From Vulcanimicrobiota bacterium (GTDB lineage: Bacteria; Vulcanimicrobiota; Xenobia; Xenobiales; JADMJV01), in the NCBI GenBank assembly GCA_050250895.1, contig JBFWNU010000012.1, forward strand, positions 1 through 64,000: DNA of 64,000 nt, read 5' to 3'. Below are positions 1 through 64,000 of this stretch, one piece after another (position 1 is the stretch's first letter; each line of letters opens with the position of its first letter). A program made the translations under genes and the position numbers. The notes under the pieces were generated by a model. It was not told the DNA's origin. It made no database searches and saw only the letters and a program-made list of their open reading frames with translations.

Positions 1-2100
1 GCCCGCCGATGTGAGGCCCTTTGCCGCCACCGGAGGTTTCACGAACGTCGCCGGTCTGGCCCTGGCCACCGCCAAAGTTGCCCCGAGGTTGTCCGCCGCC
101 CTGGCCGTCGTGGCCGAGAATCCCGCTGCCGCCGAGATTCTGGTTGGCGGCCTGATAGTCGCGTCCGCCGCCGAGGTCGCCGGGCGGCCCGCCGCCTCTG
201 GTCTGGTTGGAAAACTGCTGCGTGCCGGAATCGCCGAGCTGATGCCCGCCAAGGCCTTTGCCGCCACCGGAGGTTTCGCGGGTGCCGCCGGTCCGGCCCT
301 GGCCGCCACCAAAGTCACCACGAGGACCTCCCTCGCCGATCTGTCCACCGATGTGAGGCCCTTGGCCGCCACCGGACGTTTCACGAACGTCGCCGGTCTG
401 GCCCTGGCCACCGCCAAAGTTGCCCCGAGGTTGTCCGCCGCCCTGGCCGTCGTGGCCGAGAATCCCGCTTCCGCCGAGATTCTGGTTGGCCGCCTGATAG
501 TCGCGTCCGCCGCCGAGGTCGCCGGGCGGCCCGCCGCCTCTGGTCTGGTTAGAAAACTGCTGCGTGCCGGAATCGCCGAGCTGGTGCTCACCAAGACCTT
601 TGCCGCCGCCGGAGGTCTCGCGGGTGCCGCCGGTCCGGCCCTGACCGTCGCCGATCTGCCCGCCGATGTGAGGCCCTTTGCCGCCACCGGAGGTTTCACG
701 AACGTCGCCGGTCTGGCCCTGGCCACCGCCAAAGTTGCCCCGAGGTTGTCCGCCGCCCTGGCCGTCGTGGCCGAGAATCCCGCTTCCGCCGAGATTCTGG
801 TTGGCCGCCTGATAGTCGCGTCCGCCGCCGAGGTCGCCGGGCGGCCCGCCGCCTCTGGTCTGGTTAGAAAACTGCTGCGTGCCGGAATCGCCGAGGTGGT
901 GCCCGCCAAGGCCTTTGCCGCCACCGGAGGTTTCACGAACGTCGCCCTGGCCACCGCCAAAGTTACCCCGAGGTTGTTCGCCGCCCTGGCCGTCGTGGCC
1001 GAGAATCCCGCTGCCGCCGAGATTCTGGTTGGCGGCCTGGTAGTCGCGTCCGCCGCCGAGGTCGCCGGGGGGGCCGCCGCCTCTGGTCTGGTTGGAAAAC
1101 TGCTGCGTGCCGGAATCGCCGAGCTGATGCTCACCAAGGCCTTTGCCGCCGTCGAAAGTCTCGCGGGTGCCGCCGGTCCGGCCCTGGCCACGCCCAAAGT
1201 CACCAAGCTGTCCGCCGATGTGAGGCCCTTGGCCGCCACCGGAGGTTTCACGAACGTCGCCCTGGCCACCGCCAAAGTTACCCCGAGGTTGTGCACCGCC
1301 CTGGCCGTCGTGGCCCAGAATCCCGCTTCCGCCGAGATTCTGGTTGGCGGCCTGGTAGTCGCGTCCGCCGCCGAGGTCGCCGGGGGGGCCGCCGCCTCTG
1401 GTCTGGTTAGAAAACTGCTGCGTGCCGGAATCGCCGAGCTGATGCCCGCCAAGGCCTTTGCCGCCACCCGAGGTCTCGCGGGTGCCGCCGGTCCGGCCGC
1501 CACCAAAGTCACCACGAGGACCGCCGTCGCCGATCTGCCCGCCGATGTGAGGCCCTTTACCGCCACCGGCGGTTTCACGAACGTCGCCCTGGCCGCCACC
1601 GTTACCCCGAGGTTGTCCGCCGCCCTGGCCGTCGTGGCCGAGAATCCCGCTTCCGCCGAGATTCTGGTTGGCGGCCTGATAGTCGCGTCCGCCGCCGAAG
1701 TCGCCGAGCTGATGCCCGCCGCCTCTGGTCTGGTTGGAAAACTGCTGCGTGCCGGAATCGCCGAGCTGATGCCCGCCAAGGCCTTTGCCGCCGTCGAAGG
1801 TCTCGCGATTACCGCCGGTCCGGCCCTGGCCGCCACCGGACGTTTCACGAACGTCGCCGGTCTGACCCTGGCCACCGCCAAAGTGGCCCCGAGGTTGTCC
1901 GCCGCCCTGGCTGTCGTGACCCAGAATCCCGCTTCCGCCGAGATTCTGGTTGGCCGCCTGGTAGTCTCGTCCGCCGCCGAAGTCGCCGAGCTGATGCCCG
2001 CCGCCTCTGGTCTGGTTGGAAAACTGCTGCGTGCCGGAATCGCCGAGCTGATGTTCACCAAGGCCTTTGCCACCGTCGGAGACACCACCGGTTTGGCCCT
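1..2100 (-). repeat. Coding tandem repeat, ~315-342 bp units (QGGGQPRGNFGGGQGQTGDVRETSGGGKG / HQLGDSGTQQFSNQTRGGG / DLGGGRDYQAANQNLGGSGILGHDG)
   Basis: GATGTGAGGCC recurs at about 8, 350, 665, 1217 and 1544; unit lengths are multiples of 3. Confidence 0.9.
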
Positions 2101-5100
2101 GCCTGCCCGGCAGGCTGAACTGCTCTTGGCCGGTGTGACCGCGGCCAAGTCGGCCTGAGCCGAAGTTGTCCGTGCGCCCGTCGGGTAGGCGGACATCGCC
2201 CTGGCGTCCGGTTCGGATGGCGTCGACATGTTCGCCGTGCCCGCGAGGAGTCTCAGGCTGTTCACCGCGAGTGCCGCCGGTTTGGCCAGTTTGCTGTCCA
2301 GGCTGAATCCCGTCGCCGGGAAGCGTGGCTCCGTGGCGAGGGTGCTCGCCACGAGGTGTCTCGGGACCCCGCGCATCCCCGAGTTTGCCGTCCGACCGTT
2401 GGGGACCGCCCGGCAGGCTGAACTGGTCTTGGCCGGTGTGATCGTGGCCGAATCGGCGCCCGTCGGGTAGGCGGACATCGCCCCGATGTCCGGTCCTGAC
2501 GATTTCGCCAGGTTCGCCGTGCCGAGGCCGCTCGACTCGAGGGGTCTCGCCTTGATCGCCGCCCTTTTCGAACCGACTACTACCGCGAGGAGTCTCGGGC
2601 TGTTCATCACGAGCGCCCCCGGTTTGGCCGGCTTGCTGTCCAGGCTTGGTTCCGTCGCCGGGAAGCGTGTCGCGGTGGCGAGGCTGCTCACCCGCGCCGG
2701 CCTCGGGCCCTCGAGCGCTAGCAGCTTTCCCGGGGCGAACCTCCGACTTGGGGTGCTCGGCCGTCGGGGCCTCGATCTCCGTGCGGAAGACAGCCCCGCC
2801 GGCCGTCTGTTTTGTAGGCTGAGCATCTACCTTTGGTGCGTCTGCTTTCGGGGCTTCGACTTGGGTGCCGAGGTCCGCTCGACCCACCGCCGGCCGGTCA
2901 GGTTGAACCTCTGCCCTCGGCGCCGCCGCCATCGGGGCTTCCACTTCCGTGCGGAAGACGGCGTCCCCGGCCGCCTGTTTCTCCGGCTGAACCTCTGCCC
3001 TCGGTGCCGCCGCCTTCGGGGTTTCCACTTCCGTGCGGAAGACGGCGACGCCGGCCGCCTGTTTCTCCGGCTGAACCTCTGCCCTCGGTGCCGCCGCCTT
3101 CGGGGCTTCCACTTCCGTGCGGAAGACAGCATCGCCGGCCGTCTGCTTTGCAGGCTGAGCTTCTACCTTTGGTGCCTCTGCTTTCGGGGCTTCGGCTTGG
3201 GTGCCGAGGTCCGGTCGACCCACCGCCGGCCGGTCAGGTTGAACCTCTGCCCTCGGCGCCGCCGCCTTCGGGGCTTCCACTTCCGTGCGGAAAACGGCGT
3301 CCCCGGCCGCCTGTTTCTCCGGCTGAACCTCTGCCCTCGGTGCCGCCGCCTTCGGGGCTTCCACTTCCGTGCGGAAGACGGCGTCCCCGGCCGCCTGTTT
3401 CTCCGGCTGAGCCTCTACCCTGGGCGCTTCCACCTTAGGCGGCTCCACTTCCTTGCGGAAGTCGGCCCCACCGGCCGCCTGTTGCGCAGGCTGAGCCTCT
3501 ACCCTGGGCGCTTCCACCTTAGGCGGCTCCACTTCCGTGCGGAAGACGGCGTCGCCGGCCGCCTGTTTCTCCGGCTGAACCTCTGCCCTCGGTGGCGCCG
3601 CCTTCGGGACTTCCACTTCCGTGCGGAAGACAGCATCGCCGGCCGTCTGTTTTGTAGGCTGAGCATCTACCTTTGGTGCGTCTGCTTTCGGGGCTTCGAC
3701 TTGGGTGCCGAGGTCCGCTCGACCCACCGCCGGCCGGCCAGACTGAACCTCTGTCCTCGGTGCCGCCGCCTTCGGGGTTTCCACTTCCGTGCGGAAGACG
3801 GCGTCGCCGGCCGCCTGTTTCTCCGGCTGAACCTCTGCCCTCGGTGGCGCCGCCTTCGGGACTTCCACTTCCGTGCGGAAGACAGCATCGCCGGCCGTCT
3901 GCTTTGCAGGCTGAGCTTCTACCTTTGGTGCCTCTGCTTTCGGGACTTCGACTTGGGTGCCGAGGTCCGCTCGACCCACCGCCGGCCGGTCAGGTTGAAC
4001 CTCTGCCCTCGGCGCCGCCGCCCTCGGGGCTTCCACTTCCGTGCGGACGACGGCGTCCCCGGCCGCCTGTTTCTCCGGCTGAACCTCTGCCCTCGGTGCC
4101 GCCGCCTTCGGGGCTTCCACTTCCGTGCGGAAGACGGCGTCCCCGGCCGCCTGTTTCTCCGTCTGAACCTCTGCCCTCGGCGCCGCCGCCTTCTTCAGGG
4201 CTTCCACTTCCGTGCGGAAGACGGCGTCGCCGGCCGCCTGTTGCGCAGGCTGAGCCTCTACCCTGGGCGCTTGCACCTTAGGCGGCTCCACTTCCGCGCG
4301 GAAGACGGCGTCCCCGGCCGCCTGTTTCTCCGGCTGAACCTCTGCCCTCGGTGCCGCCGCCTTCGGGGCTTCCACTTCCGCGCGCATGACGGCGTCGCTG
4401 GCGGCTTGCTTCACAGGCTGAGCCTCTACCCTGGGCGCTTCCACCTTTGGCGGCTCCACTTCCGTGCGGAAGACAGCCCCACCGGTGGATCTCTCCGCCT
4501 GAACCTCCGCCTGTGGCAATTCGCCCTTCGGGGCTTCGACTTGGGTGCCGAGGTCCGCTCGACCCACCGCCAGTCGGCCGGCCTGAACCTCTGCCGCCGG
4601 CGCCGCCGCCTTCGGGGCTTCCACTTCCGTGCGGAAGACGGCGTCACCGGCCGCCTGTTGCGCAGGCTGAGCCTCTACCCTGGGCGCTTCCACCTTTGGC
4701 GGCTCCACTTCCGTGCGGAAGACAGCCCCACCGGTGGACCTCTCCGCCTGAACCTCCGCCTGTGGCAACTCGCCCTTCGGGGCTTCGACTTGGGTGCCGA
4801 GGTCCGCTCGACCCACCGCCGGCCGCCCAGGCTGGACCTCTGCCCTCGGTGCCGCCGCCTTCGGGGCTTCCACTTCCGCGCGGAAGACGGCGTCTCCGGC
4901 CGTCTGGTTTGCAGGCTGAGCCTCTACCCTGGGCGCTTCCACCTTGGGCGGCTCCACTTCCGTGCGGAATTCGGGCGCGCGCGTCTCGGCCTGAAGTTCA
5001 GCTTTGGGCGGTACGGGCTCTTCGGCCACTACGGGAGCGGCTAGCTCGGGTCGGGGCTTCTCGGCGGGGGCGGCCTCGGCGGAGGGCGTTTCCGGGGGGG

Positions 5101-6046
5101 TGGCCCGGGCCGGAGCGGCCGGAGGGTCCGCGACGTCGGCCGTGATCAGGTCGACCGACATCGAATCGTAGGACCATTCCAGGTCGGTGGGGTCCTGGTT
5201 GGCCGGGGGTAGGGGCTGCTTGAGGGTGGGGGTGTCGACCTCGAACGTCTCGCTGGGGGTGGGGCGCCAAGCATCGGGGGCCTCCTCGAAGAGGCTGGCC
5301 GGCTCGGCCTCTTCGATCTCGGTGGCCAGATCGGCGACCCGCTGGGGACTGCTGAACTGGACGCGCTCGCGGGTGCCGACGCCTTCGATCGACTTGGCCC
5401 GGGGAGCTTCCTTTTCGTCTTCCTCGTCCTCGTCTTCTTCTCGCTCGTTACGACCCTGGCCGCCGCCTTCCGAGTCGTCATCGAAGTGCATCTCGTCGTC
5501 GAGAAAGTCGTCGATGTCCTCGAGTTCGATCTCCTCGTGGGTCTCGTGGACTTCCTTGTCTTCCTGGTCTTCCCACTCGTCGATTTCGCCGTGCTCGTCG
5601 AGGGCTTCATGATAGGCTTCGTCGGCGGCGTGGGCGCGTTCACGAGCGCGCAGTTCGCGACTCTCCTGCCAGTCTTCGGACATCTCCTGGGCCTGCTCAT
5701 GAAACTCTTCCGCCGCGTCCTCGACGGCATCTTGCTCGAGTTCTCGCTGCTGCTCGCGGACCTCGCCGGTCCAGGCTTCCGAGGCGGCTTGCCGGACCGG
5801 GACTTCCTCGGGGGCTGTATCGGGCTGGCGAGGGGCGGGCTTCTCCGCCTCTTCTCCGCCAGCGAAGCTGCGCAGGCCTTCTTCGATCTCGCTCGACCAG
5901 AGGGCCATCATCACACGGTCGGGCCTCTTGCTGGACTGATCAGGACTATCGGTAACGGGTTTTGAGGTCGGCCGCGAATTGATATTGGCGGCCTGGGTTG
6001 CCAGGCTTTGCTGCTGTCGAGCTAGATTGTTGAGTTGCCAGGTCAC
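1..6046 (-). CDS. Giant low-complexity repeat protein (>2,015 aa, 3' end outside window): acidic N-terminus, ~27 x 28-aa Pro/Ala/Glu repeats, then ~105-114-aa Gly/Gln/Arg-rich repeats
   Basis: GTG at 6046 preceded by GAGGA; reads MTWQLNNLARQQQSLATQAANINSRP... No in-frame stop in the segments I translated, and the ORF track lists no closed ORF in this frame. The + ORFs 11-2158, 2486-5044 and 5486-5965 are all its antisense frame. Confidence 0.85.
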   Translation of the reverse strand, partial: MTWQLNNLARQQQSLATQAANINSRPTSKPVTDSPDQSSKRPDRVMMALWSSEIEEGLRSFAGGEEAEKPAPRQPDTAPEEVPVRQAASEAWTGEVREQQRELEQDAVEDAAEEFHEQAQEMSEDWQESRELRARERAHAADEAYHEALDEHGEIDEWEDQEDKEVHETHEEIELEDIDDFLDDEMHFDDDSEGGGQGRNEREEDEDEEDEKEAPRAKSIEGVGTRERVQFSSPQRVADLATEIEEAEPASLFEEAPDAWRPTPSETFEVDTPTLKQPLPPANQDPTDLEWSYDSMSVDLITADVADPPAAPARATPPETPSAEAAPAEKPRPELAAPVVAEEPVPPKAELQAETRAPEFRTEVEPPKVEAPRVEAQPANQTAGDAVFRAEVEAPKAAAPRAEVQPGRPAVGRADLGTQVEAPKGELPQAEVQAERSTGGAVFRTEVEPPKVEAPRVEAQPAQQAAGDAVFRTEVEAPKAAAPAAEVQAGRLAVGRADLGTQVEAPKGELPQAEVQAERSTGGAVFRTEVEPPKVEAPRVEAQPVKQAASDAVMRAEVEAPKAAAPRAEVQPEKQAAGDAVFRAEVEPPKVQAPRVEAQPAQQAAGDAVFRTEVEALKKAAAPRAEVQTEKQAAGDAVFRTEVEAPKAAAPRAEVQPEKQAAGDAVVRTEVEAPRAAAPRAEVQPDRPAVGRADLGTQVEVPKAEAPKVEAQPAKQTAGDAVFRTEVEVPKAAPPRAEVQPEKQAAGDAVFRTEVETPKAAAPRTEVQSGRPAVGRADLGTQVEAPKADAPKVDAQPTKQTAGDAVFRTEVEVPKAAPPRAEVQPEKQAAGDAVFRTEVEPPKVEAPRVEAQPAQQAAGGADFRKEVEPPKVEAPRVEAQPEKQAAGDAVFRTEVEAPKAAAPRAEVQPEKQAAGDAVFRTEVEAPKAAAPRAEVQPDRPAVGRPDLGTQAEAPKAEAPKVEAQPAKQTAGDAVFRTEVEAPKAAAPRAEVQPEKQAAGVAVFRTEVETPKAAAPRAEVQPEKQAAGDAVFRTEVEAPMAAAPRAEVQPDRPAVGRADLGTQVEAPKADAPKVDAQPTKQTAGGAVFRTEIEAPTAEHPKSEVRPGKAASARGPEAGAGEQPRHRDTLPGDGTKPGQQAGQTGGARDEQPETPRGSSRFEKGGDQGETPRVERPRHGEPGEIVRTGHRGDVRLPDGRRFGHDHTGQDQFSLPGGPQRSDGKLGDARGPETPRGEHPRHGATLPGDGIQPGQQTGQTGGTRGEQPETPRGHGEHVDAIRTGRQGDVRLPDGRTDNFGSGRLGRGHTGQEQFSLPGRQGQTGGVSDGGKGLGEHQLGDSGTQQFSNQTRGGGHQLGDFGGGRDYQAANQNLGGSGILGHDSQGGGQPRGHFGGGQGQTGDVRETSGGGQGRTGGNRETFDGGKGLGGHQLGDSGTQQFSNQTRGGGHQLGDFGGGRDYQAANQNLGGSGILGHDGQGGGQPRGNGGGQGDVRETAGGGKGPHIGGQIGDGGPRGDFGGGRTGGTRETSGGGKGLGGHQLGDSGTQQFSNQTRGGGPPGDLGGGRDYQAANQNLGGSGILGHDGQGGAQPRGNFGGGQGDVRETSGGGQGPHIGGQLGDFGRGQGRTGGTRETFDGGKGLGEHQLGDSGTQQFSNQTRGGGPPGDLGGGRDYQAANQNLGGSGILGHDGQGGEQPRGNFGGGQGDVRETSGGGKGLGGHHLGDSGTQQFSNQTRGGGPPGDLGGGRDYQAANQNLGGSGILGHDGQGGGQPRGNFGGGQGQTGDVRETSGGGKGPHIGGQIGDGQGRTGGTRETSGGGKGLGEHQLGDSGTQQFSNQTRGGGPPGDLGGGRDYQAANQNLGGSGILGHDGQGGGQPRGNFGGGQGQTGDVRETSGGGQGPHIGGQIGEGGPRGDFGGGQGRTGGTRETSGGGKGLGGHQLGDSGTQQFSNQTRGGGPPGDLGGGRDYQAANQNLGGSGILGHDGQGGGQPRGNFGGGQGQTGDVRETSGGGKGPHIGG
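2740..5000 (-). repeat. Coding tandem repeat, 84-bp (28-aa) units, e.g. AVFRTEVEAPKAAAPRAEVQPEKQAAGD
   Basis: CCACTTCCGTGCGGAAGAC recurs at 2941, 3025, 3109 etc.; an identical block at 2801 and 3641 shows 840-bp higher-order periodicity. Confidence 0.92.
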
Positions 6047-6176
6047 CGATGAAGTCCTCGACTATCTTTTCACGCCGGTCATCGACTCCGTAAAGGTCCT
6101 TTTGTTAAATCCATTGGGGTCTTTGTGAACATTTCTTGAGCTGTCGAAGCATAGGGGTTTAGGTGGCGATTTGGGC

Positions 6177-6599
6177 TCACTGAGTGGTGTCCTCATCGGG
6201 CGGGGCCTGGGTGACCTGGAAGGGATACTTCATGATCGGGGCACCGTTGAGGTGGATTTCGACTTGATGCTCGCCAGCGGCCGGAAACTCGATTCCCTGG
6301 ATGAAATGCACCGAGAGGTAGGGCGTTTTCGGGTCTTCGAGGGTGAACGGACGGTCCCCGGTGTCGAGCAGGAGTTTGCCCTCGGGGCCCTGGATGGTGA
6401 GCCGCTGTTGAAACTCTCCCTGGCCGCCCACCCAGCCGTTGGTAATGAAAAAACCGGCGGTCTCAGGAAAGCGATAGGGGAAATGGTCGAGGGGGAGTTC
6501 GTAGAAGACGAAGACGAAGGACGGTGGTCCTTTCGTCTCGTCAAACCCCAGGCTCAACACCGAGTATTGAAGGAAAGGCTCTACGAGTTCGGGGTTCAC
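6177..6599 (-). CDS. Hypothetical beta-sandwich protein (DUF6941-like), 140 aa
   Basis: GTG at 6599 overlaps the upstream TAG; C-terminal IEFPAAGEHQVEIHLNG...YPFQV pattern. Confidence 0.65.
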   Translation of the reverse strand: MNPELVEPFLQYSVLSLGFDETKGPPSFVFVFYELPLDHFPYRFPETAGFFITNGWVGGQGEFQQRLTIQGPEGKLLLDTGDRPFTLEDPKTPYLSVHFIQGIEFPAAGEHQVEIHLNGAPIMKYPFQVTQAPPDEDTTQ

Positions 6600-7225
6600 T
6601 AGCGCTCCCTGGAAAGGTAGTTTTCTTCTGTTCGACGGGGGGCTTGACTTGACCCGCCTGGGTTGGCGACTTGACTGAGAAAAGAGCGAGCGTGGCGGGC
6701 GGCCCGATGCTGGATGGCCCGGCCCAGGGGAAGGATTAGCCAGGCCAGCCACATCCCCGGGTGGGACCAGGCATGGATGGTGAGTCGGACCTCTCCGGTG
6801 ACGATATCCTTGCTGACCTCGAAGGTCTCTTCGCCGGTCTCGGGGTGGTGCGGCAGGGTGCGATAGACAAAGCCGCTGCGCACCTGTGGTTCGCCCTCAC
6901 GGCGGGTCACTTCGATGACCCGCGAGGCAAAGAAGATGTCGAGGCCCGGTAAGAAGCGGTAGCGCAGGCCGACGGTGTCGCCGAGCTGAAGTGGCTCGCC
7001 GGCCAGCACCGGCAATCCGATCCCGGGCCCGAAGATGCGATAGCCAAAGATGGAGCGCTCTACCCGTTCGAAGGGGCCGTTGGGGACGGGAGGGCCGGGT
7101 GGCTCCTGAGCGAGTCGGACGCTCATATGGTCGCGAAAGGCCCAGTCTGGAGCCCGCAGATCGGGCAGAGAGCGGGCCTGCCAGCGGGCCAGATCGTGGG
7201 CTTGCCAGGGAAGCAGGATCTGCAT
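6599..7225 (-). CDS. DUF1990 family protein
   Basis: GFVYRTLPHHPETGEETFEV motif and IHAWSHP...W; ATG at 7225 avoids overlap with the divergent gene. Confidence 0.75.
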   Translation of the reverse strand: MQILLPWQAHDLARWQARSLPDLRAPDWAFRDHMSVRLAQEPPGPPVPNGPFERVERSIFGYRIFGPGIGLPVLAGEPLQLGDTVGLRYRFLPGLDIFFASRVIEVTRREGEPQVRSGFVYRTLPHHPETGEETFEVSKDIVTGEVRLTIHAWSHPGMWLAWLILPLGRAIQHRAARHARSFLSQVANPGGSSQAPRRTEENYLSRER

Positions 7226-7273
7226 GCCCGGGAGGTTCCCCGTGGTGGACCCGGAAGACCTCCTGGCAACGCG

Positions 7274-10200
7274 ATGCTCAACTGCCTCGAACCTGAGTGC
7301 ATAGGGTGGCACCTGCTACCTTCCGACCAGTTTTGCGCCTGGTGCGGCAGCCAGCTGGCCGAACTGTCCATGGTCTTTGAAGAGAAGGTCGGCGAAGCCT
7401 GGCATCGCCTCGAGCCTCCGCTCCTGGTGCGTGACCAGCGACCGGCCCTGCGGCTGGTCATTCGCCATGTCGGCCGCTCGGGCTCGGTCGGCTTTGACCC
7501 GGCCCGCATCGAGTGCTCGGCCAGCTGGTTCGGACTTGACCTCAGTCAGGTCAAGCAAAAGGTCCTGCGCTCGGGTGACGAGGTGACCATCCCCGTCAAT
7601 CGCCTGAAGGTTCCCGGCAAAGATGACTCGTTTCAAGAGGCGCGCATTCGCTTCGGTTCAGGCAAAGTGCAGGCATCGGTCACGGTGCTCTTTGTGCCGG
7701 CCCCGATCTTTCAGCTTGAGCTAGCCTCTGAAACCATTCTGCTGTTGCCCGACGAGACGGCCGTCATCGACGCCTCCTTGCGCATCACCCAGGGCAAGGC
7801 CGTGCTGGTGAATCCACCCAGCTTCCGAGGTCGTTGGGTGGAACTCGAGTTCGAGTCAGAGAACCTCTTTCCCCTCGAACTCGATGCCCGCGGTAAGTCG
7901 CGGCTGCCGATGCGTCTGCGAGTGCATGACGATACCGTTCAGCAGCTGCGTGAGAGTGCCTTGGGACGGCAGCAAGAGACCCTGCGTCGGGGCGGTTTGC
8001 TGAGCCTGGCCGGCATGCTTCCCAAAGTGGGAGAGCAAGAGCCACAACTGCCCGTCGAGGTAAGCTTTCTGCTCGGGCCAGAGCTGTTCGTCGAGCCCTT
8101 CCGAGAGCGTTCCCGGTTGGATGTAACGCGGGTTCGAGGACTGCAGGACGAGCAAGAGCTGATTCTCAAGATTTCTAACGGCACTCCGGGAACGCGCGGA
8201 CGGATCGAACTGGTGGTCCGCCACCTCGACGTGGAGTACGGGCGGGGCGGGACCGACTGGGTGGAGTTTTCCCCCGACGCCTTTCCCATGCAGATTGGCA
8301 GCGGTGAGTCGCGAGAGCTGAAGTTGCGGCTGCTGGGTCATCGGGTAGCCGAGCAGGACACGGCCAGGCTGGCTTTCGTCAGCAACGACCCGGCCGGACG
8401 CGACTATTTCTTGCGCCTCGAGATGCGACCGGCCGCGCCCTATCCAGGCTGGGTGGTCATCGACCTTGGCACCAGCAACACTTGTGCGGCTCTGGTCGAT
8501 GCCAACCAGGCTGCCGAGTTGGTCGAGTTCGAGCGCGAGCAGGTCGAAGCGACCAACCTGCCTTCGGTCATCTGCTATCTAGAGTTGGCCCGCCAACGCT
8601 TGTATGAGGTGGGAACGTGGGCCTGGGAGCGGTCGACCCACCCGGCCGCGGCTCGTTCGGTGGTGGTCGCGGCCAAGCGCTATCTGGGGGATGAGCACCG
8701 CTTCGAGGTGGTGCCGGTCGATGAACCGGCCGAGACGTTCGAGCTGGCCGCCGAGGATGTGGTGACCGATCTGTTGGCCTACACCCTGAAGAGCGCCACC
8801 GAAATGTTGCTCAAGCGAGACACCAGCGGCGTCGTTCTCAATCGGGTGCTCATCTGCCATCCCTCGCGCTTTTCGGTCCACCAGATCGAACAACTCAAGG
8901 CGGCCGTCATCCGGGCCCAACGCCATCTGCTTGGCCCCGACCAGGAACTGGAAGAACCCCGCACCTTGCAAGAACCGATCGGGGCGGCTCTGCATTTTCT
9001 CAATCGCTGGGAGAGCCATGCCTGGGTCCATCAGCGGAAGAATTCCGACGAGGCGGAGTATAGCTTGTTGGTCTACGACTTTGGCGGCGGAACGCTGGAT
9101 ATCACCCTCGTTCGGGTCCGCTCGCGCCGCCGCGTGCGCGACGCTTCGGGCAGCCCGGCCGCCCTGACCGAGAGTCTGGCCGACTGGGTCAGAGAACGCT
9201 GCGAAGAGTTGGCTGGACCTCGTTATCAGGTCACCTCGGAGCAGGCCGAGGCGAATGATTATCTCATCGACAAGTTCGTGGCCTCGATGGTGGCGGCGCT
9301 GGGCGGCGGCGAGACAGTGGTGGGGCTGGTCGACAACCCGCTGGTGGGCGAGAAGCTGACCCTTACCCTGGAGCGGGATGGCGAAGAGGTGGAGAAGAGC
9401 TTCGCTCGCAACCGATTGTTGGAGCGTAGCGGCGAGCTCGAGCAACTGGTCGCCCAACGGGCGGTGGCCGAGGAGCATCCTTATTCCTACACGGTAGAGC
9501 CCGAGGTGCTGGGAGCGACCGGGGACCGCTGGTTGGGCGGCGAGGATGTCACCGCCATCACCCAGCAGTTGTTGGCCGATCGCTTGTTGGCCGCCGTTCG
9601 CGAGGTCGAACCCGATTCTACCGTCGTCTTGCCGCTGGGCGAAGAGCTCGAGGCCCCCGAGATGGCCCTCACCGGTCGTCGCAACCTCAACCTGTTGCGC
9701 AACTGGGCCGAGCGCCTCAAAGTGCTGCTTTCGGAAGGGGCAGGGGAGGAGGCCATCCGGTCCACTTTTCAGAGCGTCCATTTTTGGGTCGACGGGGCCG
9801 AGCAGTTGATTCCGGGCACGGTGCTCTGGAAGCAGGCCGGCTATCCTTCTCTGGATGAGATCCAGCGAGGCATCGCGCCCCGTCTGGAAGGTAGCGTCGC
9901 CATCGTGGCCCGCCTGCTCGAGCAGCACCAGCAGGACGAGCCCGAGGTGGTTTTGCGAGTCGGCCGGGCCTCGAAGCTTCCGTTGGTAGAGCAGGTGCTG
10001 CAGAAGGCCTATCCCCGGGCGCGCCATCTGGCTCCCGAGCGGGCCAAGCAGTGCGTGGTCGAGGGGGCGGCCACCTTTCCTATCCCGGGCCACGCCGGGG
10101 GGGGCGTGCAACTTTCGCGAGGGGCACGCCGGGCCGGAGTGCGCGTGCGATTGCGGTCGAATAGCCTGGTGGCCACCACCAGTCGTCTGGGCCTGAAGGT

Positions 10201-10567
10201 CGTCGAGGGGGCTGGCGCTTACTTCCATGAGGTCATCGCGGCCGGGGTTCCCGTTCCCAGAAACGGATTGAGGGCCACTCTGCACGGTGTGGTGCTGGCC
10301 CCCGGGGAGAACTATCTGCAGATTCTCGAGAATGCCGGCTATGAGGATTCGCTGGTGGTCAATGGTGGCCCCAACCCCGACGTGGGCGTCGTGCGCCAGG
10401 CAACCGTCACGGTGCCGCAAGAGGCCGATCCCCTGGACCTCGAAGAGGTGGAGGTCGAGTTTATTCTGGGACCAGACCTGAGCCTCGAACTCGAGGTCAG
10501 GGTCCACGGGCTCGACCCCATCCGGCTAGACACCATACCCTCTTCAGAGATGGGAACGCGATACTGA
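7274..10567 (+). CDS. Non-canonical Hsp70-family protein with N-terminal Zn-ribbon and beta-sandwich (Ig-like) domains, ~1,097 aa
   Basis: CLEPEC...CAWC at the N-terminus; Hsp70 motifs IDLGTSNT, AKRYLG, EPIGAAL, YDFGGGTLD, GDRWLGGEDV, VGRASKLP, CVVEGAA. Confidence 0.88.
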   Translation: MLNCLEPECIGWHLLPSDQFCAWCGSQLAELSMVFEEKVGEAWHRLEPPLLVRDQRPALRLVIRHVGRSGSVGFDPARIECSASWFGLDLSQVKQKVLRSGDEVTIPVNRLKVPGKDDSFQEARIRFGSGKVQASVTVLFVPAPIFQLELASETILLLPDETAVIDASLRITQGKAVLVNPPSFRGRWVELEFESENLFPLELDARGKSRLPMRLRVHDDTVQQLRESALGRQQETLRRGGLLSLAGMLPKVGEQEPQLPVEVSFLLGPELFVEPFRERSRLDVTRVRGLQDEQELILKISNGTPGTRGRIELVVRHLDVEYGRGGTDWVEFSPDAFPMQIGSGESRELKLRLLGHRVAEQDTARLAFVSNDPAGRDYFLRLEMRPAAPYPGWVVIDLGTSNTCAALVDANQAAELVEFEREQVEATNLPSVICYLELARQRLYEVGTWAWERSTHPAAARSVVVAAKRYLGDEHRFEVVPVDEPAETFELAAEDVVTDLLAYTLKSATEMLLKRDTSGVVLNRVLICHPSRFSVHQIEQLKAAVIRAQRHLLGPDQELEEPRTLQEPIGAALHFLNRWESHAWVHQRKNSDEAEYSLLVYDFGGGTLDITLVRVRSRRRVRDASGSPAALTESLADWVRERCEELAGPRYQVTSEQAEANDYLIDKFVASMVAALGGGETVVGLVDNPLVGEKLTLTLERDGEEVEKSFARNRLLERSGELEQLVAQRAVAEEHPYSYTVEPEVLGATGDRWLGGEDVTAITQQLLADRLLAAVREVEPDSTVVLPLGEELEAPEMALTGRRNLNLLRNWAERLKVLLSEGAGEEAIRSTFQSVHFWVDGAEQLIPGTVLWKQAGYPSLDEIQRGIAPRLEGSVAIVARLLEQHQQDEPEVVLRVGRASKLPLVEQVLQKAYPRARHLAPERAKQCVVEGAATFPIPGHAGGGVQLSRGARRAGVRVRLRSNSLVATTSRLGLKVVEGAGAYFHEVIAAGVPVPRNGLRATLHGVVLAPGENYLQILENAGYEDSLVVNGGPNPDVGVVRQATVTVPQEADPLDLEEVEVEFILGPDLSLELEVRVHGLDPIRLDTIPSSEMGTRY

Positions 10568-11097
10568 TGCAAGAAAGACTGCAACGCCTGGAAGCAAGGG
10601 TGCTCGAGCTGGAACGGCGCCTGGCCCGACTCGAAGGCACGCCGGCACCCAGCGAAGCTGCTACCAGCCGTCTGACCGAACTGCTCGACGAATTGCTCGA
10701 GCAGGCGCCCAGCAAGTTGGCCCGGAGCATCGGCCCCACCTGTCGCGAGGCGCGCGAATTGAGCTTGCAGGATCAAAGCGATGCCCGCGAACGGCTGGCC
10801 AGCCAGCTGATTCCCGAATTGGTGGAGTTGTGCGAGAATGTGCGCCGCACCGAGTCGACCGGCGAACTCTTCTACGAGACCCTCGAGAGCCGGCTCGACG
10901 CCATCATGGCCGAGTGCGGGCTCGAGCCCATTCGTCCGGCTCGAGGCGACGGGTTCCAGACTGTTTTGCACAACGCCGTGCGGGTCGTGCGGGGCAGCGA
11001 ACGCGACAGCCGCGACACTATCGAACTATGCCTGAGCCCCGGCTTTCGCTGGAAGGGCAACCTGCTCAAGAAGGCTGAGGTCACGGTTTTTCTCTAG
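10567..11097 (+). CDS. GrpE-like nucleotide exchange factor
   Basis: Helical N-terminus, then GLEPIRP.RGDGFQTVLHNAV...CLSPGFRWKGNLLKKAEVTV, matching the GrpE beta-domain pattern; TGATG overlap with the Hsp70 gene. Confidence 0.8.
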   Translation: MQERLQRLEARVLELERRLARLEGTPAPSEAATSRLTELLDELLEQAPSKLARSIGPTCREARELSLQDQSDARERLASQLIPELVELCENVRRTESTGELFYETLESRLDAIMAECGLEPIRPARGDGFQTVLHNAVRVVRGSERDSRDTIELCLSPGFRWKGNLLKKAEVTVFL

Positions 11098-11765
11098 TCA
11101 TGGGTGGCGCGGCCGTCGCCGCTGATGGGGATGACTTCGCCCCCATAGACGGGTTTGCGACGGGTGTTGACTTCTAGAAAGGCTTTCAGGCGGGCGGCCA
11201 GTTCGCGCAGGCGCAAGTAGGGCTCGGAAGGGTAGCGAGACAGGTCAGCCGAGACCCCATGGGCCTCGAGTCCGAGCGAGCGAGCGATATAGACGGCCCG
11301 GGGCAGGTGAAAGTCCTGGGTCACCACCAGCACACTCTTCACCTCGAACACATCGCGGGCGCGCACCATCGAGTCATAGGTGTCAAAACCGGCATGGTCC
11401 ATGAAGATGTCTTCGGGCGGAACTCCCCGCTCTTCGAGGAAGAGACGCATGGCGTTCACCTCATCATAGTCTGGCCGCCCGTGGTCTCCGCTCACGAGCA
11501 ACTTGGGGACCAGACCTTGACGGTAGAGCTGCAACCCCTGGGCCAGCCGGTCACGCAGGATGCCCGAGACCTGACCATCTTCATGGACGAAGGCACCCAG
11601 AATGAGGGCCGCCTCGGCCCTGGGTGCCTGGGATGCGGCCACGATCCGGGCCGAGCCACGAGCGCTCACGTAGAGATTGACGCCCACCACACCGAGGAGG
11701 CTGGTAGCCACCAGACCGAGAGCTAGCATCAAGAGTCTCTTGAGGATTCCGCCGGGCCACTGCAT
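11094..11765 (-). CDS. sanA: SanA/YdcF (DUF218, ElyC-like) family protein
   Basis: N-terminal TM; ILGA...L.DRL...LLVSGD...YDEVNAM...DHAGFDTYDS...VTQDFHLPRA. Confidence 0.88.
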   Translation of the reverse strand: MQWPGGILKRLLMLALGLVATSLLGVVGVNLYVSARGSARIVAASQAPRAEAALILGAFVHEDGQVSGILRDRLAQGLQLYRQGLVPKLLVSGDHGRPDYDEVNAMRLFLEERGVPPEDIFMDHAGFDTYDSMVRARDVFEVKSVLVVTQDFHLPRAVYIARSLGLEAHGVSADLSRYPSEPYLRLRELAARLKAFLEVNTRRKPVYGGEVIPISGDGRATHD

Positions 11766-14700
11766 TAGCGCATGCTGGCGTCGTCGTCGTCTTCCTCTTC
11801 GATGGGGATCTCGCCCAGTTCAGCCAGGTTCAGGTCTAGAATCAGGTCCAGGCTAAACTCGCCCGAGGCCAGCTTAGCCAGCGATACCGGAATCTCGGCC
11901 AGTTTCTGCAGGTCGGTGTTGAGCAGTTCGTTGAGGTTGAGCAACGGGTCCCGCACCAGGATCAAGGTGATCGGCAACTCGCCGTACTCGGCCACATCCA
12001 GGTCGAGCACGTCGTCGGCGCTCAGATTCTCGTCCATCATCTTAGGATCTTTGGTCAGCTCGTACTTGAGATTGACCGGAATCTCGCTCATCTCGTCGAT
12101 GCCGAGGTCAAGCAGGGCATCGGCCGAGAGGTCGAGAGCCATGATGATGCGATCCGAAGCCGGGTCATAATAGAGGCTAACCTTGACGTCGCCCATCTCA
12201 CCGATGTCAAGATCGAGCAGGTCGTCGGCGCTCATATCCTCGCTGTGGTTGAGCTCCTGGTCGTAGGGACTCGGCTTTTGCAGGGTGACCTTGATGTCGC
12301 CGTATTCGTCGATGCTGATGTTGAGGATCAGCTCGGTGTTGAGGTCTTCGTCGAACAAGTTGTTGATCTGTCCGATGAAGTCGGTGGGGCTGGTCGGCGT
12401 CGGGCTCGAGTCGCCGCCGTTCGAGCCGGTGTCGGTGTCAAGATTGCCGTTAGAGCCGATGTCGTCAATGATGCCCGGATCAAGGGGCGGGTCCACGATG
12501 GGGGCCACGAACGTCAGGTCGACGCCGTTGAAGAAGACTTTCCCGGGAGTGCCGGCGCCGATGAAGACGCTGCCGACCACGCTGCCGGTGAAGGTTACCG
12601 AAGTGCCGTTGAACAGGTCTTCCGTAGTCACGGTGATGTCACCGCCGACCTGCACTTCTAAGGGGGTCTCGCCGTCGAGAGGGGTGATGACCCCGCCAGC
12701 CGTGAGAGCCACGTTAGTGCCTGCCTGGATGTAGCCTGGGCCGACCGTCAGGATGTCGCCGGTGGCGAAGAGCTGCAAAGCCGCGCCGCTGGTCATCGTG
12801 TCGACGAAGACATCGCCTTCGTTGCGGATGACCACATCGCCGTTGAGCGAGGTGGCGTAGAGGCTGGAAAGATCTCCGACGTTGCGAACCACCACGCCGG
12901 TGTTGGCCGTAGCCGTCAGCTGGTTGGTCTCGGTGTGGACGTCGATGAAGCCCAGGGGGGCGGCCATGATCACGTTGGCGGCGTAGATGGTGTTGGAAAC
13001 TTCTACGATGTTGCCGGTGCTCGCGGTCAGGTCGACTGTGCCGCTGCCGGCGTTGATGGTGTTGACCGTCAGAGTGTTGCCGGTCACCACCGTCACGTTG
13101 CCGTTCGTGGTGTTGGTGGTCAGGGTGAGCGCGTCGGCCTCATTGACCGAAAGGTTGCCGTTGGCGGTGGTCGCGTTGAGCGAGGTCAGGTTGGTGGTCA
13201 GGGTGGCATTGCCGCCGTTGGTAGCCACCGTGGCATTGTTGCCGCGCACGCTGGTGCCGACCAGGTCACCGTTGGTGGTAACCAGGACGTTGCCGGTGGT
13301 GTTGGTCGCCAGGTTCATCGAATCGGTCTCGTTGACGGTGATGTTGCCGCCCGAGGTCGCGTTGAGGGTGTTGACCGTGGTGGTCAAATTCGTGGTGGTA
13401 TTGGCGTTGGTGGTCAGCGTGTTAGCCGTGACATTGCCCGTGATGGCTCCGACCGAAGTGGTCAGGCCGGCGTTGCCGGGAGTGGTCAGGCTGTTGACCG
13501 TGAGGGGCCCACCCGTGCGCACGTCGACGGCGCCGCCAGCGTTGGCGTTGAGGGTGAGGGCGTTCGCCTCGTTGAGGGTCAGGTTGCCGCCGGCCTGGCT
13601 GTTGGCGGTAGCCACGTTGGTGACCAGGTTGGTGGAGCCGGCCGAGTTGGTGGTCAGGGTGTTGGTGACCACCGTGCCGCCGGTGATGTTGCCGCTGGTC
13701 GTGGTCAAGTTGACGCCGGTGGGGGCCGACACGCCGTTGACGGTCATGGTGCCGCCCGAGGTGACGTTGACGCTACCAACGGTGGTGTTGGCGGTCAGGT
13801 TGACGGCGTCGGTTTCGCCGATGGTGATGTTACCATTGGCGATGGCTACCAGCGTGCCGACGTTGGTCATCGCGCTGATCGAGCCGGCCGAGTTCAGGGT
13901 CAAGAAATTCGAAGTGGTGGTACCCGAGCTGGTGATGTTGCCACTGGTGGTGGTCACGCTCATGGTGGTGAAGTTGCCCAGGCTGGCCAGGTCGACCGTA
14001 TCGCCCAGCACCAGGCTGAAGTCGCCCGGGCCGGTGGCGCTGATCGAGAGGCCATCGGTCTCGTTAATGGCGATGTTCTGGCCCACCGTCACGTTCATAG
14101 TGTTGACGGTGGTGGTCAGGTTCAGGCTGTTGGCGGCATTCACGCTCAGGCTGTTGGCGACGACCGGGCCGCCGGTGACATCACCCATCGTGGTGGTCAG
14201 ACTGGCGTTGCCGGTGGTGTTCAGGCCGTTGACGTTGAGAGTGTTGCCGGCCGTGACGTTGGCCTGGCCGCTACCCAGGTTGGCCGTTAAATTCAGGCCA
14301 TCGGTCTCGTTGACGGTGAGGTTGCCGTTGGAAGTGGTGGCGACCAGGTTGGTGAGGCTGGTGTTAAGGGTGGCGTTGCCGCCGTTGGTGTTGAAAGTTC
14401 CGGTGTTGCCGGCCACGCTGGTGCCGGTCAGGTCGCCATTGGTGGTGACGGTGACATTGCCGGTAGTGTTGGTCGACAGCGTCAGCGAGTCGGTCTCGTT
14501 GAGGGTGATGTTGCCACCGGCGATAGCGTTGAGGGTGTCGACCGTGGTGTTGAGGTTGGTCGAGCCAGCCGAATTGGTGTTGACGGTCGTGCCGGTGAGT
14601 TGGCCGCCACTGATGTTGCCCGAGGTGGTGGTCAAGTTGGTGGTGCCGGTCACGTTAGTGTTGCCCAGCGTCATCGTTCCACCCGCGGTCACGTCAGCGT

Positions 14701-17700
14701 TGCCGCCCACGGTGCCGCTCAGGTTGAGGGCGTTGGTCTCGTTGATGCTGAGGTCTTCGCCCGTGGCCGCCACCAGGCTGACCACGCTGGTGTTCAGGCT
14801 GGCGTTGCCGGCCGAGGTCACGGTCAGGGTGTTGGTGGTCACCGGGCCGCCGTTGATGTCACCACTGGTGGTGGTGAGAGCGGTGTTGCCCGAGGTGGCG
14901 GTGACGCCGTTGACGGTGATGGTGCCGCCGGCGGTCACGTCGACATCGCCAGTGGTGGAGGTGGCCGTCAGGGCCAGGGCGTCGGCTTCGTCGACCGTCA
15001 GGTTGCCCACCGAGGTGGCTACCAGGGTGCCCACGTTGGTCATCACGTCGATGAGGCCGGCCGAGTTCAGGGTCAGGTTGTTGGCCGTGGTGGTGCCCGA
15101 CGAGGTGATGTTGCCGGTGGTGGTAGTCACCGACATGTTATTGAAGTTGCCCAGGGTGCCCAGGTCGACCGAGTCGCCCAGGGTCAGGGTGAAATCTTGG
15201 GTGCCGGTGGCGTTGATGGCCAGGCCGTCGGTCTCGTTGATGGTGATGTTGCCGTTGACGGCGACCACGTTGAGGGTGTTGACGGTGGTGTTGAGGTTGA
15301 CGTTGTCGTCGGCGGTGGCGTTGAGGTTGTTGGCCACCACCTGACCGCCGGTCAAATCGCCCATCGCCGTGGTGAGGTTGACGTTGCCGGTGGTGTTGAC
15401 GCCGATGACGGCCATCGCGTCGCCGCTGTTGACGGTGATGGTGCCGCCGCCGGTGGACACGGCCGCCAGCGTCAAGCTGTCGGTCTCGTTGGCCAGGATG
15501 TCGCCGCCAGCAGTGGCGTTGAGGGTGCCCACGGTGGTGTTGAGGCTGGTGTTGCCGGCCGAGTTGGTGGTCAGCACGTTGGTGGTGACCGGGCCGCCGG
15601 TGATGTCGCCGCTGGAAGTGGTCAGGTCTACATCGCCAGCGTTGGCACTCACGTTGTTGACGGTGATGGTGCCACCGGCGTTCACGTCGACACTGCCGCC
15701 GGTGGAGGTCGCGTTGAGGGCGACCGCGTCGGCTTCGTTGATGGCCAGGTCGCCGACCGAGGTGGCCACCAGGGTGCCCACGTCGGTAATAAGATTGAGG
15801 GTGCCGGCCGAGTTGGCCGTCAGCATGTTGGCGGTCACCGTGCCGCCGGTGATGTTGCCACTGGTGGTGGTGAGGGTGGCGTTGCCGGTGGTGGTGGCGT
15901 TGGCCACCGTCAGGCTGCCTCCGGCGGTGACGTCGATCTCGCCGCTGCCCGTGTTGGCGTTGAGCGTGAGGGCGTCGCTCTCGTTGACGGTCAGGTTGCC
16001 GTTCGAGGTGGTGGCCACCATGGTGGTGAGGCTGGTATTGAGGGTGGCGTTGCCGCCGTTGGTGGTGAACGTTCCCGTGTTGCCGGCGATGCTGGTGCCG
16101 GTGACATCCCCGTTGGTGATGACGTTGACGTTGCCGCTGGTGTTGGTGGACAGGGTCAGGGCATCGGTCTCGTTGAGGGTGATGTCGCCACCGGCCACCG
16201 CATTCACGGTGTCGACGGTGGTATTAAGATTGGTGTTGCCGGCCGAGTTGGTGGTCACCGTAGTGCCGGTCAACAGGCCGCCGCTGATGTCGCCGCTGGT
16301 GGTGGTCAGGTCGGTGGTGCCGGTGACGGTGGTGTTGCCCAGGGTCATCGAACCGCCCGAGGTGACGTCGGCATCGCCGCCGACGGTGCCGCTCAGGTTG
16401 AGGGCGTCGGTCTCGTTGACGGTGAGGTTGTCGGTGGTGTTGGCCACCAGGCTGACCACGCTGGTGTTCAGGCTGGCGTTGCCGGCCGAGGTCACGGTCA
16501 GGGTGTTGGTGGCCACCGGGCCGCCGTTGATGTCGCCACTGGTGGTGGTCAGCGCAGCGTTACCCGAGGTGGCGCTCACGCCGTTGACGGTGATGGTGCC
16601 GCCAGCGGTCACGTCGACATCGCCGGTGGTGGAGGTGGCCGTCAGGGCCAGAGCATCGGCTTCGTTGACGGTGAGGTTGCCCACCGAAGTGGCTACCAGG
16701 GTGCCGACATCGGTCATCACGTTGATGAGCCCGGCCGAGTTCAGGGTCAGGTTGTTGGCCGTGGTGGTGCCCGACGAGGTGATGTTGCCGGTGGTGGTGG
16801 TGACCGACATGTTATTGAAGTTGCCCAGGGTGCCCAGGTCGACCGAGTCGCCCAGGGTCAGGGTGAAATCTTGGCTGCCGGTGGCGTTGATGGCCAGACC
16901 GTCGGTCTCGTTGATGGTGATGTTGCCGTTGACGGCGACCACGTAGAGGGTGTTGACGGTGGTGTTGAGGTTGACGTTGTCGTCGGCGGTGGCGTTGAGG
17001 TTGTTGGCCACTACCTGACCGCCGGTCAAATCACCCATGGCCGTGGTCAGGTTGACGTTGCCGGTGGTGTTGACGCCAATGACGGCCATCGCGTCGCCGC
17101 TGTTGACGGTGATGGTGCCGCCCCCGGTGGACACGGCCGCCAGGGTCAAGCTGTCGGTTTCGTTAGCCAGGATGTCGCCGCCGGCGGTGGCGTTGAGGGT
17201 GCCCACGGTGGTGTTGAGGCTGGTGTTGCCGGCCGAGTTGGTGGTCAGCACGTTGGTGGTGACCGGGCCGCCGGTGATGTCGCCAGCCGAGGTGGTCAGG
17301 TCGGCGTTGCCCGAGGTGGCACTCACGTTGTTGACGGTGATGGTGCCACCGGCGTTCACGTCGACACTGCCGCCGGTCGAGGTCGCGTTGAGGGCGACCG
17401 CGTCGGCTTCGTTGACGGCCAGGTCGCCGACCGAGGTGGCCACCAGGGTGCCCACGTCGGTAATAAGATTGAGAGTGCCGGCCGAGTTGGCCGTCAACAT
17501 GTTGGCGGTCACGGTGCCGCCGGTGATGTTGCCACTGGTGGTGGTGAGGGTGGCGTTGCCGGTGGTGGTGGCGTTGGCCACGGTCAGGCTGCCTCCGGCG
17601 GTGACATCGATCTCGCCGCTGCCGGTGTCGGCATTGAGGGTGAGGGCGTCGCTCTCGTTGACGGTGAGGTTGCCGTTCGAGGTAGTGGCCACCAGGGTGG

Positions 17701-20700
17701 TGAGGCTGGTATTGAGGGTGGCGTTGCCGCCGTTGGTGGTGAACGTTCCCGTGTTGCCAGCGATGCTGGTGCCGGTCACATCCCCGTTGGTGATGACGTT
17801 GACGTTGCCCGTGGTGTTGGTCGACAGCGTCAGGGCATCGGTCTCGTTGAGAGTGATGTCGCCACCGGCCACCGCATTCACGGTGTCGACGGTGGTATTA
17901 AGATTGGTGTTGCCGGCCGAGTTGGTGTTCACCGTAGTGCCGGTCAACAGGCCGCCGCTGATGTCGCCGCTGGTGGTGGTCAGGTCGGTGGTGCCGGTGA
18001 CGGTGGTATTGCCCAGGGTCATCGAACCGCCCGAGGTGACATCGGCATCGCCGCCCACCGTGCCGCTCAGGTTGAGGGCGTCGGTCTCGTTGACGGTGAG
18101 GTTGTCGGTGGTGTTGGCCACCAGGTTGGTGACGGTGGTGTTCAGGCTGGCGTTGCCGGCCGAGGTCACCGTCAGGGTGTTGGTGGCCACCGGGCCGCCG
18201 TTGATGTCACCACTGGTGGTGGTCAGCGCAGCGTTACCCGAGGTGGCGCTCACGCCGTTGACGGTGATGGTGCCGCCAGCGGTCACGTCGACATCGCCAG
18301 TGGTGGAGGTGGCCGTCAGGGCCAGGGCGTCGGCTTCGTTGACGGTGAGGTTGCCCACCGAGCTCGCCACCAGGGTGCCCACATCGGTCATCACGTTGAT
18401 GAGGCCGGCCGAGTTGAGGTTCAAGTTATTGGCCGTGGTGGTGCCCGACGAAGTGATGTTGCCGGTGGTGGTGGTGACCGACATGTTGTTGAAGTTGCCC
18501 AGGGTGCCCAGGTCGACCGAGTCGCCCAGGGTCAGGGTGAAATCTTGGGTGCCGGTGGCGTTGATGGCCAGGCCATCGGTCTCGTTGATGGTGATGTTGC
18601 CGTTGACGGCGACCACGTTGAGGGTGTTGACCGTGGTGTTGAGGTTGACGTTGTCGTTGGCGGTGGCGTTGAGGTTGTTGGCCACCACCTGACCGCCGGT
18701 CAAATCGCCCATCGCCGTGGTGAGGTTGACGTTGCCGGTGGTGTTGACGCCGATCACGGCCATCGCGTCGCCGCTGTTGACGGTGACGGTGCCGCCGCCG
18801 GTGGACACGGCCGCCAGCGTCAAGCTGTCGGTTTCGTTAGCCAGGATGTCGCCGCCGGCGGTGGCGTTGAGGGTGCCCACGGTGGTGTTGAGGCTGGTGT
18901 TGCCGGCCGAGTTGGTGGTCAGCACGTTGGTGGTGACCGGTCCGCCGGTGATGTCGCCAGCCGAGGTGGTCAGGTCGGCGTTGCCCGAGGTGGCACTCAC
19001 GTTGTTGACGGTGATGGTGCCACCGGCGCTCACGTCGACACTGCCGCCGGTCGAGGTCGCGTTGAGGGCGACCGCGTCGGCTTCGTTGATGGCCAGGTCG
19101 CCGACCGAGGTGGCCACCAGGGTGCCCACGTCGGTAATAAGATTGAGGGTGCCGGCCGAGTTGGCCGTTAGCATGTTGGCGGTCACGGTGCCGCCGGTGA
19201 TGTTGCCACTGGTGGTGGTGAGGGTGGCGTTGCCGGTGGTGGTGGCGTTGGCCACCGTCAGGCTGCCTCCGGCGGTGACGTCGATCTCGCCGCTGCCGGT
19301 GTCGGCGTTGAGGGTGAGGGCGTCGCTCTCGTTGACGGTCAGGTTGCCGTTCGAGGTGGTGGCCACCAGGGTGGTGAGGCTGGTATTGAGGGTGGCGTTG
19401 CCGCCGTTGGTGGTGAAAGTTCCCGTGTTGCCGGCGATGCTGGTGCCGGTGACATCCCCGTTGGTGATGACGTTGACGTTGCCGCTGGTGTTGGTGGACA
19501 GGGTCAGGGCATCGGTCTCGTTGAGGGTGATGTCGCCACCGGCCACCGCATTCACGGTGTCGACGGTGGTATTAAGATTGGTGTTGCCGGCCGAGTTGGT
19601 GGTCACCGTAGTGCCGGTCAACAGGCCGCCGCTGATGTCGCCGCTGGTGGTGGTCAGGTCGGTGGTGCCGGTGACGGTGGTGTTGCCCAGGGTCATCGAA
19701 CCGCCCGAGGTGACGTCGGCATCGCCGCCGACGGTGCCGCTCAGGTTGAGGGCGTCGGTCTCGTTGACGGTGAGGTTGTCGGTGGTGTTGGCCACCAGGC
19801 TGACCACGCTGGTGTTCAGGCTGGCGTTGCCGGCCGAGGTCACGGTCAGGGTGTTGGTGGCCACCGGGCCGCCGTTGATGTCACCACTGGTGGTGGTCAG
19901 CGCAGCGTTACCCGAGGTGGCGCTCACGCCGTTGACGGTGATGGTGCCGCCAGCGGTCACGTCCACATTGCCGGTAGTCGAGGTGGCCGTCAGAGCCAGC
20001 GCATCGGCCTCGTCGACGGTCAGGTCGCCCACCGAGGTGGCCACCAGAGTGCCGACATCGGTCATCACGTTGATGAGGCCGGCCGAGTTGAGGTTCAAGT
20101 TGTTGGCCGTGGCGGTGCCCGACGAGGTGATGTTGCCGGTGGTGGTGGTGACCGACATGTTGTTGAAGTTACCCAGGGTCGACAGGTCGACCGAGTCGCC
20201 CAGGGTCAGGGTGAAATCTTGGGTGCCGGTGGCGTTGATGGCCAGGCCATCGGTCTCGTTGATGGTGATGTTGCCGTTGACGGCGACCACGTTGAGGGTG
20301 TTGACGGTGGTGTTGAGGTTGACGTTGTCGTCGGCGGTGGCGTTGAGATTGTTGGCCACCACCTGACCGCCGGTCAAATCGCCCATCGCCGTGGTGAGGT
20401 TGACGTTGCCGGTGGTGGTGACGCCGATCACGGCCATCGCGTCGCCGCTGTTGACGGTGACGGTGCCGCCGCCGGTGGACACGGCCGCCAGGGTCAAGCT
20501 GTCGGTTTCGTTAGCCAGGATGTCGCCGCCGGCGGTGGCGTTGAGGGTGCCCACGGTGGTGTTGAGGCTGGTGTTGCCGGCCGAGTTGGTGGTCAGCACG
20601 TTGGTGGTGACCGGGCCGCCGGTGATGTCGCCGCTGGAAGTGGTCAGGTCTACATCGCCAGCGTTGGCACTCACGTTGTTGACGGTGATGGTGCCACCGG

Positions 20701-23700
20701 CGCTCACGTCGACACTGCCGCCGGTCGAGGTCGCGTTGAGCGCGACCGCGTCGGCTTCGTTGACGGCCAGGTCGCCGACCGAGGTGGCCACCAGGGTGCC
20801 CACGTCGGTAATAAGATTGAGGGTGCCGGCCGAGTTGGCCGTCAGCATGTTGGCGGTCACGGTGCCGCCGGTGAGGTTGCCACTGGTGGTGGTGAAGGTG
20901 GCGTTGCCGGTGGTGGTGGCGTTGGCCACGGTCAGGCTGCCTCCGGCGGTGACGTCGATCTCGCCGCTGCCGGTGTCGGCGTTAAGGGTCAGGGCGTCGC
21001 TCTCGTTGACGGTCAGGTTGCCGTTCGAGGTGGTGGCCACCAGGGTGGTGAGGCTGGTATTGAGGGTGGCGTTGCCGCCGTTGGTGGTGAAAGTTCCCGT
21101 GTTGCCGGCGATGCTGGTGCCGGTGACATCCCCGTTGGTGATGACGTTGACGTTGCCCGTGGTGTTGGTCGACAGGGTCAGGGCGTCGGTCTCGTTGAGG
21201 GTGATGTCGCCGCCGGCCACCGCATTCACCGTGTCGACGGTGGTGTTGAGGTTGGTGTTGCCGGCCGAGTTCGTGTTCACCGTGGTGCCGGTCAACAGGC
21301 CGCCGCTGATGTCGCCGCTGGTGGTGGTCAGGTCGGTGGTGCCGGTGACGGTGGTATTGCCCAGGGTCATCGAGCCGCCCGAGGTGACGTCGGCATCGCC
21401 GCCGACGGTGCCGCTCAGGTTGAGGGCGTCGGTCTCGTTGACGGTGAGGTTGTCGGTGGTGTTGGCCACCAGGTTGGTGACGGTGGTGTTCAGGCTGGCG
21501 TTGCCGGCCGAGGTCACCGTCAGGGTGTTGGTGGCCACGGGGCCGCCGTTGATGTCACCACTGGTGGTGGTCAGCGCAGCGTTGCCCGAGGTGGCGCTCA
21601 CGCCGTTGACGGTGATGGTGCCGCCAGCGGTCACGTCGACATCGCCGGTGGTGGAGGTGGCCGTCAGGGCCAGAGCATCGGCTTCGTCGACGGTGAGGTC
21701 GCCCACCGAGGTGGCCACCAGAGTGCCGACATCGGTCATCACGTTGATGAGGCCGGCGGAGTTGAGGTTCAAGTTGTTGGCGGCGGTGGTGCCCGATGAG
21801 GTGATGTTGCCGGTGGTGGTGGTCACCGCGATGTTGTTGAAGCCGCCCAGAGTCGACAGGTCAACCGAGTCGCCGACGGTCAGATTGAGGTCGCCAGGGC
21901 CTGAGGCGTTCAGGGTGAGGGTGTCGGTCTCGTTGATCGTGATGTTGCCGCCGGCCACTGCGTTGAGGGTGTTGACGGTGGTGCTGATGTCGAGGTCGTT
22001 GGCCGCGTTGGCGTTGAGGGTGTCGGCCGAGATCAGGCCACCGGTCAGGTCGCCGCTGTTGGTGGTGAGATTGGCCGTGCCGCCCAGAGTGGTCACACCG
22101 GCCACTACCATGGTGTCACCGCTGGTGATCGTGATGGGACCGCCGGTATTGGAAGTGGCCGTGACCGTCAGCCCGTCGGCTTCGAGCACGTCGATGGCGC
22201 CGTTGGCCACGGCCGTCAAGGTGTTGACCATGGTCTGCACGTTGATCAGGCCGTTGGCGTCGAGGTTGGCGGTGTCGGCCACCATGGTCGCGACGCTCGA
22301 GATGTTGCCGCCCGTCGAGGTAAGATTGAGGCTGCCGCCGGTGCCGGCGTTAAGATTGGTCCAGCCGATGTTGCCCCCGGCCGTGACGGCGATATCACTG
22401 CCCGAGGTGATAATGTCGAGCACCACATCGTCGGCTTCGTTGACGGTGACATTGCCGCCGCCCACCCCGGCGGTGGTGAAGTTGGTTACGGTCGTGTTGA
22501 CGCTGATGTCGCCGCCGTTCGAGTTGAGAGTAGCCGAGTTGGCTACGAGGCCCGGGCTGGTGATCAGTCCGGTGGCCACCACCGAGACGTTGTTGGCGGT
22601 GTTGGTGGCGATACTGAGGCCGTCGGTTTCGGTGACGCTGATGTTGCCACCGGCGATAGCGCTCATGGTGTTGACCGTGGTGGTCAGGGTGGTGTTGCCT
22701 GAAGAATTGGTGTTCAGGGTGTCGGCGTTGACCAGGCCGCCGGTGATGTTGCCGGCCGGAGTGGTGATGGTGACCGTGTTCGGGGTGGTCACCCCCAGGA
22801 TATTCAGCGAACCCGTCTGACTGAGCAGGTCGATGTTGCCACCCACTGACTGGGCCGTCACGTCGAGGTCGTCGAGTTCGTTGACGGTCAGGTTGCCGTT
22901 GGCGATGGCGTTGAGGGTGGAAGCGTTGGTCTGAACGTTGATGGTGCCGGCCGAATTGAGGCTGATGTCGTTGGCGTTGCTGGTGGCCGACGAGGTGATG
23001 TTGCCGGTGGTGGTAGTCACGTCGATGGTGGCAAAGCCAGCCAGGGTGGCCAGATCCACGCTGTCGCCGACGATCAAGGTGAAGGCGTTGGGACCGGTGG
23101 CACTGGTGATGTTGATGCTGTCGGTCTCGTTGACACTGATGTTGCTGGTGGCCGAAGTGACGTTCAGGCTGTTGACGGTGGTGGTGATGTCGACCAGTCC
23201 GCCAGCGTTGGCGGTCAGCAAGTCGGTGGTGATCAGCCCACCAGTGAGGGCTCCCCCGGCGATAAGGGTGGTGTCGCGGCCGGCGGTGTTGGTAATGCTG
23301 CCGGCCACCATCAGGTCGCCGGTCGAATTCACCAGGATGTTGCCGCCGGTGGCGTTGCCGGTGAAGGTGATGTGGCCGACACCAGTGTTGGAAAGATCGA
23401 TGTTGCCGGCGGTGGTGGTCAAGTTGGCCGACACCCCGTCGGCCTCGCTGATGGTCATATCGCCGGCCGAGGTGGCCACGATGTTCCCCGCGTCGGTGGT
23501 AAGAGCGAGAGGACCGGACCCGGACGATACCGTCAGAGTGCCGGGGGCGACCAGCGTGACTCCGCTGGTGACCTGGCCCGGCGTGGTGGCGGTGATGTTG
23601 GTGAAGCCGGTGGCGCCGGCGATGTTGAGCACGCCCGAGCCGGCCGAGGCGTTGAAGTCGCCGGTGCCGGTGGCGTCGATGCTAAGCGAGTTAACGTCGT

Positions 23701-26700
23701 TCACGGTCACGTTGCCGGTGGCGTTGATGGTGGCCAGGGTCACGTTGGTGGTGATGTTGACGTTGACGGCCGTATTGACGGCCACGGTGCTAGAGTTGAT
23801 GGTGCCGCCGGTCACGTCGCCGGTGGCGTTGAGCACGGCCACGGTGGCGCCGGTGATCCCGGTGATGTTCAGGTTGCCGCCCGATTGGGCCAGCACGGTC
23901 GCGGCGCCGCTACCGGTGACGCCCAGATTTACGTCGTCGAGTTCATCGACGAAAATCGAGTTGCCACCAGTGACGTTGAGGTTGGTGGCGTCGGTCTGGA
24001 TGTTGACCTGGCCCGTGCCGGCGTTGAGGTTGGCCGTGCCCGCCGAGATGCGCGAGGCGCCCGAGTTGACGTTGCCACTGGCGGTCAGGTTAAAGGTGTT
24101 GGGGGTGTCAACATCATTGATGGTGAGAGCGTTCGTCTCGTTGATGGTGATGTTGCCGCCCGCGCCGGCATCGAGGCTGGCGATGGTGGTGTTGAGGTTG
24201 ATGTCGTTGCCGGCGTCCACGATCAGCTGCGAAGTGGCGGCCGTGACCGTACCAGTCAGGCTGCCGGCCAGCGAGCTGAGGGTTACGGTGCCGGGACTGG
24301 TGATATTGACGTTGGCGTCGTCGGCCTCGTTGAGGGTGATGGTGCCGGTGGTGGTGTTGGCGTTGAGGTTGGTCACCGCCGTGTTGAGCGGGCCGATGCC
24401 GCTGGAAGCTTGCAGGTCGAGAGTGTTGCCGCTGACCACCCCCGGACCGCTGATGGTGCTGGTGGTCGAGGTCAGGCTGACGTCGCCGGTGGTAGCGGTC
24501 ACGGTGTTAGCGGTGAGAGCGCCCCCGGCCGTTACATCGATGTTGCCCGTGGTCGAGGCGGCGGTCAAGTCGAGGGCGTTGGCCTCGCTGACAGTCAGGT
24601 CGCCGACCGAGGTGGCCACCAGGGTGCCGACATCGGTCATGACGTTGATCAGGCCGGCCGAGTTCAGATTCAGGTTGGTGGCGCTGGTGATGCCCGACGA
24701 GGTGATGTTGCCGGTGGTGGTGGTCACCGCAATGTTGGTGAAGCCGCCCAGGGTGGCCAAATCCACCGAGTCGCCCACGGTGAGGTCGAGGTCGCCAGGG
24801 CCGGTGGCGTTGAGGGCCAGGGCGTCAGACTCGTTGATGACGATGTTGCCGGTGGTGGCTACCGCGTTGAGCGTGTTGACGGTAGTGACCAGGTTCAGGC
24901 TGTCCCCGGTGGCGTTAAGATTGTTGGCTATGATGGTGCCGCCCGTGATGGCACCCATGCTGGTAGAGAGATTGGCGTTGCCGGTGGTGTTGACCCCGCT
25001 CACCGTCATGGCGTCGCCGCTGGTGACGTTGATGGTGCCGCCGCCGGTGGAGTTGGCGGTCAGGTCGAGGCCGTCGCTCTCGGTCACGTTGATGTTGCCG
25101 GCCGAGGTTGCGTTGAGGGCCGTGACGGTAGTGCCCAGAGTGGTGTTGCCGGCCGAGTTGGTGGTCAAGGTGCCGGTGACCACCGGACCGCCGGTGAGGT
25201 CACCGCTGGTGGTGGTCAGGCTAGCGTTGCCGGCACTGGCAGTCACGCTGCTGACCGTCATGGCGCCACCCGAGGTGACGTTGACGTTGCCAGCGGTGGA
25301 GGTGGCCGTCAGGTCGAGGGCGCTGGCCTCGTTGATAGTCAGGTTGCCCACCGAGCTCGCCACCAGGGTGCCGACATCGGTAATCAGGTTGATGGTGCCG
25401 GCCGAGTTGGCGGTCAGTTGACTGGAGGTGACCGTGCCGCCGGTGATGTCGCCAGCGCTGGTGGTCAAGCTGGTGTTGCCGGTGGTGGTGACGCCCGCCA
25501 CACTGATGGTGCCGCCACTGGTCACGTCGACCTCGCCGCTACCACTGTTGGCCGTCAGGCCCAGACCGTCGGTCTCGTTGACGGTAAGATTGCCGTTCGA
25601 AGTAGTGGCCACCAGCGTGGTCAGACTGGTATTGAGGGTGGCGTTGCCGCCGTTGGTGATGAAAGTTCCGGTGTTGCCGACGATGCTGGTGCCGGTGACG
25701 TCGCCCATGGTGGTGATGTTGACGTTGCCGGTGCTGTTGGTCGACAGGGTCAGCGAGTCGGTCTCGGTGATGGTGACGCCGCCGCCGGCGATGGCCGAAA
25801 GGGTGTCGATGTCGGTGGTCAGGCTGGTGTTGCCGGCCGAATTGGTGGTCACCGACGTGCCGGTCAGCGTGCCGCCGTTGATGTCTCCGCTGGTGGTGGT
25901 CAGGCTGGTGGTGCCCGTGACGTCGGTATTGCCCAGGGTGAGAGTGCCACCCGAGGTGACATCGGCATCGCCGCCCACCGTGCCGCTCAAGACCAGGGTA
26001 TTGGCCTCGTTGATGGTCAGATTACCGGTGGTGTTGGCCACCAGACCGGCCGCGCTGGTGTTCAGGCTGGCGTTGCCGGCCGAAGTAAGATTCAGGGTGT
26101 TGGTGGCCACCGTGCCACCGTTGATGTCGCCGCTGGTGGTGGTCAAGACGGCGTTGCCGGCGTTGGCCGTGACACCGTTGACGGTGAGGGTGCCGCCGGC
26201 CGTTGCAAAGACATTGCCGGTGGTCGAAGTGGCCGTCAGGGCCAGGGCGTCGGCCTCGGTCACGTTGAGGTTGCCGACCGAGGTGGCCACCAGAGTTCCG
26301 ACATCGGTCATCACGTTGATAATGCCGGCCGAGTTGAGGGTCAAGTTGGTGGCGCTGGTGGTGCCCGACGAGGTGATGTTGCCGGTGGTGGTGGTCACCG
26401 AAATGTTGGTGAAGCCACCCAGGGTGGCCAGGTCGACCGAGTCGCCCACGGTCAGGTCGAGGTCGCCAGGACCGGTGGCGTTGAGGCCCAGGGCGTCGGA
26501 CTCGTTGATGACGATATTGCCGGTGTTCGCGATGGCGTTGAGGGTGTTGACGGTGGTGACCAGATTCAGGCTGTCGCCGGTGGCGTTAAGGTTGTCAGCC
26601 GTGATGGTGCCGCCGGTGATGGCGCCCATGCTGGTCGAAAGATTGGCGTTACCGGTGGTGGTGACGCCGTTGACGGCCATGGCGTCGCCGCTGGTAACGT

Positions 26701-29700
26701 TGATGGTACCGCCGCCGGTCGAGTTGGCCGCCAGGTTGAGTCCGTCGGTCTCGGTAATATTGATGTTGCCGCCGGCGGTGGCGTTCAGACTGGTGACCGC
26801 GGTATCGAGGGCGGTATTGGCTGCCGAGTTGGTGGTCAGCGTGCCCGTGGCCACCGGGCCGCCCAACAGGTCGCCGCTGGTGGTGGTCAGGCTGGCGTTA
26901 CCCGAGGTAGCGTTCACGCTGGTGACGCTCATGGAACCGCCCGAGGTCAGGTTGACGCTGCCACCGGTGGAGGTGGCCGTGACCGTGAGAGCGTCGGCTT
27001 CGTTGACGGTCAGGTTGCCGGCGGCCGCGGCCACCAGGGTGCCGATATCGGTGATCAGGTTGATGGTACCGGCCGAGTTGGCCGTCAACTGGCTCGAAGT
27101 GACGGTGCCGCCGGTAATGTTGCCAGCGCTGGTGGTCAGGCTGGTATTGCCGGTGGTGGTGACGCCGGCCACGTTGATGGTGCCGCCGCTGGTCACATGA
27201 ACCTCGCCAGTGCCGGCGTTGGCGGTCAGGCTGAGACCATCGGCCTCGTTGACGGTGAGGTTGCCGTTCGAGGTGGTGGCGATCAAAGTGGTCAGGCTGG
27301 TGGTGAGGGTGGCGTTGCCGCCGTTAGTGATGAAGGTTCCTGTGTTGCCAGCGATGCTGGTTCCGGTCACATCGCCGTTGGTGGTGATGTTGACGTTACC
27401 GGGCGTGTCGGTCGAGAGCATCAACGAGTCGGTCTCGTTGATGGTGATGTTGCCGCCAGCGATGGCCGAAAGGGTGTCGACGGTGGTGTTGAGACTCGTG
27501 TTAGCGGCCGAATTCGTGTTGAGGGTGCCGGCCGTGACCGTGCCAGTGAGGTCGCCCATCGAGGTGGTAAGGGTGGCCGTGCCGCTGCTGACGTTGACGT
27601 TGGCATTGAGTCCGTTGGCCTCGGTGATGTTGACTCCGACGCCGGTGGCCACGAGGTTGGCGATGTCGGTACTGAGGGTGACAAAGCCAGCCGGGGTCAG
27701 GGTGGTCAAAGTGTTGGCCGTGACGGTGCCGCCGTTGATGTTACCGTCACCAACCGTCAGAGTGACGTTTCCGCTGGTGGAGACGGTATTGAGGGTCTGG
27801 GTGCCGCCACTGGCCACCGAGATATCGCCGTTGGTGCTGGTGACGGTCAGATCGGTGATGCTGTCCTGCTCATTGAGGATGATGCCGTTGGTCGCCGCCA
27901 CGTTCAGCACGTCGGCGTCGGTCATCAGGTTCAGGCTGGTGGCGGAGTTCAGGTTCAGGGTCGAGGCGACGAGCGGGGCGCTGCTGGTGATGGCTCCCAC
28001 CGTCGAGGTGAGCCCGATGGTGTCGAATCCGGCCGCGGTGACCACGTTGATGGTGGCTCCCGACCCATCCAGGGTGGTAGTGCCGGTGCCCAGCGCGTTG
28101 AGGTTGACGGTTCCGCCTCCCACGTCATTGAAGCTGGCGCCGGTATTGGCAAAAAGATTGAGGGTGTCGCCGACCGAGGTCTGTAGGCCGGTGATGGAAT
28201 TGGCGCTGGCCGACACATTGGTTCCGCTGACGGTGCCACCGACAGCGCTACTGATGTCGCCCACATTGGAGGTCAAGAAAACCTCGCCGGTGGTGCTGAT
28301 GCCAGGAGCGAGAATCATCAGGTTGTCATTGGCGAAAAGATCGATGTCTCCGCCGCCGGTGCTGACGGCGCTGGCGTCGAGGTCGTCGTTTTCGAAGACG
28401 CTGATGTTGCCGCTGGCGTTAGCTATCAGGGTATTGAGGGTGGTGCCGACCACGATGTCGCCGCCGGCAGTCAGATCGGCCATGTCTCCGATGAGAGTGG
28501 TGCCCATCGTGATGTCGCCGCCAGCAGTCAGATCGATCGTGTCCCCCATGATGGTGGCGAAGGCCTGGGAGGGGCCGATGTCGCCGCTCGAGTTGAGCGT
28601 GACGTTGCCGGTGCCGGCGTCGAGAAGATTGACACCCAGGTCATTACTGACGCCCTGGGTGGTGATGGTCACGTCGCCGCCCGCGGATTGCACATCGAAA
28701 ACATTGATGGCATCGGGGTCGACCACGGTCACGTTGCCGCCCGCGGTGTTGGCCGTCAGGTCGAGGATGTCGGCGTTGGCCAGATTGATGTCGCCGCCGT
28801 TGGTAGTGAGGTCGACCCCGTCGATGACCAGCCCTGAGCTGGTGACGGCCCCGTTGGCGATCAGGGTTAGGGCGCTGGCCGTGCCGGCCACATCCAGTCC
28901 GTCGGTTTCGTTGATGCTGACCAGGCTGCCGTTGATCAGGTTGAGGCTGGTCACGTTGGTGGTCAGGTTGGCATTGTTGGCCGCGTCGATATTCAGGGTC
29001 GCGGCGTTGACCGTGCCACTCGAACTGATGTTCCCGCTGGAGGTCGTCAGCGTAGCCACCGTGGCCGCGTCGAGCACGGCTACCATCATGTCGCCGTCGG
29101 TGGCGATGCTCACCGCCCCGGCGGCGCTGGTTGCCTGGATGGTGAGCGGCGAGCCACCCACATCGTTGAAGCTGAGATCGCCCGTGGCCATGCCCGTGAA
29201 AGAAGTGGTAATGGCAGAGTCGACCAGGTCGATGGTGCTGCCGTTGACGGTCAGGGTGTCCGCTGTGATACCGAAGCCGGTCACCGCATTTGTGCTGTCG
29301 ATGGTAAGGTCGGTCCCGGTCAAGTCGGCGCTGCTCACGTCGACGGCCGCGCTGGTGTGGAACGTCACCGGAGTCGAAAAGATGACGTCGAGGGTCCCAC
29401 CCGGCATCTGGAAGTAGTCGAAGAAGTCACCCCCAAAGGCGGTGATGAGGACGGCTCCGTCGCTGGCAGTCACCTCTAATGCCGCGTTCGAGAAATTGTC
29501 GATGTCGACATTGGCTACCCCGGAAGTCACGACGTTGAGCAGGGTGTCCACATCGACTTCAAGCGGGTTCAAGCCTCCATCAGCAAAGATGGTATCGGCG
29601 GTGAGGTTGGCGGTGTTTGCGAACAACACCGGACCCTCGTTGGTAAGACCGTTGAGGGTGGCGGCGGTGAGGTTGACGGTATTGCCTTCGATGTAGTCGA

Positions 29701-31900
29701 AGGTGATGGTTTGACCCGGAGCGCTGATTTCGACCGTGTCGCCGAGCGCACCCACCAGTCGGATGTCGTTGATTCCGTCGTTGCTCAGGTAGATATTGCC
29801 GGGGAACTCGCCTCCCTCAGCGAAGACGGCCACATCGGGTCCGATGGCGATGGGGTTGGCCGGCGTCCCGATGTCGCCCACATCAGCGTAAAGGTAGATG
29901 GAACTTTCGTCGAGCCCGAGCAGGTTGACGGTGGCGGGCCCGGCCAGGATGGTGGTGCCCACGATGTCGAGGGAGAATCCCGGTGAGATACCCTGGGCGT
30001 GAACCACCTGATCGACGGTGACGGTTCCGAAGGTGGCAATGAGCGCGTCTTGCACGATCGTCAGCGCCGTGCCGTTGGCCGAATCCCCCAGCTGAATGTC
30101 GCCCAAACCGTTGTCGACGAAGAGGTCAAAGCTGCCGGTGCCGGTCGGACTGGTGAGGATGTTGACGTTCGTGTTGAGGGGGGCGCCATAGCCGTCACCA
30201 CCCTGCACCAGGGCCAGGCTCAAGGTGTTGGCAGTGATGGTGCCGCTGCCGGTGCCCAAGGTGCCGCCTCGGAGTTCGAGGTCGTGGGCGCCGACGTTGA
30301 TGCCCGTGGCGCCCACCGAGGCATCCTGGCTGTTGAGGTCGAGGTTGAGGTCGGCGGTGGGCAGATTGACGTCGAGAGTCTGGAACGAGTCGTCATAGCT
30401 GACCACCGTACTCCCGTTCTCGATGACGGTGATATGGCCGGCGCTGGTGCCCACGCTCAGGACGTTGAGCACCTGGTCGGCTACGGTAATGTCGATGTTG
30501 CCGAACCCGGTGACCTGAAAATTGCCGTTCTGGAGGCTGCCGGCGGTGTTGATGGTGATATCGGCGTTCTGAGTGCGAATGACGGTGGTGGGGTCGACGA
30601 AGAAGATGCCGTTCGTGGCCCCGGCGTTGGTCGTCGTCATGGCAAACGAGACCCCGTCTTGCAAGTCCAATATGCCGCCGTTGAGGGCGTTGACCTGAAT
30701 ACCATCGGTGGTCATCAGGGCGATGGGCGTGACCATGGCCTCGAGATCGTCCTGGTAGACCGTGTTCAAGGCGCCCATATTGGCGCCGGCCTCGAGGGTG
30801 AGAGTGATGGGGTCGAGCAAGAACAAACCGTGACCGTCGACGCCGCGAGCATCGACCGCGCCGGCCCACCGGATGGAACCACCACTTTGCTCGATGAAGC
30901 CACCCTGCCCGCTGGTGCCAGAATGCGCCTCGAGGCGGCTGCCCCGTTCGGTCATGGAAAGACCGTCCGAGAGGACTTTGACGCTGCCGCCATCGGAGTT
31001 GGCTCCCTGGCCGTTGGCGCTGAGCACGCCGGTGGCGGTGAGCACGGTAGCCCGGGTCGAGTCCATGATGATCGAACCGCCGTCGGCGTTGGTCGCTCCG
31101 TTGGCCTGGATGGTTCCGCTGTTGACGGCCACCCCTCGGGCGCCGCTGATGACGACCTGGCCGTCGACCACCTGCAGACTGCCGCCCTCGACCATGCCCG
31201 GATTCGAGATCACGTTGGCCAGGATCTGGCTGACCGACGCCTGGTCCATCACAATGATGTTCTTGTCGGTGGGAATGTCCCGGACCTGAAAATTCATCAG
31301 GCCGGTGCCGTCGAAGCTGACCACCGCTTCGGTTCCAGCCCCGATGGCCACCTGGCCGAGGTTGGCCACGATCAGGCCCTCGTTCGAGACCAACGGTGCG
31401 ATCAAGGCTACGAATCCGTTGTCGAGCACGCGAATGGTGCCCTGGTTGACGATGGAGGCCAACATCTTGTCGTTGACCTGGGTGAATACTTGATTGCCGT
31501 TGAGGAAGTCTTCGTCGCGGATGTCGAGCGTGCTGGCCGTGAAACTGCCCACATCGACGAGGGCATCGCGTCCCACCACGATCCCGTTAGGATTGATCAA
31601 GAAGATCTGGCCGTTGGCCTTGAGAGCGCCGAGAATCTCGGAGGGGTCCTGGCCCACCACGCGGTTGAGCACGGCCGCCAGACTGTTGGGTTGGATGAAG
31701 TGGACCAGTTCGCCAACATCGATGCTGAAACCGTTCCAGTTGATGATCGTCTTCTGACCGCTCTGGACGATCGTCATGGTGTTGCCGTTGTGCTGGATGG
31801 TCGCCTGACCAGAGGTGACATCGGCTCCGTCGGGCAAGGCAAATGCAGGTAGGCAAAGGCCTACCAGCGCAACGAGCACCTTGACTAGAATCCGTCGCAC
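11765..31900 (-). CDS. Giant filamentous haemagglutinin/TpsA-type exoprotein, ~6,711 aa
   Basis: GTG at 31900 after GAGAGGAG; signal peptide ending AFA-LP; TPS domain (IINWNGFSI...AVLNRVVG.DPS.I.G.LKANGQIFLINPNGI); T/N/G-rich beta-helix-type repeats. Confidence 0.93.
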   Translation of the reverse strand: MRRILVKVLVALVGLCLPAFALPDGADVTSGQATIQHNGNTMTIVQSGQKTIINWNGFSIDVGELVHFIQPNSLAAVLNRVVGQDPSEILGALKANGQIFLINPNGIVVGRDALVDVGSFTASTLDIRDEDFLNGNQVFTQVNDKMLASIVNQGTIRVLDNGFVALIAPLVSNEGLIVANLGQVAIGAGTEAVVSFDGTGLMNFQVRDIPTDKNIIVMDQASVSQILANVISNPGMVEGGSLQVVDGQVVISGARGVAVNSGTIQANGATNADGGSIIMDSTRATVLTATGVLSANGQGANSDGGSVKVLSDGLSMTERGSRLEAHSGTSGQGGFIEQSGGSIRWAGAVDARGVDGHGLFLLDPITLTLEAGANMGALNTVYQDDLEAMVTPIALMTTDGIQVNALNGGILDLQDGVSFAMTTTNAGATNGIFFVDPTTVIRTQNADITINTAGSLQNGNFQVTGFGNIDITVADQVLNVLSVGTSAGHITVIENGSTVVSYDDSFQTLDVNLPTADLNLDLNSQDASVGATGINVGAHDLELRGGTLGTGSGTITANTLSLALVQGGDGYGAPLNTNVNILTSPTGTGSFDLFVDNGLGDIQLGDSANGTALTIVQDALIATFGTVTVDQVVHAQGISPGFSLDIVGTTILAGPATVNLLGLDESSIYLYADVGDIGTPANPIAIGPDVAVFAEGGEFPGNIYLSNDGINDIRLVGALGDTVEISAPGQTITFDYIEGNTVNLTAATLNGLTNEGPVLFANTANLTADTIFADGGLNPLEVDVDTLLNVVTSGVANVDIDNFSNAALEVTASDGAVLITAFGGDFFDYFQMPGGTLDVIFSTPVTFHTSAAVDVSSADLTGTDLTIDSTNAVTGFGITADTLTVNGSTIDLVDSAITTSFTGMATGDLSFNDVGGSPLTIQATSAAGAVSIATDGDMMVAVLDAATVATLTTSSGNISSSGTVNAATLNIDAANNANLTTNVTSLNLINGSLVSINETDGLDVAGTASALTLIANGAVTSSGLVIDGVDLTTNGGDINLANADILDLTANTAGGNVTVVDPDAINVFDVQSAGGDVTITTQGVSNDLGVNLLDAGTGNVTLNSSGDIGPSQAFATIMGDTIDLTAGGDITMGTTLIGDMADLTAGGDIVVGTTLNTLIANASGNISVFENDDLDASAVSTGGGDIDLFANDNLMILAPGISTTGEVFLTSNVGDISSAVGGTVSGTNVSASANSITGLQTSVGDTLNLFANTGASFNDVGGGTVNLNALGTGTTTLDGSGATINVVTAAGFDTIGLTSTVGAITSSAPLVASTLNLNSATSLNLMTDADVLNVAATNGIILNEQDSITDLTVTSTNGDISVASGGTQTLNTVSTSGNVTLTVGDGNINGGTVTANTLTTLTPAGFVTLSTDIANLVATGVGVNITEANGLNANVNVSSGTATLTTSMGDLTGTVTAGTLNTNSAANTSLNTTVDTLSAIAGGNITINETDSLMLSTDTPGNVNITTNGDVTGTSIAGNTGTFITNGGNATLTTSLTTLIATTSNGNLTVNEADGLSLTANAGTGEVHVTSGGTINVAGVTTTGNTSLTTSAGNITGGTVTSSQLTANSAGTINLITDIGTLVAAAAGNLTVNEADALTVTATSTGGSVNLTSGGSMSVTSVNATSGNASLTTTSGDLLGGPVATGTLTTNSAANTALDTAVTSLNATAGGNINITETDGLNLAANSTGGGTINVTSGDAMAVNGVTTTGNANLSTSMGAITGGTITADNLNATGDSLNLVTTVNTLNAIANTGNIVINESDALGLNATGPGDLDLTVGDSVDLATLGGFTNISVTTTTGNITSSGTTSATNLTLNSAGIINVMTDVGTLVATSVGNLNVTEADALALTATSTTGNVFATAGGTLTVNGVTANAGNAVLTTTSGDINGGTVATNTLNLTSAGNASLNTSAAGLVANTTGNLTINEANTLVLSGTVGGDADVTSGGTLTLGNTDVTGTTSLTTTSGDINGGTLTGTSVTTNSAGNTSLTTDIDTLSAIAGGGVTITETDSLTLSTNSTGNVNITTMGDVTGTSIVGNTGTFITNGGNATLNTSLTTLVATTSNGNLTVNETDGLGLTANSGSGEVDVTSGGTISVAGVTTTGNTSLTTSAGDITGGTVTSSQLTANSAGTINLITDVGTLVASSVGNLTINEASALDLTATSTAGNVNVTSGGAMTVSSVTASAGNASLTTTSGDLTGGPVVTGTLTTNSAGNTTLGTTVTALNATSAGNINVTESDGLDLTANSTGGGTINVTSGDAMTVSGVNTTGNANLSTSMGAITGGTIIANNLNATGDSLNLVTTVNTLNAVATTGNIVINESDALALNATGPGDLDLTVGDSVDLATLGGFTNIAVTTTTGNITSSGITSATNLNLNSAGLINVMTDVGTLVATSVGDLTVSEANALDLTAASTTGNIDVTAGGALTANTVTATTGDVSLTSTTSTISGPGVVSGNTLDLQASSGIGPLNTAVTNLNANTTTGTITLNEADDANVNITSPGTVTLSSLAGSLTGTVTAATSQLIVDAGNDINLNTTIASLDAGAGGNITINETNALTINDVDTPNTFNLTASGNVNSGASRISAGTANLNAGTGQVNIQTDATNLNVTGGNSIFVDELDDVNLGVTGSGAATVLAQSGGNLNITGITGATVAVLNATGDVTGGTINSSTVAVNTAVNVNITTNVTLATINATGNVTVNDVNSLSIDATGTGDFNASAGSGVLNIAGATGFTNITATTPGQVTSGVTLVAPGTLTVSSGSGPLALTTDAGNIVATSAGDMTISEADGVSANLTTTAGNIDLSNTGVGHITFTGNATGGNILVNSTGDLMVAGSITNTAGRDTTLIAGGALTGGLITTDLLTANAGGLVDITTTVNSLNVTSATSNISVNETDSINITSATGPNAFTLIVGDSVDLATLAGFATIDVTTTTGNITSSATSNANDISLNSAGTINVQTNASTLNAIANGNLTVNELDDLDVTAQSVGGNIDLLSQTGSLNILGVTTPNTVTITTPAGNITGGLVNADTLNTNSSGNTTLTTTVNTMSAIAGGNISVTETDGLSIATNTANNVSVVATGLITSPGLVANSATLNSNGGDISVNTTVTNFTTAGVGGGNVTVNEADDVVLDIITSGSDIAVTAGGNIGWTNLNAGTGGSLNLTSTGGNISSVATMVADTANLDANGLINVQTMVNTLTAVANGAIDVLEADGLTVTATSNTGGPITITSGDTMVVAGVTTLGGTANLTTNSGDLTGGLISADTLNANAANDLDISTTVNTLNAVAGGNITINETDTLTLNASGPGDLNLTVGDSVDLSTLGGFNNIAVTTTTGNITSSGTTAANNLNLNSAGLINVMTDVGTLVATSVGDLTVDEADALALTATSTTGDVDVTAGGTITVNGVSATSGNAALTTTSGDINGGPVATNTLTVTSAGNASLNTTVTNLVANTTDNLTVNETDALNLSGTVGGDADVTSGGSMTLGNTTVTGTTDLTTTSGDISGGLLTGTTVNTNSAGNTNLNTTVDTVNAVAGGDITLNETDALTLSTNTTGNVNVITNGDVTGTSIAGNTGTFTTNGGNATLNTSLTTLVATTSNGNLTVNESDALTLNADTGSGEIDVTAGGSLTVANATTTGNATFTTTSGNLTGGTVTANMLTANSAGTLNLITDVGTLVATSVGDLAVNEADAVALNATSTGGSVDVSAGGTITVNNVSANAGDVDLTTSSGDITGGPVTTNVLTTNSAGNTSLNTTVGTLNATAGGDILANETDSLTLAAVSTGGGTVTVNSGDAMAVIGVTTTGNVNLTTAMGDLTGGQVVANNLNATADDNVNLNTTVNTLNVVAVNGNITINETDGLAINATGTQDFTLTLGDSVDLSTLGNFNNMSVTTTTGNITSSGTATANNLNLNSAGLINVMTDVGTLVATSVGDLTVDEADALALTATSTTGNVDVTAGGTITVNGVSATSGNAALTTTSGDINGGPVATNTLTVTSAGNASLNTSVVSLVANTTDNLTVNETDALNLSGTVGGDADVTSGGSMTLGNTTVTGTTDLTTTSGDISGGLLTGTTVTTNSAGNTNLNTTVDTVNAVAGGDITLNETDALTLSTNTSGNVNVITNGDVTGTSIAGNTGTFTTNGGNATLNTSLTTLVATTSNGNLTVNESDALTLNADTGSGEIDVTAGGSLTVANATTTGNATLTTTSGNITGGTVTANMLTANSAGTLNLITDVGTLVATSVGDLAINEADAVALNATSTGGSVDVSAGGTITVNNVSATSGNADLTTSAGDITGGPVTTNVLTTNSAGNTSLNTTVGTLNATAGGDILANETDSLTLAAVSTGGGTVTVNSGDAMAVIGVNTTGNVNLTTAMGDLTGGQVVANNLNATANDNVNLNTTVNTLNVVAVNGNITINETDGLAINATGTQDFTLTLGDSVDLGTLGNFNNMSVTTTTGNITSSGTTTANNLNLNSAGLINVMTDVGTLVASSVGNLTVNEADALALTATSTTGDVDVTAGGTITVNGVSATSGNAALTTTSGDINGGPVATNTLTVTSAGNASLNTTVTNLVANTTDNLTVNETDALNLSGTVGGDADVTSGGSMTLGNTTVTGTTDLTTTSGDISGGLLTGTTVNTNSAGNTNLNTTVDTVNAVAGGDITLNETDALTLSTNTTGNVNVITNGDVTGTSIAGNTGTFTTNGGNATLNTSLTTLVATTSNGNLTVNESDALTLNADTGSGEIDVTAGGSLTVANATTTGNATLTTTSGNITGGTVTANMLTANSAGTLNLITDVGTLVATSVGDLAVNEADAVALNATSTGGSVDVNAGGTITVNNVSATSGNADLTTSAGDITGGPVTTNVLTTNSAGNTSLNTTVGTLNATAGGDILANETDSLTLAAVSTGGGTITVNSGDAMAVIGVNTTGNVNLTTAMGDLTGGQVVANNLNATADDNVNLNTTVNTLYVVAVNGNITINETDGLAINATGSQDFTLTLGDSVDLGTLGNFNNMSVTTTTGNITSSGTTTANNLTLNSAGLINVMTDVGTLVATSVGNLTVNEADALALTATSTTGDVDVTAGGTITVNGVSATSGNAALTTTSGDINGGPVATNTLTVTSAGNASLNTSVVSLVANTTDNLTVNETDALNLSGTVGGDADVTSGGSMTLGNTTVTGTTDLTTTSGDISGGLLTGTTVTTNSAGNTNLNTTVDTVNAVAGGDITLNETDALTLSTNTSGNVNVITNGDVTGTSIAGNTGTFTTNGGNATLNTSLTTMVATTSNGNLTVNESDALTLNANTGSGEIDVTAGGSLTVANATTTGNATLTTTSGNITGGTVTANMLTANSAGTLNLITDVGTLVATSVGDLAINEADAVALNATSTGGSVDVNAGGTITVNNVSANAGDVDLTTSSGDITGGPVTTNVLTTNSAGNTSLNTTVGTLNATAGGDILANETDSLTLAAVSTGGGTITVNSGDAMAVIGVNTTGNVNLTTAMGDLTGGQVVANNLNATADDNVNLNTTVNTLNVVAVNGNITINETDGLAINATGTQDFTLTLGDSVDLGTLGNFNNMSVTTTTGNITSSGTTTANNLTLNSAGLIDVMTNVGTLVATSVGNLTVDEADALALTATSTTGDVDVTAGGTITVNGVTATSGNTALTTTSGDINGGPVTTNTLTVTSAGNASLNTSVVSLVAATGEDLSINETNALNLSGTVGGNADVTAGGTMTLGNTNVTGTTNLTTTSGNISGGQLTGTTVNTNSAGSTNLNTTVDTLNAIAGGNITLNETDSLTLSTNTTGNVTVTTNGDLTGTSVAGNTGTFNTNGGNATLNTSLTNLVATTSNGNLTVNETDGLNLTANLGSGQANVTAGNTLNVNGLNTTGNASLTTTMGDVTGGPVVANSLSVNAANSLNLTTTVNTMNVTVGQNIAINETDGLSISATGPGDFSLVLGDTVDLASLGNFTTMSVTTTSGNITSSGTTTSNFLTLNSAGSISAMTNVGTLVAIANGNITIGETDAVNLTANTTVGSVNVTSGGTMTVNGVSAPTGVNLTTTSGNITGGTVVTNTLTTNSAGSTNLVTNVATANSQAGGNLTLNEANALTLNANAGGAVDVRTGGPLTVNSLTTPGNAGLTTSVGAITGNVTANTLTTNANTTTNLTTTVNTLNATSGGNITVNETDSMNLATNTTGNVLVTTNGDLVGTSVRGNNATVATNGGNATLTTNLTSLNATTANGNLSVNEADALTLTTNTTNGNVTVVTGNTLTVNTINAGSGTVDLTASTGNIVEVSNTIYAANVIMAAPLGFIDVHTETNQLTATANTGVVVRNVGDLSSLYATSLNGDVVIRNEGDVFVDTMTSGAALQLFATGDILTVGPGYIQAGTNVALTAGGVITPLDGETPLEVQVGGDITVTTEDLFNGTSVTFTGSVVGSVFIGAGTPGKVFFNGVDLTFVAPIVDPPLDPGIIDDIGSNGNLDTDTGSNGGDSSPTPTSPTDFIGQINNLFDEDLNTELILNISIDEYGDIKVTLQKPSPYDQELNHSEDMSADDLLDLDIGEMGDVKVSLYYDPASDRIIMALDLSADALLDLGIDEMSEIPVNLKYELTKDPKMMDENLSADDVLDLDVAEYGELPITLILVRDPLLNLNELLNTDLQKLAEIPVSLAKLASGEFSLDLILDLNLAELGEIPIEEEDDDDASMR
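15254..21950 (-). repeat. Four near-identical 1,674-bp (558-aa) tandem units, each of about seven ~80-aa subunits carrying N-E-[TAS]-D-x-L; further diverged copies at about 13600-15250 and 24500-27500
   Basis: Antisense-ORF stops at 15344, 18692 and 20366 and starts at 15369, 18717 and 20391 are spaced by multiples of 1,674; boundaries approximate. Confidence 0.92.
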
Positions 31901-32011
31901 CCGTGGGTGTACTCCTCTCGGCACGTTATCCTTCGACTTCCCTGACAAAAACCATCCCGCCACCCAACATTTTTTGGTGGTGAATTCTGATTCCGCTGAG
32001 AGTGTTTTCCC

Positions 32012-32040
32012 TTCTTAACATGGGCATTAAGGTTTGTAAA
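32012..32040 (-). promoter_or_regulatory. Putative sigma70 promoter for the giant adhesin gene
   Basis: TTTACA-N17-TAAGAA with TG at the extended -10 position, in an AT-rich intergenic gap. Confidence 0.45.
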
Positions 32041-32082
32041 GAATCGAGCAGGAAAGCCTGTGGTCCACAACATCTTTTGGGG

Positions 32083-33153
32083 TTACTTTTCTGAAACATG
32101 CAGGTCTTTCAACCAGACTTGCTCGATCTCTGCGAGATCTCCACTCTCGCGCAGTTTTAACAGGGCTACATCCAATTCGAACAGCAAGGGACTGTCCTGG
32201 GTCACCGCAAAGCCGTAGTGCTGGCTGGAAAAGCGGGTCTCGGACAGCACCAGTTCCGGTTCGGGGTTCTTGAGCAGGTGATATTCCAGGGCGGGATAGT
32301 CAAACACTACGACATCCGCGTTTCCCTGGCTCACGAGCTCGATGGCTCGAGCCAGGTCGGGAGCGGTGACCAGGCGGGCTTGAAAGGCCTCGGCGGCGGC
32401 GGCCCCGGTGGTGCCCGCGATGACGGCGGCTCGCTGGCCCATCATCAACTCGGGTCGGTCAAGGGTGGCCGCATCAATGCTTCTCAGCGCCAGGGCGGTG
32501 GCGATTCCGGCCGTCAGGGTCGAAAACGACAGCGTGGCAACCAGCATCCAGATGCTGGTGAGAATGCGACCGGCCGTCGTCTTGGGCGACTTATCGCCAT
32601 ATCCCACCGTGGTCATGGTCACGATGGCGAACCACATTCCGTGCCCGATGCCGGCCGCACCCGGGGGAAACTCGTTCGAATTGGTGCTGCGTTCTACGGC
32701 CCAGACCAGCGTGCCCACGATGGCCAGCAGCGTGAAGAGAAAGGCCGTGCCCAAAATGAAGGCCCGCGAGAAGAAAGGCTTCACCCGTTGCCAGAGGCCC
32801 GACTCGCCGCGCCGCGACAAAAGCCCCAGGCTAGCCTCGAAATAGGGCTGGGTGAAGGCCACGGTTCGGGCTCGTTCGGCCGTGATGCTGATCGGGCCGA
32901 CGGCTACCGAGGCTTGATCGTTGCGAACCATTTCCAGCGCTTTGGGAACGCTCTCGGCGGGCACGAACTCATAGTCAAGCTCGGCTCGTTTGGCCAACTC
33001 TTCCCAAATGCGGATGGCCAGACCATCAGGGTGCTCGCCGGTACTGGTGATGAAAGGGGGCGACCCGGCCACTGCGACCTTGATCTTGTCGGCCAATCCA
33101 GGAGCGGACAGGGCCAGGAGAAGGACCAGCAGGTAGAGTCGAAGAGTCTTCAT
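32083..33153 (-). CDS. GluR0-like ligand-gated K+ channel (split SBP_bac_3 domain + TM-pore-TM)
   Basis: Signal peptide; ISITAERARTVAFTQPYF; WFAIVTMTTVGYGDKSPKTTAGR K+ filter; second SBP lobe (YGFAV...W). Confidence 0.9.
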   Translation of the reverse strand: MKTLRLYLLVLLLALSAPGLADKIKVAVAGSPPFITSTGEHPDGLAIRIWEELAKRAELDYEFVPAESVPKALEMVRNDQASVAVGPISITAERARTVAFTQPYFEASLGLLSRRGESGLWQRVKPFFSRAFILGTAFLFTLLAIVGTLVWAVERSTNSNEFPPGAAGIGHGMWFAIVTMTTVGYGDKSPKTTAGRILTSIWMLVATLSFSTLTAGIATALALRSIDAATLDRPELMMGQRAAVIAGTTGAAAAEAFQARLVTAPDLARAIELVSQGNADVVVFDYPALEYHLLKNPEPELVLSETRFSSQHYGFAVTQDSPLLFELDVALLKLRESGDLAEIEQVWLKDLHVSEK

Positions 33154-33575
33154 ACGATCGGTTCGTAGATAATAAACTGGCGAGTGTCCGCCCGGTAGGC
33201 GACCTCTTGATTTCCTTCCAGTCGAAGTTCGGAAGCCATCGGTCGCAAGTTGCGGGTGGCCAATTCGCAGCCATCCTCGGTCACCGTATAGCTGTGGTCA
33301 CCGACGCGAAAGGCCTGGCTGCGGGAGTCGAACTGATACACCTGGTCGCTGGCGCCGCCCAGAAAGTCGTAGCCCGAGGCCAGGGCGGGTTCCCAGTAGG
33401 TTTTGGTAGACGTGCCGTGACCCACGGTCATGGTGTAGTTGGCAATCCCGTCACCGTTGGTGTCGAGCACGACCGTGTCATTGGGAAAGCCGATGGGGGC
33501 GCTCTGGTGACAAAGGTTGATGGAGCGCAACACCCGGTTGCTCTCGAGAAAGACTTGCACAGGTTGGACATTCAT
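33150..33575 (-). CDS. Hypothetical protein, 141 aa
   Basis: ORF fills the gap between glnS and the channel gene; ATGA overlap; contains DTNGDG. Confidence 0.65.
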   Translation of the reverse strand: MNVQPVQVFLESNRVLRSINLCHQSAPIGFPNDTVVLDTNGDGIANYTMTVGHGTSTKTYWEPALASGYDFLGGASDQVYQFDSRSQAFRVGDHSYTVTEDGCELATRNLRPMASELRLEGNQEVAYRADTRQFIIYEPIV

Positions 33576-33630
33576 GGTTAGGGCCAGTCTAGCGCCTCGG
33601 CCCGACCAGCATGTTGATAAAAGGTTTCCG

Positions 33631-35316
33631 TCAGCCCGCCTGTTGTTTCTTGACCATCTTGGCCCAGGCGTCTTTGAGGGTCACGACGCGATTCATGACC
33701 AGCTTGTCCATGGTGGCGTCGGGGTCGACCACGAAATAGCCCTTGCGTTCGAACTGGAAGCGATCGCCCGGTTGGGCCGACTTCATACTGGGCTCGAGAC
33801 GTGCCTGCACCACCTCGAGCGAGTCGGGATTGAGAAACTCGGTGTAGTCCCGGTCTTTCTGGCCGTCGGGGCGTTCGACCGTGAAGAGCCGATCATAGAG
33901 GCGCACCTCGGCCTCCAAGGAGTGGGCGCAAGACACCCAGTGGATGGTGCCCTTGACCTTGCGCCCATCGGGGGTCGAGCCGCCGCGACTTTCGGGATCG
34001 TAGTGACAGCGCAATTCGACCACGTTGCCCTGGTCGTCTTTGACCACCTCGTCGCAGGTGATGTAGTAGGCCCGTCGCAGCCGTACTTCGCGGCCCGGCG
34101 CCAGGCGAAAGAACTTCTTGAACGGCTCTTCCATGAAATCTTCTCGCTCGATATAGATTTCGCGGCTGAAGGGCACGTCGCGAAAACCCATCTTGGGCGG
34201 ATCGTCAGGGTAGAAGGGAGCCTCCATGAACTCGACCTTGTCCTCAGGATAGTTGGTGATCACGACTTTGAGCGGGTCGAGTACCCCCATGACTCGCGGT
34301 GTCCGGGTGTTGAGGTCGTTGCGAAGGCACTCCTCAAGCAGCGAAAGCTCGATCCAGCTATCATTCTTGCTGACCCCGATCTTGTCGCAGAAGTCGCGAA
34401 CCGCCTCGGGCGTGTAGCCCCGGCGACGCATCCCCTGAATCGTGGGCATGCGAGGGTCATCCCAACCGGCCACCGTGCCCGTCTTCACCAGTTCGAGCAG
34501 CTTACGCTTGCTCATCACGGTGTAATAGAGGTTGAGGCGGGCGAACTCGATCTGTTGGGGGTGACACGGCACGTCGAGCTGATCCAGGCACCAGTCGTAG
34601 AGCGGGCGGTGGTTCTCGAACTCGAGGGTGCAGATGGAATGGGTGATCTCTTCCAGGGCGTCCGACACGCAGTGCGTGTAGTCATACATCGGATAGATGC
34701 ACCACTGGTCGCCGGTGCGGTGATGGGCTACCTTGCGAATGCGGTAGAGGGCCGGGTCGCGCATGTTGATGTTGCCTGAGGCCATATCGATTTTGGCGCG
34801 CAAAGTCCGCGACCCGTCTTCAAATTCACCGGCTTTCATGCGGGTGAACAGGTCCAGGTTTTCTTCGATGCTACGATCCCGATAAGGGCTGGGGCGGCCG
34901 GGTTGGGTCAGGGTGCCCCGATATTGGCGAACTTCCTCGGCCGACAGATCGCAAACGTAGGCTTTGCCCTGTTTTATCAGCGAAATGGCATAGTCGTAGA
35001 GCTTCTGGAAGTAGTCGGAAGCATGGTACAGGTGTGGTCCCCAGTCAAAGCCGAGCCAGCGGACGTCGTCCTTAATCGCGTTGACGTACTCGACGTCTTC
35101 CTTGGTGGGGTTGGTGTCGTCGAAACGCAGATGGCAGCGACCCTGGTGTTCGGCGGCCAGGCCGAAGTTGAGGCAGATCGACTTGGCGTGGCCGATATGC
35201 AGATAACCGTTGGGCTCGGGCGGAAAGCGGGTAACGACCTGATCGTGTTTGCCGCTGGCCAGATCTTCAGCCACGATAGTCCGAATGAAGTTGGGGGTCA
35301 GGGGGTCGGTTGCCAT
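33631..35316 (-). CDS. glnS: Glutamine--tRNA ligase
   Basis: [52 protein letters not shown]. Confidence 0.98.
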
Positions 35317-35393
35317 AGGCTGGCAGGCTTCGCAGGCGGACAGCGATCTCCTTGTGCCAGGGTAAGCTGGTGGACCGTCGAAGCCCGGCAATT

Positions 35394-36476
35394 ATGGCCT
35401 TGCCCATCTCGCTACCCATCGAGCGAGTCCACCTCGAGGTGACCAATCAGTGCAACTTCGACTGCGCCTTCTGCCCCGACCACAAGATGCAGCGCCCTCG
35501 GGGCCGCATGACCACCGAGCAGGCGCGTCAACTGCTCGAAGAGATGGCCAGCCACGGCCTGGCCCGGGAGGTCCGCCTCCATTTGATGGGCGAGCCGTTC
35601 CTCCATCCCCATTTGTTCGAGATTATCGAAGCCGGCGCCGAACTCGGCCTGCACCTGAGCCTGACCACCAACGCAAGTTTGCTGGCTCCCCGAACCATTC
35701 AGGGTTTGCTGGCCAGTCGCCTGGGCGAATTGGTGGTCAGCCTGCAGACCCCCAGCCGACAAAGCTTCGCCATACGCTATCCACCCCCGAAGCTCACCTA
35801 CGAGGTCTTTCGCAAGAAGGTGCTGGCTTTGCTCGAGGCGGCCCTGGCGGCCAAAATGCCCTTTCCCATCAACCTCAATTTCCTCAACACCACCCGTCGG
35901 GGGCTGATAGGACCGCTTCGCGAGCCGATCGACTCGCTCTCGGGCGACCAGCCGACTCGCGAGGCTCTGGGTCTGTGGGCCCGTGAGGTTTACGCCCTGA
36001 CCGGCGACACCGGCGACTTGCCCAAGGTGCTCACGCACCTCGACCGGATATCGGTGGCCCGCTGGGAGACTCTGGAGGTCTATCCTCGCATCTTTTTCGA
36101 GGTCCGACCGCTGTTTGACTGGGGCAATGCCTGGACCCCGCCGGGTGAGTTGCGGCCGGCTCGCTACGGGACCTGCAACGCCGTTTACGGTCAACTGGGC
36201 ATCCTCTACAACGGGGACGTCGTTCTTTGTTGTGCTGACTATGACGGCAGTACCACCGTCGGCAACGCCCTCGAGGAAGGCCTGGTGGAGGTGCTCAAGA
36301 AGCCCGAGGTGGCAAGCATCGTCGAGGGCTTTCGCCGCAACCGGGTGGTCCATCCGCGCTGTCAGCAATGCCTGGGCGGAGCCACCCGAACCGCCGCCCT
36401 GGCCCGCCAGTTGGGATCAATTTTGTTCTTCAAAGGTCCCGGTCGCCACTTTCAGCGAACCACCCGTCTGTACTAG
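35394..36476 (+). CDS. Radical SAM/SPASM-twitch domain protein
   Basis: CNFDCAFC; GEPFLHP; C...NGDVVLCCAD...CQQC. Confidence 0.9.
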   Translation: MALPISLPIERVHLEVTNQCNFDCAFCPDHKMQRPRGRMTTEQARQLLEEMASHGLAREVRLHLMGEPFLHPHLFEIIEAGAELGLHLSLTTNASLLAPRTIQGLLASRLGELVVSLQTPSRQSFAIRYPPPKLTYEVFRKKVLALLEAALAAKMPFPINLNFLNTTRRGLIGPLREPIDSLSGDQPTREALGLWAREVYALTGDTGDLPKVLTHLDRISVARWETLEVYPRIFFEVRPLFDWGNAWTPPGELRPARYGTCNAVYGQLGILYNGDVVLCCADYDGSTTVGNALEEGLVEVLKKPEVASIVEGFRRNRVVHPRCQQCLGGATRTAALARQLGSILFFKGPGRHFQRTTRLY

Positions 36477-36478
36477 TC

Positions 36479-37222
36479 ATGAAGCACTTCCTCAAAAACA
36501 TCGTCACCCATGTCAAGCGCCTGGTGAGAAAGCGCGGCAAGAATCTGGACCAGAAACGCCAGATGACGCGGCTGGTGTGTCGCATCCCGGTGGTGTGCGA
36601 GGTGGAGGGTAAGACCTTTCAGGCTTTCGCCATCGATCTGGGGGTGCGTGGGCTGCGCCTGGAAGTGCCCACCAAGGTCGCCCCCGGGGCTGTCCTGGGG
36701 GTAGCCTATCGCCCCGACTCAGGACCTCCGCCACCCAAACTGGTGGCCAAGGTTCGCTGGTGCCGGCGGCGGGCCAATTCGAGCGTCATCGAATCTGGGC
36801 TCGAGTATCTCGAGACCGACGAAGTGCTCACCGGCTCCTGGGTCAAGATGCTGCTCGACGAGGTGGGTTTTCGCGAAGAGGCGGTGTTTGACCGGCGGCG
36901 GAGCTATCGCACCCACGGCAGCCTGCGGGGCCGTATCCTCACCCACGGGGGCGGCAACTACTTTGGGAATGTGGCCAATCTGGGCGTAGGCGGCGCTCTG
37001 TTCGAGGTCTCCAAAGCCCTCTCGCCCGGGGCTCCGGTCGAGGTCGAGGTAGGTCCCGCTCAGGGGATGGAGTTGCTTAAACTGCAGGGTCGGGTTCGCC
37101 ACGCCCGCCGCTCGGATCGCGATGGCCGCTGGCTCAACGGAGTGGCCTTCACCGAACTCGATGCCCGGTCGACCGAACTGTTGGGCAAGTATATCTTTCT
37201 GTTGTTGCGAGAAGCCGAGTAG
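36479..37222 (+). CDS. Tandem PilZ-domain protein
   Basis: RQMTR...DLGVRG and RRSYR...NLGVGG (RxxxR and D/NxxxxG twice). Confidence 0.85.
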   Translation: MKHFLKNIVTHVKRLVRKRGKNLDQKRQMTRLVCRIPVVCEVEGKTFQAFAIDLGVRGLRLEVPTKVAPGAVLGVAYRPDSGPPPPKLVAKVRWCRRRANSSVIESGLEYLETDEVLTGSWVKMLLDEVGFREEAVFDRRRSYRTHGSLRGRILTHGGGNYFGNVANLGVGGALFEVSKALSPGAPVEVEVGPAQGMELLKLQGRVRHARRSDRDGRWLNGVAFTELDARSTELLGKYIFLLLREAE

Positions 37223-37225
37223 CCA

Positions 37226-38302
37226 GTGCTGGCCTACTACATCACCGCCCACGGCTACGGTCACGGGGCCCGCTCTTGCGATATCCTCGAACGCCTCTGG
37301 CAGACTCGGCCGGAGCTTGATTTGACGGTCGTGACCGACCTGCCCGACTGGTTTCTGGCCAACCGCCTGTCGCGGCGGCCCCTGTCGTTGCGGCGGGCTC
37401 GCTTCGACGTGGGGATGGTGCAGAAGGATTCGGTCGAGGTCGATCTGGCCGAAACCCTGGCCCGGTTGGAAGAGGTTTTCCGTCAACGACCGCAACTGGT
37501 AGCCCGCGAGGCCGAGTGGCTAAGGGCCAACCAGGCCCGGGCGGTGGCGGTCGACATCCCCTCTATGCCGTTGGAGGCGGCCGCCAGGGCGGGCATTCCC
37601 GGCGTGGCCGTAGGCAACTTCTCGTGGGACTGGATCTACGCCGAGTTGGGCTCATCCGAGTTTGAGCCGGTGATTGACGCCTTGCGCCAGGGCTACTCCC
37701 AGGCAGAAAAGTTGTTGCGCCTGCCTTTTAGCTGCCCCACCGAGGCCTTCTCGCGGACCGTCGAGGTGCCTTTGGTGGCCACCCCTGGCCAGAATGTGCG
37801 CTCGGCCCTGGCCGCTGCCACCGGGGCTGATCCCGACCGGCCCTGGCTGCTGTTTTCCTTCACCACGCTCAATCTCGAGCCTGGAGCTATCGAGCGCCTT
37901 AGCCGTCTTGACGGCTACCAATTGCTGACGGTTCGCCCCCTGGAGTGGGCGGGCCCGAATTTCTTCTCGGTCGACCCGGCCGCTTTCCGGTTCACCGATC
38001 TGATGGCCAGCGTCGAGGCGGTGGTTACCAAGCCGGGCTTCGGCATCCTCTCCGAGGCGGTGGTCAACGACACGCCCCTGATCTATGTCGAGCGCCACGA
38101 TTTTGCCGAATACCCGGTGCTCGAGGCGGCGATCCGTGAAGCCTTGCGAGGGATCCATCTGCCCGCTCGCGACCTCTACGCCGGCCGGCTCGAATCGGCC
38201 CTCGAGCAGCTCGCGGCTGGTCTGCCGGGCCCCCGGGTGGCGGTGCCCTTTGACGGTGGGGCCGAGGTGGTCCGACAACTCGTGGAACTACTTGGCGGCT
38301 GA
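37226..38302 (+). CDS. GT-B glycosyltransferase-like protein (resembles the N-terminal domain of L-arabinokinase)
   Basis: YYITAHGYGHGARS; NFSWDWIY; DLMAS...TKPGFGILSEA...FAEYP. Confidence 0.8.
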   Translation: MLAYYITAHGYGHGARSCDILERLWQTRPELDLTVVTDLPDWFLANRLSRRPLSLRRARFDVGMVQKDSVEVDLAETLARLEEVFRQRPQLVAREAEWLRANQARAVAVDIPSMPLEAAARAGIPGVAVGNFSWDWIYAELGSSEFEPVIDALRQGYSQAEKLLRLPFSCPTEAFSRTVEVPLVATPGQNVRSALAAATGADPDRPWLLFSFTTLNLEPGAIERLSRLDGYQLLTVRPLEWAGPNFFSVDPAAFRFTDLMASVEAVVTKPGFGILSEAVVNDTPLIYVERHDFAEYPVLEAAIREALRGIHLPARDLYAGRLESALEQLAAGLPGPRVAVPFDGGAEVVRQLVELLGG

Positions 38303-38452
38303 GGGAAGCCGGCTTCGACGTGCGCCCACGCTTGACCGCGGACCCCGCGACCCGCGGTTGATTTTCTCTCGCCGCAGGTACTTCGACAGCGCGCCCCGAC
38401 GTTAACGAGTCGGTAACCTCGCCAGATCCCCCTCAGGTTAGCCTGGACGGGC

Positions 38453-40138
38453 ATGCTCATCCGGTCTCTTCATAGGCCCGCCCCGGCGGTTCCCAAGGCT
38501 CCCGCCAAGCCCCAGCCCAGTTATGGTCGCGAGGACCGCATCAGCTACTTCGTGCAGCAATTGGGGGCCGAGGCGGTGACTCAGGTGCGCCACCTTTCCG
38601 CCGCCTACGCCGGCCAGATGATCGCCACCACCGCCGGAGTGCTGGCCCTGGCCCCCCTGGCCGAATCGCTGGGCCAGATTCACGTCTTGACCATCGGGGG
38701 TACGCTGGCCGCGGGGATAGGAGCCGTGGCCGGCTACTACCTCGAACGTTCGCGAGGCCTCAAGCCGGTGACTCCAGGGCTCGATGGGGTCGGTCAGGCG
38801 GCCGCCACCCTGCGTAGCCTGCCAGACTTTGTCTACCCGACCATCGTCAACGCCACTGCGGCCGAAACCGAGCTGATTAACTCCACTCTCGACACCCTGC
38901 CGATGGGGGACGTGACTTCGGTCTCGACCATGACGGTCATGCCCGATATGGGCCCCATGGGCATCTCGGGAGTGGCCCCGCCGGGGCTGAGCCAGAACCT
39001 GGTCTACTTCGACCGCAAGCACCTCGGCTACAGCTGGTTCAATCGCGAGTTGGTGACCCACGAACTGGCTCACGGCAAGGACCTCTCGGCCGGCTACGGT
39101 CCGATCGGTACTCACAGTATCCGGGGGGGCGGTTTCGGGCGGGCTCCCTTCGTGTCCCACTACGCCGGCACCAACTTCCTGGAAGATTACGCCGAGTCGT
39201 ATGTCGAGTTTCATCAGCATCCCGACCGCTTGCGTGAGCTGGCTCCTCGAAAATACGCCGCTCTCGAGGCGGCGGACCCCAAAGGAGTCGAAGAGTGGCT
39301 CACCGATCGTCCCCAGGTTCGCGACCTGGGCAAGCAGGTGGCCGAGACGATCGGGCAGGTTCCTTACGCTCGCAACGCCCTGGAGTTGGCCGGAGCTTTG
39401 ATCGCGCCCTGGCAGATGCACCGCGGAGCCACCCAGATCGAGTCGGGCCAGCGACTGGCCGGCAAGCTCAACCTGGCTTCGGGCTTCTTTCTGGCGTCGG
39501 GAGCGTCGGCTCCCCTGGTGCTGGGCGTGTCGGCCATCGGCCTGGCCCAGAACGAGCGCCTGGCCGACATCACCCTGGCGGGCTCGTTGGGGCCGCTGGG
39601 CATGATGGGTCTGGCCGTCACCGATCAGTTGACCTCGGAGGGGGTCGATCTCAGCCAACAGTTTCAGGGGGTCAAGCTTGACGGCGAGCGCAACCTGGGT
39701 GCACTCTGGCTAGCCCTCACCGCCTCGGGAGTCGGCGGTGTGGTGGGGGCGGTGGCCGGCGCTCATTTTGGCGGTGTGGCCGGCGCTCTCTCGGGCTCCG
39801 CCCTGGGTTCTCTCACCGGTGGAGCCCTGGGAATGGGCGCCTATGTGGTGGACAAGGTCCGCCACGGAGCCCCGGCTACCGGCCCCCTGGCCTTGACCCG
39901 AGAGGACAAGTGGCATTTGGCCAAATTGGCCGGCGGTGGCCTGGTCGGCGGAGTGGCTGGGGGTCTGGCCGGGCATTGGGTTGGTCAGGCGGTGGGCTCG
40001 GCGCTGGGTTCGCTGGCCGGTCCATTGGGGGCCGAGGTGGGCGGTTCGGTCGGCGGCTGGGCCGGCACCCTGGCCGCCGCGTATGGTGGAGCCCGCCTGG
40101 GCTCGAAAATCAGCTCAGCAATTGGTCCAGCAGAATAG
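38453..40138 (+). CDS. Zincin-like metallopeptidase domain plus C-terminal glycine-zipper hydrophobic region
   Basis: THELAH, then SHYAGTNFLEDYAES...P..L...AP.KY; GxxxG-rich helices at the C-terminus. Confidence 0.75.
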   Translation: MLIRSLHRPAPAVPKAPAKPQPSYGREDRISYFVQQLGAEAVTQVRHLSAAYAGQMIATTAGVLALAPLAESLGQIHVLTIGGTLAAGIGAVAGYYLERSRGLKPVTPGLDGVGQAAATLRSLPDFVYPTIVNATAAETELINSTLDTLPMGDVTSVSTMTVMPDMGPMGISGVAPPGLSQNLVYFDRKHLGYSWFNRELVTHELAHGKDLSAGYGPIGTHSIRGGGFGRAPFVSHYAGTNFLEDYAESYVEFHQHPDRLRELAPRKYAALEAADPKGVEEWLTDRPQVRDLGKQVAETIGQVPYARNALELAGALIAPWQMHRGATQIESGQRLAGKLNLASGFFLASGASAPLVLGVSAIGLAQNERLADITLAGSLGPLGMMGLAVTDQLTSEGVDLSQQFQGVKLDGERNLGALWLALTASGVGGVVGAVAGAHFGGVAGALSGSALGSLTGGALGMGAYVVDKVRHGAPATGPLALTREDKWHLAKLAGGGLVGGVAGGLAGHWVGQAVGSALGSLAGPLGAEVGGSVGGWAGTLAAAYGGARLGSKISSAIGPAE

Positions 40139-40751
40139 CCAGCTCGGAACTCTGCTCTTGGCTCAGTTCGGTGAACTCGACCCCGTAGAGAAACGAGTTG
40201 CGCCGGTTCCACGAGCGAAGCACCCGCCCCTCGAGCTTCTCCAGTCGTCGAGGCGAACTCAAGCTCAAGCGCACGTCGGCGTTCATGGCCAGGCGCGAGC
40301 GGCACGAGATCAGGGCCCCCCCGATTCCGATGTTGAGAATCGAACCTCGCTCGGCATCGTTGCCACGTTCTATGATTCCACTGAGCTGGCACGGCACGCG
40401 AATGGTCTGGCGTCGCTCGAGCACCTCGCCGTTGGTGATATCGACTCCGGCGAGAACCGAAGCGGCCCAACTGTTCCAGAACGTCGACAGCCGGTGAGGA
40501 TAGGATAGACCCAGACGATAGCGGGCTCCCAGCTCCTGGGTCCACTCGACCCGGTATTCGACTGGCTCGAAGTCGCCCTCGACTTCGGGCACCAGGGTCA
40601 CCAGGCCGGCCCGGTTCACTGGCTGACGGCACATCACACTGGCCCCGCCGAGCCCCAACTCGTGAAGCATCCCGGTCTGCGGCTGACCCTCATGCTCGAG
40701 GGTCACGGCCAGATTGCAGATGACGCGAGCGAACAGCCGGCGGTTCTTCAT
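40110..40751 (-). CDS. Tandem PilZ-domain protein
   Basis: RRLFAR...ELGLGG and RRQTIR...NIGIGG; ATGA overlap with the upstream gene. Confidence 0.82.
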   Translation of the reverse strand: MKNRRLFARVICNLAVTLEHEGQPQTGMLHELGLGGASVMCRQPVNRAGLVTLVPEVEGDFEPVEYRVEWTQELGARYRLGLSYPHRLSTFWNSWAASVLAGVDITNGEVLERRQTIRVPCQLSGIIERGNDAERGSILNIGIGGALISCRSRLAMNADVRLSLSSPRRLEKLEGRVLRSWNRRNSFLYGVEFTELSQEQSSELAILLDQLLS

Positions 40752-41212
40752 TCGGCTTGCTTCGGACTGGCCGCCGGGCCTTCCCCCAGAGTGGGCAGCC
40801 CCGCCTCTTGCCAGGCCCCAAAGCCGGCCTCCATCACCACCGTTTGTTCGAGACCCAGGCGACGCAACAACAAGCCCAGCTGGCGGGCCTGGCCGCAATC
40901 GGGTCCCGAGCAATAGATCACCACCCGAGAGGCTAATTGCAAGCGGGCTAGCGTCTCGGGAGAGGGCTCGGCCGGCAGCGAGATGGCTCCCCGCACATGG
41001 CCCTGGCGAAACTCGGCGCTCGAGCGGGCGTCGACGAAGACGGCTCCCTCAGCGTAGAGCGCCCCGGCCTGCTCGAGCGTCACGCTGCCCACCTCGCTTT
41101 GATAGGCGGCAAACAGCGGATGGCTGGTGTCGAAATGGCGACCCCACAAACCCAGGGTGACGGCCATCGTGAAGATAGCCACGGCTCCGATGAGCATGTC
41201 CGAGCGACTCAT
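40748..41212 (-). CDS. Membrane-anchored rhodanese-like protein
   Basis: FVDARS..EF..GHVRGAISL; YCSGPDC; AGF.AW..AGLP. Confidence 0.88.
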   Translation of the reverse strand: MSRSDMLIGAVAIFTMAVTLGLWGRHFDTSHPLFAAYQSEVGSVTLEQAGALYAEGAVFVDARSSAEFRQGHVRGAISLPAEPSPETLARLQLASRVVIYCSGPDCGQARQLGLLLRRLGLEQTVVMEAGFGAWQEAGLPTLGEGPAASPKQAE

Positions 41213-41928
41213 CGCAAGACCCGTCCGACCACCGGCACATACAACCAGGGCAATTCGAGGCAGGTGGTCTTGATCGAGAGATTGCCGGTGATGCTTTGCT
41301 CTCCCTCGGGAGCGGCGAAAACCTCGATAGTATAGCCATCGGCACCCTTCTCCAGCGGGCCCAGGCGAAGCCCGGGAGCGTTGCTGCTGACCTCGATCGG
41401 CAGACAGCGCTGGGGCTGGTTGGGCAGGATGGTGAGGGTCACGCTGGTGGGAAAGCCAGGGCGAACGTCGTCAAAAGTGACCACCTCGGGGTCGACGGCC
41501 AGGAGCGGGTCTACCACGGTGGTCAGATCCAGGCGGGCCGGGTCGGAAGCCAGACTGTGAAAGACCAGAATGGTTTTGGTGATCCGTCCTTGCATCAAGG
41601 CCGTGTCGAGGCTCACGGTCAGTCGGGTCGTCTCGCCCGGCTCGAGATGAGTTTTTGCCAGACTGGCCTGGGTGCAGCCGCAGCCCGCCTCGACCTCGCC
41701 AATGTCGAGGGACCGAGAGGCCAGGTTTTTGACCTCTACAATGGCTGACTCGAGGCTTTTCTGATAGGTGCGGCCGAAGTCGACCTGGGCGGGCGAGAAA
41801 GAAAGATAGGGGTCGGGCGGGCGCGAGACGGCGGTGGTCGGACCTGGTTCGCTATACCAAAGGCTGAAGTTGAGCAGCCAGCCGATGGCGATGGCCCACA
41901 GCAGGCCTCGGCGCAGGCCGGGTCTCAC
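41209..41928 (-). CDS. DUF1573 domain protein
   Basis: N-terminal TM; EAGCGCT...LEPGE...G...KTI; GTGA overlap start at 41928. Confidence 0.82.
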   Translation of the reverse strand: MRPGLRRGLLWAIAIGWLLNFSLWYSEPGPTTAVSRPPDPYLSFSPAQVDFGRTYQKSLESAIVEVKNLASRSLDIGEVEAGCGCTQASLAKTHLEPGETTRLTVSLDTALMQGRITKTILVFHSLASDPARLDLTTVVDPLLAVDPEVVTFDDVRPGFPTSVTLTILPNQPQRCLPIEVSSNAPGLRLGPLEKGADGYTIEVFAAPEGEQSITGNLSIKTTCLELPWLYVPVVGRVLR

Positions 41929-42119
41929 TCTTCCTCTTCGAAGACCTCGTGGTGGTGGCGCTTTTTGAGCTTGCGGCTGAGCACAACACACACCGTGCCG
42001 GGGTCGTTGCCGTTGAGGAAATGGATCGCTTTATAGCCCGAACCGGCCAACTGGTTGAGAACCGCCTCGAGCTCGTCGAAATTGGTCATGACGGTCTTGT
42101 ATTCCAGAACCTTGCTCAT
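41925..42119 (-). CDS. Small DUF4177-like protein, 64 aa
   Basis: EYKTV...LE..LN.LAGSGY pattern; overlaps both neighbours by 4 nt. Confidence 0.65.
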   Translation of the reverse strand: MSKVLEYKTVMTNFDELEAVLNQLAGSGYKAIHFLNGNDPGTVCVVLSRKLKKRHHHEVFEEEE

Positions 42120-42997
42120 TGGGTCCCCTTCTTAGTCGAGCCGGCCGGGTCCTGTGCGGCCAACATCTCGCGATGATTTTGCAGGGCCTTGATCTCGGCG
42201 TCGAGTTCGGCCACCGTCGGCTGACGAGCCACCCAGATGAGTTCCTGACCCATCTCGCGGTAAGGCTCGCGCTTGAAGCTGCCGTAAAGGTGCTCGACCC
42301 GCAGGCCGGCCCGCTCGAGCAAGTGGTGCATCTCCCAGCGAAAGAACCAGCGCTGGGTAAGAAAGACGTAGCGTTTCTCGGTCACTCGACCCTGCTCGTC
42401 GAGAGTCTCGTAGATCCGTTCTTCATACAGGCATTGCGGGATGGGATCAAAGGTCGAAGTAGCCGACAGCAGCACGCTGCGCCCGGTCTCGGCTTCGAGA
42501 AAGTCACCGTGCTTTTGGCGATAGACTACCGGGTCCAGGTCTGGACCCTTGCGCAGCGAAGTCAGGTCGATATCGTAGTGATTGAGGATGAGGCGACCCC
42601 CCGGACGCAAGTGGCGCTTGATGCAGGCCAGGGTCTCGAGCTGAGCGCGCACGGTCATCACGTGCATGAACTCGCGAAAGGGCAGATAGATCAAGGCGAA
42701 CTTCTGGTTGAGCTCAAAGCTGGCCATCGAGCCTTCAAGCAGGGTGATTCGGGCCTGGGTCTCGGCGGGCAGGTGGGTCAGCTTCTTGCGAGCCTGTTCG
42801 AGCATCAGCGGACAGTTGTCCAGGCCCCAGATGGTGGCGCCGGCGGCCGCCACCTCGAACATCACCCGGCCGGTCCCGCAGCCAAGCTCGAGCACCGGTC
42901 CGTCGGCTCGCTTGGCCTCGTCGACGAAGAAGCGCACGTCATCATGATAGTCGGCGTGCTCGGCGTCGTAGAAGTCGGAGTAGTTGGCGTAATCCAC
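42116..42997 (-). CDS. Class I SAM-dependent methyltransferase
   Basis: VLELGCGTGRV; GLD..P.ML; HLRPGGRL. Confidence 0.9.
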   Translation of the reverse strand: MDYANYSDFYDAEHADYHDDVRFFVDEAKRADGPVLELGCGTGRVMFEVAAAGATIWGLDNCPLMLEQARKKLTHLPAETQARITLLEGSMASFELNQKFALIYLPFREFMHVMTVRAQLETLACIKRHLRPGGRLILNHYDIDLTSLRKGPDLDPVVYRQKHGDFLEAETGRSVLLSATSTFDPIPQCLYEERIYETLDEQGRVTEKRYVFLTQRWFFRWEMHHLLERAGLRVEHLYGSFKREPYREMGQELIWVARQPTVAELDAEIKALQNHREMLAAQDPAGSTKKGTQ

Positions 42998-43040
42998 GCC
43001 CGGCCATTTAGCGGCCCGGCGGCCGAATCCTTTGAAACGG

Positions 43041-43071
43041 CACGGCGAGCCTCGCAACGAGGCTCGCCGTG
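43041..43071 (-). terminator. Perfect 14-bp hairpin just downstream of the PilP-like gene
   Basis: CACGGCGAGCCTCG-CAA-CGAGGCTCGCCGTG; only a weak U-tract. Confidence 0.55.
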
Positions 43072-43078
43072 GGGGAGT

Positions 43079-43504
43079 CTATCTCAGGCCGAAGTCGTCT
43101 TGCAGCAGCAGGCGGGTGCGCGCCTCACCTACACCTAGTTCCAGGTTGTCCCGACCGACCGAGCGGACCGTCCAGGCTCCCAACTTGTCGCCTTTTTGGA
43201 CCACTCGGGTAGCCCCGTCCACGGTCACCAGAGCCTGGTTGCCTCGCGAAGAGACGACGATGCCGGTGAGCGAGGCTTCGAGTTCAGGAGGAGTGTTGAG
43301 AGCGACTTCGGTTTGATTGTCGCGGGGGTTGTCGATAGCCTGATCGGCTTGCTCGGTCTGAGGTCGGGTAGGGGGGAGGGGCTTGACTGCCTGGGCGCGG
43401 GAGGGCGGGACGAAGGGGTCGCGCGAGGTGCGAGCGGGGGTCTCGGCCAGCAACGGGGCGGCCAGGGTGGCGATCAAAAGGGCGGTAGTCAGGGTTCTTT
43501 TCAT
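43079..43504 (-). CDS. Secreted PilP/GspC-like protein
   Basis: Signal peptide; RDPF motif; LTGIV...ALV...VQKGD.LG.W.V; GAGGAG RBS. Confidence 0.65.
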   Translation of the reverse strand: MKRTLTTALLIATLAAPLLAETPARTSRDPFVPPSRAQAVKPLPPTRPQTEQADQAIDNPRDNQTEVALNTPPELEASLTGIVVSSRGNQALVTVDGATRVVQKGDKLGAWTVRSVGRDNLELGVGEARTRLLLQDDFGLR

Positions 43505-43605
43505 ACGGACACACTCCTCAGGTAAGATACTCCCTCCGTCGAGGGCAGACCGGCGGTATTCCGTTGTTTGCCAGGTATATTGTTACTAGCGGTGAACGGC
43601 CGCGC

Positions 43606-44109
43606 ATGGAATGGGTCGACCTGATCGACAATGACAATCGCGTGGTAGGACAGGCCCCCAGGGCTATCGTGCGTAGGCATAATATGCTACACCGCGGGAT
43701 CGGCGTGCTGTGTCTGGATCCGGCTGGTCGAGTGTATGTCCACCAGCGCACGGCCACCAAGGACCTCTTTCCCAGCCACTTCGACATGTTCGTGGGAGGA
43801 GTGGTGGGAGCCGGGGAGGACTATCTCGAGGCTGCCCGGCGCGAGGTGGAAGAAGAACTCGGGGTGACCGAGGGAAAGCTCGAGCACCTCTTTGACCACC
43901 TCTATCTCGGACCCGAGAACCGCAGCTGGATCCGTCTCTATCAGGTGGTCTGGGCCGGACCGATCCGTTGCCAGCCCGAAGAGATCGTGTGGGGTGACTG
44001 GATGAGCCCGGGCGAGGTCGTGCGCTGGGCCGAGACGGTCCCCATCGTGGCCGATGGGCTCGAGCTGTTTCGGATTCATGGCGAGCGTTTTCCCCAATTT
44101 TGGGGCTAA
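43606..44109 (+). CDS. NUDIX hydrolase (YfcD/Idi-like)
   Basis: HQRT..KD.FP..FD..VGGVVGAGEDYLEAARREVEEELGV. Confidence 0.9.
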   Translation: MEWVDLIDNDNRVVGQAPRAIVRRHNMLHRGIGVLCLDPAGRVYVHQRTATKDLFPSHFDMFVGGVVGAGEDYLEAARREVEEELGVTEGKLEHLFDHLYLGPENRSWIRLYQVVWAGPIRCQPEEIVWGDWMSPGEVVRWAETVPIVADGLELFRIHGERFPQFWG

Positions 44110-44160
44110 GGTTCTCGGGACTGGCTCAACGACCCTCATGGATGAGCAAGGCGGGCCCCC

Positions 44161-44205
44161 AGAAAAAGAGCGGACCCCGGAAACTCTGTCCGGGGTTCCT
44201 CCGCT
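44161..44205 (-). terminator. Intrinsic terminator oriented for minus-strand transcription
   Basis: Minus strand reads AGCGGAGGAACCCCGGA-CAGAGTT-TCCGGGGTCCGCT-CTTTTTCT. Confidence 0.65.
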
Positions 44206-44302
44206 ATCTTCGCCGATTGGCTGGATCCGCGGTGTCGCGGATCGACTCCTCAGAAGCGTCTGAGGCGATTGAGGCTATGCAGTTTTGCGGCACTCTTGCC
44301 AA
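44204..44302 (-). CDS. Candidate 32-aa small ORF (MARVPQNCIASIASDASEESIRDTADPANRRR), or a structured small RNA
   Basis: TAAGGAAGGTGGTGCC directly before TTG; the stop codon abuts the terminator. Confidence 0.35.
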   Translation of the reverse strand: MARVPQNCIASIASDASEESIRDTADPANRRR

Positions 44303-44459
44303 GGCACCACCTTCCTTACCATGACCATGATAGTCCGACCAACGTTAGAACGTGATTGGCGCCGCGTTGGAGTTGCGCTAGCGTGGCTGGATGACCTCGA
44401 TCATTCCCCGGGGGGGTCTCGGATGTTAGGCTCTCCTCATCCGAGGAGGAGCAACTAGC

Positions 44460-44726
44460 ATGAAGATTCAGGAAGAACTTATCCGGTTAGAGAAATTGGC
44501 CCAACTACGCGATGAAATCCGGTTGCGGATTCATCTAGCCGGGGCCGAAATGCGCGACCATTGGCATCAACTCGAAGTGAAGTGGACCCTGCTCCAGACC
44601 CGCCTTAACCCGGTCAAACGGGCCGGAGCCGAATCGGTTCAGGGACTCGGCGAAGCGGGCAGGCTCTTGCTCGAGGAGTTGGTGGAAGGCTACGAGCGGA
44701 TACGTCAGGCCCTACGCGATTTGTGA
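44460..44726 (+). CDS. Conserved hypothetical helical protein, 88 aa
   Basis: GAGGAGG RBS; RDEIRL.IHLA..E.RD.W..LE.KW pattern. Confidence 0.75.
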   Translation: MKIQEELIRLEKLAQLRDEIRLRIHLAGAEMRDHWHQLEVKWTLLQTRLNPVKRAGAESVQGLGEAGRLLLEELVEGYERIRQALRDL

Positions 44727-44735
44727 GCCGATACC

Positions 44736-45272
44736 TTGGATAGACAGAGCTTCCACGTAGCCGACGAGGCCACGCTTGAAACCACCCTGGACCGAATCGC
44801 CGCCGAGGTGTTAGCCCGGGCCGGTTCGGATGTCCATCTGGTCGGTATCCGGCGCCGCGGAGTGCCGCTGGCCGCTCGGCTGGCGGGAGCCTTACGAGCC
44901 CGGGTCGGGCGTGCCTATAACGTCGGAGAGCTCGAACTCAAGCGCTACTCTGACAATCTGGACATTTTGCATCAGAGGCCTCGTCTGGTCGAACATCCCC
45001 TTCCGTTCGAGGTGGCGGGCGCTCACCTGCTCGTGGTCGATGACGTGCTCTATACCGGGCGGTCACTCTTGCAAGCCGTCTCCCACCTGGAGCGAGCCGG
45101 GGCTGGCCGAATCTCGACCGTGGTGCTGTGTCGGCGAGATGGACTCGAGGTGCCGATCCGGGCCGACTTCGTGGGATGGCACCTCGAGGTCGGGCCGCAG
45201 GGTGTCATCCAGGTCAAGACTCCACCCTACGATGACCAGACCGCCGTCTGGATCGTCGACAAAGAATCCTAA
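44736..45272 (+). CDS. PyrR-like phosphoribosyltransferase
   Basis: VGIRRRGVPLA; LVVDDVLYTGRS; EVPIRADFVG; diverged from canonical PyrR (YSDN for YRDD). Confidence 0.75.
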   Translation: MDRQSFHVADEATLETTLDRIAAEVLARAGSDVHLVGIRRRGVPLAARLAGALRARVGRAYNVGELELKRYSDNLDILHQRPRLVEHPLPFEVAGAHLLVVDDVLYTGRSLLQAVSHLERAGAGRISTVVLCRRDGLEVPIRADFVGWHLEVGPQGVIQVKTPPYDDQTAVWIVDKES

Positions 45273-45357
45273 GCGGCTTCTGTCTCTACTGTCGCTGCAC
45301 CCTGAGGGTGGCTGCCTTTCCGTTGGCCCAGTGTCCCTGCAGTTGAAAGTCGTTGGT

Positions 45358-45657
45358 ATGGCCGGCCACCTTGCCCTGGACCCTCACATCGACGAGATTT
45401 CCAGTCAGGACCTGAGCGGAGACTATCCAGTGATACGCTACGGTCCGCCTGATGGTGAACTGATCGTCGACCTGATTGCCCGACTCGGTGAGCTATTCTC
45501 CTATGACGATATCGAGAGTACTATGATAGACTTTGAGGAGACTCCCGTTCGAGTAGCCACCCCGGCTACTCTATATAAAATGAAGCGCGACACCGTGCGC
45601 CCCCGCGACCGCGCCGACGCTACGGTGCTCCAGCAGAAATTTGGCTTGGAGGATTGA
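45358..45657 (+). pseudogene. C-terminal half of a small nucleotidyltransferase-fold (toxin-like) protein; catalytic N-terminus missing
   Basis: DP.I.EI...DL.GDYPVIRYGPP...VRVATP.TLY.MKRDTVRP.DR.D; no GG or DxD motifs in the upstream frame; locally lower GC. Confidence 0.55.
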
Positions 45658-45658
45658 G

Positions 45659-45898
45659 ATGCCCCTGGAGAAGTTTCGCTCTCACGACGACGCCGAGCGA
45701 GCGCTTTGGCTGCCTAGCGGCGATCCGTCGATCCTGGTACGGCTGAGGGCTCTGTTGGAGTTCAGTCACCGCCTCTGCCCCGGGCAGACCCCGCGTGGAG
45801 TGCGCAAATTCCGCAGCCTGGCCGAGGCTCAGGCCGAGCGAGAGGAATGGGTCCAGGCCCGGATCGACCGGCTGCAGGCCGAGCGCAAGGCTCAGTGA
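45659..45898 (+). CDS. Small hypothetical partner protein, 79 aa (putative antitoxin-like)
   Basis: KFRS motif twice (MPLEKFRS...PRGVRKFRSLAEA); starts 1 nt after the NTase fragment. Confidence 0.6.
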   Translation: MPLEKFRSHDDAERALWLPSGDPSILVRLRALLEFSHRLCPGQTPRGVRKFRSLAEAQAEREEWVQARIDRLQAERKAQ

Positions 45899-46911
45899 GG
45901 AGCCACCCCGGTGGGGTCGGGGCTCCACGAGTGCAGCACCTTCATGTAGTTGTGGCGCTCGAAGGCGGCCGGGTCGGCAGCGTGCTGCTGACTCAGGCTG
46001 CCGCGCATCTGGGCGAGCGAGTCGTACTCGCGCTCTTCAAGCCAGACCTTGAGCCCGGCCAGCATCTGGGCGATGCGACCGCTGCCGTGACGCAGCAACT
46101 CGGAGGTCATCTGGGTGATGCTGGCCCCCGCCAACACTGACTTGACCACGTCCTCGTAAGTGTGCACCCCGCTGGTGATGGCCAGGTCGGCCTGGACCCG
46201 GCCAAACAGGATGGCCACCCAGGTCATGGGCAGGCGCAGGTCGTCGGACGACGAGAGCACCAGTCGCGAGACTACCGTCAGGTGATCGAGGTCGAAGTCT
46301 GGCTGGTAGAAGCGGTTGAACAACACCAGCCCCTTCACCCCGCCTTCGCTCACCAGGCGACGAGCCATATTAGCCGGGGCCGAGAAAAACGGGCTCAGTT
46401 TGACCGCCACCGGAATCTTGACCGTCCTGACAACGAGCTTGACCGTCTCGAGATATTGGTCCTCGACCTGTTGGGCTGAGACCTCGGGGTCGGTGGCCAG
46501 GTTATAGAGGTTGAGTTCCAGCGCCGCGGCGCCGGCTTGCTCGAGGCTGATGGCGTAGTCGGTCCAACCACCCGGAGTGACCCCGTTGAGCGAGGCGATG
46601 ACGGGAATGTCAAGCGATTGGCTGGCCCGCGAGAGCACCGACAGATAGTGGTCGGTGGTCAGGGCGTAGTGGGTGGCCGTCGGCATCAGGGTCATCGCCT
46701 CGGCAAAGCTCTCCGAGCCGTAGGAGCCGTAAAGGTCGAGGAGCGTGCCCTCTTGCTCGATTTGCTCTTCGAACAAGGACGGCATGATCACGGCCGCGGC
46801 GCCCGCCTCGGCCAGGCGCTCGATGCCTTCCAGGCTGCCGGTCAACGGGCCGGCGCCGGCCACCAGCGGGTGGGGCAGGTTCATTCCCAAATAGGTAGTG
46901 GCCAGGTTCAT
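45892..46911 (-). CDS. Dihydroorotate dehydrogenase-like protein (PFOR-associated family)
   Basis: MNLATTYLGMNLPHP; SLFEEQ; VAVKLSPFFS; GLVLFNRFYQPD; FER.NY. Confidence 0.92.
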   Translation of the reverse strand: MNLATTYLGMNLPHPLVAGAGPLTGSLEGIERLAEAGAAAVIMPSLFEEQIEQEGTLLDLYGSYGSESFAEAMTLMPTATHYALTTDHYLSVLSRASQSLDIPVIASLNGVTPGGWTDYAISLEQAGAAALELNLYNLATDPEVSAQQVEDQYLETVKLVVRTVKIPVAVKLSPFFSAPANMARRLVSEGGVKGLVLFNRFYQPDFDLDHLTVVSRLVLSSSDDLRLPMTWVAILFGRVQADLAITSGVHTYEDVVKSVLAGASITQMTSELLRHGSGRIAQMLAGLKVWLEEREYDSLAQMRGSLSQQHAADPAAFERHNYMKVLHSWSPDPTGVAPH

Positions 46912-46912
46912 C

Positions 46913-49900
46913 TCAGTTCTCCATTCCAGCCAGGGCCTGATAGTGTCGGTAGCGTTCTTGCACCATCTCCTGGGCGTCGAGAGCGAACTCCTCGGCCGCC
47001 TCCGGGTTGGTGTGGTGCAGGATGCGAAAGCGTCCTTCGTTGTCGAGGTAGGTGCGCAGCGGTGCGCTGGGCTCTTTGCTGTCGAGCAGCAGCGGGTTGA
47101 GCCCCTGCATGACGCGGCGCGGGTCGTAGCGATAGAGCAACCACTGGCCCGTCTTGACGGCCAGGTTTTGCTGGTTCATGCCTTTGGCCATGTCGATGCC
47201 GTGGGCGATGCACTGGGAGTAGGCAATGATGAGCGACGGCCCGTCATAGCTCTCGGCCTCGCGAAAAGCGCGCAGAGTCTGGGTATCGCTGGCCCCCATA
47301 GCCACTTGAGCAACATAGACATTGCCGTGGCTCATGGCCAGCCTGCCCAGGTCTTTCTTGGGCGTCGGCTTGCCGGCCGCCGTGAACTTGGCCACCGCTC
47401 CCAGCGGAGTGGCCTTTGAGGCCTGGCCGCCGGTGTTGGAATACACCTCGGTATCGAGCACCAGCACGTTGACGTTCTGAGCACTGGCCAGCACGTGATC
47501 CAGGCCGCCATAGCCGATGTCATAGGCCCAGCCATCGCCCCCTACGATCCAGAGGCTGCGCGGCACCAGTCCATCGGCTAAAGCCAGGAGATCCCGAGCT
47601 CGGGGCTCCTGGCTGTCGTTGAGACGCTCTTTGAGTTGGGCCACCCGGGCTCGTTGAGCCTCGGCATCCTTGACATAGCCCATCAGGTCGCGGGCCAGAT
47701 TCTCGCCGATTTCGCCGGCCAATTCGGCTACCAGTCGCAGGGCGTAGGCGCGCTGGTGGTCCAGGGCCAGGCGCATTCCCAGGCCGAACTCGGCGTTGTC
47801 TTCAAACAGCGAGTTGCTCCAGGCGGGGCCGCGTCCGTTCTTGTCGGTGGCCCAGGGGGTGGTGGGCAGGTTGCCGCCATAGATGCTCGAGCAACCGGTG
47901 GCGTTGGCGATGATGGCCCGATCGCCGAATAGCTGGCTGAGCAACTTGAGATAGGGAGTCTCGCCGCAGCCCGCGCAGGCCCCCGAGAATTCAAACCTCG
48001 GCTGCAGCAGTTGCACGTCCTTGACGGTGTGATAGCTCAGATCGGCCGGGGGATGGTCGTCAAGCTCGAGGAAGAACTCCCAGTTGGCTCGCTCGGCATC
48101 GCGCAGATCGTGTTGGGCGGCCATGTTGATGGCCTTGCGCGAGAGGTTGGACTTGTCTTTGGCGGGACAGGCTTCTACACACAGCCGGCAGCCCGTGCAG
48201 TCTTCCACCGAGACCTGCAGGGTGTAACGCAGCTCTTTCATCTCTTTCCAGCGGCATGGGTCCGACTTGAAAGTGGGCGGGGCCGTCTCGAGTCGCTCGG
48301 CCGGATACGCCTTGGCGCGAATCACCGAGTGAGGGCATACCATCACGCATTTGCCGCACTGGATACATAGGTCCGGCTCCCACACCGGTACGTCGAGCGA
48401 CAGATTGCGCTTTTCCCAGCGGGTGGTGGCGCTGGGATAGGTGCCGTCGACGGGTAGAGCGCTAACCGGCAGCAGATCGCCCTGTTCGGCCAGTATCCTG
48501 GCCGTCACCTCGCGCACGAATTCCGGCGCCTGGGCGGGCACCGGGTCCGGAGTGGGCGGTCCGTCGCAAGCTCCCACCTCGAGGCGATAAAGCCCGTCGA
48601 GAGCCGAATCGACCGCCTTGAAGTTGCGCTCGACCAGGCTGCGCCCACCTTTGCCATAGCTCTTCTCGATGGCGGTCTTGATCCGGGCGAGGGCCTGTTC
48701 TTTAGGCAGAACCTTGCTGATGGCGAAAAAGCAGGTCTGCATGATGGTGTTGATGCGCACTCCGAGCCCCAGCGAGCGAGCCACCTGATAGGCGTCGATG
48801 GCCCACACTTCGAGTTCGAGGTCGCGGATTTGGGCCTGGACCTGGGCCGGTATTTTTGACCAGGTCAACTCGGGCGAGAAGGGGCTGTTGAGCAGCAGCG
48901 TGGCTCTGGGCTCGATGCGTTCGAGCACCGGGAAGCGGCGCAAGAACTCGAACTGATGCACGGCCACGAAACTGGCTTTTTGGATTAGATAGGGGCTGGC
49001 GATCGGCTTGGGGCCAAAGCGCAGATGGCTGACGGTGCGGGCTCCGGCCTTCTTGGAGTCATAGACGAAATATCCCTGGGCAAAGCTGGGGGTCTCTTCG
49101 CCGATGATCTTGACCGTGTTCTTGTTGGCTCCCACCGTGCCATCCGAGCCCAGACCCCAGAAGAGCGCGCGTACGGTCTGGGAACACTCGGTGATGAAGT
49201 TCGGGTCGTAGTCGAGATGGCTGTGGGTGAGGTCGTCGATGATGCCGATGGTGAAATGCCGCTTGGGTCGGTCCTTCTGGAGTTCGCTCAGGATAGCCGC
49301 GGCCATGGCCGGGGTGAATTCCTTCGACGATAGACCGTAGCGACCGCCAATGATGGTGGGTAGGCGACCTTCCCAACCTTCGACCAGGGCCGTGACTACG
49401 TCCTGATAGAGAGGCTCGCCGGCCGAGCCCGGCTCCTTGGTGCGATCGAGCACCGCCACGGCCCGGGTGGTTCTGGGCAGAGCGGCCACCAGATGCTCGA
49501 CCGAGAAAGGACGGAACAGGCGCACCTTGACCAGGCCCACTTGTTCGCCCCGCGCGACCAGGGCCTGGACCGCCTCTTCGGCGGTATCGCAGGCCGAGCC
49601 CATCAAAACCAGCACCCGTTCGGCCTCGGGATGGCCCACGTAGTCAAACAGCCGATAGTGGCGCCCAGTCAGCTCGGCAAATTGGTCCAGGGCCGCTTGA
49701 ACGATGCCGGGAGTGGCTTGATAGTAGGGATTGACGCTCTCGCGGGCCTGGAAGAACACGTCGGGATTCTGAGCCGTGCCACGAATGAAGGGATGATCGG
49801 GAGAAAGCGCTCGCTCCCGGTGGGCCCGAATAGCCTCTGAATCCAGCATCTTCGCAATCGTGTCGGGGTCGAGGTCCTCGATGGTGGCCAACTCGTGCGA

Positions 49901-50422
49901 GGTGCGAAAGCCGTCCATCACGTGCAAAAAGGGAACGCGGGCTTTCAGGGTGGCAGCCTGGGCAATGAGGGCGAAATCCATGGCTTCTTGCACCGAGTTG
50001 GCAAAGAGCTGGGCGAAACCGGTGGCCCGGGCGGCCATCACGTCGCTGTGGTCGCCGAAGATGGAAAGCGCCTGAGCCGCGACGGAGCGAGCCGCGATAT
50101 GAATCACGGTACTGGTCAGTTCCCCCGCGATCTTGTACATATTGGGAATCATCAAGAGCAGGCCCTGGCTGGCCGTGAAGGTGGTGGTCAGGGAGCCAGC
50201 CTGGAGTGCTCCGTGGACGGCCCCGGCCGCGCCTCCCTCAGCCTGCATCTCTTGGACCCGGGGCACCGAGCCCCACAGGTTGGGCCGCCCCTCGGCCGCC
50301 CACTGGTCGGCCCACTCGCCCATCGGCGAGGCCGGAGTGATGGGATAGATGGCGATGACTTCGTTGACGAGATAGGCGACTTTGGCGACGGCCTCATTGC
50401 CGTCTCTGGTGACAGAACCCAT
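46913..50422 (-). CDS. nifJ: Pyruvate:ferredoxin (flavodoxin) oxidoreductase
   Basis: IYPITPASPM; CIQCGKC...CP; CTGCRLC...CP; FSGACAGCGETPY; GGDGWAYDIG; YSNTGGQ. Confidence 0.97.
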   Translation of the reverse strand: MGSVTRDGNEAVAKVAYLVNEVIAIYPITPASPMGEWADQWAAEGRPNLWGSVPRVQEMQAEGGAAGAVHGALQAGSLTTTFTASQGLLLMIPNMYKIAGELTSTVIHIAARSVAAQALSIFGDHSDVMAARATGFAQLFANSVQEAMDFALIAQAATLKARVPFLHVMDGFRTSHELATIEDLDPDTIAKMLDSEAIRAHRERALSPDHPFIRGTAQNPDVFFQARESVNPYYQATPGIVQAALDQFAELTGRHYRLFDYVGHPEAERVLVLMGSACDTAEEAVQALVARGEQVGLVKVRLFRPFSVEHLVAALPRTTRAVAVLDRTKEPGSAGEPLYQDVVTALVEGWEGRLPTIIGGRYGLSSKEFTPAMAAAILSELQKDRPKRHFTIGIIDDLTHSHLDYDPNFITECSQTVRALFWGLGSDGTVGANKNTVKIIGEETPSFAQGYFVYDSKKAGARTVSHLRFGPKPIASPYLIQKASFVAVHQFEFLRRFPVLERIEPRATLLLNSPFSPELTWSKIPAQVQAQIRDLELEVWAIDAYQVARSLGLGVRINTIMQTCFFAISKVLPKEQALARIKTAIEKSYGKGGRSLVERNFKAVDSALDGLYRLEVGACDGPPTPDPVPAQAPEFVREVTARILAEQGDLLPVSALPVDGTYPSATTRWEKRNLSLDVPVWEPDLCIQCGKCVMVCPHSVIRAKAYPAERLETAPPTFKSDPCRWKEMKELRYTLQVSVEDCTGCRLCVEACPAKDKSNLSRKAINMAAQHDLRDAERANWEFFLELDDHPPADLSYHTVKDVQLLQPRFEFSGACAGCGETPYLKLLSQLFGDRAIIANATGCSSIYGGNLPTTPWATDKNGRGPAWSNSLFEDNAEFGLGMRLALDHQRAYALRLVAELAGEIGENLARDLMGYVKDAEAQRARVAQLKERLNDSQEPRARDLLALADGLVPRSLWIVGGDGWAYDIGYGGLDHVLASAQNVNVLVLDTEVYSNTGGQASKATPLGAVAKFTAAGKPTPKKDLGRLAMSHGNVYVAQVAMGASDTQTLRAFREAESYDGPSLIIAYSQCIAHGIDMAKGMNQQNLAVKTGQWLLYRYDPRRVMQGLNPLLLDSKEPSAPLRTYLDNEGRFRILHHTNPEAAEEFALDAQEMVQERYRHYQALAGMEN

Positions 50423-50483
50423 GCTGACAGACTAGGGCAAGGTATTCGTCAGTCCAATGATCCATGTCAGCGGCCGCGCCGCT

Positions 50484-51563
50484 TTATACGCGGGCCAGCC
50501 AGAAGCTGGTCTCGAGCACCGAGTTGATGGAAGCTGCGTTTTCGCGGGTGAAGATCTGCTTGGCGGCCTGGGAGATCTTGCCCCGGCGCAGCGAGTCGAC
50601 GGCATCGGCCACCGAGACGGCCACGTGCTGTTGCACACTGGCGTCGCGGAAGCAATCGACCATACATGATTGGCAGCCATCGCGGATTCTCTGGCTGCCG
50701 TCGAACTCGAAGATATGGCACATCGGGCGCTTCCAGCTGTTGCAACGCCAGAGATAGAGGTTCCAATCGAGATAGAACTGCTTCCAACCACCCAGGCACT
50801 CGAAGCGTTGAGGGCGCTCGTCGAGGTGGGCGTGCATGTCATCGAGCGAGGCGGTGGGGTTGAGCACGGGAATGTCGCGCTTGAGTCCCTTGACGGTCTC
50901 GATCCAGTCGTGCAATTCGTCTTTCGAGAAGGTGACCAGATCAGAATCGGCCGCCCCCAGATAAGACGACTCGAGGGCCGTCAGTGGAAACGAGAAGGTC
51001 ACCGCTTCAAAGCCTAGATCGCGCAGAAACTCCGGCAACTTGCCCGGAGTCTTGATCAGGCGGCTGCAGGTGACCGACGCCGTACAACCGATCTTGTGGT
51101 GGCGGAAGCGTTCGAGCCCCTTCTTGATCTTCTCGCAAACCCCGGACAGTCCGCGGTTGTGTTCGTGGGCCTGGACATCGGGGGCGTCGATCGAGATGAT
51201 CACCCCGGAAAGGCCGGTCTCGGCCAGAGCGTCGATACTGCGCTCGGTGAAAGCCGAGCCGTTACTGACCATCATGGTGGTCATACCGACCTCTTTGGCG
51301 TGCTTGAGAATGTCGTTGCAATGGCGGTGGACCATCGGTTCGCCACCGGTCACGACCAGAAAGCGAACACCGTGGGTGTAGAGAACATCGATGGCTCGCA
51401 GGGCATCTCCGAGTAGCACCGACTTGCCCGATTTGGCCGGCAGCCGGTCCCGGGAAAAACTACAGAAATCGCAGGCGGCATTACAGACGTTGGTAATGGC
51501 GAATTGGCAAGTGCTGGGCCCGCCGTCAACAAAGACCTGCTTCACAATCTCAAGCCACTTCAT
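50484..51563 (-). CDS. Radical SAM protein
   Basis: CNAACDFC; TGGEP; ISID; C-terminal C...C...CQSCMVDC. Confidence 0.9.
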   Translation of the reverse strand: MKWLEIVKQVFVDGGPSTCQFAITNVCNAACDFCSFSRDRLPAKSGKSVLLGDALRAIDVLYTHGVRFLVVTGGEPMVHRHCNDILKHAKEVGMTTMMVSNGSAFTERSIDALAETGLSGVIISIDAPDVQAHEHNRGLSGVCEKIKKGLERFRHHKIGCTASVTCSRLIKTPGKLPEFLRDLGFEAVTFSFPLTALESSYLGAADSDLVTFSKDELHDWIETVKGLKRDIPVLNPTASLDDMHAHLDERPQRFECLGGWKQFYLDWNLYLWRCNSWKRPMCHIFEFDGSQRIRDGCQSCMVDCFRDASVQQHVAVSVADAVDSLRRGKISQAAKQIFTRENAASINSVLETSFWLARV

Positions 51564-51686
51564 CGCAAGGCCGCCGTTCGCCGGGAGGATGGCAACCCCT
51601 CCCCAGGTAGGGGTTCCGTGCTTTTTGTCACATCTAGACCTGCAAAACCTTGTGGTATAGTCGCAAGTGGAAGATTGGAGGCCCGC

Positions 51687-54600
51687 GTGAGAGCCTGGTT
51701 AACATTGTTTGTCGGACTCGTGATGTCGCTGTCGGCAGTCGCCGATTCTCCCACGCTCGTTTTGGCGAGTGGGCACGCCGGCAAGATTGTGGCGCTGGCG
51801 GTGAGCCCCGACGGGCGTTGGGTCGCCAGCAGCGGCTTCGAGGGACTGGTCAAGGTGTGGGACGTTAGCAACCAGCGGGTGGTGGCCACCCTCCAGGACC
51901 CGGCCCTCAAGCCCGACCGAAGGATTCATCTCAACTATACCTCGCTGGCCTTCACTCCCGACGGCAAACTGCTCGTCGCCACCAATGACGGTTCCATGCG
52001 ATTGTGGGACCCGGCTTCAGCTGCCCTGCTCCGAAGCTTTCAGGTGGGACCCACGGAGACCGAAGAAGGAACTCGGCTGGCCCTGTTGCCTCAGGTCGGG
52101 CGAGCGGTGGTCGCCAGAGCCGACACCGTCTACCTCATCGACTATGCAAGAGGGGCGACGGTCGATACCCTCCGCCAGGAGGGAATGGTCTTCTCAAGTC
52201 TGACCACGTCGAGTAGTGGCCGCGTGGCCGTCGGAGCAACCAGCACGGGCGGAGGCGTGTTACTGCTTGACCCAAACTTTAAAAAGCAGCGTTTTCTCGA
52301 ACTTCCCGAGCGCTGGGGAGCCGAGCAGCTAGACTACTCCGCCCAGGGCGAGCGTCTGGCGATTCTGTCGGGTAGCGGCGACCTGTTGCTCTGGGATGGC
52401 AACCAGCTCTCGAAGACCGGGATTCTCGGGCACAGCGGTAAGATCCGTTGGAACGGGCCGAATCTGTTGGTTTCGTCGCAGGTCATCGACGAGTCGCCTC
52501 TGCGAGAGCTAGACGGTCAGGCCAGGCTGATCAAAACGGCCAGCTTGGACGGTGTCTTCGAGTCCATGCATCCGTTCCCCGATGGTAAGCATGTCATGCT
52601 CGGCTTTTACAACGGTGAGCTCGGCTACTATGGACTCGAGGACCAGAAGCTGACGCGCTGGAACGGCATCGTCTTCCGGCCGAACGCCATCGCGACCGCA
52701 AGCAACTTGCTAGCTCTCGGCGGCAGGCAAGGCGAGGTGTGTGTCTTCGATCTCAATCAGGGTCGCGTCTCGGCCCATCTGCAAGCGACCGTGGGCTCGG
52801 CCGAGAGCCTGGCAATCTCGCTGGCGGCGGGACAGGTCGCCGCCAGCGACTACTACTCCGGGCGGGTCCAGGTCTATGACATGAAGACCCTCAAGGAGAT
52901 CGGCCGTTTCGAATCTCAAACGGGCGACGCTTCGACTTCGTTGGCCTACAGTGCCGATGGCAGCAGGTTCGCTATCTTGCACAGCTCAGGCCGGGTCGAC
53001 CTGTATGATACCTCGGCCCTTAGAGCGGCAGGGCACCTCGAGCCCCCTTCTGTCAAGATGCGAGCCTTCTCGTCGCTGGCCTTCCATCCCAGCGGAAACC
53101 GGGTGGCCGCCTGCAACCGGCAGGGCGATGTGGTCGAGTGGCTGCTTTCGAGCAAAGCCACCATCCAGCGCCGGGTCTATCACCGAGAGGGTACTTCGAC
53201 CCATCTCAACCAGGTTGTCTATAGCCCCGACGGTCGCTGGCTCGCGGTGGCGGCCAACTCGGGCGAGGTGTCGATCTTCGAGGTCGACTTCGAGGACGCG
53301 CCCACCGTGGTCGAGGCCCCCGGACCGTGCATGAGTCTCGATTTTTCGCCGGACAGCCGCACCCTCGCACTGGGGGGTACCACTGGTGAATTGGCCCTTA
53401 TCGACGTGAAAACGGGCCGGGAGCGCTCACGCCATGCCGGCCACGTGGGCACCATCGTCGACCTCGGCTTCAGTCGGAACGGCCAGGCGATCTTTTCCGC
53501 CGGTCTTGACGGCACGGTTCGCATCTGGGCCGGCAGCGACGGTCGACCCCTGGCCACGCTGCTAGCCACCGGTGGGGCCGAGTGGGTGTTGGCGACCCCC
53601 CAGGGCTCGTTCGATGGCACCCCGGAAGGACAGCGGGTGCTCGAATGGCGGGTGGGTGACACCATCTTCGCCCTCGACCAGTTCTTCAACCAGTACTTCA
53701 CTCCGGGTCTGTTGACCACCCTGGTCGGCACCGGCCAGGAGATCGCTGCCCCCGAGGCTCCTCAGGCCTTGAAAGCGCCACCTCGGGTGACCATCCTCTC
53801 GCCTGGGCCGGGCGACCGCTTCGAGGCCGAGGCCGAGGTGAAGGTGGGAGTGGAAGAAAATGGAGGTGGCCTGGACGGTCCCTACCTTTTTGTCAACGGA
53901 CACCGACTGCCCGACAACTTCCGCTCCTCGACCGGACCTGGGCAGTACACTTTCCGCGCTCCCTTGACCAAAGGGCACAACGTGCTGCGGGCTACGGCCT
54001 TCAATGCCGACCGCAGCGTCGAGAGTCGTGGGGCCCGGGTCACGGTCGAAAGCGATGCCGCCGTGTCTCGCCAGCCCGCGCTTCACATCCTGGCCGTGGG
54101 CGTAGATCACTACAAATCGGGTCTCACGCTCGGCTACGCTCGCGACGACGCGAGCGCCATCGCCAAAGCGTTCAATTCGGACCTTTTCTCGGACGTTCGG
54201 GTCAAGCTTCTGCTCGACGAGCAGGCTTCCGGGCAGGGCCTGCAGGCGGCCTTCGCCCAACTCGAACAAGAGGCTCTGCCCCACGATACGGTGATTGTCT
54301 ATCTGGCCGGTCACGGCACGCTGGTGGGTGACGTCTACTATTTTCTACCCTACGACGCCGCCTACGGCAGTGACGAGGAACTGCGTAAAACCGGCCTTTC
54401 CAGCACCGAACTGGCCGAGCACCTGACTCGGGTGTCGGCCACCAAACAGTTGGTCGTCCTCGATACCTGTCGTTCCGGCGCGGCCGCTCCCGTCCTGGGC
54501 AAGTTTCTGGCCGCCCGCGACGGCCTCTCGCTGATCAAGGCCCAGCAACGGTTGGCACGAGCCAGCGGTACTTTCTTGCTGGCCGCCTCCACGGCCGAGC

Positions 54601-54848
54601 AGTATGCCAAGGAGGTTCCCGAACTTGGTCACGGGATATTGACTTACGCCCTGCTGAAAGGACTCGGGGATAAGGCGGCCCCCCAAGCCCATCTCAGCGA
54701 CGACGGTAGCGTCTCGGTCAATGCCCTGCTGCAGTACGTCGCCGGCCAGGTGCCCGATCTCACCACGCGCTACCACGGCGAGATGCAGAACGTGGTGCAA
54801 TATAGCACGGGGCAGGATTTTCCGCTCAAGCTCGAGGTTAAACGCTGA
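51687..54848 (+). CDS. Secreted WD40-repeat + Ig-like + caspase-family (peptidase C14) protein
   Basis: GGAGG then GTG at 51687; signal peptide; GH...WD repeats; YLAGHG and LDTCRSG catalytic dyad. Confidence 0.9.
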   Translation: MRAWLTLFVGLVMSLSAVADSPTLVLASGHAGKIVALAVSPDGRWVASSGFEGLVKVWDVSNQRVVATLQDPALKPDRRIHLNYTSLAFTPDGKLLVATNDGSMRLWDPASAALLRSFQVGPTETEEGTRLALLPQVGRAVVARADTVYLIDYARGATVDTLRQEGMVFSSLTTSSSGRVAVGATSTGGGVLLLDPNFKKQRFLELPERWGAEQLDYSAQGERLAILSGSGDLLLWDGNQLSKTGILGHSGKIRWNGPNLLVSSQVIDESPLRELDGQARLIKTASLDGVFESMHPFPDGKHVMLGFYNGELGYYGLEDQKLTRWNGIVFRPNAIATASNLLALGGRQGEVCVFDLNQGRVSAHLQATVGSAESLAISLAAGQVAASDYYSGRVQVYDMKTLKEIGRFESQTGDASTSLAYSADGSRFAILHSSGRVDLYDTSALRAAGHLEPPSVKMRAFSSLAFHPSGNRVAACNRQGDVVEWLLSSKATIQRRVYHREGTSTHLNQVVYSPDGRWLAVAANSGEVSIFEVDFEDAPTVVEAPGPCMSLDFSPDSRTLALGGTTGELALIDVKTGRERSRHAGHVGTIVDLGFSRNGQAIFSAGLDGTVRIWAGSDGRPLATLLATGGAEWVLATPQGSFDGTPEGQRVLEWRVGDTIFALDQFFNQYFTPGLLTTLVGTGQEIAAPEAPQALKAPPRVTILSPGPGDRFEAEAEVKVGVEENGGGLDGPYLFVNGHRLPDNFRSSTGPGQYTFRAPLTKGHNVLRATAFNADRSVESRGARVTVESDAAVSRQPALHILAVGVDHYKSGLTLGYARDDASAIAKAFNSDLFSDVRVKLLLDEQASGQGLQAAFAQLEQEALPHDTVIVYLAGHGTLVGDVYYFLPYDAAYGSDEELRKTGLSSTELAEHLTRVSATKQLVVLDTCRSGAAAPVLGKFLAARDGLSLIKAQQRLARASGTFLLAASTAEQYAKEVPELGHGILTYALLKGLGDKAAPQAHLSDDGSVSVNALLQYVAGQVPDLTTRYHGEMQNVVQYSTGQDFPLKLEVKR

Positions 54849-55572
54849 TTTCGACGCAGGTGATAGCGTCTCGCAATCGGCAGCATCGCAGGCCTCGGGC
54901 GATCCTCTCCAGCGGCGGACCGCCGTCCTCGAGCCAGGCAGAAAGCCCCTCTTGCTCGACCATGGTGCCGTCCTCGGTGATGGCCTCGGTCACACCGTCG
55001 GTGAACAACAGGTAGCGTTCGGCGGGCCGCAGGCAAGCTCGGTGAACGGTGTAGCGTTCGCGAGCGACCACCCCCAGGGGCAGGTTATGGCCCTTGAGCC
55101 AGTGGACCCGACCGTGGGGCGACACGATCACAAGACCGGTGTGTCCGCCGTCGACAAATTCGAGAATGCCTCGACCCAGGTCAAAACGAACATAGCAGAA
55201 AGTCACGAAGTGCTCGCGCTCTTGCAGGGCAAGGGCCGCGCGCGACTGGACCTGGTCGATGACTTCGTGCAAGGGGGGACAGGACTGACAAGCCCGGGCG
55301 AAGAGCTTGCGACAAGCAACGGCGATACGCGCTGCCGTCGGGCCTTTACCCATGACATCACCGATGCAGACATCGATGACTTGTTGGCTTGAGGCACTCA
55401 GGAGGTAGAAGTCCCCCTGGTTTTCGCCGGCGGGATCGTCCCAGACTCTGGCTTGTAGACGGCCGTGGCGAAAGGTCAGGAAGGGATGGTCGGTGGGAGT
55501 TGGGGTTCGAAGGGCGGAATGTGGACGGGGAGCCGGCGGTGCGTGAAGACGCTGCCGGGACACGGTTTTCAA
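54838..55572 (-). CDS. Stand-alone PP2C/SpoIIE-family phosphatase
   Basis: GDFY; IGDVMGKG; DGGH; LPLG; FTDGVTEA; RDAIT. Confidence 0.85.
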   Translation of the reverse strand: MKTVSRQRLHAPPAPRPHSALRTPTPTDHPFLTFRHGRLQARVWDDPAGENQGDFYLLSASSQQVIDVCIGDVMGKGPTAARIAVACRKLFARACQSCPPLHEVIDQVQSRAALALQEREHFVTFCYVRFDLGRGILEFVDGGHTGLVIVSPHGRVHWLKGHNLPLGVVARERYTVHRACLRPAERYLLFTDGVTEAITEDGTMVEQEGLSAWLEDGGPPLERIARGLRCCRLRDAITCVEISV

Positions 55573-55690
55573 AGGTCACACCTTTCCGAGAATTCCACTC
55601 CGAGAATAGCACGAACCTACCATCTCAGGCAGTGAAGTGGTTCACAAAAGGTCCGTTTCCGATCGTCATTACGAGGGTAGAAACCCCAAT

Positions 55691-55951
55691 ATGGAAGAGT
55701 CCTTGATGGAGTTTCCCTGCTCGTTCCAGGTCAAGGCGATGGGGCTGGCGGGGGAGGATTTTGTTGAGCACGTGGTGGCGCTGGTGCGTTCCCACATGGC
55801 CAGCCACGAGCCACACGAGGTGAGTTCGCGGCCCAGTAGCGCCGGCAAATACTGGTCGGTGACGGTCACCATCGAGGCTCAGAGTCGCGAACAGATCGAT
55901 CGCATCTATCAGGATCTCACCGACTCGGCCCTGGTGCTCTACGCTCTATAA
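55691..55951 (+). CDS. ybeD: YbeD (DUF493) family protein
   Basis: EFPCSF.VKAMG; SSAGKYWSVTVTI.A.S.EQID.IY..L. Confidence 0.88.
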   Translation: MEESLMEFPCSFQVKAMGLAGEDFVEHVVALVRSHMASHEPHEVSSRPSSAGKYWSVTVTIEAQSREQIDRIYQDLTDSALVLYAL

Positions 55952-56941
55952 CCAGCGCATGACCAGGGCGCACCAGGCTAGTCCGCCCCCGAATCCAACC
56001 GTTACCACGATATCGCCCGAGTGGATGCGGCCCTGGCGTTGCGCCTCCCAAAGGGCCAGCGGCACCGACCCGTTGGAGGTGTTGCCGTAACGGTCGACGT
56101 TGGTAAACACCCGGTCCATGGAGATGTTGAGCCGGCGAGCGGCTGCTTCGATGATTCTAAGGTTGGCCTGGTGGGGGATAAACAACGAGACTTGCTCGGG
56201 CGCGATGCCAGATTTCTCCAACGCCTGAATCGAGGCTTCGCCCATGGCCTGGACCGCGAACCGATAGACGCCACGCCCGGCCATATGGATGCAGTGATCG
56301 GTGCGCTCCTGGCTGGGTGCTCCGGCCCCGGCCGGAATGCGAAGAAGGTCGCCCCCACTGCCGTCGGCTCCGAAGTGAAAGCCAAGGATGCCGCTACCCT
56401 CCGGAACCGGGCCGAGCACGGCGGCTCCGGCGGCGTCTCCGAATAAAACACAGGTGGAGCGGTCGTCCCAATTAGTGATTCGTGACAGGGTGTCGACCCC
56501 CACCACCAGCACCCGCTTGTAGGTTCCGCTGGCCACGAACTGTTGCCCGACGCACAGGGCATAGGTAAAACCCGAGCAGGCAACCGAAAGGTCGAAGGCG
56601 CCGGCCCGAGTGGCTCCCAGGCGTTGTTGGATTCGGCAGGCGGTAGAAGGCATAGGCGAATCGGGGGTAAGGGTCGCCACGATGATGAGTTCGATCTCTT
56701 CAGGGCTCAACCTGGCCTGCTCGAGGGCCTGTTGCGCGGCTGTGAAGCCGAGGTCCGAAGAGCACAGCCCGTCGGGCGCGATGCGTCGCTCACAGATGCC
56801 GGTGCGCGAGCGGATCCACTGGTCGGAGGTGTCGACCCGGGCTTCGAGTTGGCTGTTGGAAACGATCTGGTCGGGAACGCAGTGGCCAAGTCCCAGGATG
56901 CCGACCGGGGCGAGTCGGACTCTAGTCATCGTGGCTGGCAT
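55946..56941 (-). CDS. fabH: 3-oxoacyl-ACP synthase III
   Basis: DTSDQWIRSRTGI.ERR; ACSGF; FGDAAGA; PHQANLRI; YGNTS. Confidence 0.96.
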   Translation of the reverse strand: MPATMTRVRLAPVGILGLGHCVPDQIVSNSQLEARVDTSDQWIRSRTGICERRIAPDGLCSSDLGFTAAQQALEQARLSPEEIELIIVATLTPDSPMPSTACRIQQRLGATRAGAFDLSVACSGFTYALCVGQQFVASGTYKRVLVVGVDTLSRITNWDDRSTCVLFGDAAGAAVLGPVPEGSGILGFHFGADGSGGDLLRIPAGAGAPSQERTDHCIHMAGRGVYRFAVQAMGEASIQALEKSGIAPEQVSLFIPHQANLRIIEAAARRLNISMDRVFTNVDRYGNTSNGSVPLALWEAQRQGRIHSGDIVVTVGFGGGLAWCALVMRWL

Positions 56942-56950
56942 GAAATTCGT

Positions 56951-57349
56951 TCAGGCTCGATCCGGTGAGGGGAACTGGGCGCCGAGCTGGGTAAGACTCT
57001 CTCGCAGGTTGTCGGCCGAGTGGCTCCAGCCGAGGGCCGCGTCGACCCTACCCGATTCGAGGTCGCTCTCGACATCTTTGAGGATGCTGAGCTTGCGCGT
57101 AATCGTGTTGCGAATACGTTCCATTTTGCGCTCTTCGGGAGTCTCGGCGTTAGAAGTGCCGCCGGCCTGCCCGCCACCCGGGAAGCGGAAACTCAAGAAC
57201 TGCTCGGAGGAAGGGCCGAACAGCACCCGCAGGGTCTTGAGCACTACATCGTTCCAGCTGGAATATTCGTCTTCGTCAGCGGTTGCCAGCAGATTTTCAC
57301 CAAGCTGAATGGTCTGGCGCAGCAGGTCTATCGCTTTCATTTCTTGCAT
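56951..57349 (-). CDS. Hypothetical helical protein, ~132 aa
   Basis: Co-oriented with fabH; W.......L..LFG..S..F..F pattern. Confidence 0.6.
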   Translation of the reverse strand: MQEMKAIDLLRQTIQLGENLLATADEDEYSSWNDVVLKTLRVLFGPSSEQFLSFRFPGGGQAGGTSNAETPEERKMERIRNTITRKLSILKDVESDLESGRVDAALGWSHSADNLRESLTQLGAQFPSPDRA

Positions 57350-57429
57350 TGGTCGAGTCCTGGATCGGTTTAGATATGCAATTGAATCACAACCAGAAAA
57401 TTCCTGCAGAACACGGCCGGCAGTTGACC

Positions 57430-58173
57430 ATGGTCTCAATGATGGCAGCCAACTTCAGCGGTGCTTGTCGGAAGATCTCTCAACGGTTCGGAATTTCCTT
57501 CCTGGACGATCCCGATTGGACCGAACATCGGCGCGCCCTGGTCGAGGGGCGAGCTGGCCTGGCCGCCCTGTGTGGACTGGTCTACATTCAGTGGTCACAG
57601 CCACTGGAACTGCTAGCCGCTCCCGTGCCGACCGGCGACAAGTATGGGGCAGGGCCCATCTATTTCTCTGAGGTGGTGGTGACGGCCGACTCTGGCTTGA
57701 CCAGTTTTGAGGACCTGACCGGGCGGAGCCTGGCCATCAACGAGCCGGGCTCGCACAGCGGCTGTGCCATTGTCGGCTACGAATTGGCGCGGCGTGGGTT
57801 GAGCACCGATTTCCTTGGACCTGTTGTGCAGTCAGGCGGTCATCGGGCTTCACTGGCTCTGATAGCCGCGGGAAAGGTGGATTGGGCCGCCATCGATTCG
57901 ACCGTCTTCGACTATTGGTCCCAGCGAGAACCGGAGCTTTTTGCCCGCCTGCGCAGCCTGACCCGGCTGGGGCCGAGCCCCCATCCGCCCCTGGTAGCTC
58001 AGGGGCTGGCCCCGGACCGAGTGGCCAGTCTGCGGGAACAGTTTTTGAGCCTTCCCCCTGACTTTCTGACGGAATTCGGTTATCAGGGCCTGGCCCAGGT
58101 GACCGACGCCGATTATGACCGGCTGCGAGAGATGGCACGGATGGCGGCTACTTGCTGGCCGGTTCGAGGGTAA
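57430..58173 (+). CDS. PhnD-like (phosphate/phosphonate-type) binding protein without signal peptide
   Basis: CGLVY; YFS..VV; DL.GR..A.N..GSHSG; SGGHRASL; AAIDS; start uncertain (57376 or 57430). Confidence 0.8.
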   Translation: MVSMMAANFSGACRKISQRFGISFLDDPDWTEHRRALVEGRAGLAALCGLVYIQWSQPLELLAAPVPTGDKYGAGPIYFSEVVVTADSGLTSFEDLTGRSLAINEPGSHSGCAIVGYELARRGLSTDFLGPVVQSGGHRASLALIAAGKVDWAAIDSTVFDYWSQREPELFARLRSLTRLGPSPHPPLVAQGLAPDRVASLREQFLSLPPDFLTEFGYQGLAQVTDADYDRLREMARMAATCWPVRG

Positions 58174-58200
58174 CGGCCGACCCGAAGGGAACACATCCGG

Positions 58201-59040
58201 ATGGAAAACTTTCTTCGTTTTCGGGGGACAGACCGCTATTTGACCAATTCGGCCCTGGAGGCGGCCGTCAACTGCGCCCTGGCGCTCGAGAAGCCCCTAT
58301 TGGTGAGGGGCGAGCCCGGAACCGGCAAGACTTTGTTGGCCGAAGCCGTGGCCGAAGGGCTGGGCCTCGAGCTGGTTCGCTGGCATGTCAAAAGCACCAC
58401 CCGGGCCCAGGATGGTCTCTATGTCTACGACACGGTGCAGCGCTTGTACGACTCGCGTTTCGATGACCGCAACGTGCATGACATCAGGCAATACATCAAA
58501 CTGGGGCCGCTGGGACAGGCGTTCTCGGCTCCCTCGCGGGTGGTGCTGCTGATCGACGAGATCGACAAGGCCGATATCGAGTTTCCCAATGATCTGCTTC
58601 ATGAGCTCGACCGGATGCGGTTTCGCATCACCGAGACCAACGAACTGGTCGAAGCCAAAGAGCGACCCATCGTGATAATTACTTCCAACAACGAAAAGGA
58701 GCTGCCCGATGCGTTCCTGCGGCGTTGTGTCTTTCACTTCATCGACTTTCCCGAGCCCGAATTCATGCGCGAGATCGTCGAGGTCCATCATCCCGGGTTG
58801 GACCAAGAACTGGCCCGCCAGGCCATGGAGGCTTTCTTCGGCTTGCGCGAGTTGCCCCGCCTTCGTAAACGGCCCAGCACCAGCGAACTGATCGACTGGA
58901 TCTCGGCGCTCAAGGCGGCCGGCATCGAGCAGGTCACCCTCGAGCCGGGCATGCCGTTCCTGGGCACACTGCTCAAGAAAGAGCAAGATCTGGCCACCCT
59001 GGCCGAGCATGTCACGCGCCGACCCGGCTGGCGCAACTGA
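58201..59040 (+). CDS. MoxR-family AAA+ ATPase
   Basis: GEPGTGKT; LLIDEIDKAD.EFPNDLL; TSNNEKELPDAFLRRC. Confidence 0.95.
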   Translation: MENFLRFRGTDRYLTNSALEAAVNCALALEKPLLVRGEPGTGKTLLAEAVAEGLGLELVRWHVKSTTRAQDGLYVYDTVQRLYDSRFDDRNVHDIRQYIKLGPLGQAFSAPSRVVLLIDEIDKADIEFPNDLLHELDRMRFRITETNELVEAKERPIVIITSNNEKELPDAFLRRCVFHFIDFPEPEFMREIVEVHHPGLDQELARQAMEAFFGLRELPRLRKRPSTSELIDWISALKAAGIEQVTLEPGMPFLGTLLKKEQDLATLAEHVTRRPGWRN

Positions 59041-60227
59041 TGTTCGTCCCTTTTCTTTACGAACTACGGTCGCGCGGGGTGCCGGTCGGGACTCAAGAGG
59101 CCGTGGCCCTGGCCGAGGCTCTCAAAAAAGGGCTTCACCAGAGTTCGCTGGACGGCTTCTACCACATCTCCAGGGCCCTGATGGTCCACTCGGAGGCTCA
59201 TCTGGACGCCTTCGACCAGGCTTTCTTGCATCACTTTCATGGGGTCGAACTGGCCGCCACGGCCCTCCATCAGGACCTGCTCGACTGGCTTCGCGACGCC
59301 CTCGATCGCATTCCAGAGCTGACCCCCGAAGAGAAGGTCTTATTCGACCTGCTCGACTTCGACGAACTCAAGAAGATGTTCGATGAACGTCTCGACGAGC
59401 AGAACGAGCGCCACGACGGAGGCGATCGCTTCATCGGCACCGGCGGTAAATCGCCTTTCGGCCACAGTGGAGCCCCGCGACCCGGCTTTCGTATCGGCGG
59501 CCGCTCGCGCAACCGGCGAGCCATGCAGGTGGCCGAGCAACGCAATTTTCGCGACTATCGCAGCGACCGCATCCTCGACGTGCGCCAGTATGCGGTGGCC
59601 TTGCGCAAGCTGCGCACCTTCGGTCGCGAGGGCAACGAGGAAGAACTCGACATCGACAAAACCATTTCGGCGACCGCCGACAACGCCGGCGAACTCGAGA
59701 TCGTCACCCGCCCGCCGCGGCGCTCCAATGTGCGGGTCATCCTCATGATGGATGTGGGCGGCACGATGGATCCTTTCACCCAGCAAGTCGAACAGCTCTT
59801 CTCGGCGGCCGCCAAAGCCACTCACTTCAAGGAGTTCCACGCCTTCTACTTTCACAACTGCGTCTACGACTCGGTCTACAAGACGGCCCGTTTTCGCAAT
59901 CCCGTGCCTGTCGACGAGATCCTGGCCCGCTACGGCAAGCACTACAAGCTGATCATGGTGGGGGATGCGATGATGGCGCCGTATGAGCTGGTCGCTCCCA
60001 AGGGCGCGCTGTTCTTCGGCTACGAGGGCAAACGCTCGGGACTAGAATGGCTACAGGCCCTAACCGACCATTTCCGCAAAGCCATCTGGCTCAATCCCGA
60101 GCCTCCTCGCTATTGGAGCGGCCGCACCCTGCACGAAATCCAGAAACTCTTCCCCATGTTCCCCCTCACCCTGGAAGGCCTCGACCAGGGCATCGCCCAC
60201 CTGGTAAAGGGAAGAGGGCGGGCCTAA
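59040..60227 (+). CDS. vWA-domain (CoxE-like) partner of MoxR
   Basis: IGTGG.SPFGH; DVGGTMDP; YFHNCVY; VGDA.M.PYE; WLNP; TGATG overlap. Confidence 0.92.
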   Translation: MFVPFLYELRSRGVPVGTQEAVALAEALKKGLHQSSLDGFYHISRALMVHSEAHLDAFDQAFLHHFHGVELAATALHQDLLDWLRDALDRIPELTPEEKVLFDLLDFDELKKMFDERLDEQNERHDGGDRFIGTGGKSPFGHSGAPRPGFRIGGRSRNRRAMQVAEQRNFRDYRSDRILDVRQYAVALRKLRTFGREGNEEELDIDKTISATADNAGELEIVTRPPRRSNVRVILMMDVGGTMDPFTQQVEQLFSAAAKATHFKEFHAFYFHNCVYDSVYKTARFRNPVPVDEILARYGKHYKLIMVGDAMMAPYELVAPKGALFFGYEGKRSGLEWLQALTDHFRKAIWLNPEPPRYWSGRTLHEIQKLFPMFPLTLEGLDQGIAHLVKGRGRA

Positions 60228-60244
60228 CAACTACCGTCTGAAGA

Positions 60245-61828
60245 CTACCCCCACAAGGGCAGTTTGAGCTGGCCGTTGTCGTCGGGCTGCTTGTTGCGCT
60301 GGATGGCCAGGCTGAGGGCTCGGTCGGGATTGATCATGCCGGCGCCCTGGCTTTCGCTGCGATAGGCGGGCATCGGGGTAGCGCTGTCGCGCAGGATTTC
60401 TTTGACTTCGGCGGGCGTAAGGTGGGGGTTGGCTTCGAGCATCTCGGCCACCACGCCGGCCACGATGGGAGCAGCCATCGAGGTGCCGGGCATGCCGATG
60501 TAGTCGGTCTCGACCATGGGCAGGCGCTCGGTGGCCTCGAGCAGGTGATCAAGTTCCTGGCGGGCGTGGCTGGGGCTCTTGTGAAAGCGCACGATCGAAC
60601 TGCCGTTGAGGCCGATCATTCGCAGAGTCGGGGCCGGCACGTTGACTAGCTCGGAATCGGGCATCTTCTGCAGCCAGTCGAGGGTGCGGTGCACATCGGT
60701 GTATTTACGGGCGGTGGCCTCGAGCACCGAGTTGGGGGCGTTGGGGCCGATAATGCCTTCGCCCGGGGCTACCAGGTCGGGCTTGGAACTGCCCGCCTCG
60801 CCTCGACTCGAAAACGACGGGATCCGGTCGTCGGAGCGGTCAGGGGTGTTGCGGTCGTCGACAGCGCCGACGGTGATGACCGAGGGGCTGTCGCCGGGGC
60901 TCGAGATGGTGCCCAGTTCTGGACCCTGGTTGCCGGCCGAGACCACCACCACGATGCCCTCTTCGACGGCTCTTTCCACGGCCTTGCGAATGGGGTCGTT
61001 GGTCGAGCGGGCCGAGGTGTCGCCGGTGCCTAGAGAAAGATTAATGACGCGAATGTTATACCGTGCCTTGTTCTCGACCGCCCAGTTCAGGCCCTGAAGG
61101 ATGCGCGAGGTGCTGCCGCGGCCACTCTTGTCGAGCACTTTGACGCCGATCAGGTTGGCGTCGGGGGCGGTGCCCCGGTGGATCCCACCCGAGAGAAAGC
61201 CCGAGCCGGCGGCGTCGCCGGCCACGTGGGTGCCGTGGCCGTTGTCGTCGTAAGGTACCGATTTGCCATTCACGAAGTCTTGAAAGGCCACAATGCGCTG
61301 ATGGGGGTAGGCCAGGTCGGGATGAGGATAAATGCCGGTGTCGATGACGGCGATGCCCACTCCTTTGCCGGTGTAGGTTTGGGTTAGCGGGGTGAGAAAT
61401 CGCGGGTTCTCGAGGGGTTGCCGGGGACCTGGCGGGGGGGCGACCGGACCGTCGGCCGATCGTTGCTGCTTGCGCTCCCACGGCTCGGGATGAAGAAACG
61501 TCTCTTCGTCGTTGGGGATGGCTTCGAAGCCGGCCTTTTCGGCCAGTTCGCGATTAGCCTGGTTCATGACGGCGGTAAAGCCTTTGACCAGGGGAATCTG
61601 TTCGTCGACCACGATGTTGAGTCGGGCCAGCCGGGCGGCCAGTCCTTCGGGGCCGACCGATTGCAGCGCCTCGGGGCTGGGGACCAGCAGGTAGGGGTCC
61701 TGGCGCTCGTCGGTGCCCTCGACCAGATTGGCCGAAAAAATGGGCTCATTCAGGGGGAGGTCCATCTGGCGCTCGACCCGGCGGGGAGCGAACAAGTGGC
61801 GTTGCGATTGGATGGAGCCTACGAGCAC
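60245..61828 (-). CDS. Cytoplasmic-type subtilisin (S8, AprX-like) serine protease
   Basis: IAVIDTG, DNGHGTHVAG, SAGN, GTSMAAP; no signal peptide; GTG at 61828 after AAGGA. Confidence 0.92.
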   Translation of the reverse strand: MLVGSIQSQRHLFAPRRVERQMDLPLNEPIFSANLVEGTDERQDPYLLVPSPEALQSVGPEGLAARLARLNIVVDEQIPLVKGFTAVMNQANRELAEKAGFEAIPNDEETFLHPEPWERKQQRSADGPVAPPPGPRQPLENPRFLTPLTQTYTGKGVGIAVIDTGIYPHPDLAYPHQRIVAFQDFVNGKSVPYDDNGHGTHVAGDAAGSGFLSGGIHRGTAPDANLIGVKVLDKSGRGSTSRILQGLNWAVENKARYNIRVINLSLGTGDTSARSTNDPIRKAVERAVEEGIVVVVSAGNQGPELGTISSPGDSPSVITVGAVDDRNTPDRSDDRIPSFSSRGEAGSSKPDLVAPGEGIIGPNAPNSVLEATARKYTDVHRTLDWLQKMPDSELVNVPAPTLRMIGLNGSSIVRFHKSPSHARQELDHLLEATERLPMVETDYIGMPGTSMAAPIVAGVVAEMLEANPHLTPAEVKEILRDSATPMPAYRSESQGAGMINPDRALSLAIQRNKQPDDNGQLKLPLWG

Positions 61829-61902
61829 CTGAAGTCCTTTCTCCCCCTCGAGCAATTTCCACGATGCTAACAAGCGGGCCGAGAAGGGATGTTGCCACTT
61901 TG

Positions 61903-63117
61903 TTAAACTGGCGCTTCGGGGTCTTCTAAGGGGCTGTCCTCATCGGGCTCTGGTGAGGGGGGCTGGGGCGGAGCAGGCATGGGCAGGCACAGTTCTTCGG
62001 GGGCCAATTTCCAGACGCTGGCAAGCTCGCGAAAGCGCTCCCGCACCATCTGGAGATCTTCAGTGACGGCGGCCAGAAAGCGGTGGCGGGCCTGCAGCAG
62101 GTCGCCCTGTAAGAGCCGGCACTGACCGTAGCCGTAGCTGGCTTCGAACAGCTTCTCGAAGCGCTTGAGAGCCTCGCCGAAATAGGTTTCGGCCGCCGGC
62201 AGATGGCCCAGCAGCTGCTCGCTGCGACCCAGATAGTAGAATACGTAGGGGTTAGGACCATCGCGCTTCCACGAGTCGAGCAACAGCTCGGAGGCCTCCG
62301 CCAGACGATCCCGCAGGTAGGGCTCGGACTCTTTTGGCCGCGAAGAGAACAACAAGCTCTCGGCCAGGTGGAAAGCGCCCCGGAACATGTGAGGGTCCAG
62401 AGTGTGGGCTTTGCGCTGGTACTCGATGGCTTGCTCGCAGAGTTCGACGCGTTGCTCAGGGTCGCGTTGGCGCATCGCCTTTTCGAGGCGGCTCTGGCCG
62501 CGTCGCTGGCTGCCCATGGCTTGGAGCGAAGGAACGAAGTTCGCCAGGGCCTCGACCAGGCCCGGCTCCGCGAGAGTGGGGCGAGCTTCGAGTTCTTCCT
62601 CGCTGAGAGCCTCGCGGTAAAACAGTTGGGGAATGTCCCGGGGCAAGAGGGCCAGTTCGGTTTCCACCACCAGGCGGCCCAGCAGGGCGTTGCATGCGAT
62701 CAGTTCCGCAGGGTGGGCGCCCTCGACCAGACCCAGGTGGTGGCAAACCTCGCCGATGTTTTTGTCTTTGAGACTAAGAAAGGCTCGCAGGCAGGGCAGT
62801 TGCTGGTTGCGAGGCTCGAGTTGGGCGGCCCGCTCGACACTTGCTCGGGCTGCCTCGAGGTCGTCGAGGTCGGCCAGGGCCAGGCTCTTGAAGATGGGCG
62901 CGGCCGGGTTTTCGGGGGCCCGCTCGAGAGCTCGCTCGAAGTCTGCCAGGGCCTCTTCGGCTCGCCCTAGATCGAGATAAACCAGGCCGCGCTGCAGGCA
63001 GGGTCCCGGATGGTCCGCCAGGCCACTGACGGCCTCGGCGAACAGCTCCAAAGCCTGTTCGGGGTCGCCTCGACGGGCCAGGTTCTGGGCTCGAGCGAGC
63101 ACACTCCAGGTTGCCAT
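61903..63117 (-). CDS. Tetratricopeptide repeat protein
   Basis: RGLVYLDLGRAEEALADFERALERAPEN; YYLGR...A..YF..AL. Confidence 0.85.
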   Translation of the reverse strand: MATWSVLARAQNLARRGDPEQALELFAEAVSGLADHPGPCLQRGLVYLDLGRAEEALADFERALERAPENPAAPIFKSLALADLDDLEAARASVERAAQLEPRNQQLPCLRAFLSLKDKNIGEVCHHLGLVEGAHPAELIACNALLGRLVVETELALLPRDIPQLFYREALSEEELEARPTLAEPGLVEALANFVPSLQAMGSQRRGQSRLEKAMRQRDPEQRVELCEQAIEYQRKAHTLDPHMFRGAFHLAESLLFSSRPKESEPYLRDRLAEASELLLDSWKRDGPNPYVFYYLGRSEQLLGHLPAAETYFGEALKRFEKLFEASYGYGQCRLLQGDLLQARHRFLAAVTEDLQMVRERFRELASVWKLAPEELCLPMPAPPQPPSPEPDEDSPLEDPEAPV

Positions 63118-63313
63118 GCTCTTAGGATGCCTCGTGGCAGCGAGAATTTCCTGGTTCAAGTTCTTTTCAGGGCGATGAAGTAGTCTCGACGGGTCGAGGG
63201 TTAGCACGCTTGTGAGACCAGCTGCAGAGGCTGATCGCAGTGGCCTGCTTTGGTGGCGTGTTAACATTTTGGCAATAAAGGTATGCAGACTTTCATGCTA
63301 GGATTAGGGCACT

Positions 63314-64000
63314 ATGGGCCAATTTGTGTCTCCGCTCGGAGCTCAGCTTAAAACTCCTCCCGTGGCCAAGGCTAACGGCACCCCGCGAAGAGAGGACAGC
63401 GACCAGGCACTTCCGGTCGAGAGCTTCGAAGCCAGCCAACCGCAACCCCAGGCCCGACCCGCCGAGACCGCTCGCGTGGCTCCTGAGCCCGAGCCCAGGG
63501 CAACCGAGACGTTTCTCGAGCGTCCCACGACGCCAGCGCAACCACCGAACACCCCCACCACCATTCCGGTGTTCGAGCAACCTGTTTCCGAAGAGGTCCA
63601 AGCCGTCACCGGCTCTGGCGGCGAGAGTTTGGCCGAGGTGGCCAAGCGCGTGGCCGCCGAAGTCGATCGAGCCGAGGCCGCCAAAGCCAGCCAGCCTACC
63701 GCCGCGACCACTTCCACCGAGCTTCCCAAGGCCGAGTCTGCCAAGCGGGCCGAACTGGCCTCGAACATTCGCACCCATCGCAGCGTCGGCAGCGCTCTGC
63801 TGCACTTCGTGACCGGTGACCCCCTCAAGGTTTACAAGAAAGAGCTCGATGCCATCAACAAGGCCGAGGCCATGGCTGCCAAGCTCACGACGCCGGCCGA
63901 ATTCCAGGCCAAAACGGCCGAGTTCAAGCAACGGCTGGCCAACGGCGAAACCCTCGAAGACCTGCGGGTCGAGGCCTACGCGGTGGCTCGCGAAGCCTGC
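63314..64000 (+). CDS. secA: SecA-family protein (5' part only) with ~155-aa low-complexity N-terminal extension
   Basis: Open frame from ATG 63314 to the window end, finishing LKVYKKELDAINKAE...FQAKTAEFKQRLANGETLEDLRVEAYAVAREA, which matches the SecA N-terminus. Confidence 0.82.
   Translation, partial: MGQFVSPLGAQLKTPPVAKANGTPRREDSDQALPVESFEASQPQPQARPAETARVAPEPEPRATETFLERPTTPAQPPNTPTTIPVFEQPVSEEVQAVTGSGGESLAEVAKRVAAEVDRAEAAKASQPTAATTSTELPKAESAKRAELASNIRTHRSVGSALLHFVTGDPLKVYKKELDAINKAEAMAAKLTTPAEFQAKTAEFKQRLANGETLEDLRVEAYAVAREAC

Follow-up and report, generated by a model that had tools for sequence, protein, structure and literature searches.

[quoted passage not shown]

Introduction

What does an Hsp70 do that carries a zinc ribbon and Ig-like domains in front of its ATPase domain, is followed by a GrpE-like gene of its own, and has no J-protein beside it? 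Such a gene pair lies in a stretch of 64,000 nucleotides from a Vulcanimicrobiota bacterium, the whole of which we call the window. The original prediction, made from the letters of the DNA, took the pair for an undescribed two-gene specialised chaperone, possibly with a role in conflict or defence. Here we compare the two genes with their relatives, follow the components that accompany them, and weigh the readings that the data allow.

Results

Domain Architecture of the Hsp70-like Protein

The open reading frame that contains the Hsp70-like gene extends over positions 7127–10567 of the forward strand; we took the ATG at 7274 as the biological start because the closest relatives align from the same methionine (MLNC/MLTC). 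The 1097-aa product is an Hsp70 with intact catalytic positions and no lid, placed behind a zinc ribbon and three PapD/ASH-like Ig domains (Table 1).

Table 1. Positions of the gene pair and its domains in the window, and of the orthologous components elsewhere in the same genome.
Feature	Position	Strand	Remarks
Zn-ribbon/3x Ig-like/lidless Hsp70 gene	7274..10567	+	1097 aa; stop codon 10565-10567
Cys4 zinc ribbon	7274..7363	+	aa 1-30; C4, C9, C21, C24
Three tandem PapD-like/ASH/MSP-type Ig beta-sandwiches	7364..8437	+	aa 31-142, 143-250, 251-388; AlphaFold2 and fold searches
Hsp70/actin-fold nucleotide-binding domain	8438..10078	+	aa 389-935; catalytic positions all conserved
Variable helical/beta insert in the ATPase domain, ~115 aa	9137..9478	+	aa 622-735; missing in many orthologues
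Interdomain linker	10079..10138	+	aa 936-955; low pLDDT, sequence conserved
Hsp70 beta substrate-binding domain, no helical lid	10139..10564	+	aa 956-1097
GrpE-family protein gene	10567..11097	+	176 aa; start overlaps the Hsp70 stop codon (TGATG)
Propeller and vWA orthologues	C7:305871-308959		own genome, HMM scan
Membrane protein and tubulin-like orthologues	C5:261732-266073		own genome, HMM scan

The Cys4 ribbon and three beta-rich blocks that had been read from the sequence ahead of the ATPase domain are borne out by the conserved cysteines, each kept in at least 90% of 23 aligned Hsp70-like sequences, and by three modelled beta-sandwiches. Pfam zinc-ribbon models gave weak matches to Hsp70-like paralogues. 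The AlphaFold2 model of the protein, built on a 70-sequence alignment, has a mean pLDDT of 89.8 and a pTM of 0.72 and places the three sandwiches at about aa 31–141, 145–245, and 258–385; a separate model of aa 1–392 has a pLDDT of 88.6. The fold search suggested for the N-terminal ~390 aa matched Ig domains of the PapD-like/ASH/MSP type: the aa 1–392 model aligned to the PapD-like domain of HYDIN (2e6j; Z 9.3, rmsd 2.7 Å, 102 residues), to the ASH domain of CEP192 (6fvi; Z 8.7), and to ciliary central-pair ASH proteins (Foldseek E 6e-12). A protein language-model comparison also points to HYDIN/ASH Ig clusters, with scores below 0.8 that make it a lead only. In eukaryotes, this fold type marks microtubule-bound proteins of cilia and centrosomes.

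In the Hsp70 core, D397, G399, K468, E567, D602, G604, G605, and D609 are invariant across 70 Hsp70-like sequences, at least 90% of which also keep T607, so that the ATPase motifs are all recognisable, as had been noted. The Foldseek alignments with DnaK, Hsc70, and BiP (E ~1e-22) comprise about 735 columns, and these columns span the ATPase and beta substrate-binding domains of the lid-truncated DnaK and BiP constructs found among the targets. Of the 22 further rows of alignment A1, 8 lack the insert at aa 622–735, among them the same-genus orthologue. Two further features of the first reading held up, the short beta C-terminus without a helical lid and the replaced linker: the AlphaFold2 model is all beta from residue 956 to 1080, with strands over 956–1076, and contains no helix past aa 956, the chain ending at 1097, about 20 aa beyond the last strand, and a GVQLSRG...GVRVR stretch conserved among the aligned relatives stands where DnaK has its DVLLLD linker.

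The Pfam HSP70 model scored 21.8 bits against a cut-off of 20.6. Assignment of the protein as a DnaK or HscA equivalog was rejected, the scores lying far under both NCBIfam equivalog cut-offs (32.2 bits against 822 for DnaK and 33.2 against 708 for HscA, both at ~1e-8).

It is very improbable that the protein is a structural, actin-like scaffold which binds nucleotide without a chaperone cycle, with the GrpE-like protein as a mere adaptor. The available text of Kaur et al. (PMC7159879) does suggest multimeric tubulin and HSP70 assemblies, and that of a study of CoCoNuT systems predicts some Hsp70-like domains to be poor ATPases (PMC11090510); here, however, the invariance of the catalytic positions in the 70 sequences, the complete beta substrate-binding domain with its conserved linker, and the presence of a true GrpE-family partner, lost along with the Hsp70 in one genome (G096), all speak against the scaffold.

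The GrpE-like Partner and the Search for a J-Protein

The Hsp70/GrpE-like pair is translationally coupled and co-conserved. The TGATG overlap can be read directly in the DNA, and the product of the divergent gene that follows it begins with a heptad-like helix, continues as a helical region, and closes with a beta domain. The Pfam GrpE model (PF01025) matched it with 36.2 bits against a cut-off of 25.8, over positions 46–163 of 165, and a profile of 11 GrpE-like orthologues found the solved GrpEs 3a6m (7.9e-8), 8gb3 (1.3e-7), and 1dkg (0.016), so that by sequence the small protein is a member of the GrpE family. No hydrophobic segment occurs in its 176 aa (maximum Kyte–Doolittle value 0.46); judged by its sequence, the protein is short and soluble, and the window thus shows that the GrpE-like partner can shrink to such a form.

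A GrpE-like gene lies directly downstream of the Hsp70 gene in 12 of the 17 loci examined, and tblastn found the same arrangement in G106. It has moved elsewhere in the genome in G050 and G110, a weak match follows the Hsp70 gene of G030, and the g3 and g8 loci, which are short, gave no tblastn match. G096 (97% complete) keeps the tubulin-like and vWA genes, to which we return below, but a search there found no Hsp70 orthologue and no GrpE-like gene. Adjacency in most of the loci and joint absence in G096 agree with the co-conservation that the original prediction called for.

The scanned neighbours of the Hsp70-like loci include no DnaJ match, and contig C1 carries all four J-domain matches of the genome, of which two adjoin canonical grpE-dnaK loci, so the absence of a linked J-protein stands. 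The position matching DnaK R167, a J-domain contact, is not conserved in the Hsp70-like family. The Hsp70-like protein may use a housekeeping J-protein in trans.

Compared with the canonical DnaK–GrpE(–DnaJ) machinery, the pair shares the two-domain Hsp70 core, all catalytic residues, and a GrpE-family partner encoded alongside. It differs in the zinc ribbon and triple Ig-like array that add ~390 aa in front, in the missing lid, the replaced DVLLLD, and the variable ATPase insert, and in having no linked J-protein. Two ordinary grpE-dnaK-dnaJ loci are present in the same genome besides this pair.

A Tubulin-like/vWA Operon in Relatives

The survey of homologous neighbourhoods that had been proposed was informative: both the deeper-branching relatives and three metagenome loci have the pair at the 3' end of a tubulin-like/vWA operon. 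Its six components are a Zn-ribbon beta-propeller protein, a membrane vWA protein, a small membrane protein, a ~1100-aa Tubulin_2/FtsZl1 protein, the Hsp70, and the GrpE-like protein. The gene order at L027, L028, and L030 is propeller, vWA, membrane protein, tubulin-like, Hsp70, GrpE domain; the metagenome locus L135 matched all six component models in the same order. Five of the six models matched at the metagenome loci L133 and L134, with no match for the small membrane protein and with an extra gene of 417–422 aa ahead of the GrpE-domain protein. Tubulin_2 and vWA genes share one operon at L027, L028, L030, L133, and L135; L134 has the tubulin-like gene and no vWA match.

Adjacency of the tubulin-like and Hsp70 genes is more widespread. 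A Tubulin_2 gene (~1000–1170 aa) lies immediately upstream of the Hsp70 gene in G080, G076, G090, and G030, and likewise adjoins the Hsp70 gene at a paralogous locus of the window's own genome (C9), at the Poribacteria locus L043, and at L133–L135; coordinates show the same for paralogues in further genomes. The tubulin-like protein retains the nucleotide-binding motifs GGTG and AGGTGSG, and the vWA membrane protein of the operon has a signal peptide or transmembrane segment and an intact DxSxS motif.

When the whole genome of the window was scanned with HMMs of the six components, one orthologue of each was found, arranged as three gene pairs on C7, C5, and C12 (Table 1). The operon of the window's Hsp70 contains neither Tubulin_2 nor vWA, since C5 carries the tubulin-like gene and C7 the vWA gene. 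The C5 tubulin-like protein is 55% identical to the G090 protein that adjoins its Hsp70. C9 carries a partial paralogous set, and this paralogue sits within an O-antigen/polysaccharide gene cluster.

Phyletic Distribution and Phylogeny

Strong orthologues of the Hsp70 were found in 16 of 201 genomes of the phylum and of the tubulin-like protein also in 16; 14 genomes have both and 12 have both together with vWA, counts which refer to related genomes and not to independent samples. The three kinds of orthologue co-occur in one clade, and none of them was found in the eight genomes of the sister genus g2. With the vWA query used, no match came up in G050 or G082.

In the tree, which was obtained by a quick search, is midpoint-rooted, and has long branches, all forms unlinked from the tubulin-like gene fall in one clade (8 rows, SH-aLRT 98), and the remaining rows of the family are all tubulin-linked except G088par and L136. 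Since the unlinked forms make up one clade and nearly all other rows are linked, the break-up of the operon in the window's genome looks derived, as far as this tree of sequences indicates. Inheritance looks vertical within one class.

These data bear on the simplest alternative, namely a self-contained two-gene chaperone that uses its zinc ribbon and Ig domains to bind a client outside the tubulin-like system. It would account for the lone pairs of the window, G088, and genera g3 and g6, near which the other components are missing, for flanking genes that vary between genera (DUF1990, an OPT transporter, and others), and for L136, where Hsp70 and GrpE-like genes occur with no tubulin-like gene within 7 kb. 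We consider it unlikely, however, as the unlinked forms are a single derived clade, the sister genus g2 has none of the components, and all 10 unlinked-form genomes at least 80% complete carry an orthologous tubulin-like gene; the genomes with Hsp70 and no tubulin-like match, G104 and G106 of g6, are only 64–65% complete. The two-gene chaperone as first proposed therefore survives in part: the pair is dedicated and co-conserved, and it is probably not self-contained, given the operon in relatives and the orthologues kept elsewhere in the genome. That the chaperone pair is detached from the operon and yet co-inherited with it argues for a real functional unit rather than operon hitch-hiking.

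Discussion

Comparison with Known Systems

The claim of an undescribed system holds only in part, as FtsZl1–vWA operons and HSP70+GrpE and tubulin themes are both in print. Operons of FtsZl1 (Pfam Tubulin_2) with vWA were described by Makarova and Koonin in 2010 (PMC2875224), and the system considered here resembles them, so far as the available text goes, in its divergent tubulin/FtsZ-like GTPase with long extensions, its vWA protein with intact DxSxS, and its other membrane proteins. The words Hsp70, DnaK, and GrpE are absent from that text. In contrast to those operons, the operon of the relatives has a Zn-ribbon beta-propeller at its start and an Hsp70 and GrpE of its own at its end, genes for a GTPase or kinase are not seen beside it, and in the window's genome it is split into three unlinked pairs.

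The GAP1-N2 DO-GTPase systems of Kaur, Burroughs, Iyer, and Aravind (2020, PMC7159879) have, in the text available, a tubulin homologue, a membrane vWA protein with an extracellular domain, HSP70, GrpE, zinc ribbons, and beta-rich domains in common with the present system. Their tubulin theme and their HSP70+GrpE theme are called non-overlapping there, both being centred on DO-GTPase and GAP1, whereas here tubulin-like, Hsp70, and GrpE genes stand in one operon with no P-loop GTPase nearby, and the J-domain/FNIII protein of the HSP70+GrpE theme is missing. That text contains no mention of the fused Zn-ribbon/Ig front end of the Hsp70, and the words HSP70, GrpE, and Tubulin are absent from two supplementary files of the paper.

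Kaur et al. regard tubulin and HSP70 assemblies as effectors or threshold devices against invaders, and the pair could accordingly belong to an NTP-dependent conflict or defence system of that kind. Besides the themes just mentioned, with tubulin and extracellular vWA or HSP70 and GrpE around DO-GTPases, such a role is brought to mind by a type I-C CRISPR-Cas locus adjoining the G030 operon and by two BrxC/BrxD-like ATPase genes a few kb from the g3 loci. We nevertheless find it improbable. A Walker-A pattern scan, by motif only and with a reach of about 7–8 kb, of ORFs of at least 150 aa at L027, L028, L030, L034, L123, L124, and L037 and in window positions 1–12000 gave no candidate beside the operon genes, and thus no candidate DO-GTPase near the operons L027, L028, L030, and L034 or the own-genome loci; the scanned neighbours include no DnaJ–FNIII protein. 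PADLOC-DB 2.0 returned 0 families for the Hsp70, the GrpE-like protein, and their neighbours, and 0 again for the other components (propeller, vWA, membrane, and tubulin-like proteins) and for the paralogues, and relatives on viral contigs were looked for and not found. The Ig domains show no hypervariability, their divergence roughly keeping pace with that of the ATPase domain; a paralogue of the same genome sits among polysaccharide genes, and inheritance looks vertical. The possible defence role mentioned in the original prediction thus lost ground, and a role in the envelope or in membrane remodelling looks the more likely one.

Proposed Role of the Pair

As the pair belongs to the tubulin-like operon in relatives, it is most likely the chaperone part of that machine here too, relocated in the genome. 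Because its partners are unlinked in its own genome, the case for joint working with the tubulin-like and vWA proteins is made from relatives and co-occurrence. We conclude that the two genes probably encode the chaperone/remodelling module of a six-component, membrane-spanning system of a Tubulin_2 (FtsZl1) GTPase and a periplasm-facing vWA protein.

J-proteins perform the targeting for DnaK. In the module proposed here, the fused Zn-ribbon/Ig front end would take over this task by docking the Hsp70 onto the assembly, either at the extended C-terminal part of the tubulin-like protein or at the cytoplasmic domain of the vWA protein. The lidless beta domain would then clamp a client segment in an ATP-dependent manner, and a GrpE-like dimer would release ADP and reset the cycle, so that the formation or breakdown of the tubulin-like polymer at the membrane would come under control. 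In its most specific form, which we offer as a tentative possibility, a J-less Hsp70 with an ASH/PapD-like Ig fusion and a private GrpE would be the ATP-driven regulator of an FtsZl1 polymer anchored to a trans-envelope vWA receptor. If true, this would be a prokaryotic tubulin-plus-chaperone machine that works even with its genes scattered over the chromosome.

We know of no experimental study of any FtsZl1/Tubulin_2 system in the literature, and what these systems do has been a matter of guesswork since 2010. The dedicated, J-less Hsp70, equipped with putative targeting domains and an exchange factor of its own, offers a concrete handle on them: this reading predicts that either the tubulin-like or the vWA protein is the client and that a bacterial tubulin-like polymer is controlled in a nucleotide-dependent manner.

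It should be added that named records of the Hsp70 and GrpE-like genes are few and labelled only "Hsp70 family protein" or "hypothetical", so that the tubulin-like/Hsp70 system is invisible to annotation pipelines.

The Gene Pair and the Architecture of Its Hsp70

The original prediction described a two-gene system in which a Cys4 ribbon and roughly three beta-rich blocks precede an Hsp70 ATPase domain with recognisable motifs, the protein ends in a short beta domain without a helical lid, and a divergent GrpE-like gene follows by a TGATG overlap, with no J-protein. These observations are confirmed in every point. The two genes also prove to be a co-conserved unit, but the operons of their relatives indicate that this unit probably belongs to a larger tubulin-like/vWA system. 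The features are collected in the table below.

Features of the gene pair, its neighbours, the Hsp70 protein and the related genes elsewhere in the genome
Feature	Location	Strand	Remarks
ORF, 2015 aa	window 2–6046	−	open at contig end; no significant Pfam match; opposite strand to the next two ORFs
ORF, 715 aa	window 11–2158	+	no significant Pfam match
ORF, 852 aa	window 2486–5044	+	no significant Pfam match
DUF1990 gene	window 6599–7312	−	divergent upstream neighbour of Hsp70
Hsp70 ORF	window 7127–10567	+	likeliest start ATG at 7274, giving 1097 aa
GrpE-like ORF	window 10567–11097	+	4-base CTAG overlap at its end with the SanA/DUF218-like gene
SanA/DUF218-like gene	window 11094–11765	−	convergent to GrpE-like gene
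Zinc ribbon	Hsp70 aa 1–30		four Cys, each kept in 90% or more of 23 sequences
Three beta-sandwich domains	Hsp70 about aa 31–141, 145–245, 258–385		AlphaFold2 model
Hsp70 ATPase domain	Hsp70 aa 393–932		split by helical/beta insert at 622–735
Linker	Hsp70 aa 933–955		low model confidence, sequence conserved
All-beta domain	Hsp70 aa 956–1080		no helix after it (AlphaFold2 model)
Propeller and vWA genes	contig C7 305871–308959	−
Membrane protein and tubulin-like genes	contig C5 261732–266073	−
Hsp70 and GrpE-like genes	contig C12, window

We consider the listed ATG the most likely start of the Hsp70 because the alignment of its closest relatives begins at the same methionine; the TGATG in which the Hsp70 stop and the GrpE-like start overlap was read directly in the sequence. 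The AlphaFold2 model of the Hsp70, based on a 70-sequence alignment, has a mean pLDDT of 89.8 and a pTM of 0.72.

Structure comparison of a separate model of aa 1–392 (pLDDT 88.6), the region that precedes the ATPase domain, identifies its fold as tandem PapD-like/ASH/MSP Ig domains. VIA-align matched it to HYDIN (2e6j, Z 9.3, rmsd 2.7 Å over 102 residues), the VAP-A MSP domain (6tqr, Z 8.8) and CEP192 (6fvi, Z 8.7), and Foldseek to ciliary central-pair proteins (E 6e-12). The ESM Atlas gave HYDIN/ASH Ig clusters with scores of at most 0.78, which we treat as a lead only, and two distant relatives (the Poribacteria locus L043 and locus L136) have weak, sub-threshold Pfam matches to a HYDIN/VesB-like Ig domain preceding the Hsp70 part.

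Foldseek aligned the remainder of the protein with DnaK, Hsc70 and BiP, among them lid-truncated constructs, over ~735 columns (E about 1e-22). The catalytic residues D397, K468, E567, D602 and D609 do not vary among 70 sequences; T607 is kept in at least 90% of them. By its parts in sequence and model, namely the ATPase domain, the conserved linker and the beta domain, the Hsp70 shows itself to be an apparently intact cycle engine. By sequence it is very divergent: its Pfam HSP70 score is 21.8 bits (cut-off 20.6), and the NCBIfam DnaK and HscA models give about 32–34 bits where their cut-offs lie above 600.

The insert in the ATPase domain is the most variable part of the protein and is missing from 8 of the 22 other sequences in the 23-row alignment, the same-genus orthologue included. 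This segment (window 9137–9478) also contains the most hydrophobic stretch of the Hsp70, with a Kyte-Doolittle value of 1.69 around aa 668–686.

The GrpE-Like Partner and the Canonical Chaperones

The small protein passes the Pfam GrpE threshold (36.2 bits against a cut-off of 25.8; model positions 46–163 of 165). A profile of 11 GrpE-like orthologues, compared with solved structures, matched the GrpE proteins of Thermus (3a6m, 7.9e-8), M. tuberculosis (8gb3, 1.3e-7) and E. coli (1dkg, 0.016). A heptad-like helix lies at the N-terminus, and no hydrophobic segment was found in the protein.

The genome has, besides the window pair, two grpE-dnaK-dnaJ loci of the ordinary kind; both are on contig C1, as are all four of its J-domain matches, and no J-protein is linked to the pair, as predicted. 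Three more atypical Hsp70-like ORFs, distinct from the two canonical DnaKs, occur at C10:154323–156113 (−) and, as a tandem two, at C3:539190–543650 (+).

Relatives of the Pair and the Tubulin-Like/vWA Operon

The Hsp70 has few close relatives: a word-indexed search returned 15 proteins, and an exhaustive search of 1.84 billion representatives returned 353 at E ≤ 1e-3, 155 at ≤ 1e-10 and 40 at ≤ 1e-30, many of which have the same front end and a length of 900–960 aa. The few labelled records, from Candidatus Xenobia, Blastocatellia and unclassified bacteria, are named 'Hsp70 family protein', 'hypothetical protein' or 'molecular chaperone DnaK (HSP70)'. Genome contigs searched with the single Hsp70 protein gave no related loci; a search of them with the 70-sequence alignment, which was keyed on the universal phosphate-2 motif, gave for the most part the usual DnaK loci of archaea and bacteria, the Poribacteria locus being the only useful relative. 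Locus L071 was rejected for its different Hsp70 architecture.

Strong orthologues of the Hsp70 (E ≤ 1e-50) are present in 16 of the 201 genomes of the phylum, all of one class. Seventeen loci were examined, and in 12 of them the GrpE-like gene comes immediately after the Hsp70. Two of the misses are loci of the paralogue type found on contig C9, which are without GrpE; in G030 a weak GrpE-like ORF does come after the Hsp70, in G050 the gene is about 10 kb off on the same contig, and in G110 it is on another contig, with one in-frame TAG. Neither gene was found in G096, which is 97% complete. Adjacency in most loci and this joint absence indicate that the Hsp70 and GrpE-like genes form a unit.

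The gene immediately upstream of the Hsp70 encodes 1079–1088 aa in G080, G076 and G090 and 1159 aa in G030, in each case with a Pfam Tubulin_2 domain (202–224 bits). A Tubulin_2 gene likewise adjoins the C9 paralogue, and the Poribacteria locus has two. Three further genes precede the tubulin-like gene in G080, G076 and G030. The first encodes a Zn-ribbon protein with a PQQ/BamB-like beta-propeller. The product of the second combines a signal peptide with a vWA-type DxSGS motif, a single transmembrane helix and a cytoplasmic tail; that of the third is small and has, besides its signal peptide, a beta domain and multiple transmembrane helices. We considered a FFAT-like acidic-aromatic motif in the vWA tail, suggested by the C-terminal DDDYYDA of G030, as a ligand of the MSP-like Ig domains; it was dropped because the motif lacks conservation and a beta-rich domain of ~110 aa takes its place in the orthologous tails.

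A metagenome search with a 5-sequence alignment of the N-terminal region alone gave three loci, L133–L135, whose Hsp70 is 23–25% identical to that of the window. All six component models (propeller, vWA, small membrane, tubulin-like, Hsp70 and GrpE-like proteins) matched in L135, in the same order; five of the six matched in L133 and L134, where the small membrane protein was unmatched and an additional 417–422-aa gene is present. In all three, a 567–854-aa protein carries the GrpE domain at its C-terminus.

The Scattered Set in the Genome of the Window

Searching all ORFs of the genome with the six component models gave one orthologue of each, on three contigs. The C5 tubulin-like protein keeps its nucleotide-binding motifs and shares 55% identity, along its whole length, with the G090 protein encoded directly ahead of the G090 Hsp70. 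A partial paralogous set lies on C9 (261009–271428, locus L037) within an O-antigen/polysaccharide cluster: a 902-aa Zn-ribbon Hsp70 gene overlaps a 977-aa Tubulin_2 gene, without GrpE, among Wzy_C/TPR O-antigen-ligase-like, glycosyltransferase, methyltransferase and epimerase genes.

Of the 201 genomes, 16 have a tubulin-like orthologue, 14 of them together with the Hsp70 and 12 with both Hsp70 and vWA. None of these three orthologues was found in sister genus g2, of which eight genomes were covered. The pattern is broken by G104 and G106, which have the Hsp70 only (64–65% complete), by G096, which has the tubulin-like and vWA genes only, and by G056, whose tubulin-like gene is 35% identical. 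We take the co-occurrence as support rather than as a statistic, since genomes that share ancestry are not independent samples.

A quick maximum-likelihood tree (quick search only, midpoint-rooted, with long branches) gathers all tubulin-detached forms into one clade (8 rows, SH-aLRT 98), and the other rows of the family are tubulin-linked except for two, G088par and L136. A single break-up event would explain the detached clade. Taken together, the gene arrangements show the Hsp70 and its putative private GrpE-family partner to be genetically tied to the tubulin-like/vWA membrane system. Two things distinguish the window: the pair is detached yet co-inherited, and its GrpE-like protein is short and soluble.

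Proposed Mechanism and Role

The pair probably serves the tubulin-like system as one of its modules. Its Hsp70 would be tethered to the assembly by the zinc ribbon and Ig domains, and this tethering may stand in for client delivery by a J-protein. The family position equivalent to DnaK R167, a J-domain contact, varies freely (R/H/A/S/F/T/Q/V), as would be expected of a cycle that runs without a J-protein. The lidless beta domain might grip a segment of the long C-terminal region of the tubulin-like protein or of the vWA cytoplasmic domain, and the GrpE-like protein would reset the cycle, with nucleotide-controlled polymer assembly or disassembly beneath a trans-envelope receptor as the possible net result. 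The specific client and the outcome of Hsp70 action are proposed tentatively, as a reading that we consider somewhat improbable in its details.

As to the role of the whole system, we lean towards the envelope or cytoskeleton. Defence, which we favour less, would have to be reconciled with the fact that PADLOC matched none of the components, that no relative was found on viral contigs, that the Ig domains are not hypervariable, that inheritance looks vertical, and that the paralogue sits among polysaccharide genes; our lean towards an envelope or cytoskeletal role is due to these five points. For FtsZl1-vWA operons, membrane remodelling was proposed by Makarova and Koonin (PMC2875224); their paper makes no mention of Hsp70. 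Kaur et al. (PMC7159879) assign tubulin/vWA and HSP70+GrpE themes to DO-GTPase conflict systems as non-overlapping, whereas in the operons described here the tubulin-like gene stands together with those for Hsp70 and GrpE, and a GTPase gene is absent; the words HSP70, GrpE and Tubulin do not occur in two of its supplementary files. Our literature search found no description of a Tubulin_2 operon that carries GrpE and a lidless Hsp70 with a fused Zn-ribbon/Ig part.

Genes Around the Operons and the Pair

A motif scan of ORFs of at least 150 aa in L027, L028, L030, L034, L123, L124, L037 and window 1–12000 found no Walker A ORFs beside the operons. In L030, the G030 locus, the six-gene operon is followed at 12291–18121 by an RNase T-like exonuclease gene and then type I-C CRISPR-Cas (Cas3, Cas5d, Csd1). 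In genus g3, a tandem BrxC/BrxD-like ATPase gene pair lies 3–5 kb from the Hsp70 (L022 2608–5110, L023 13695–16164), with an OPT oligopeptide transporter gene in between.

In the window, the three ORFs upstream of the DUF1990 gene were dropped as members of the system because they have no counterpart near the homologues; the contig-start stretch that carries them has 68–70% G+C. DUF1990 is also divergent upstream of the Hsp70 in the same-genus genome G088 (L035 7370–7954, −) and was not seen in other genera. Scans of 6500–12000, uninformative at the 65% G+C of the genome, gave no promoter-like sites and no excess of terminator-like sites over shuffles.

Beyond the SanA/DUF218-like gene, which its 3' end abuts, a single 6732-aa ORF spans 11765–31963 (−), convergent with the pair and with no counterpart near the homologues. 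Its N-terminal TPS (two-partner secretion) domain and Toastrack/DUF4097-like repeats mark it, by sequence, as a giant TpsA/filamentous-haemagglutinin-like exoprotein. The gene at 32083–33153 (−) encodes 356 aa with a periplasmic SBP_bac_3 solute-binding domain and an ion-channel pore, a layout that resembles a prokaryotic glutamate-receptor-type channel.
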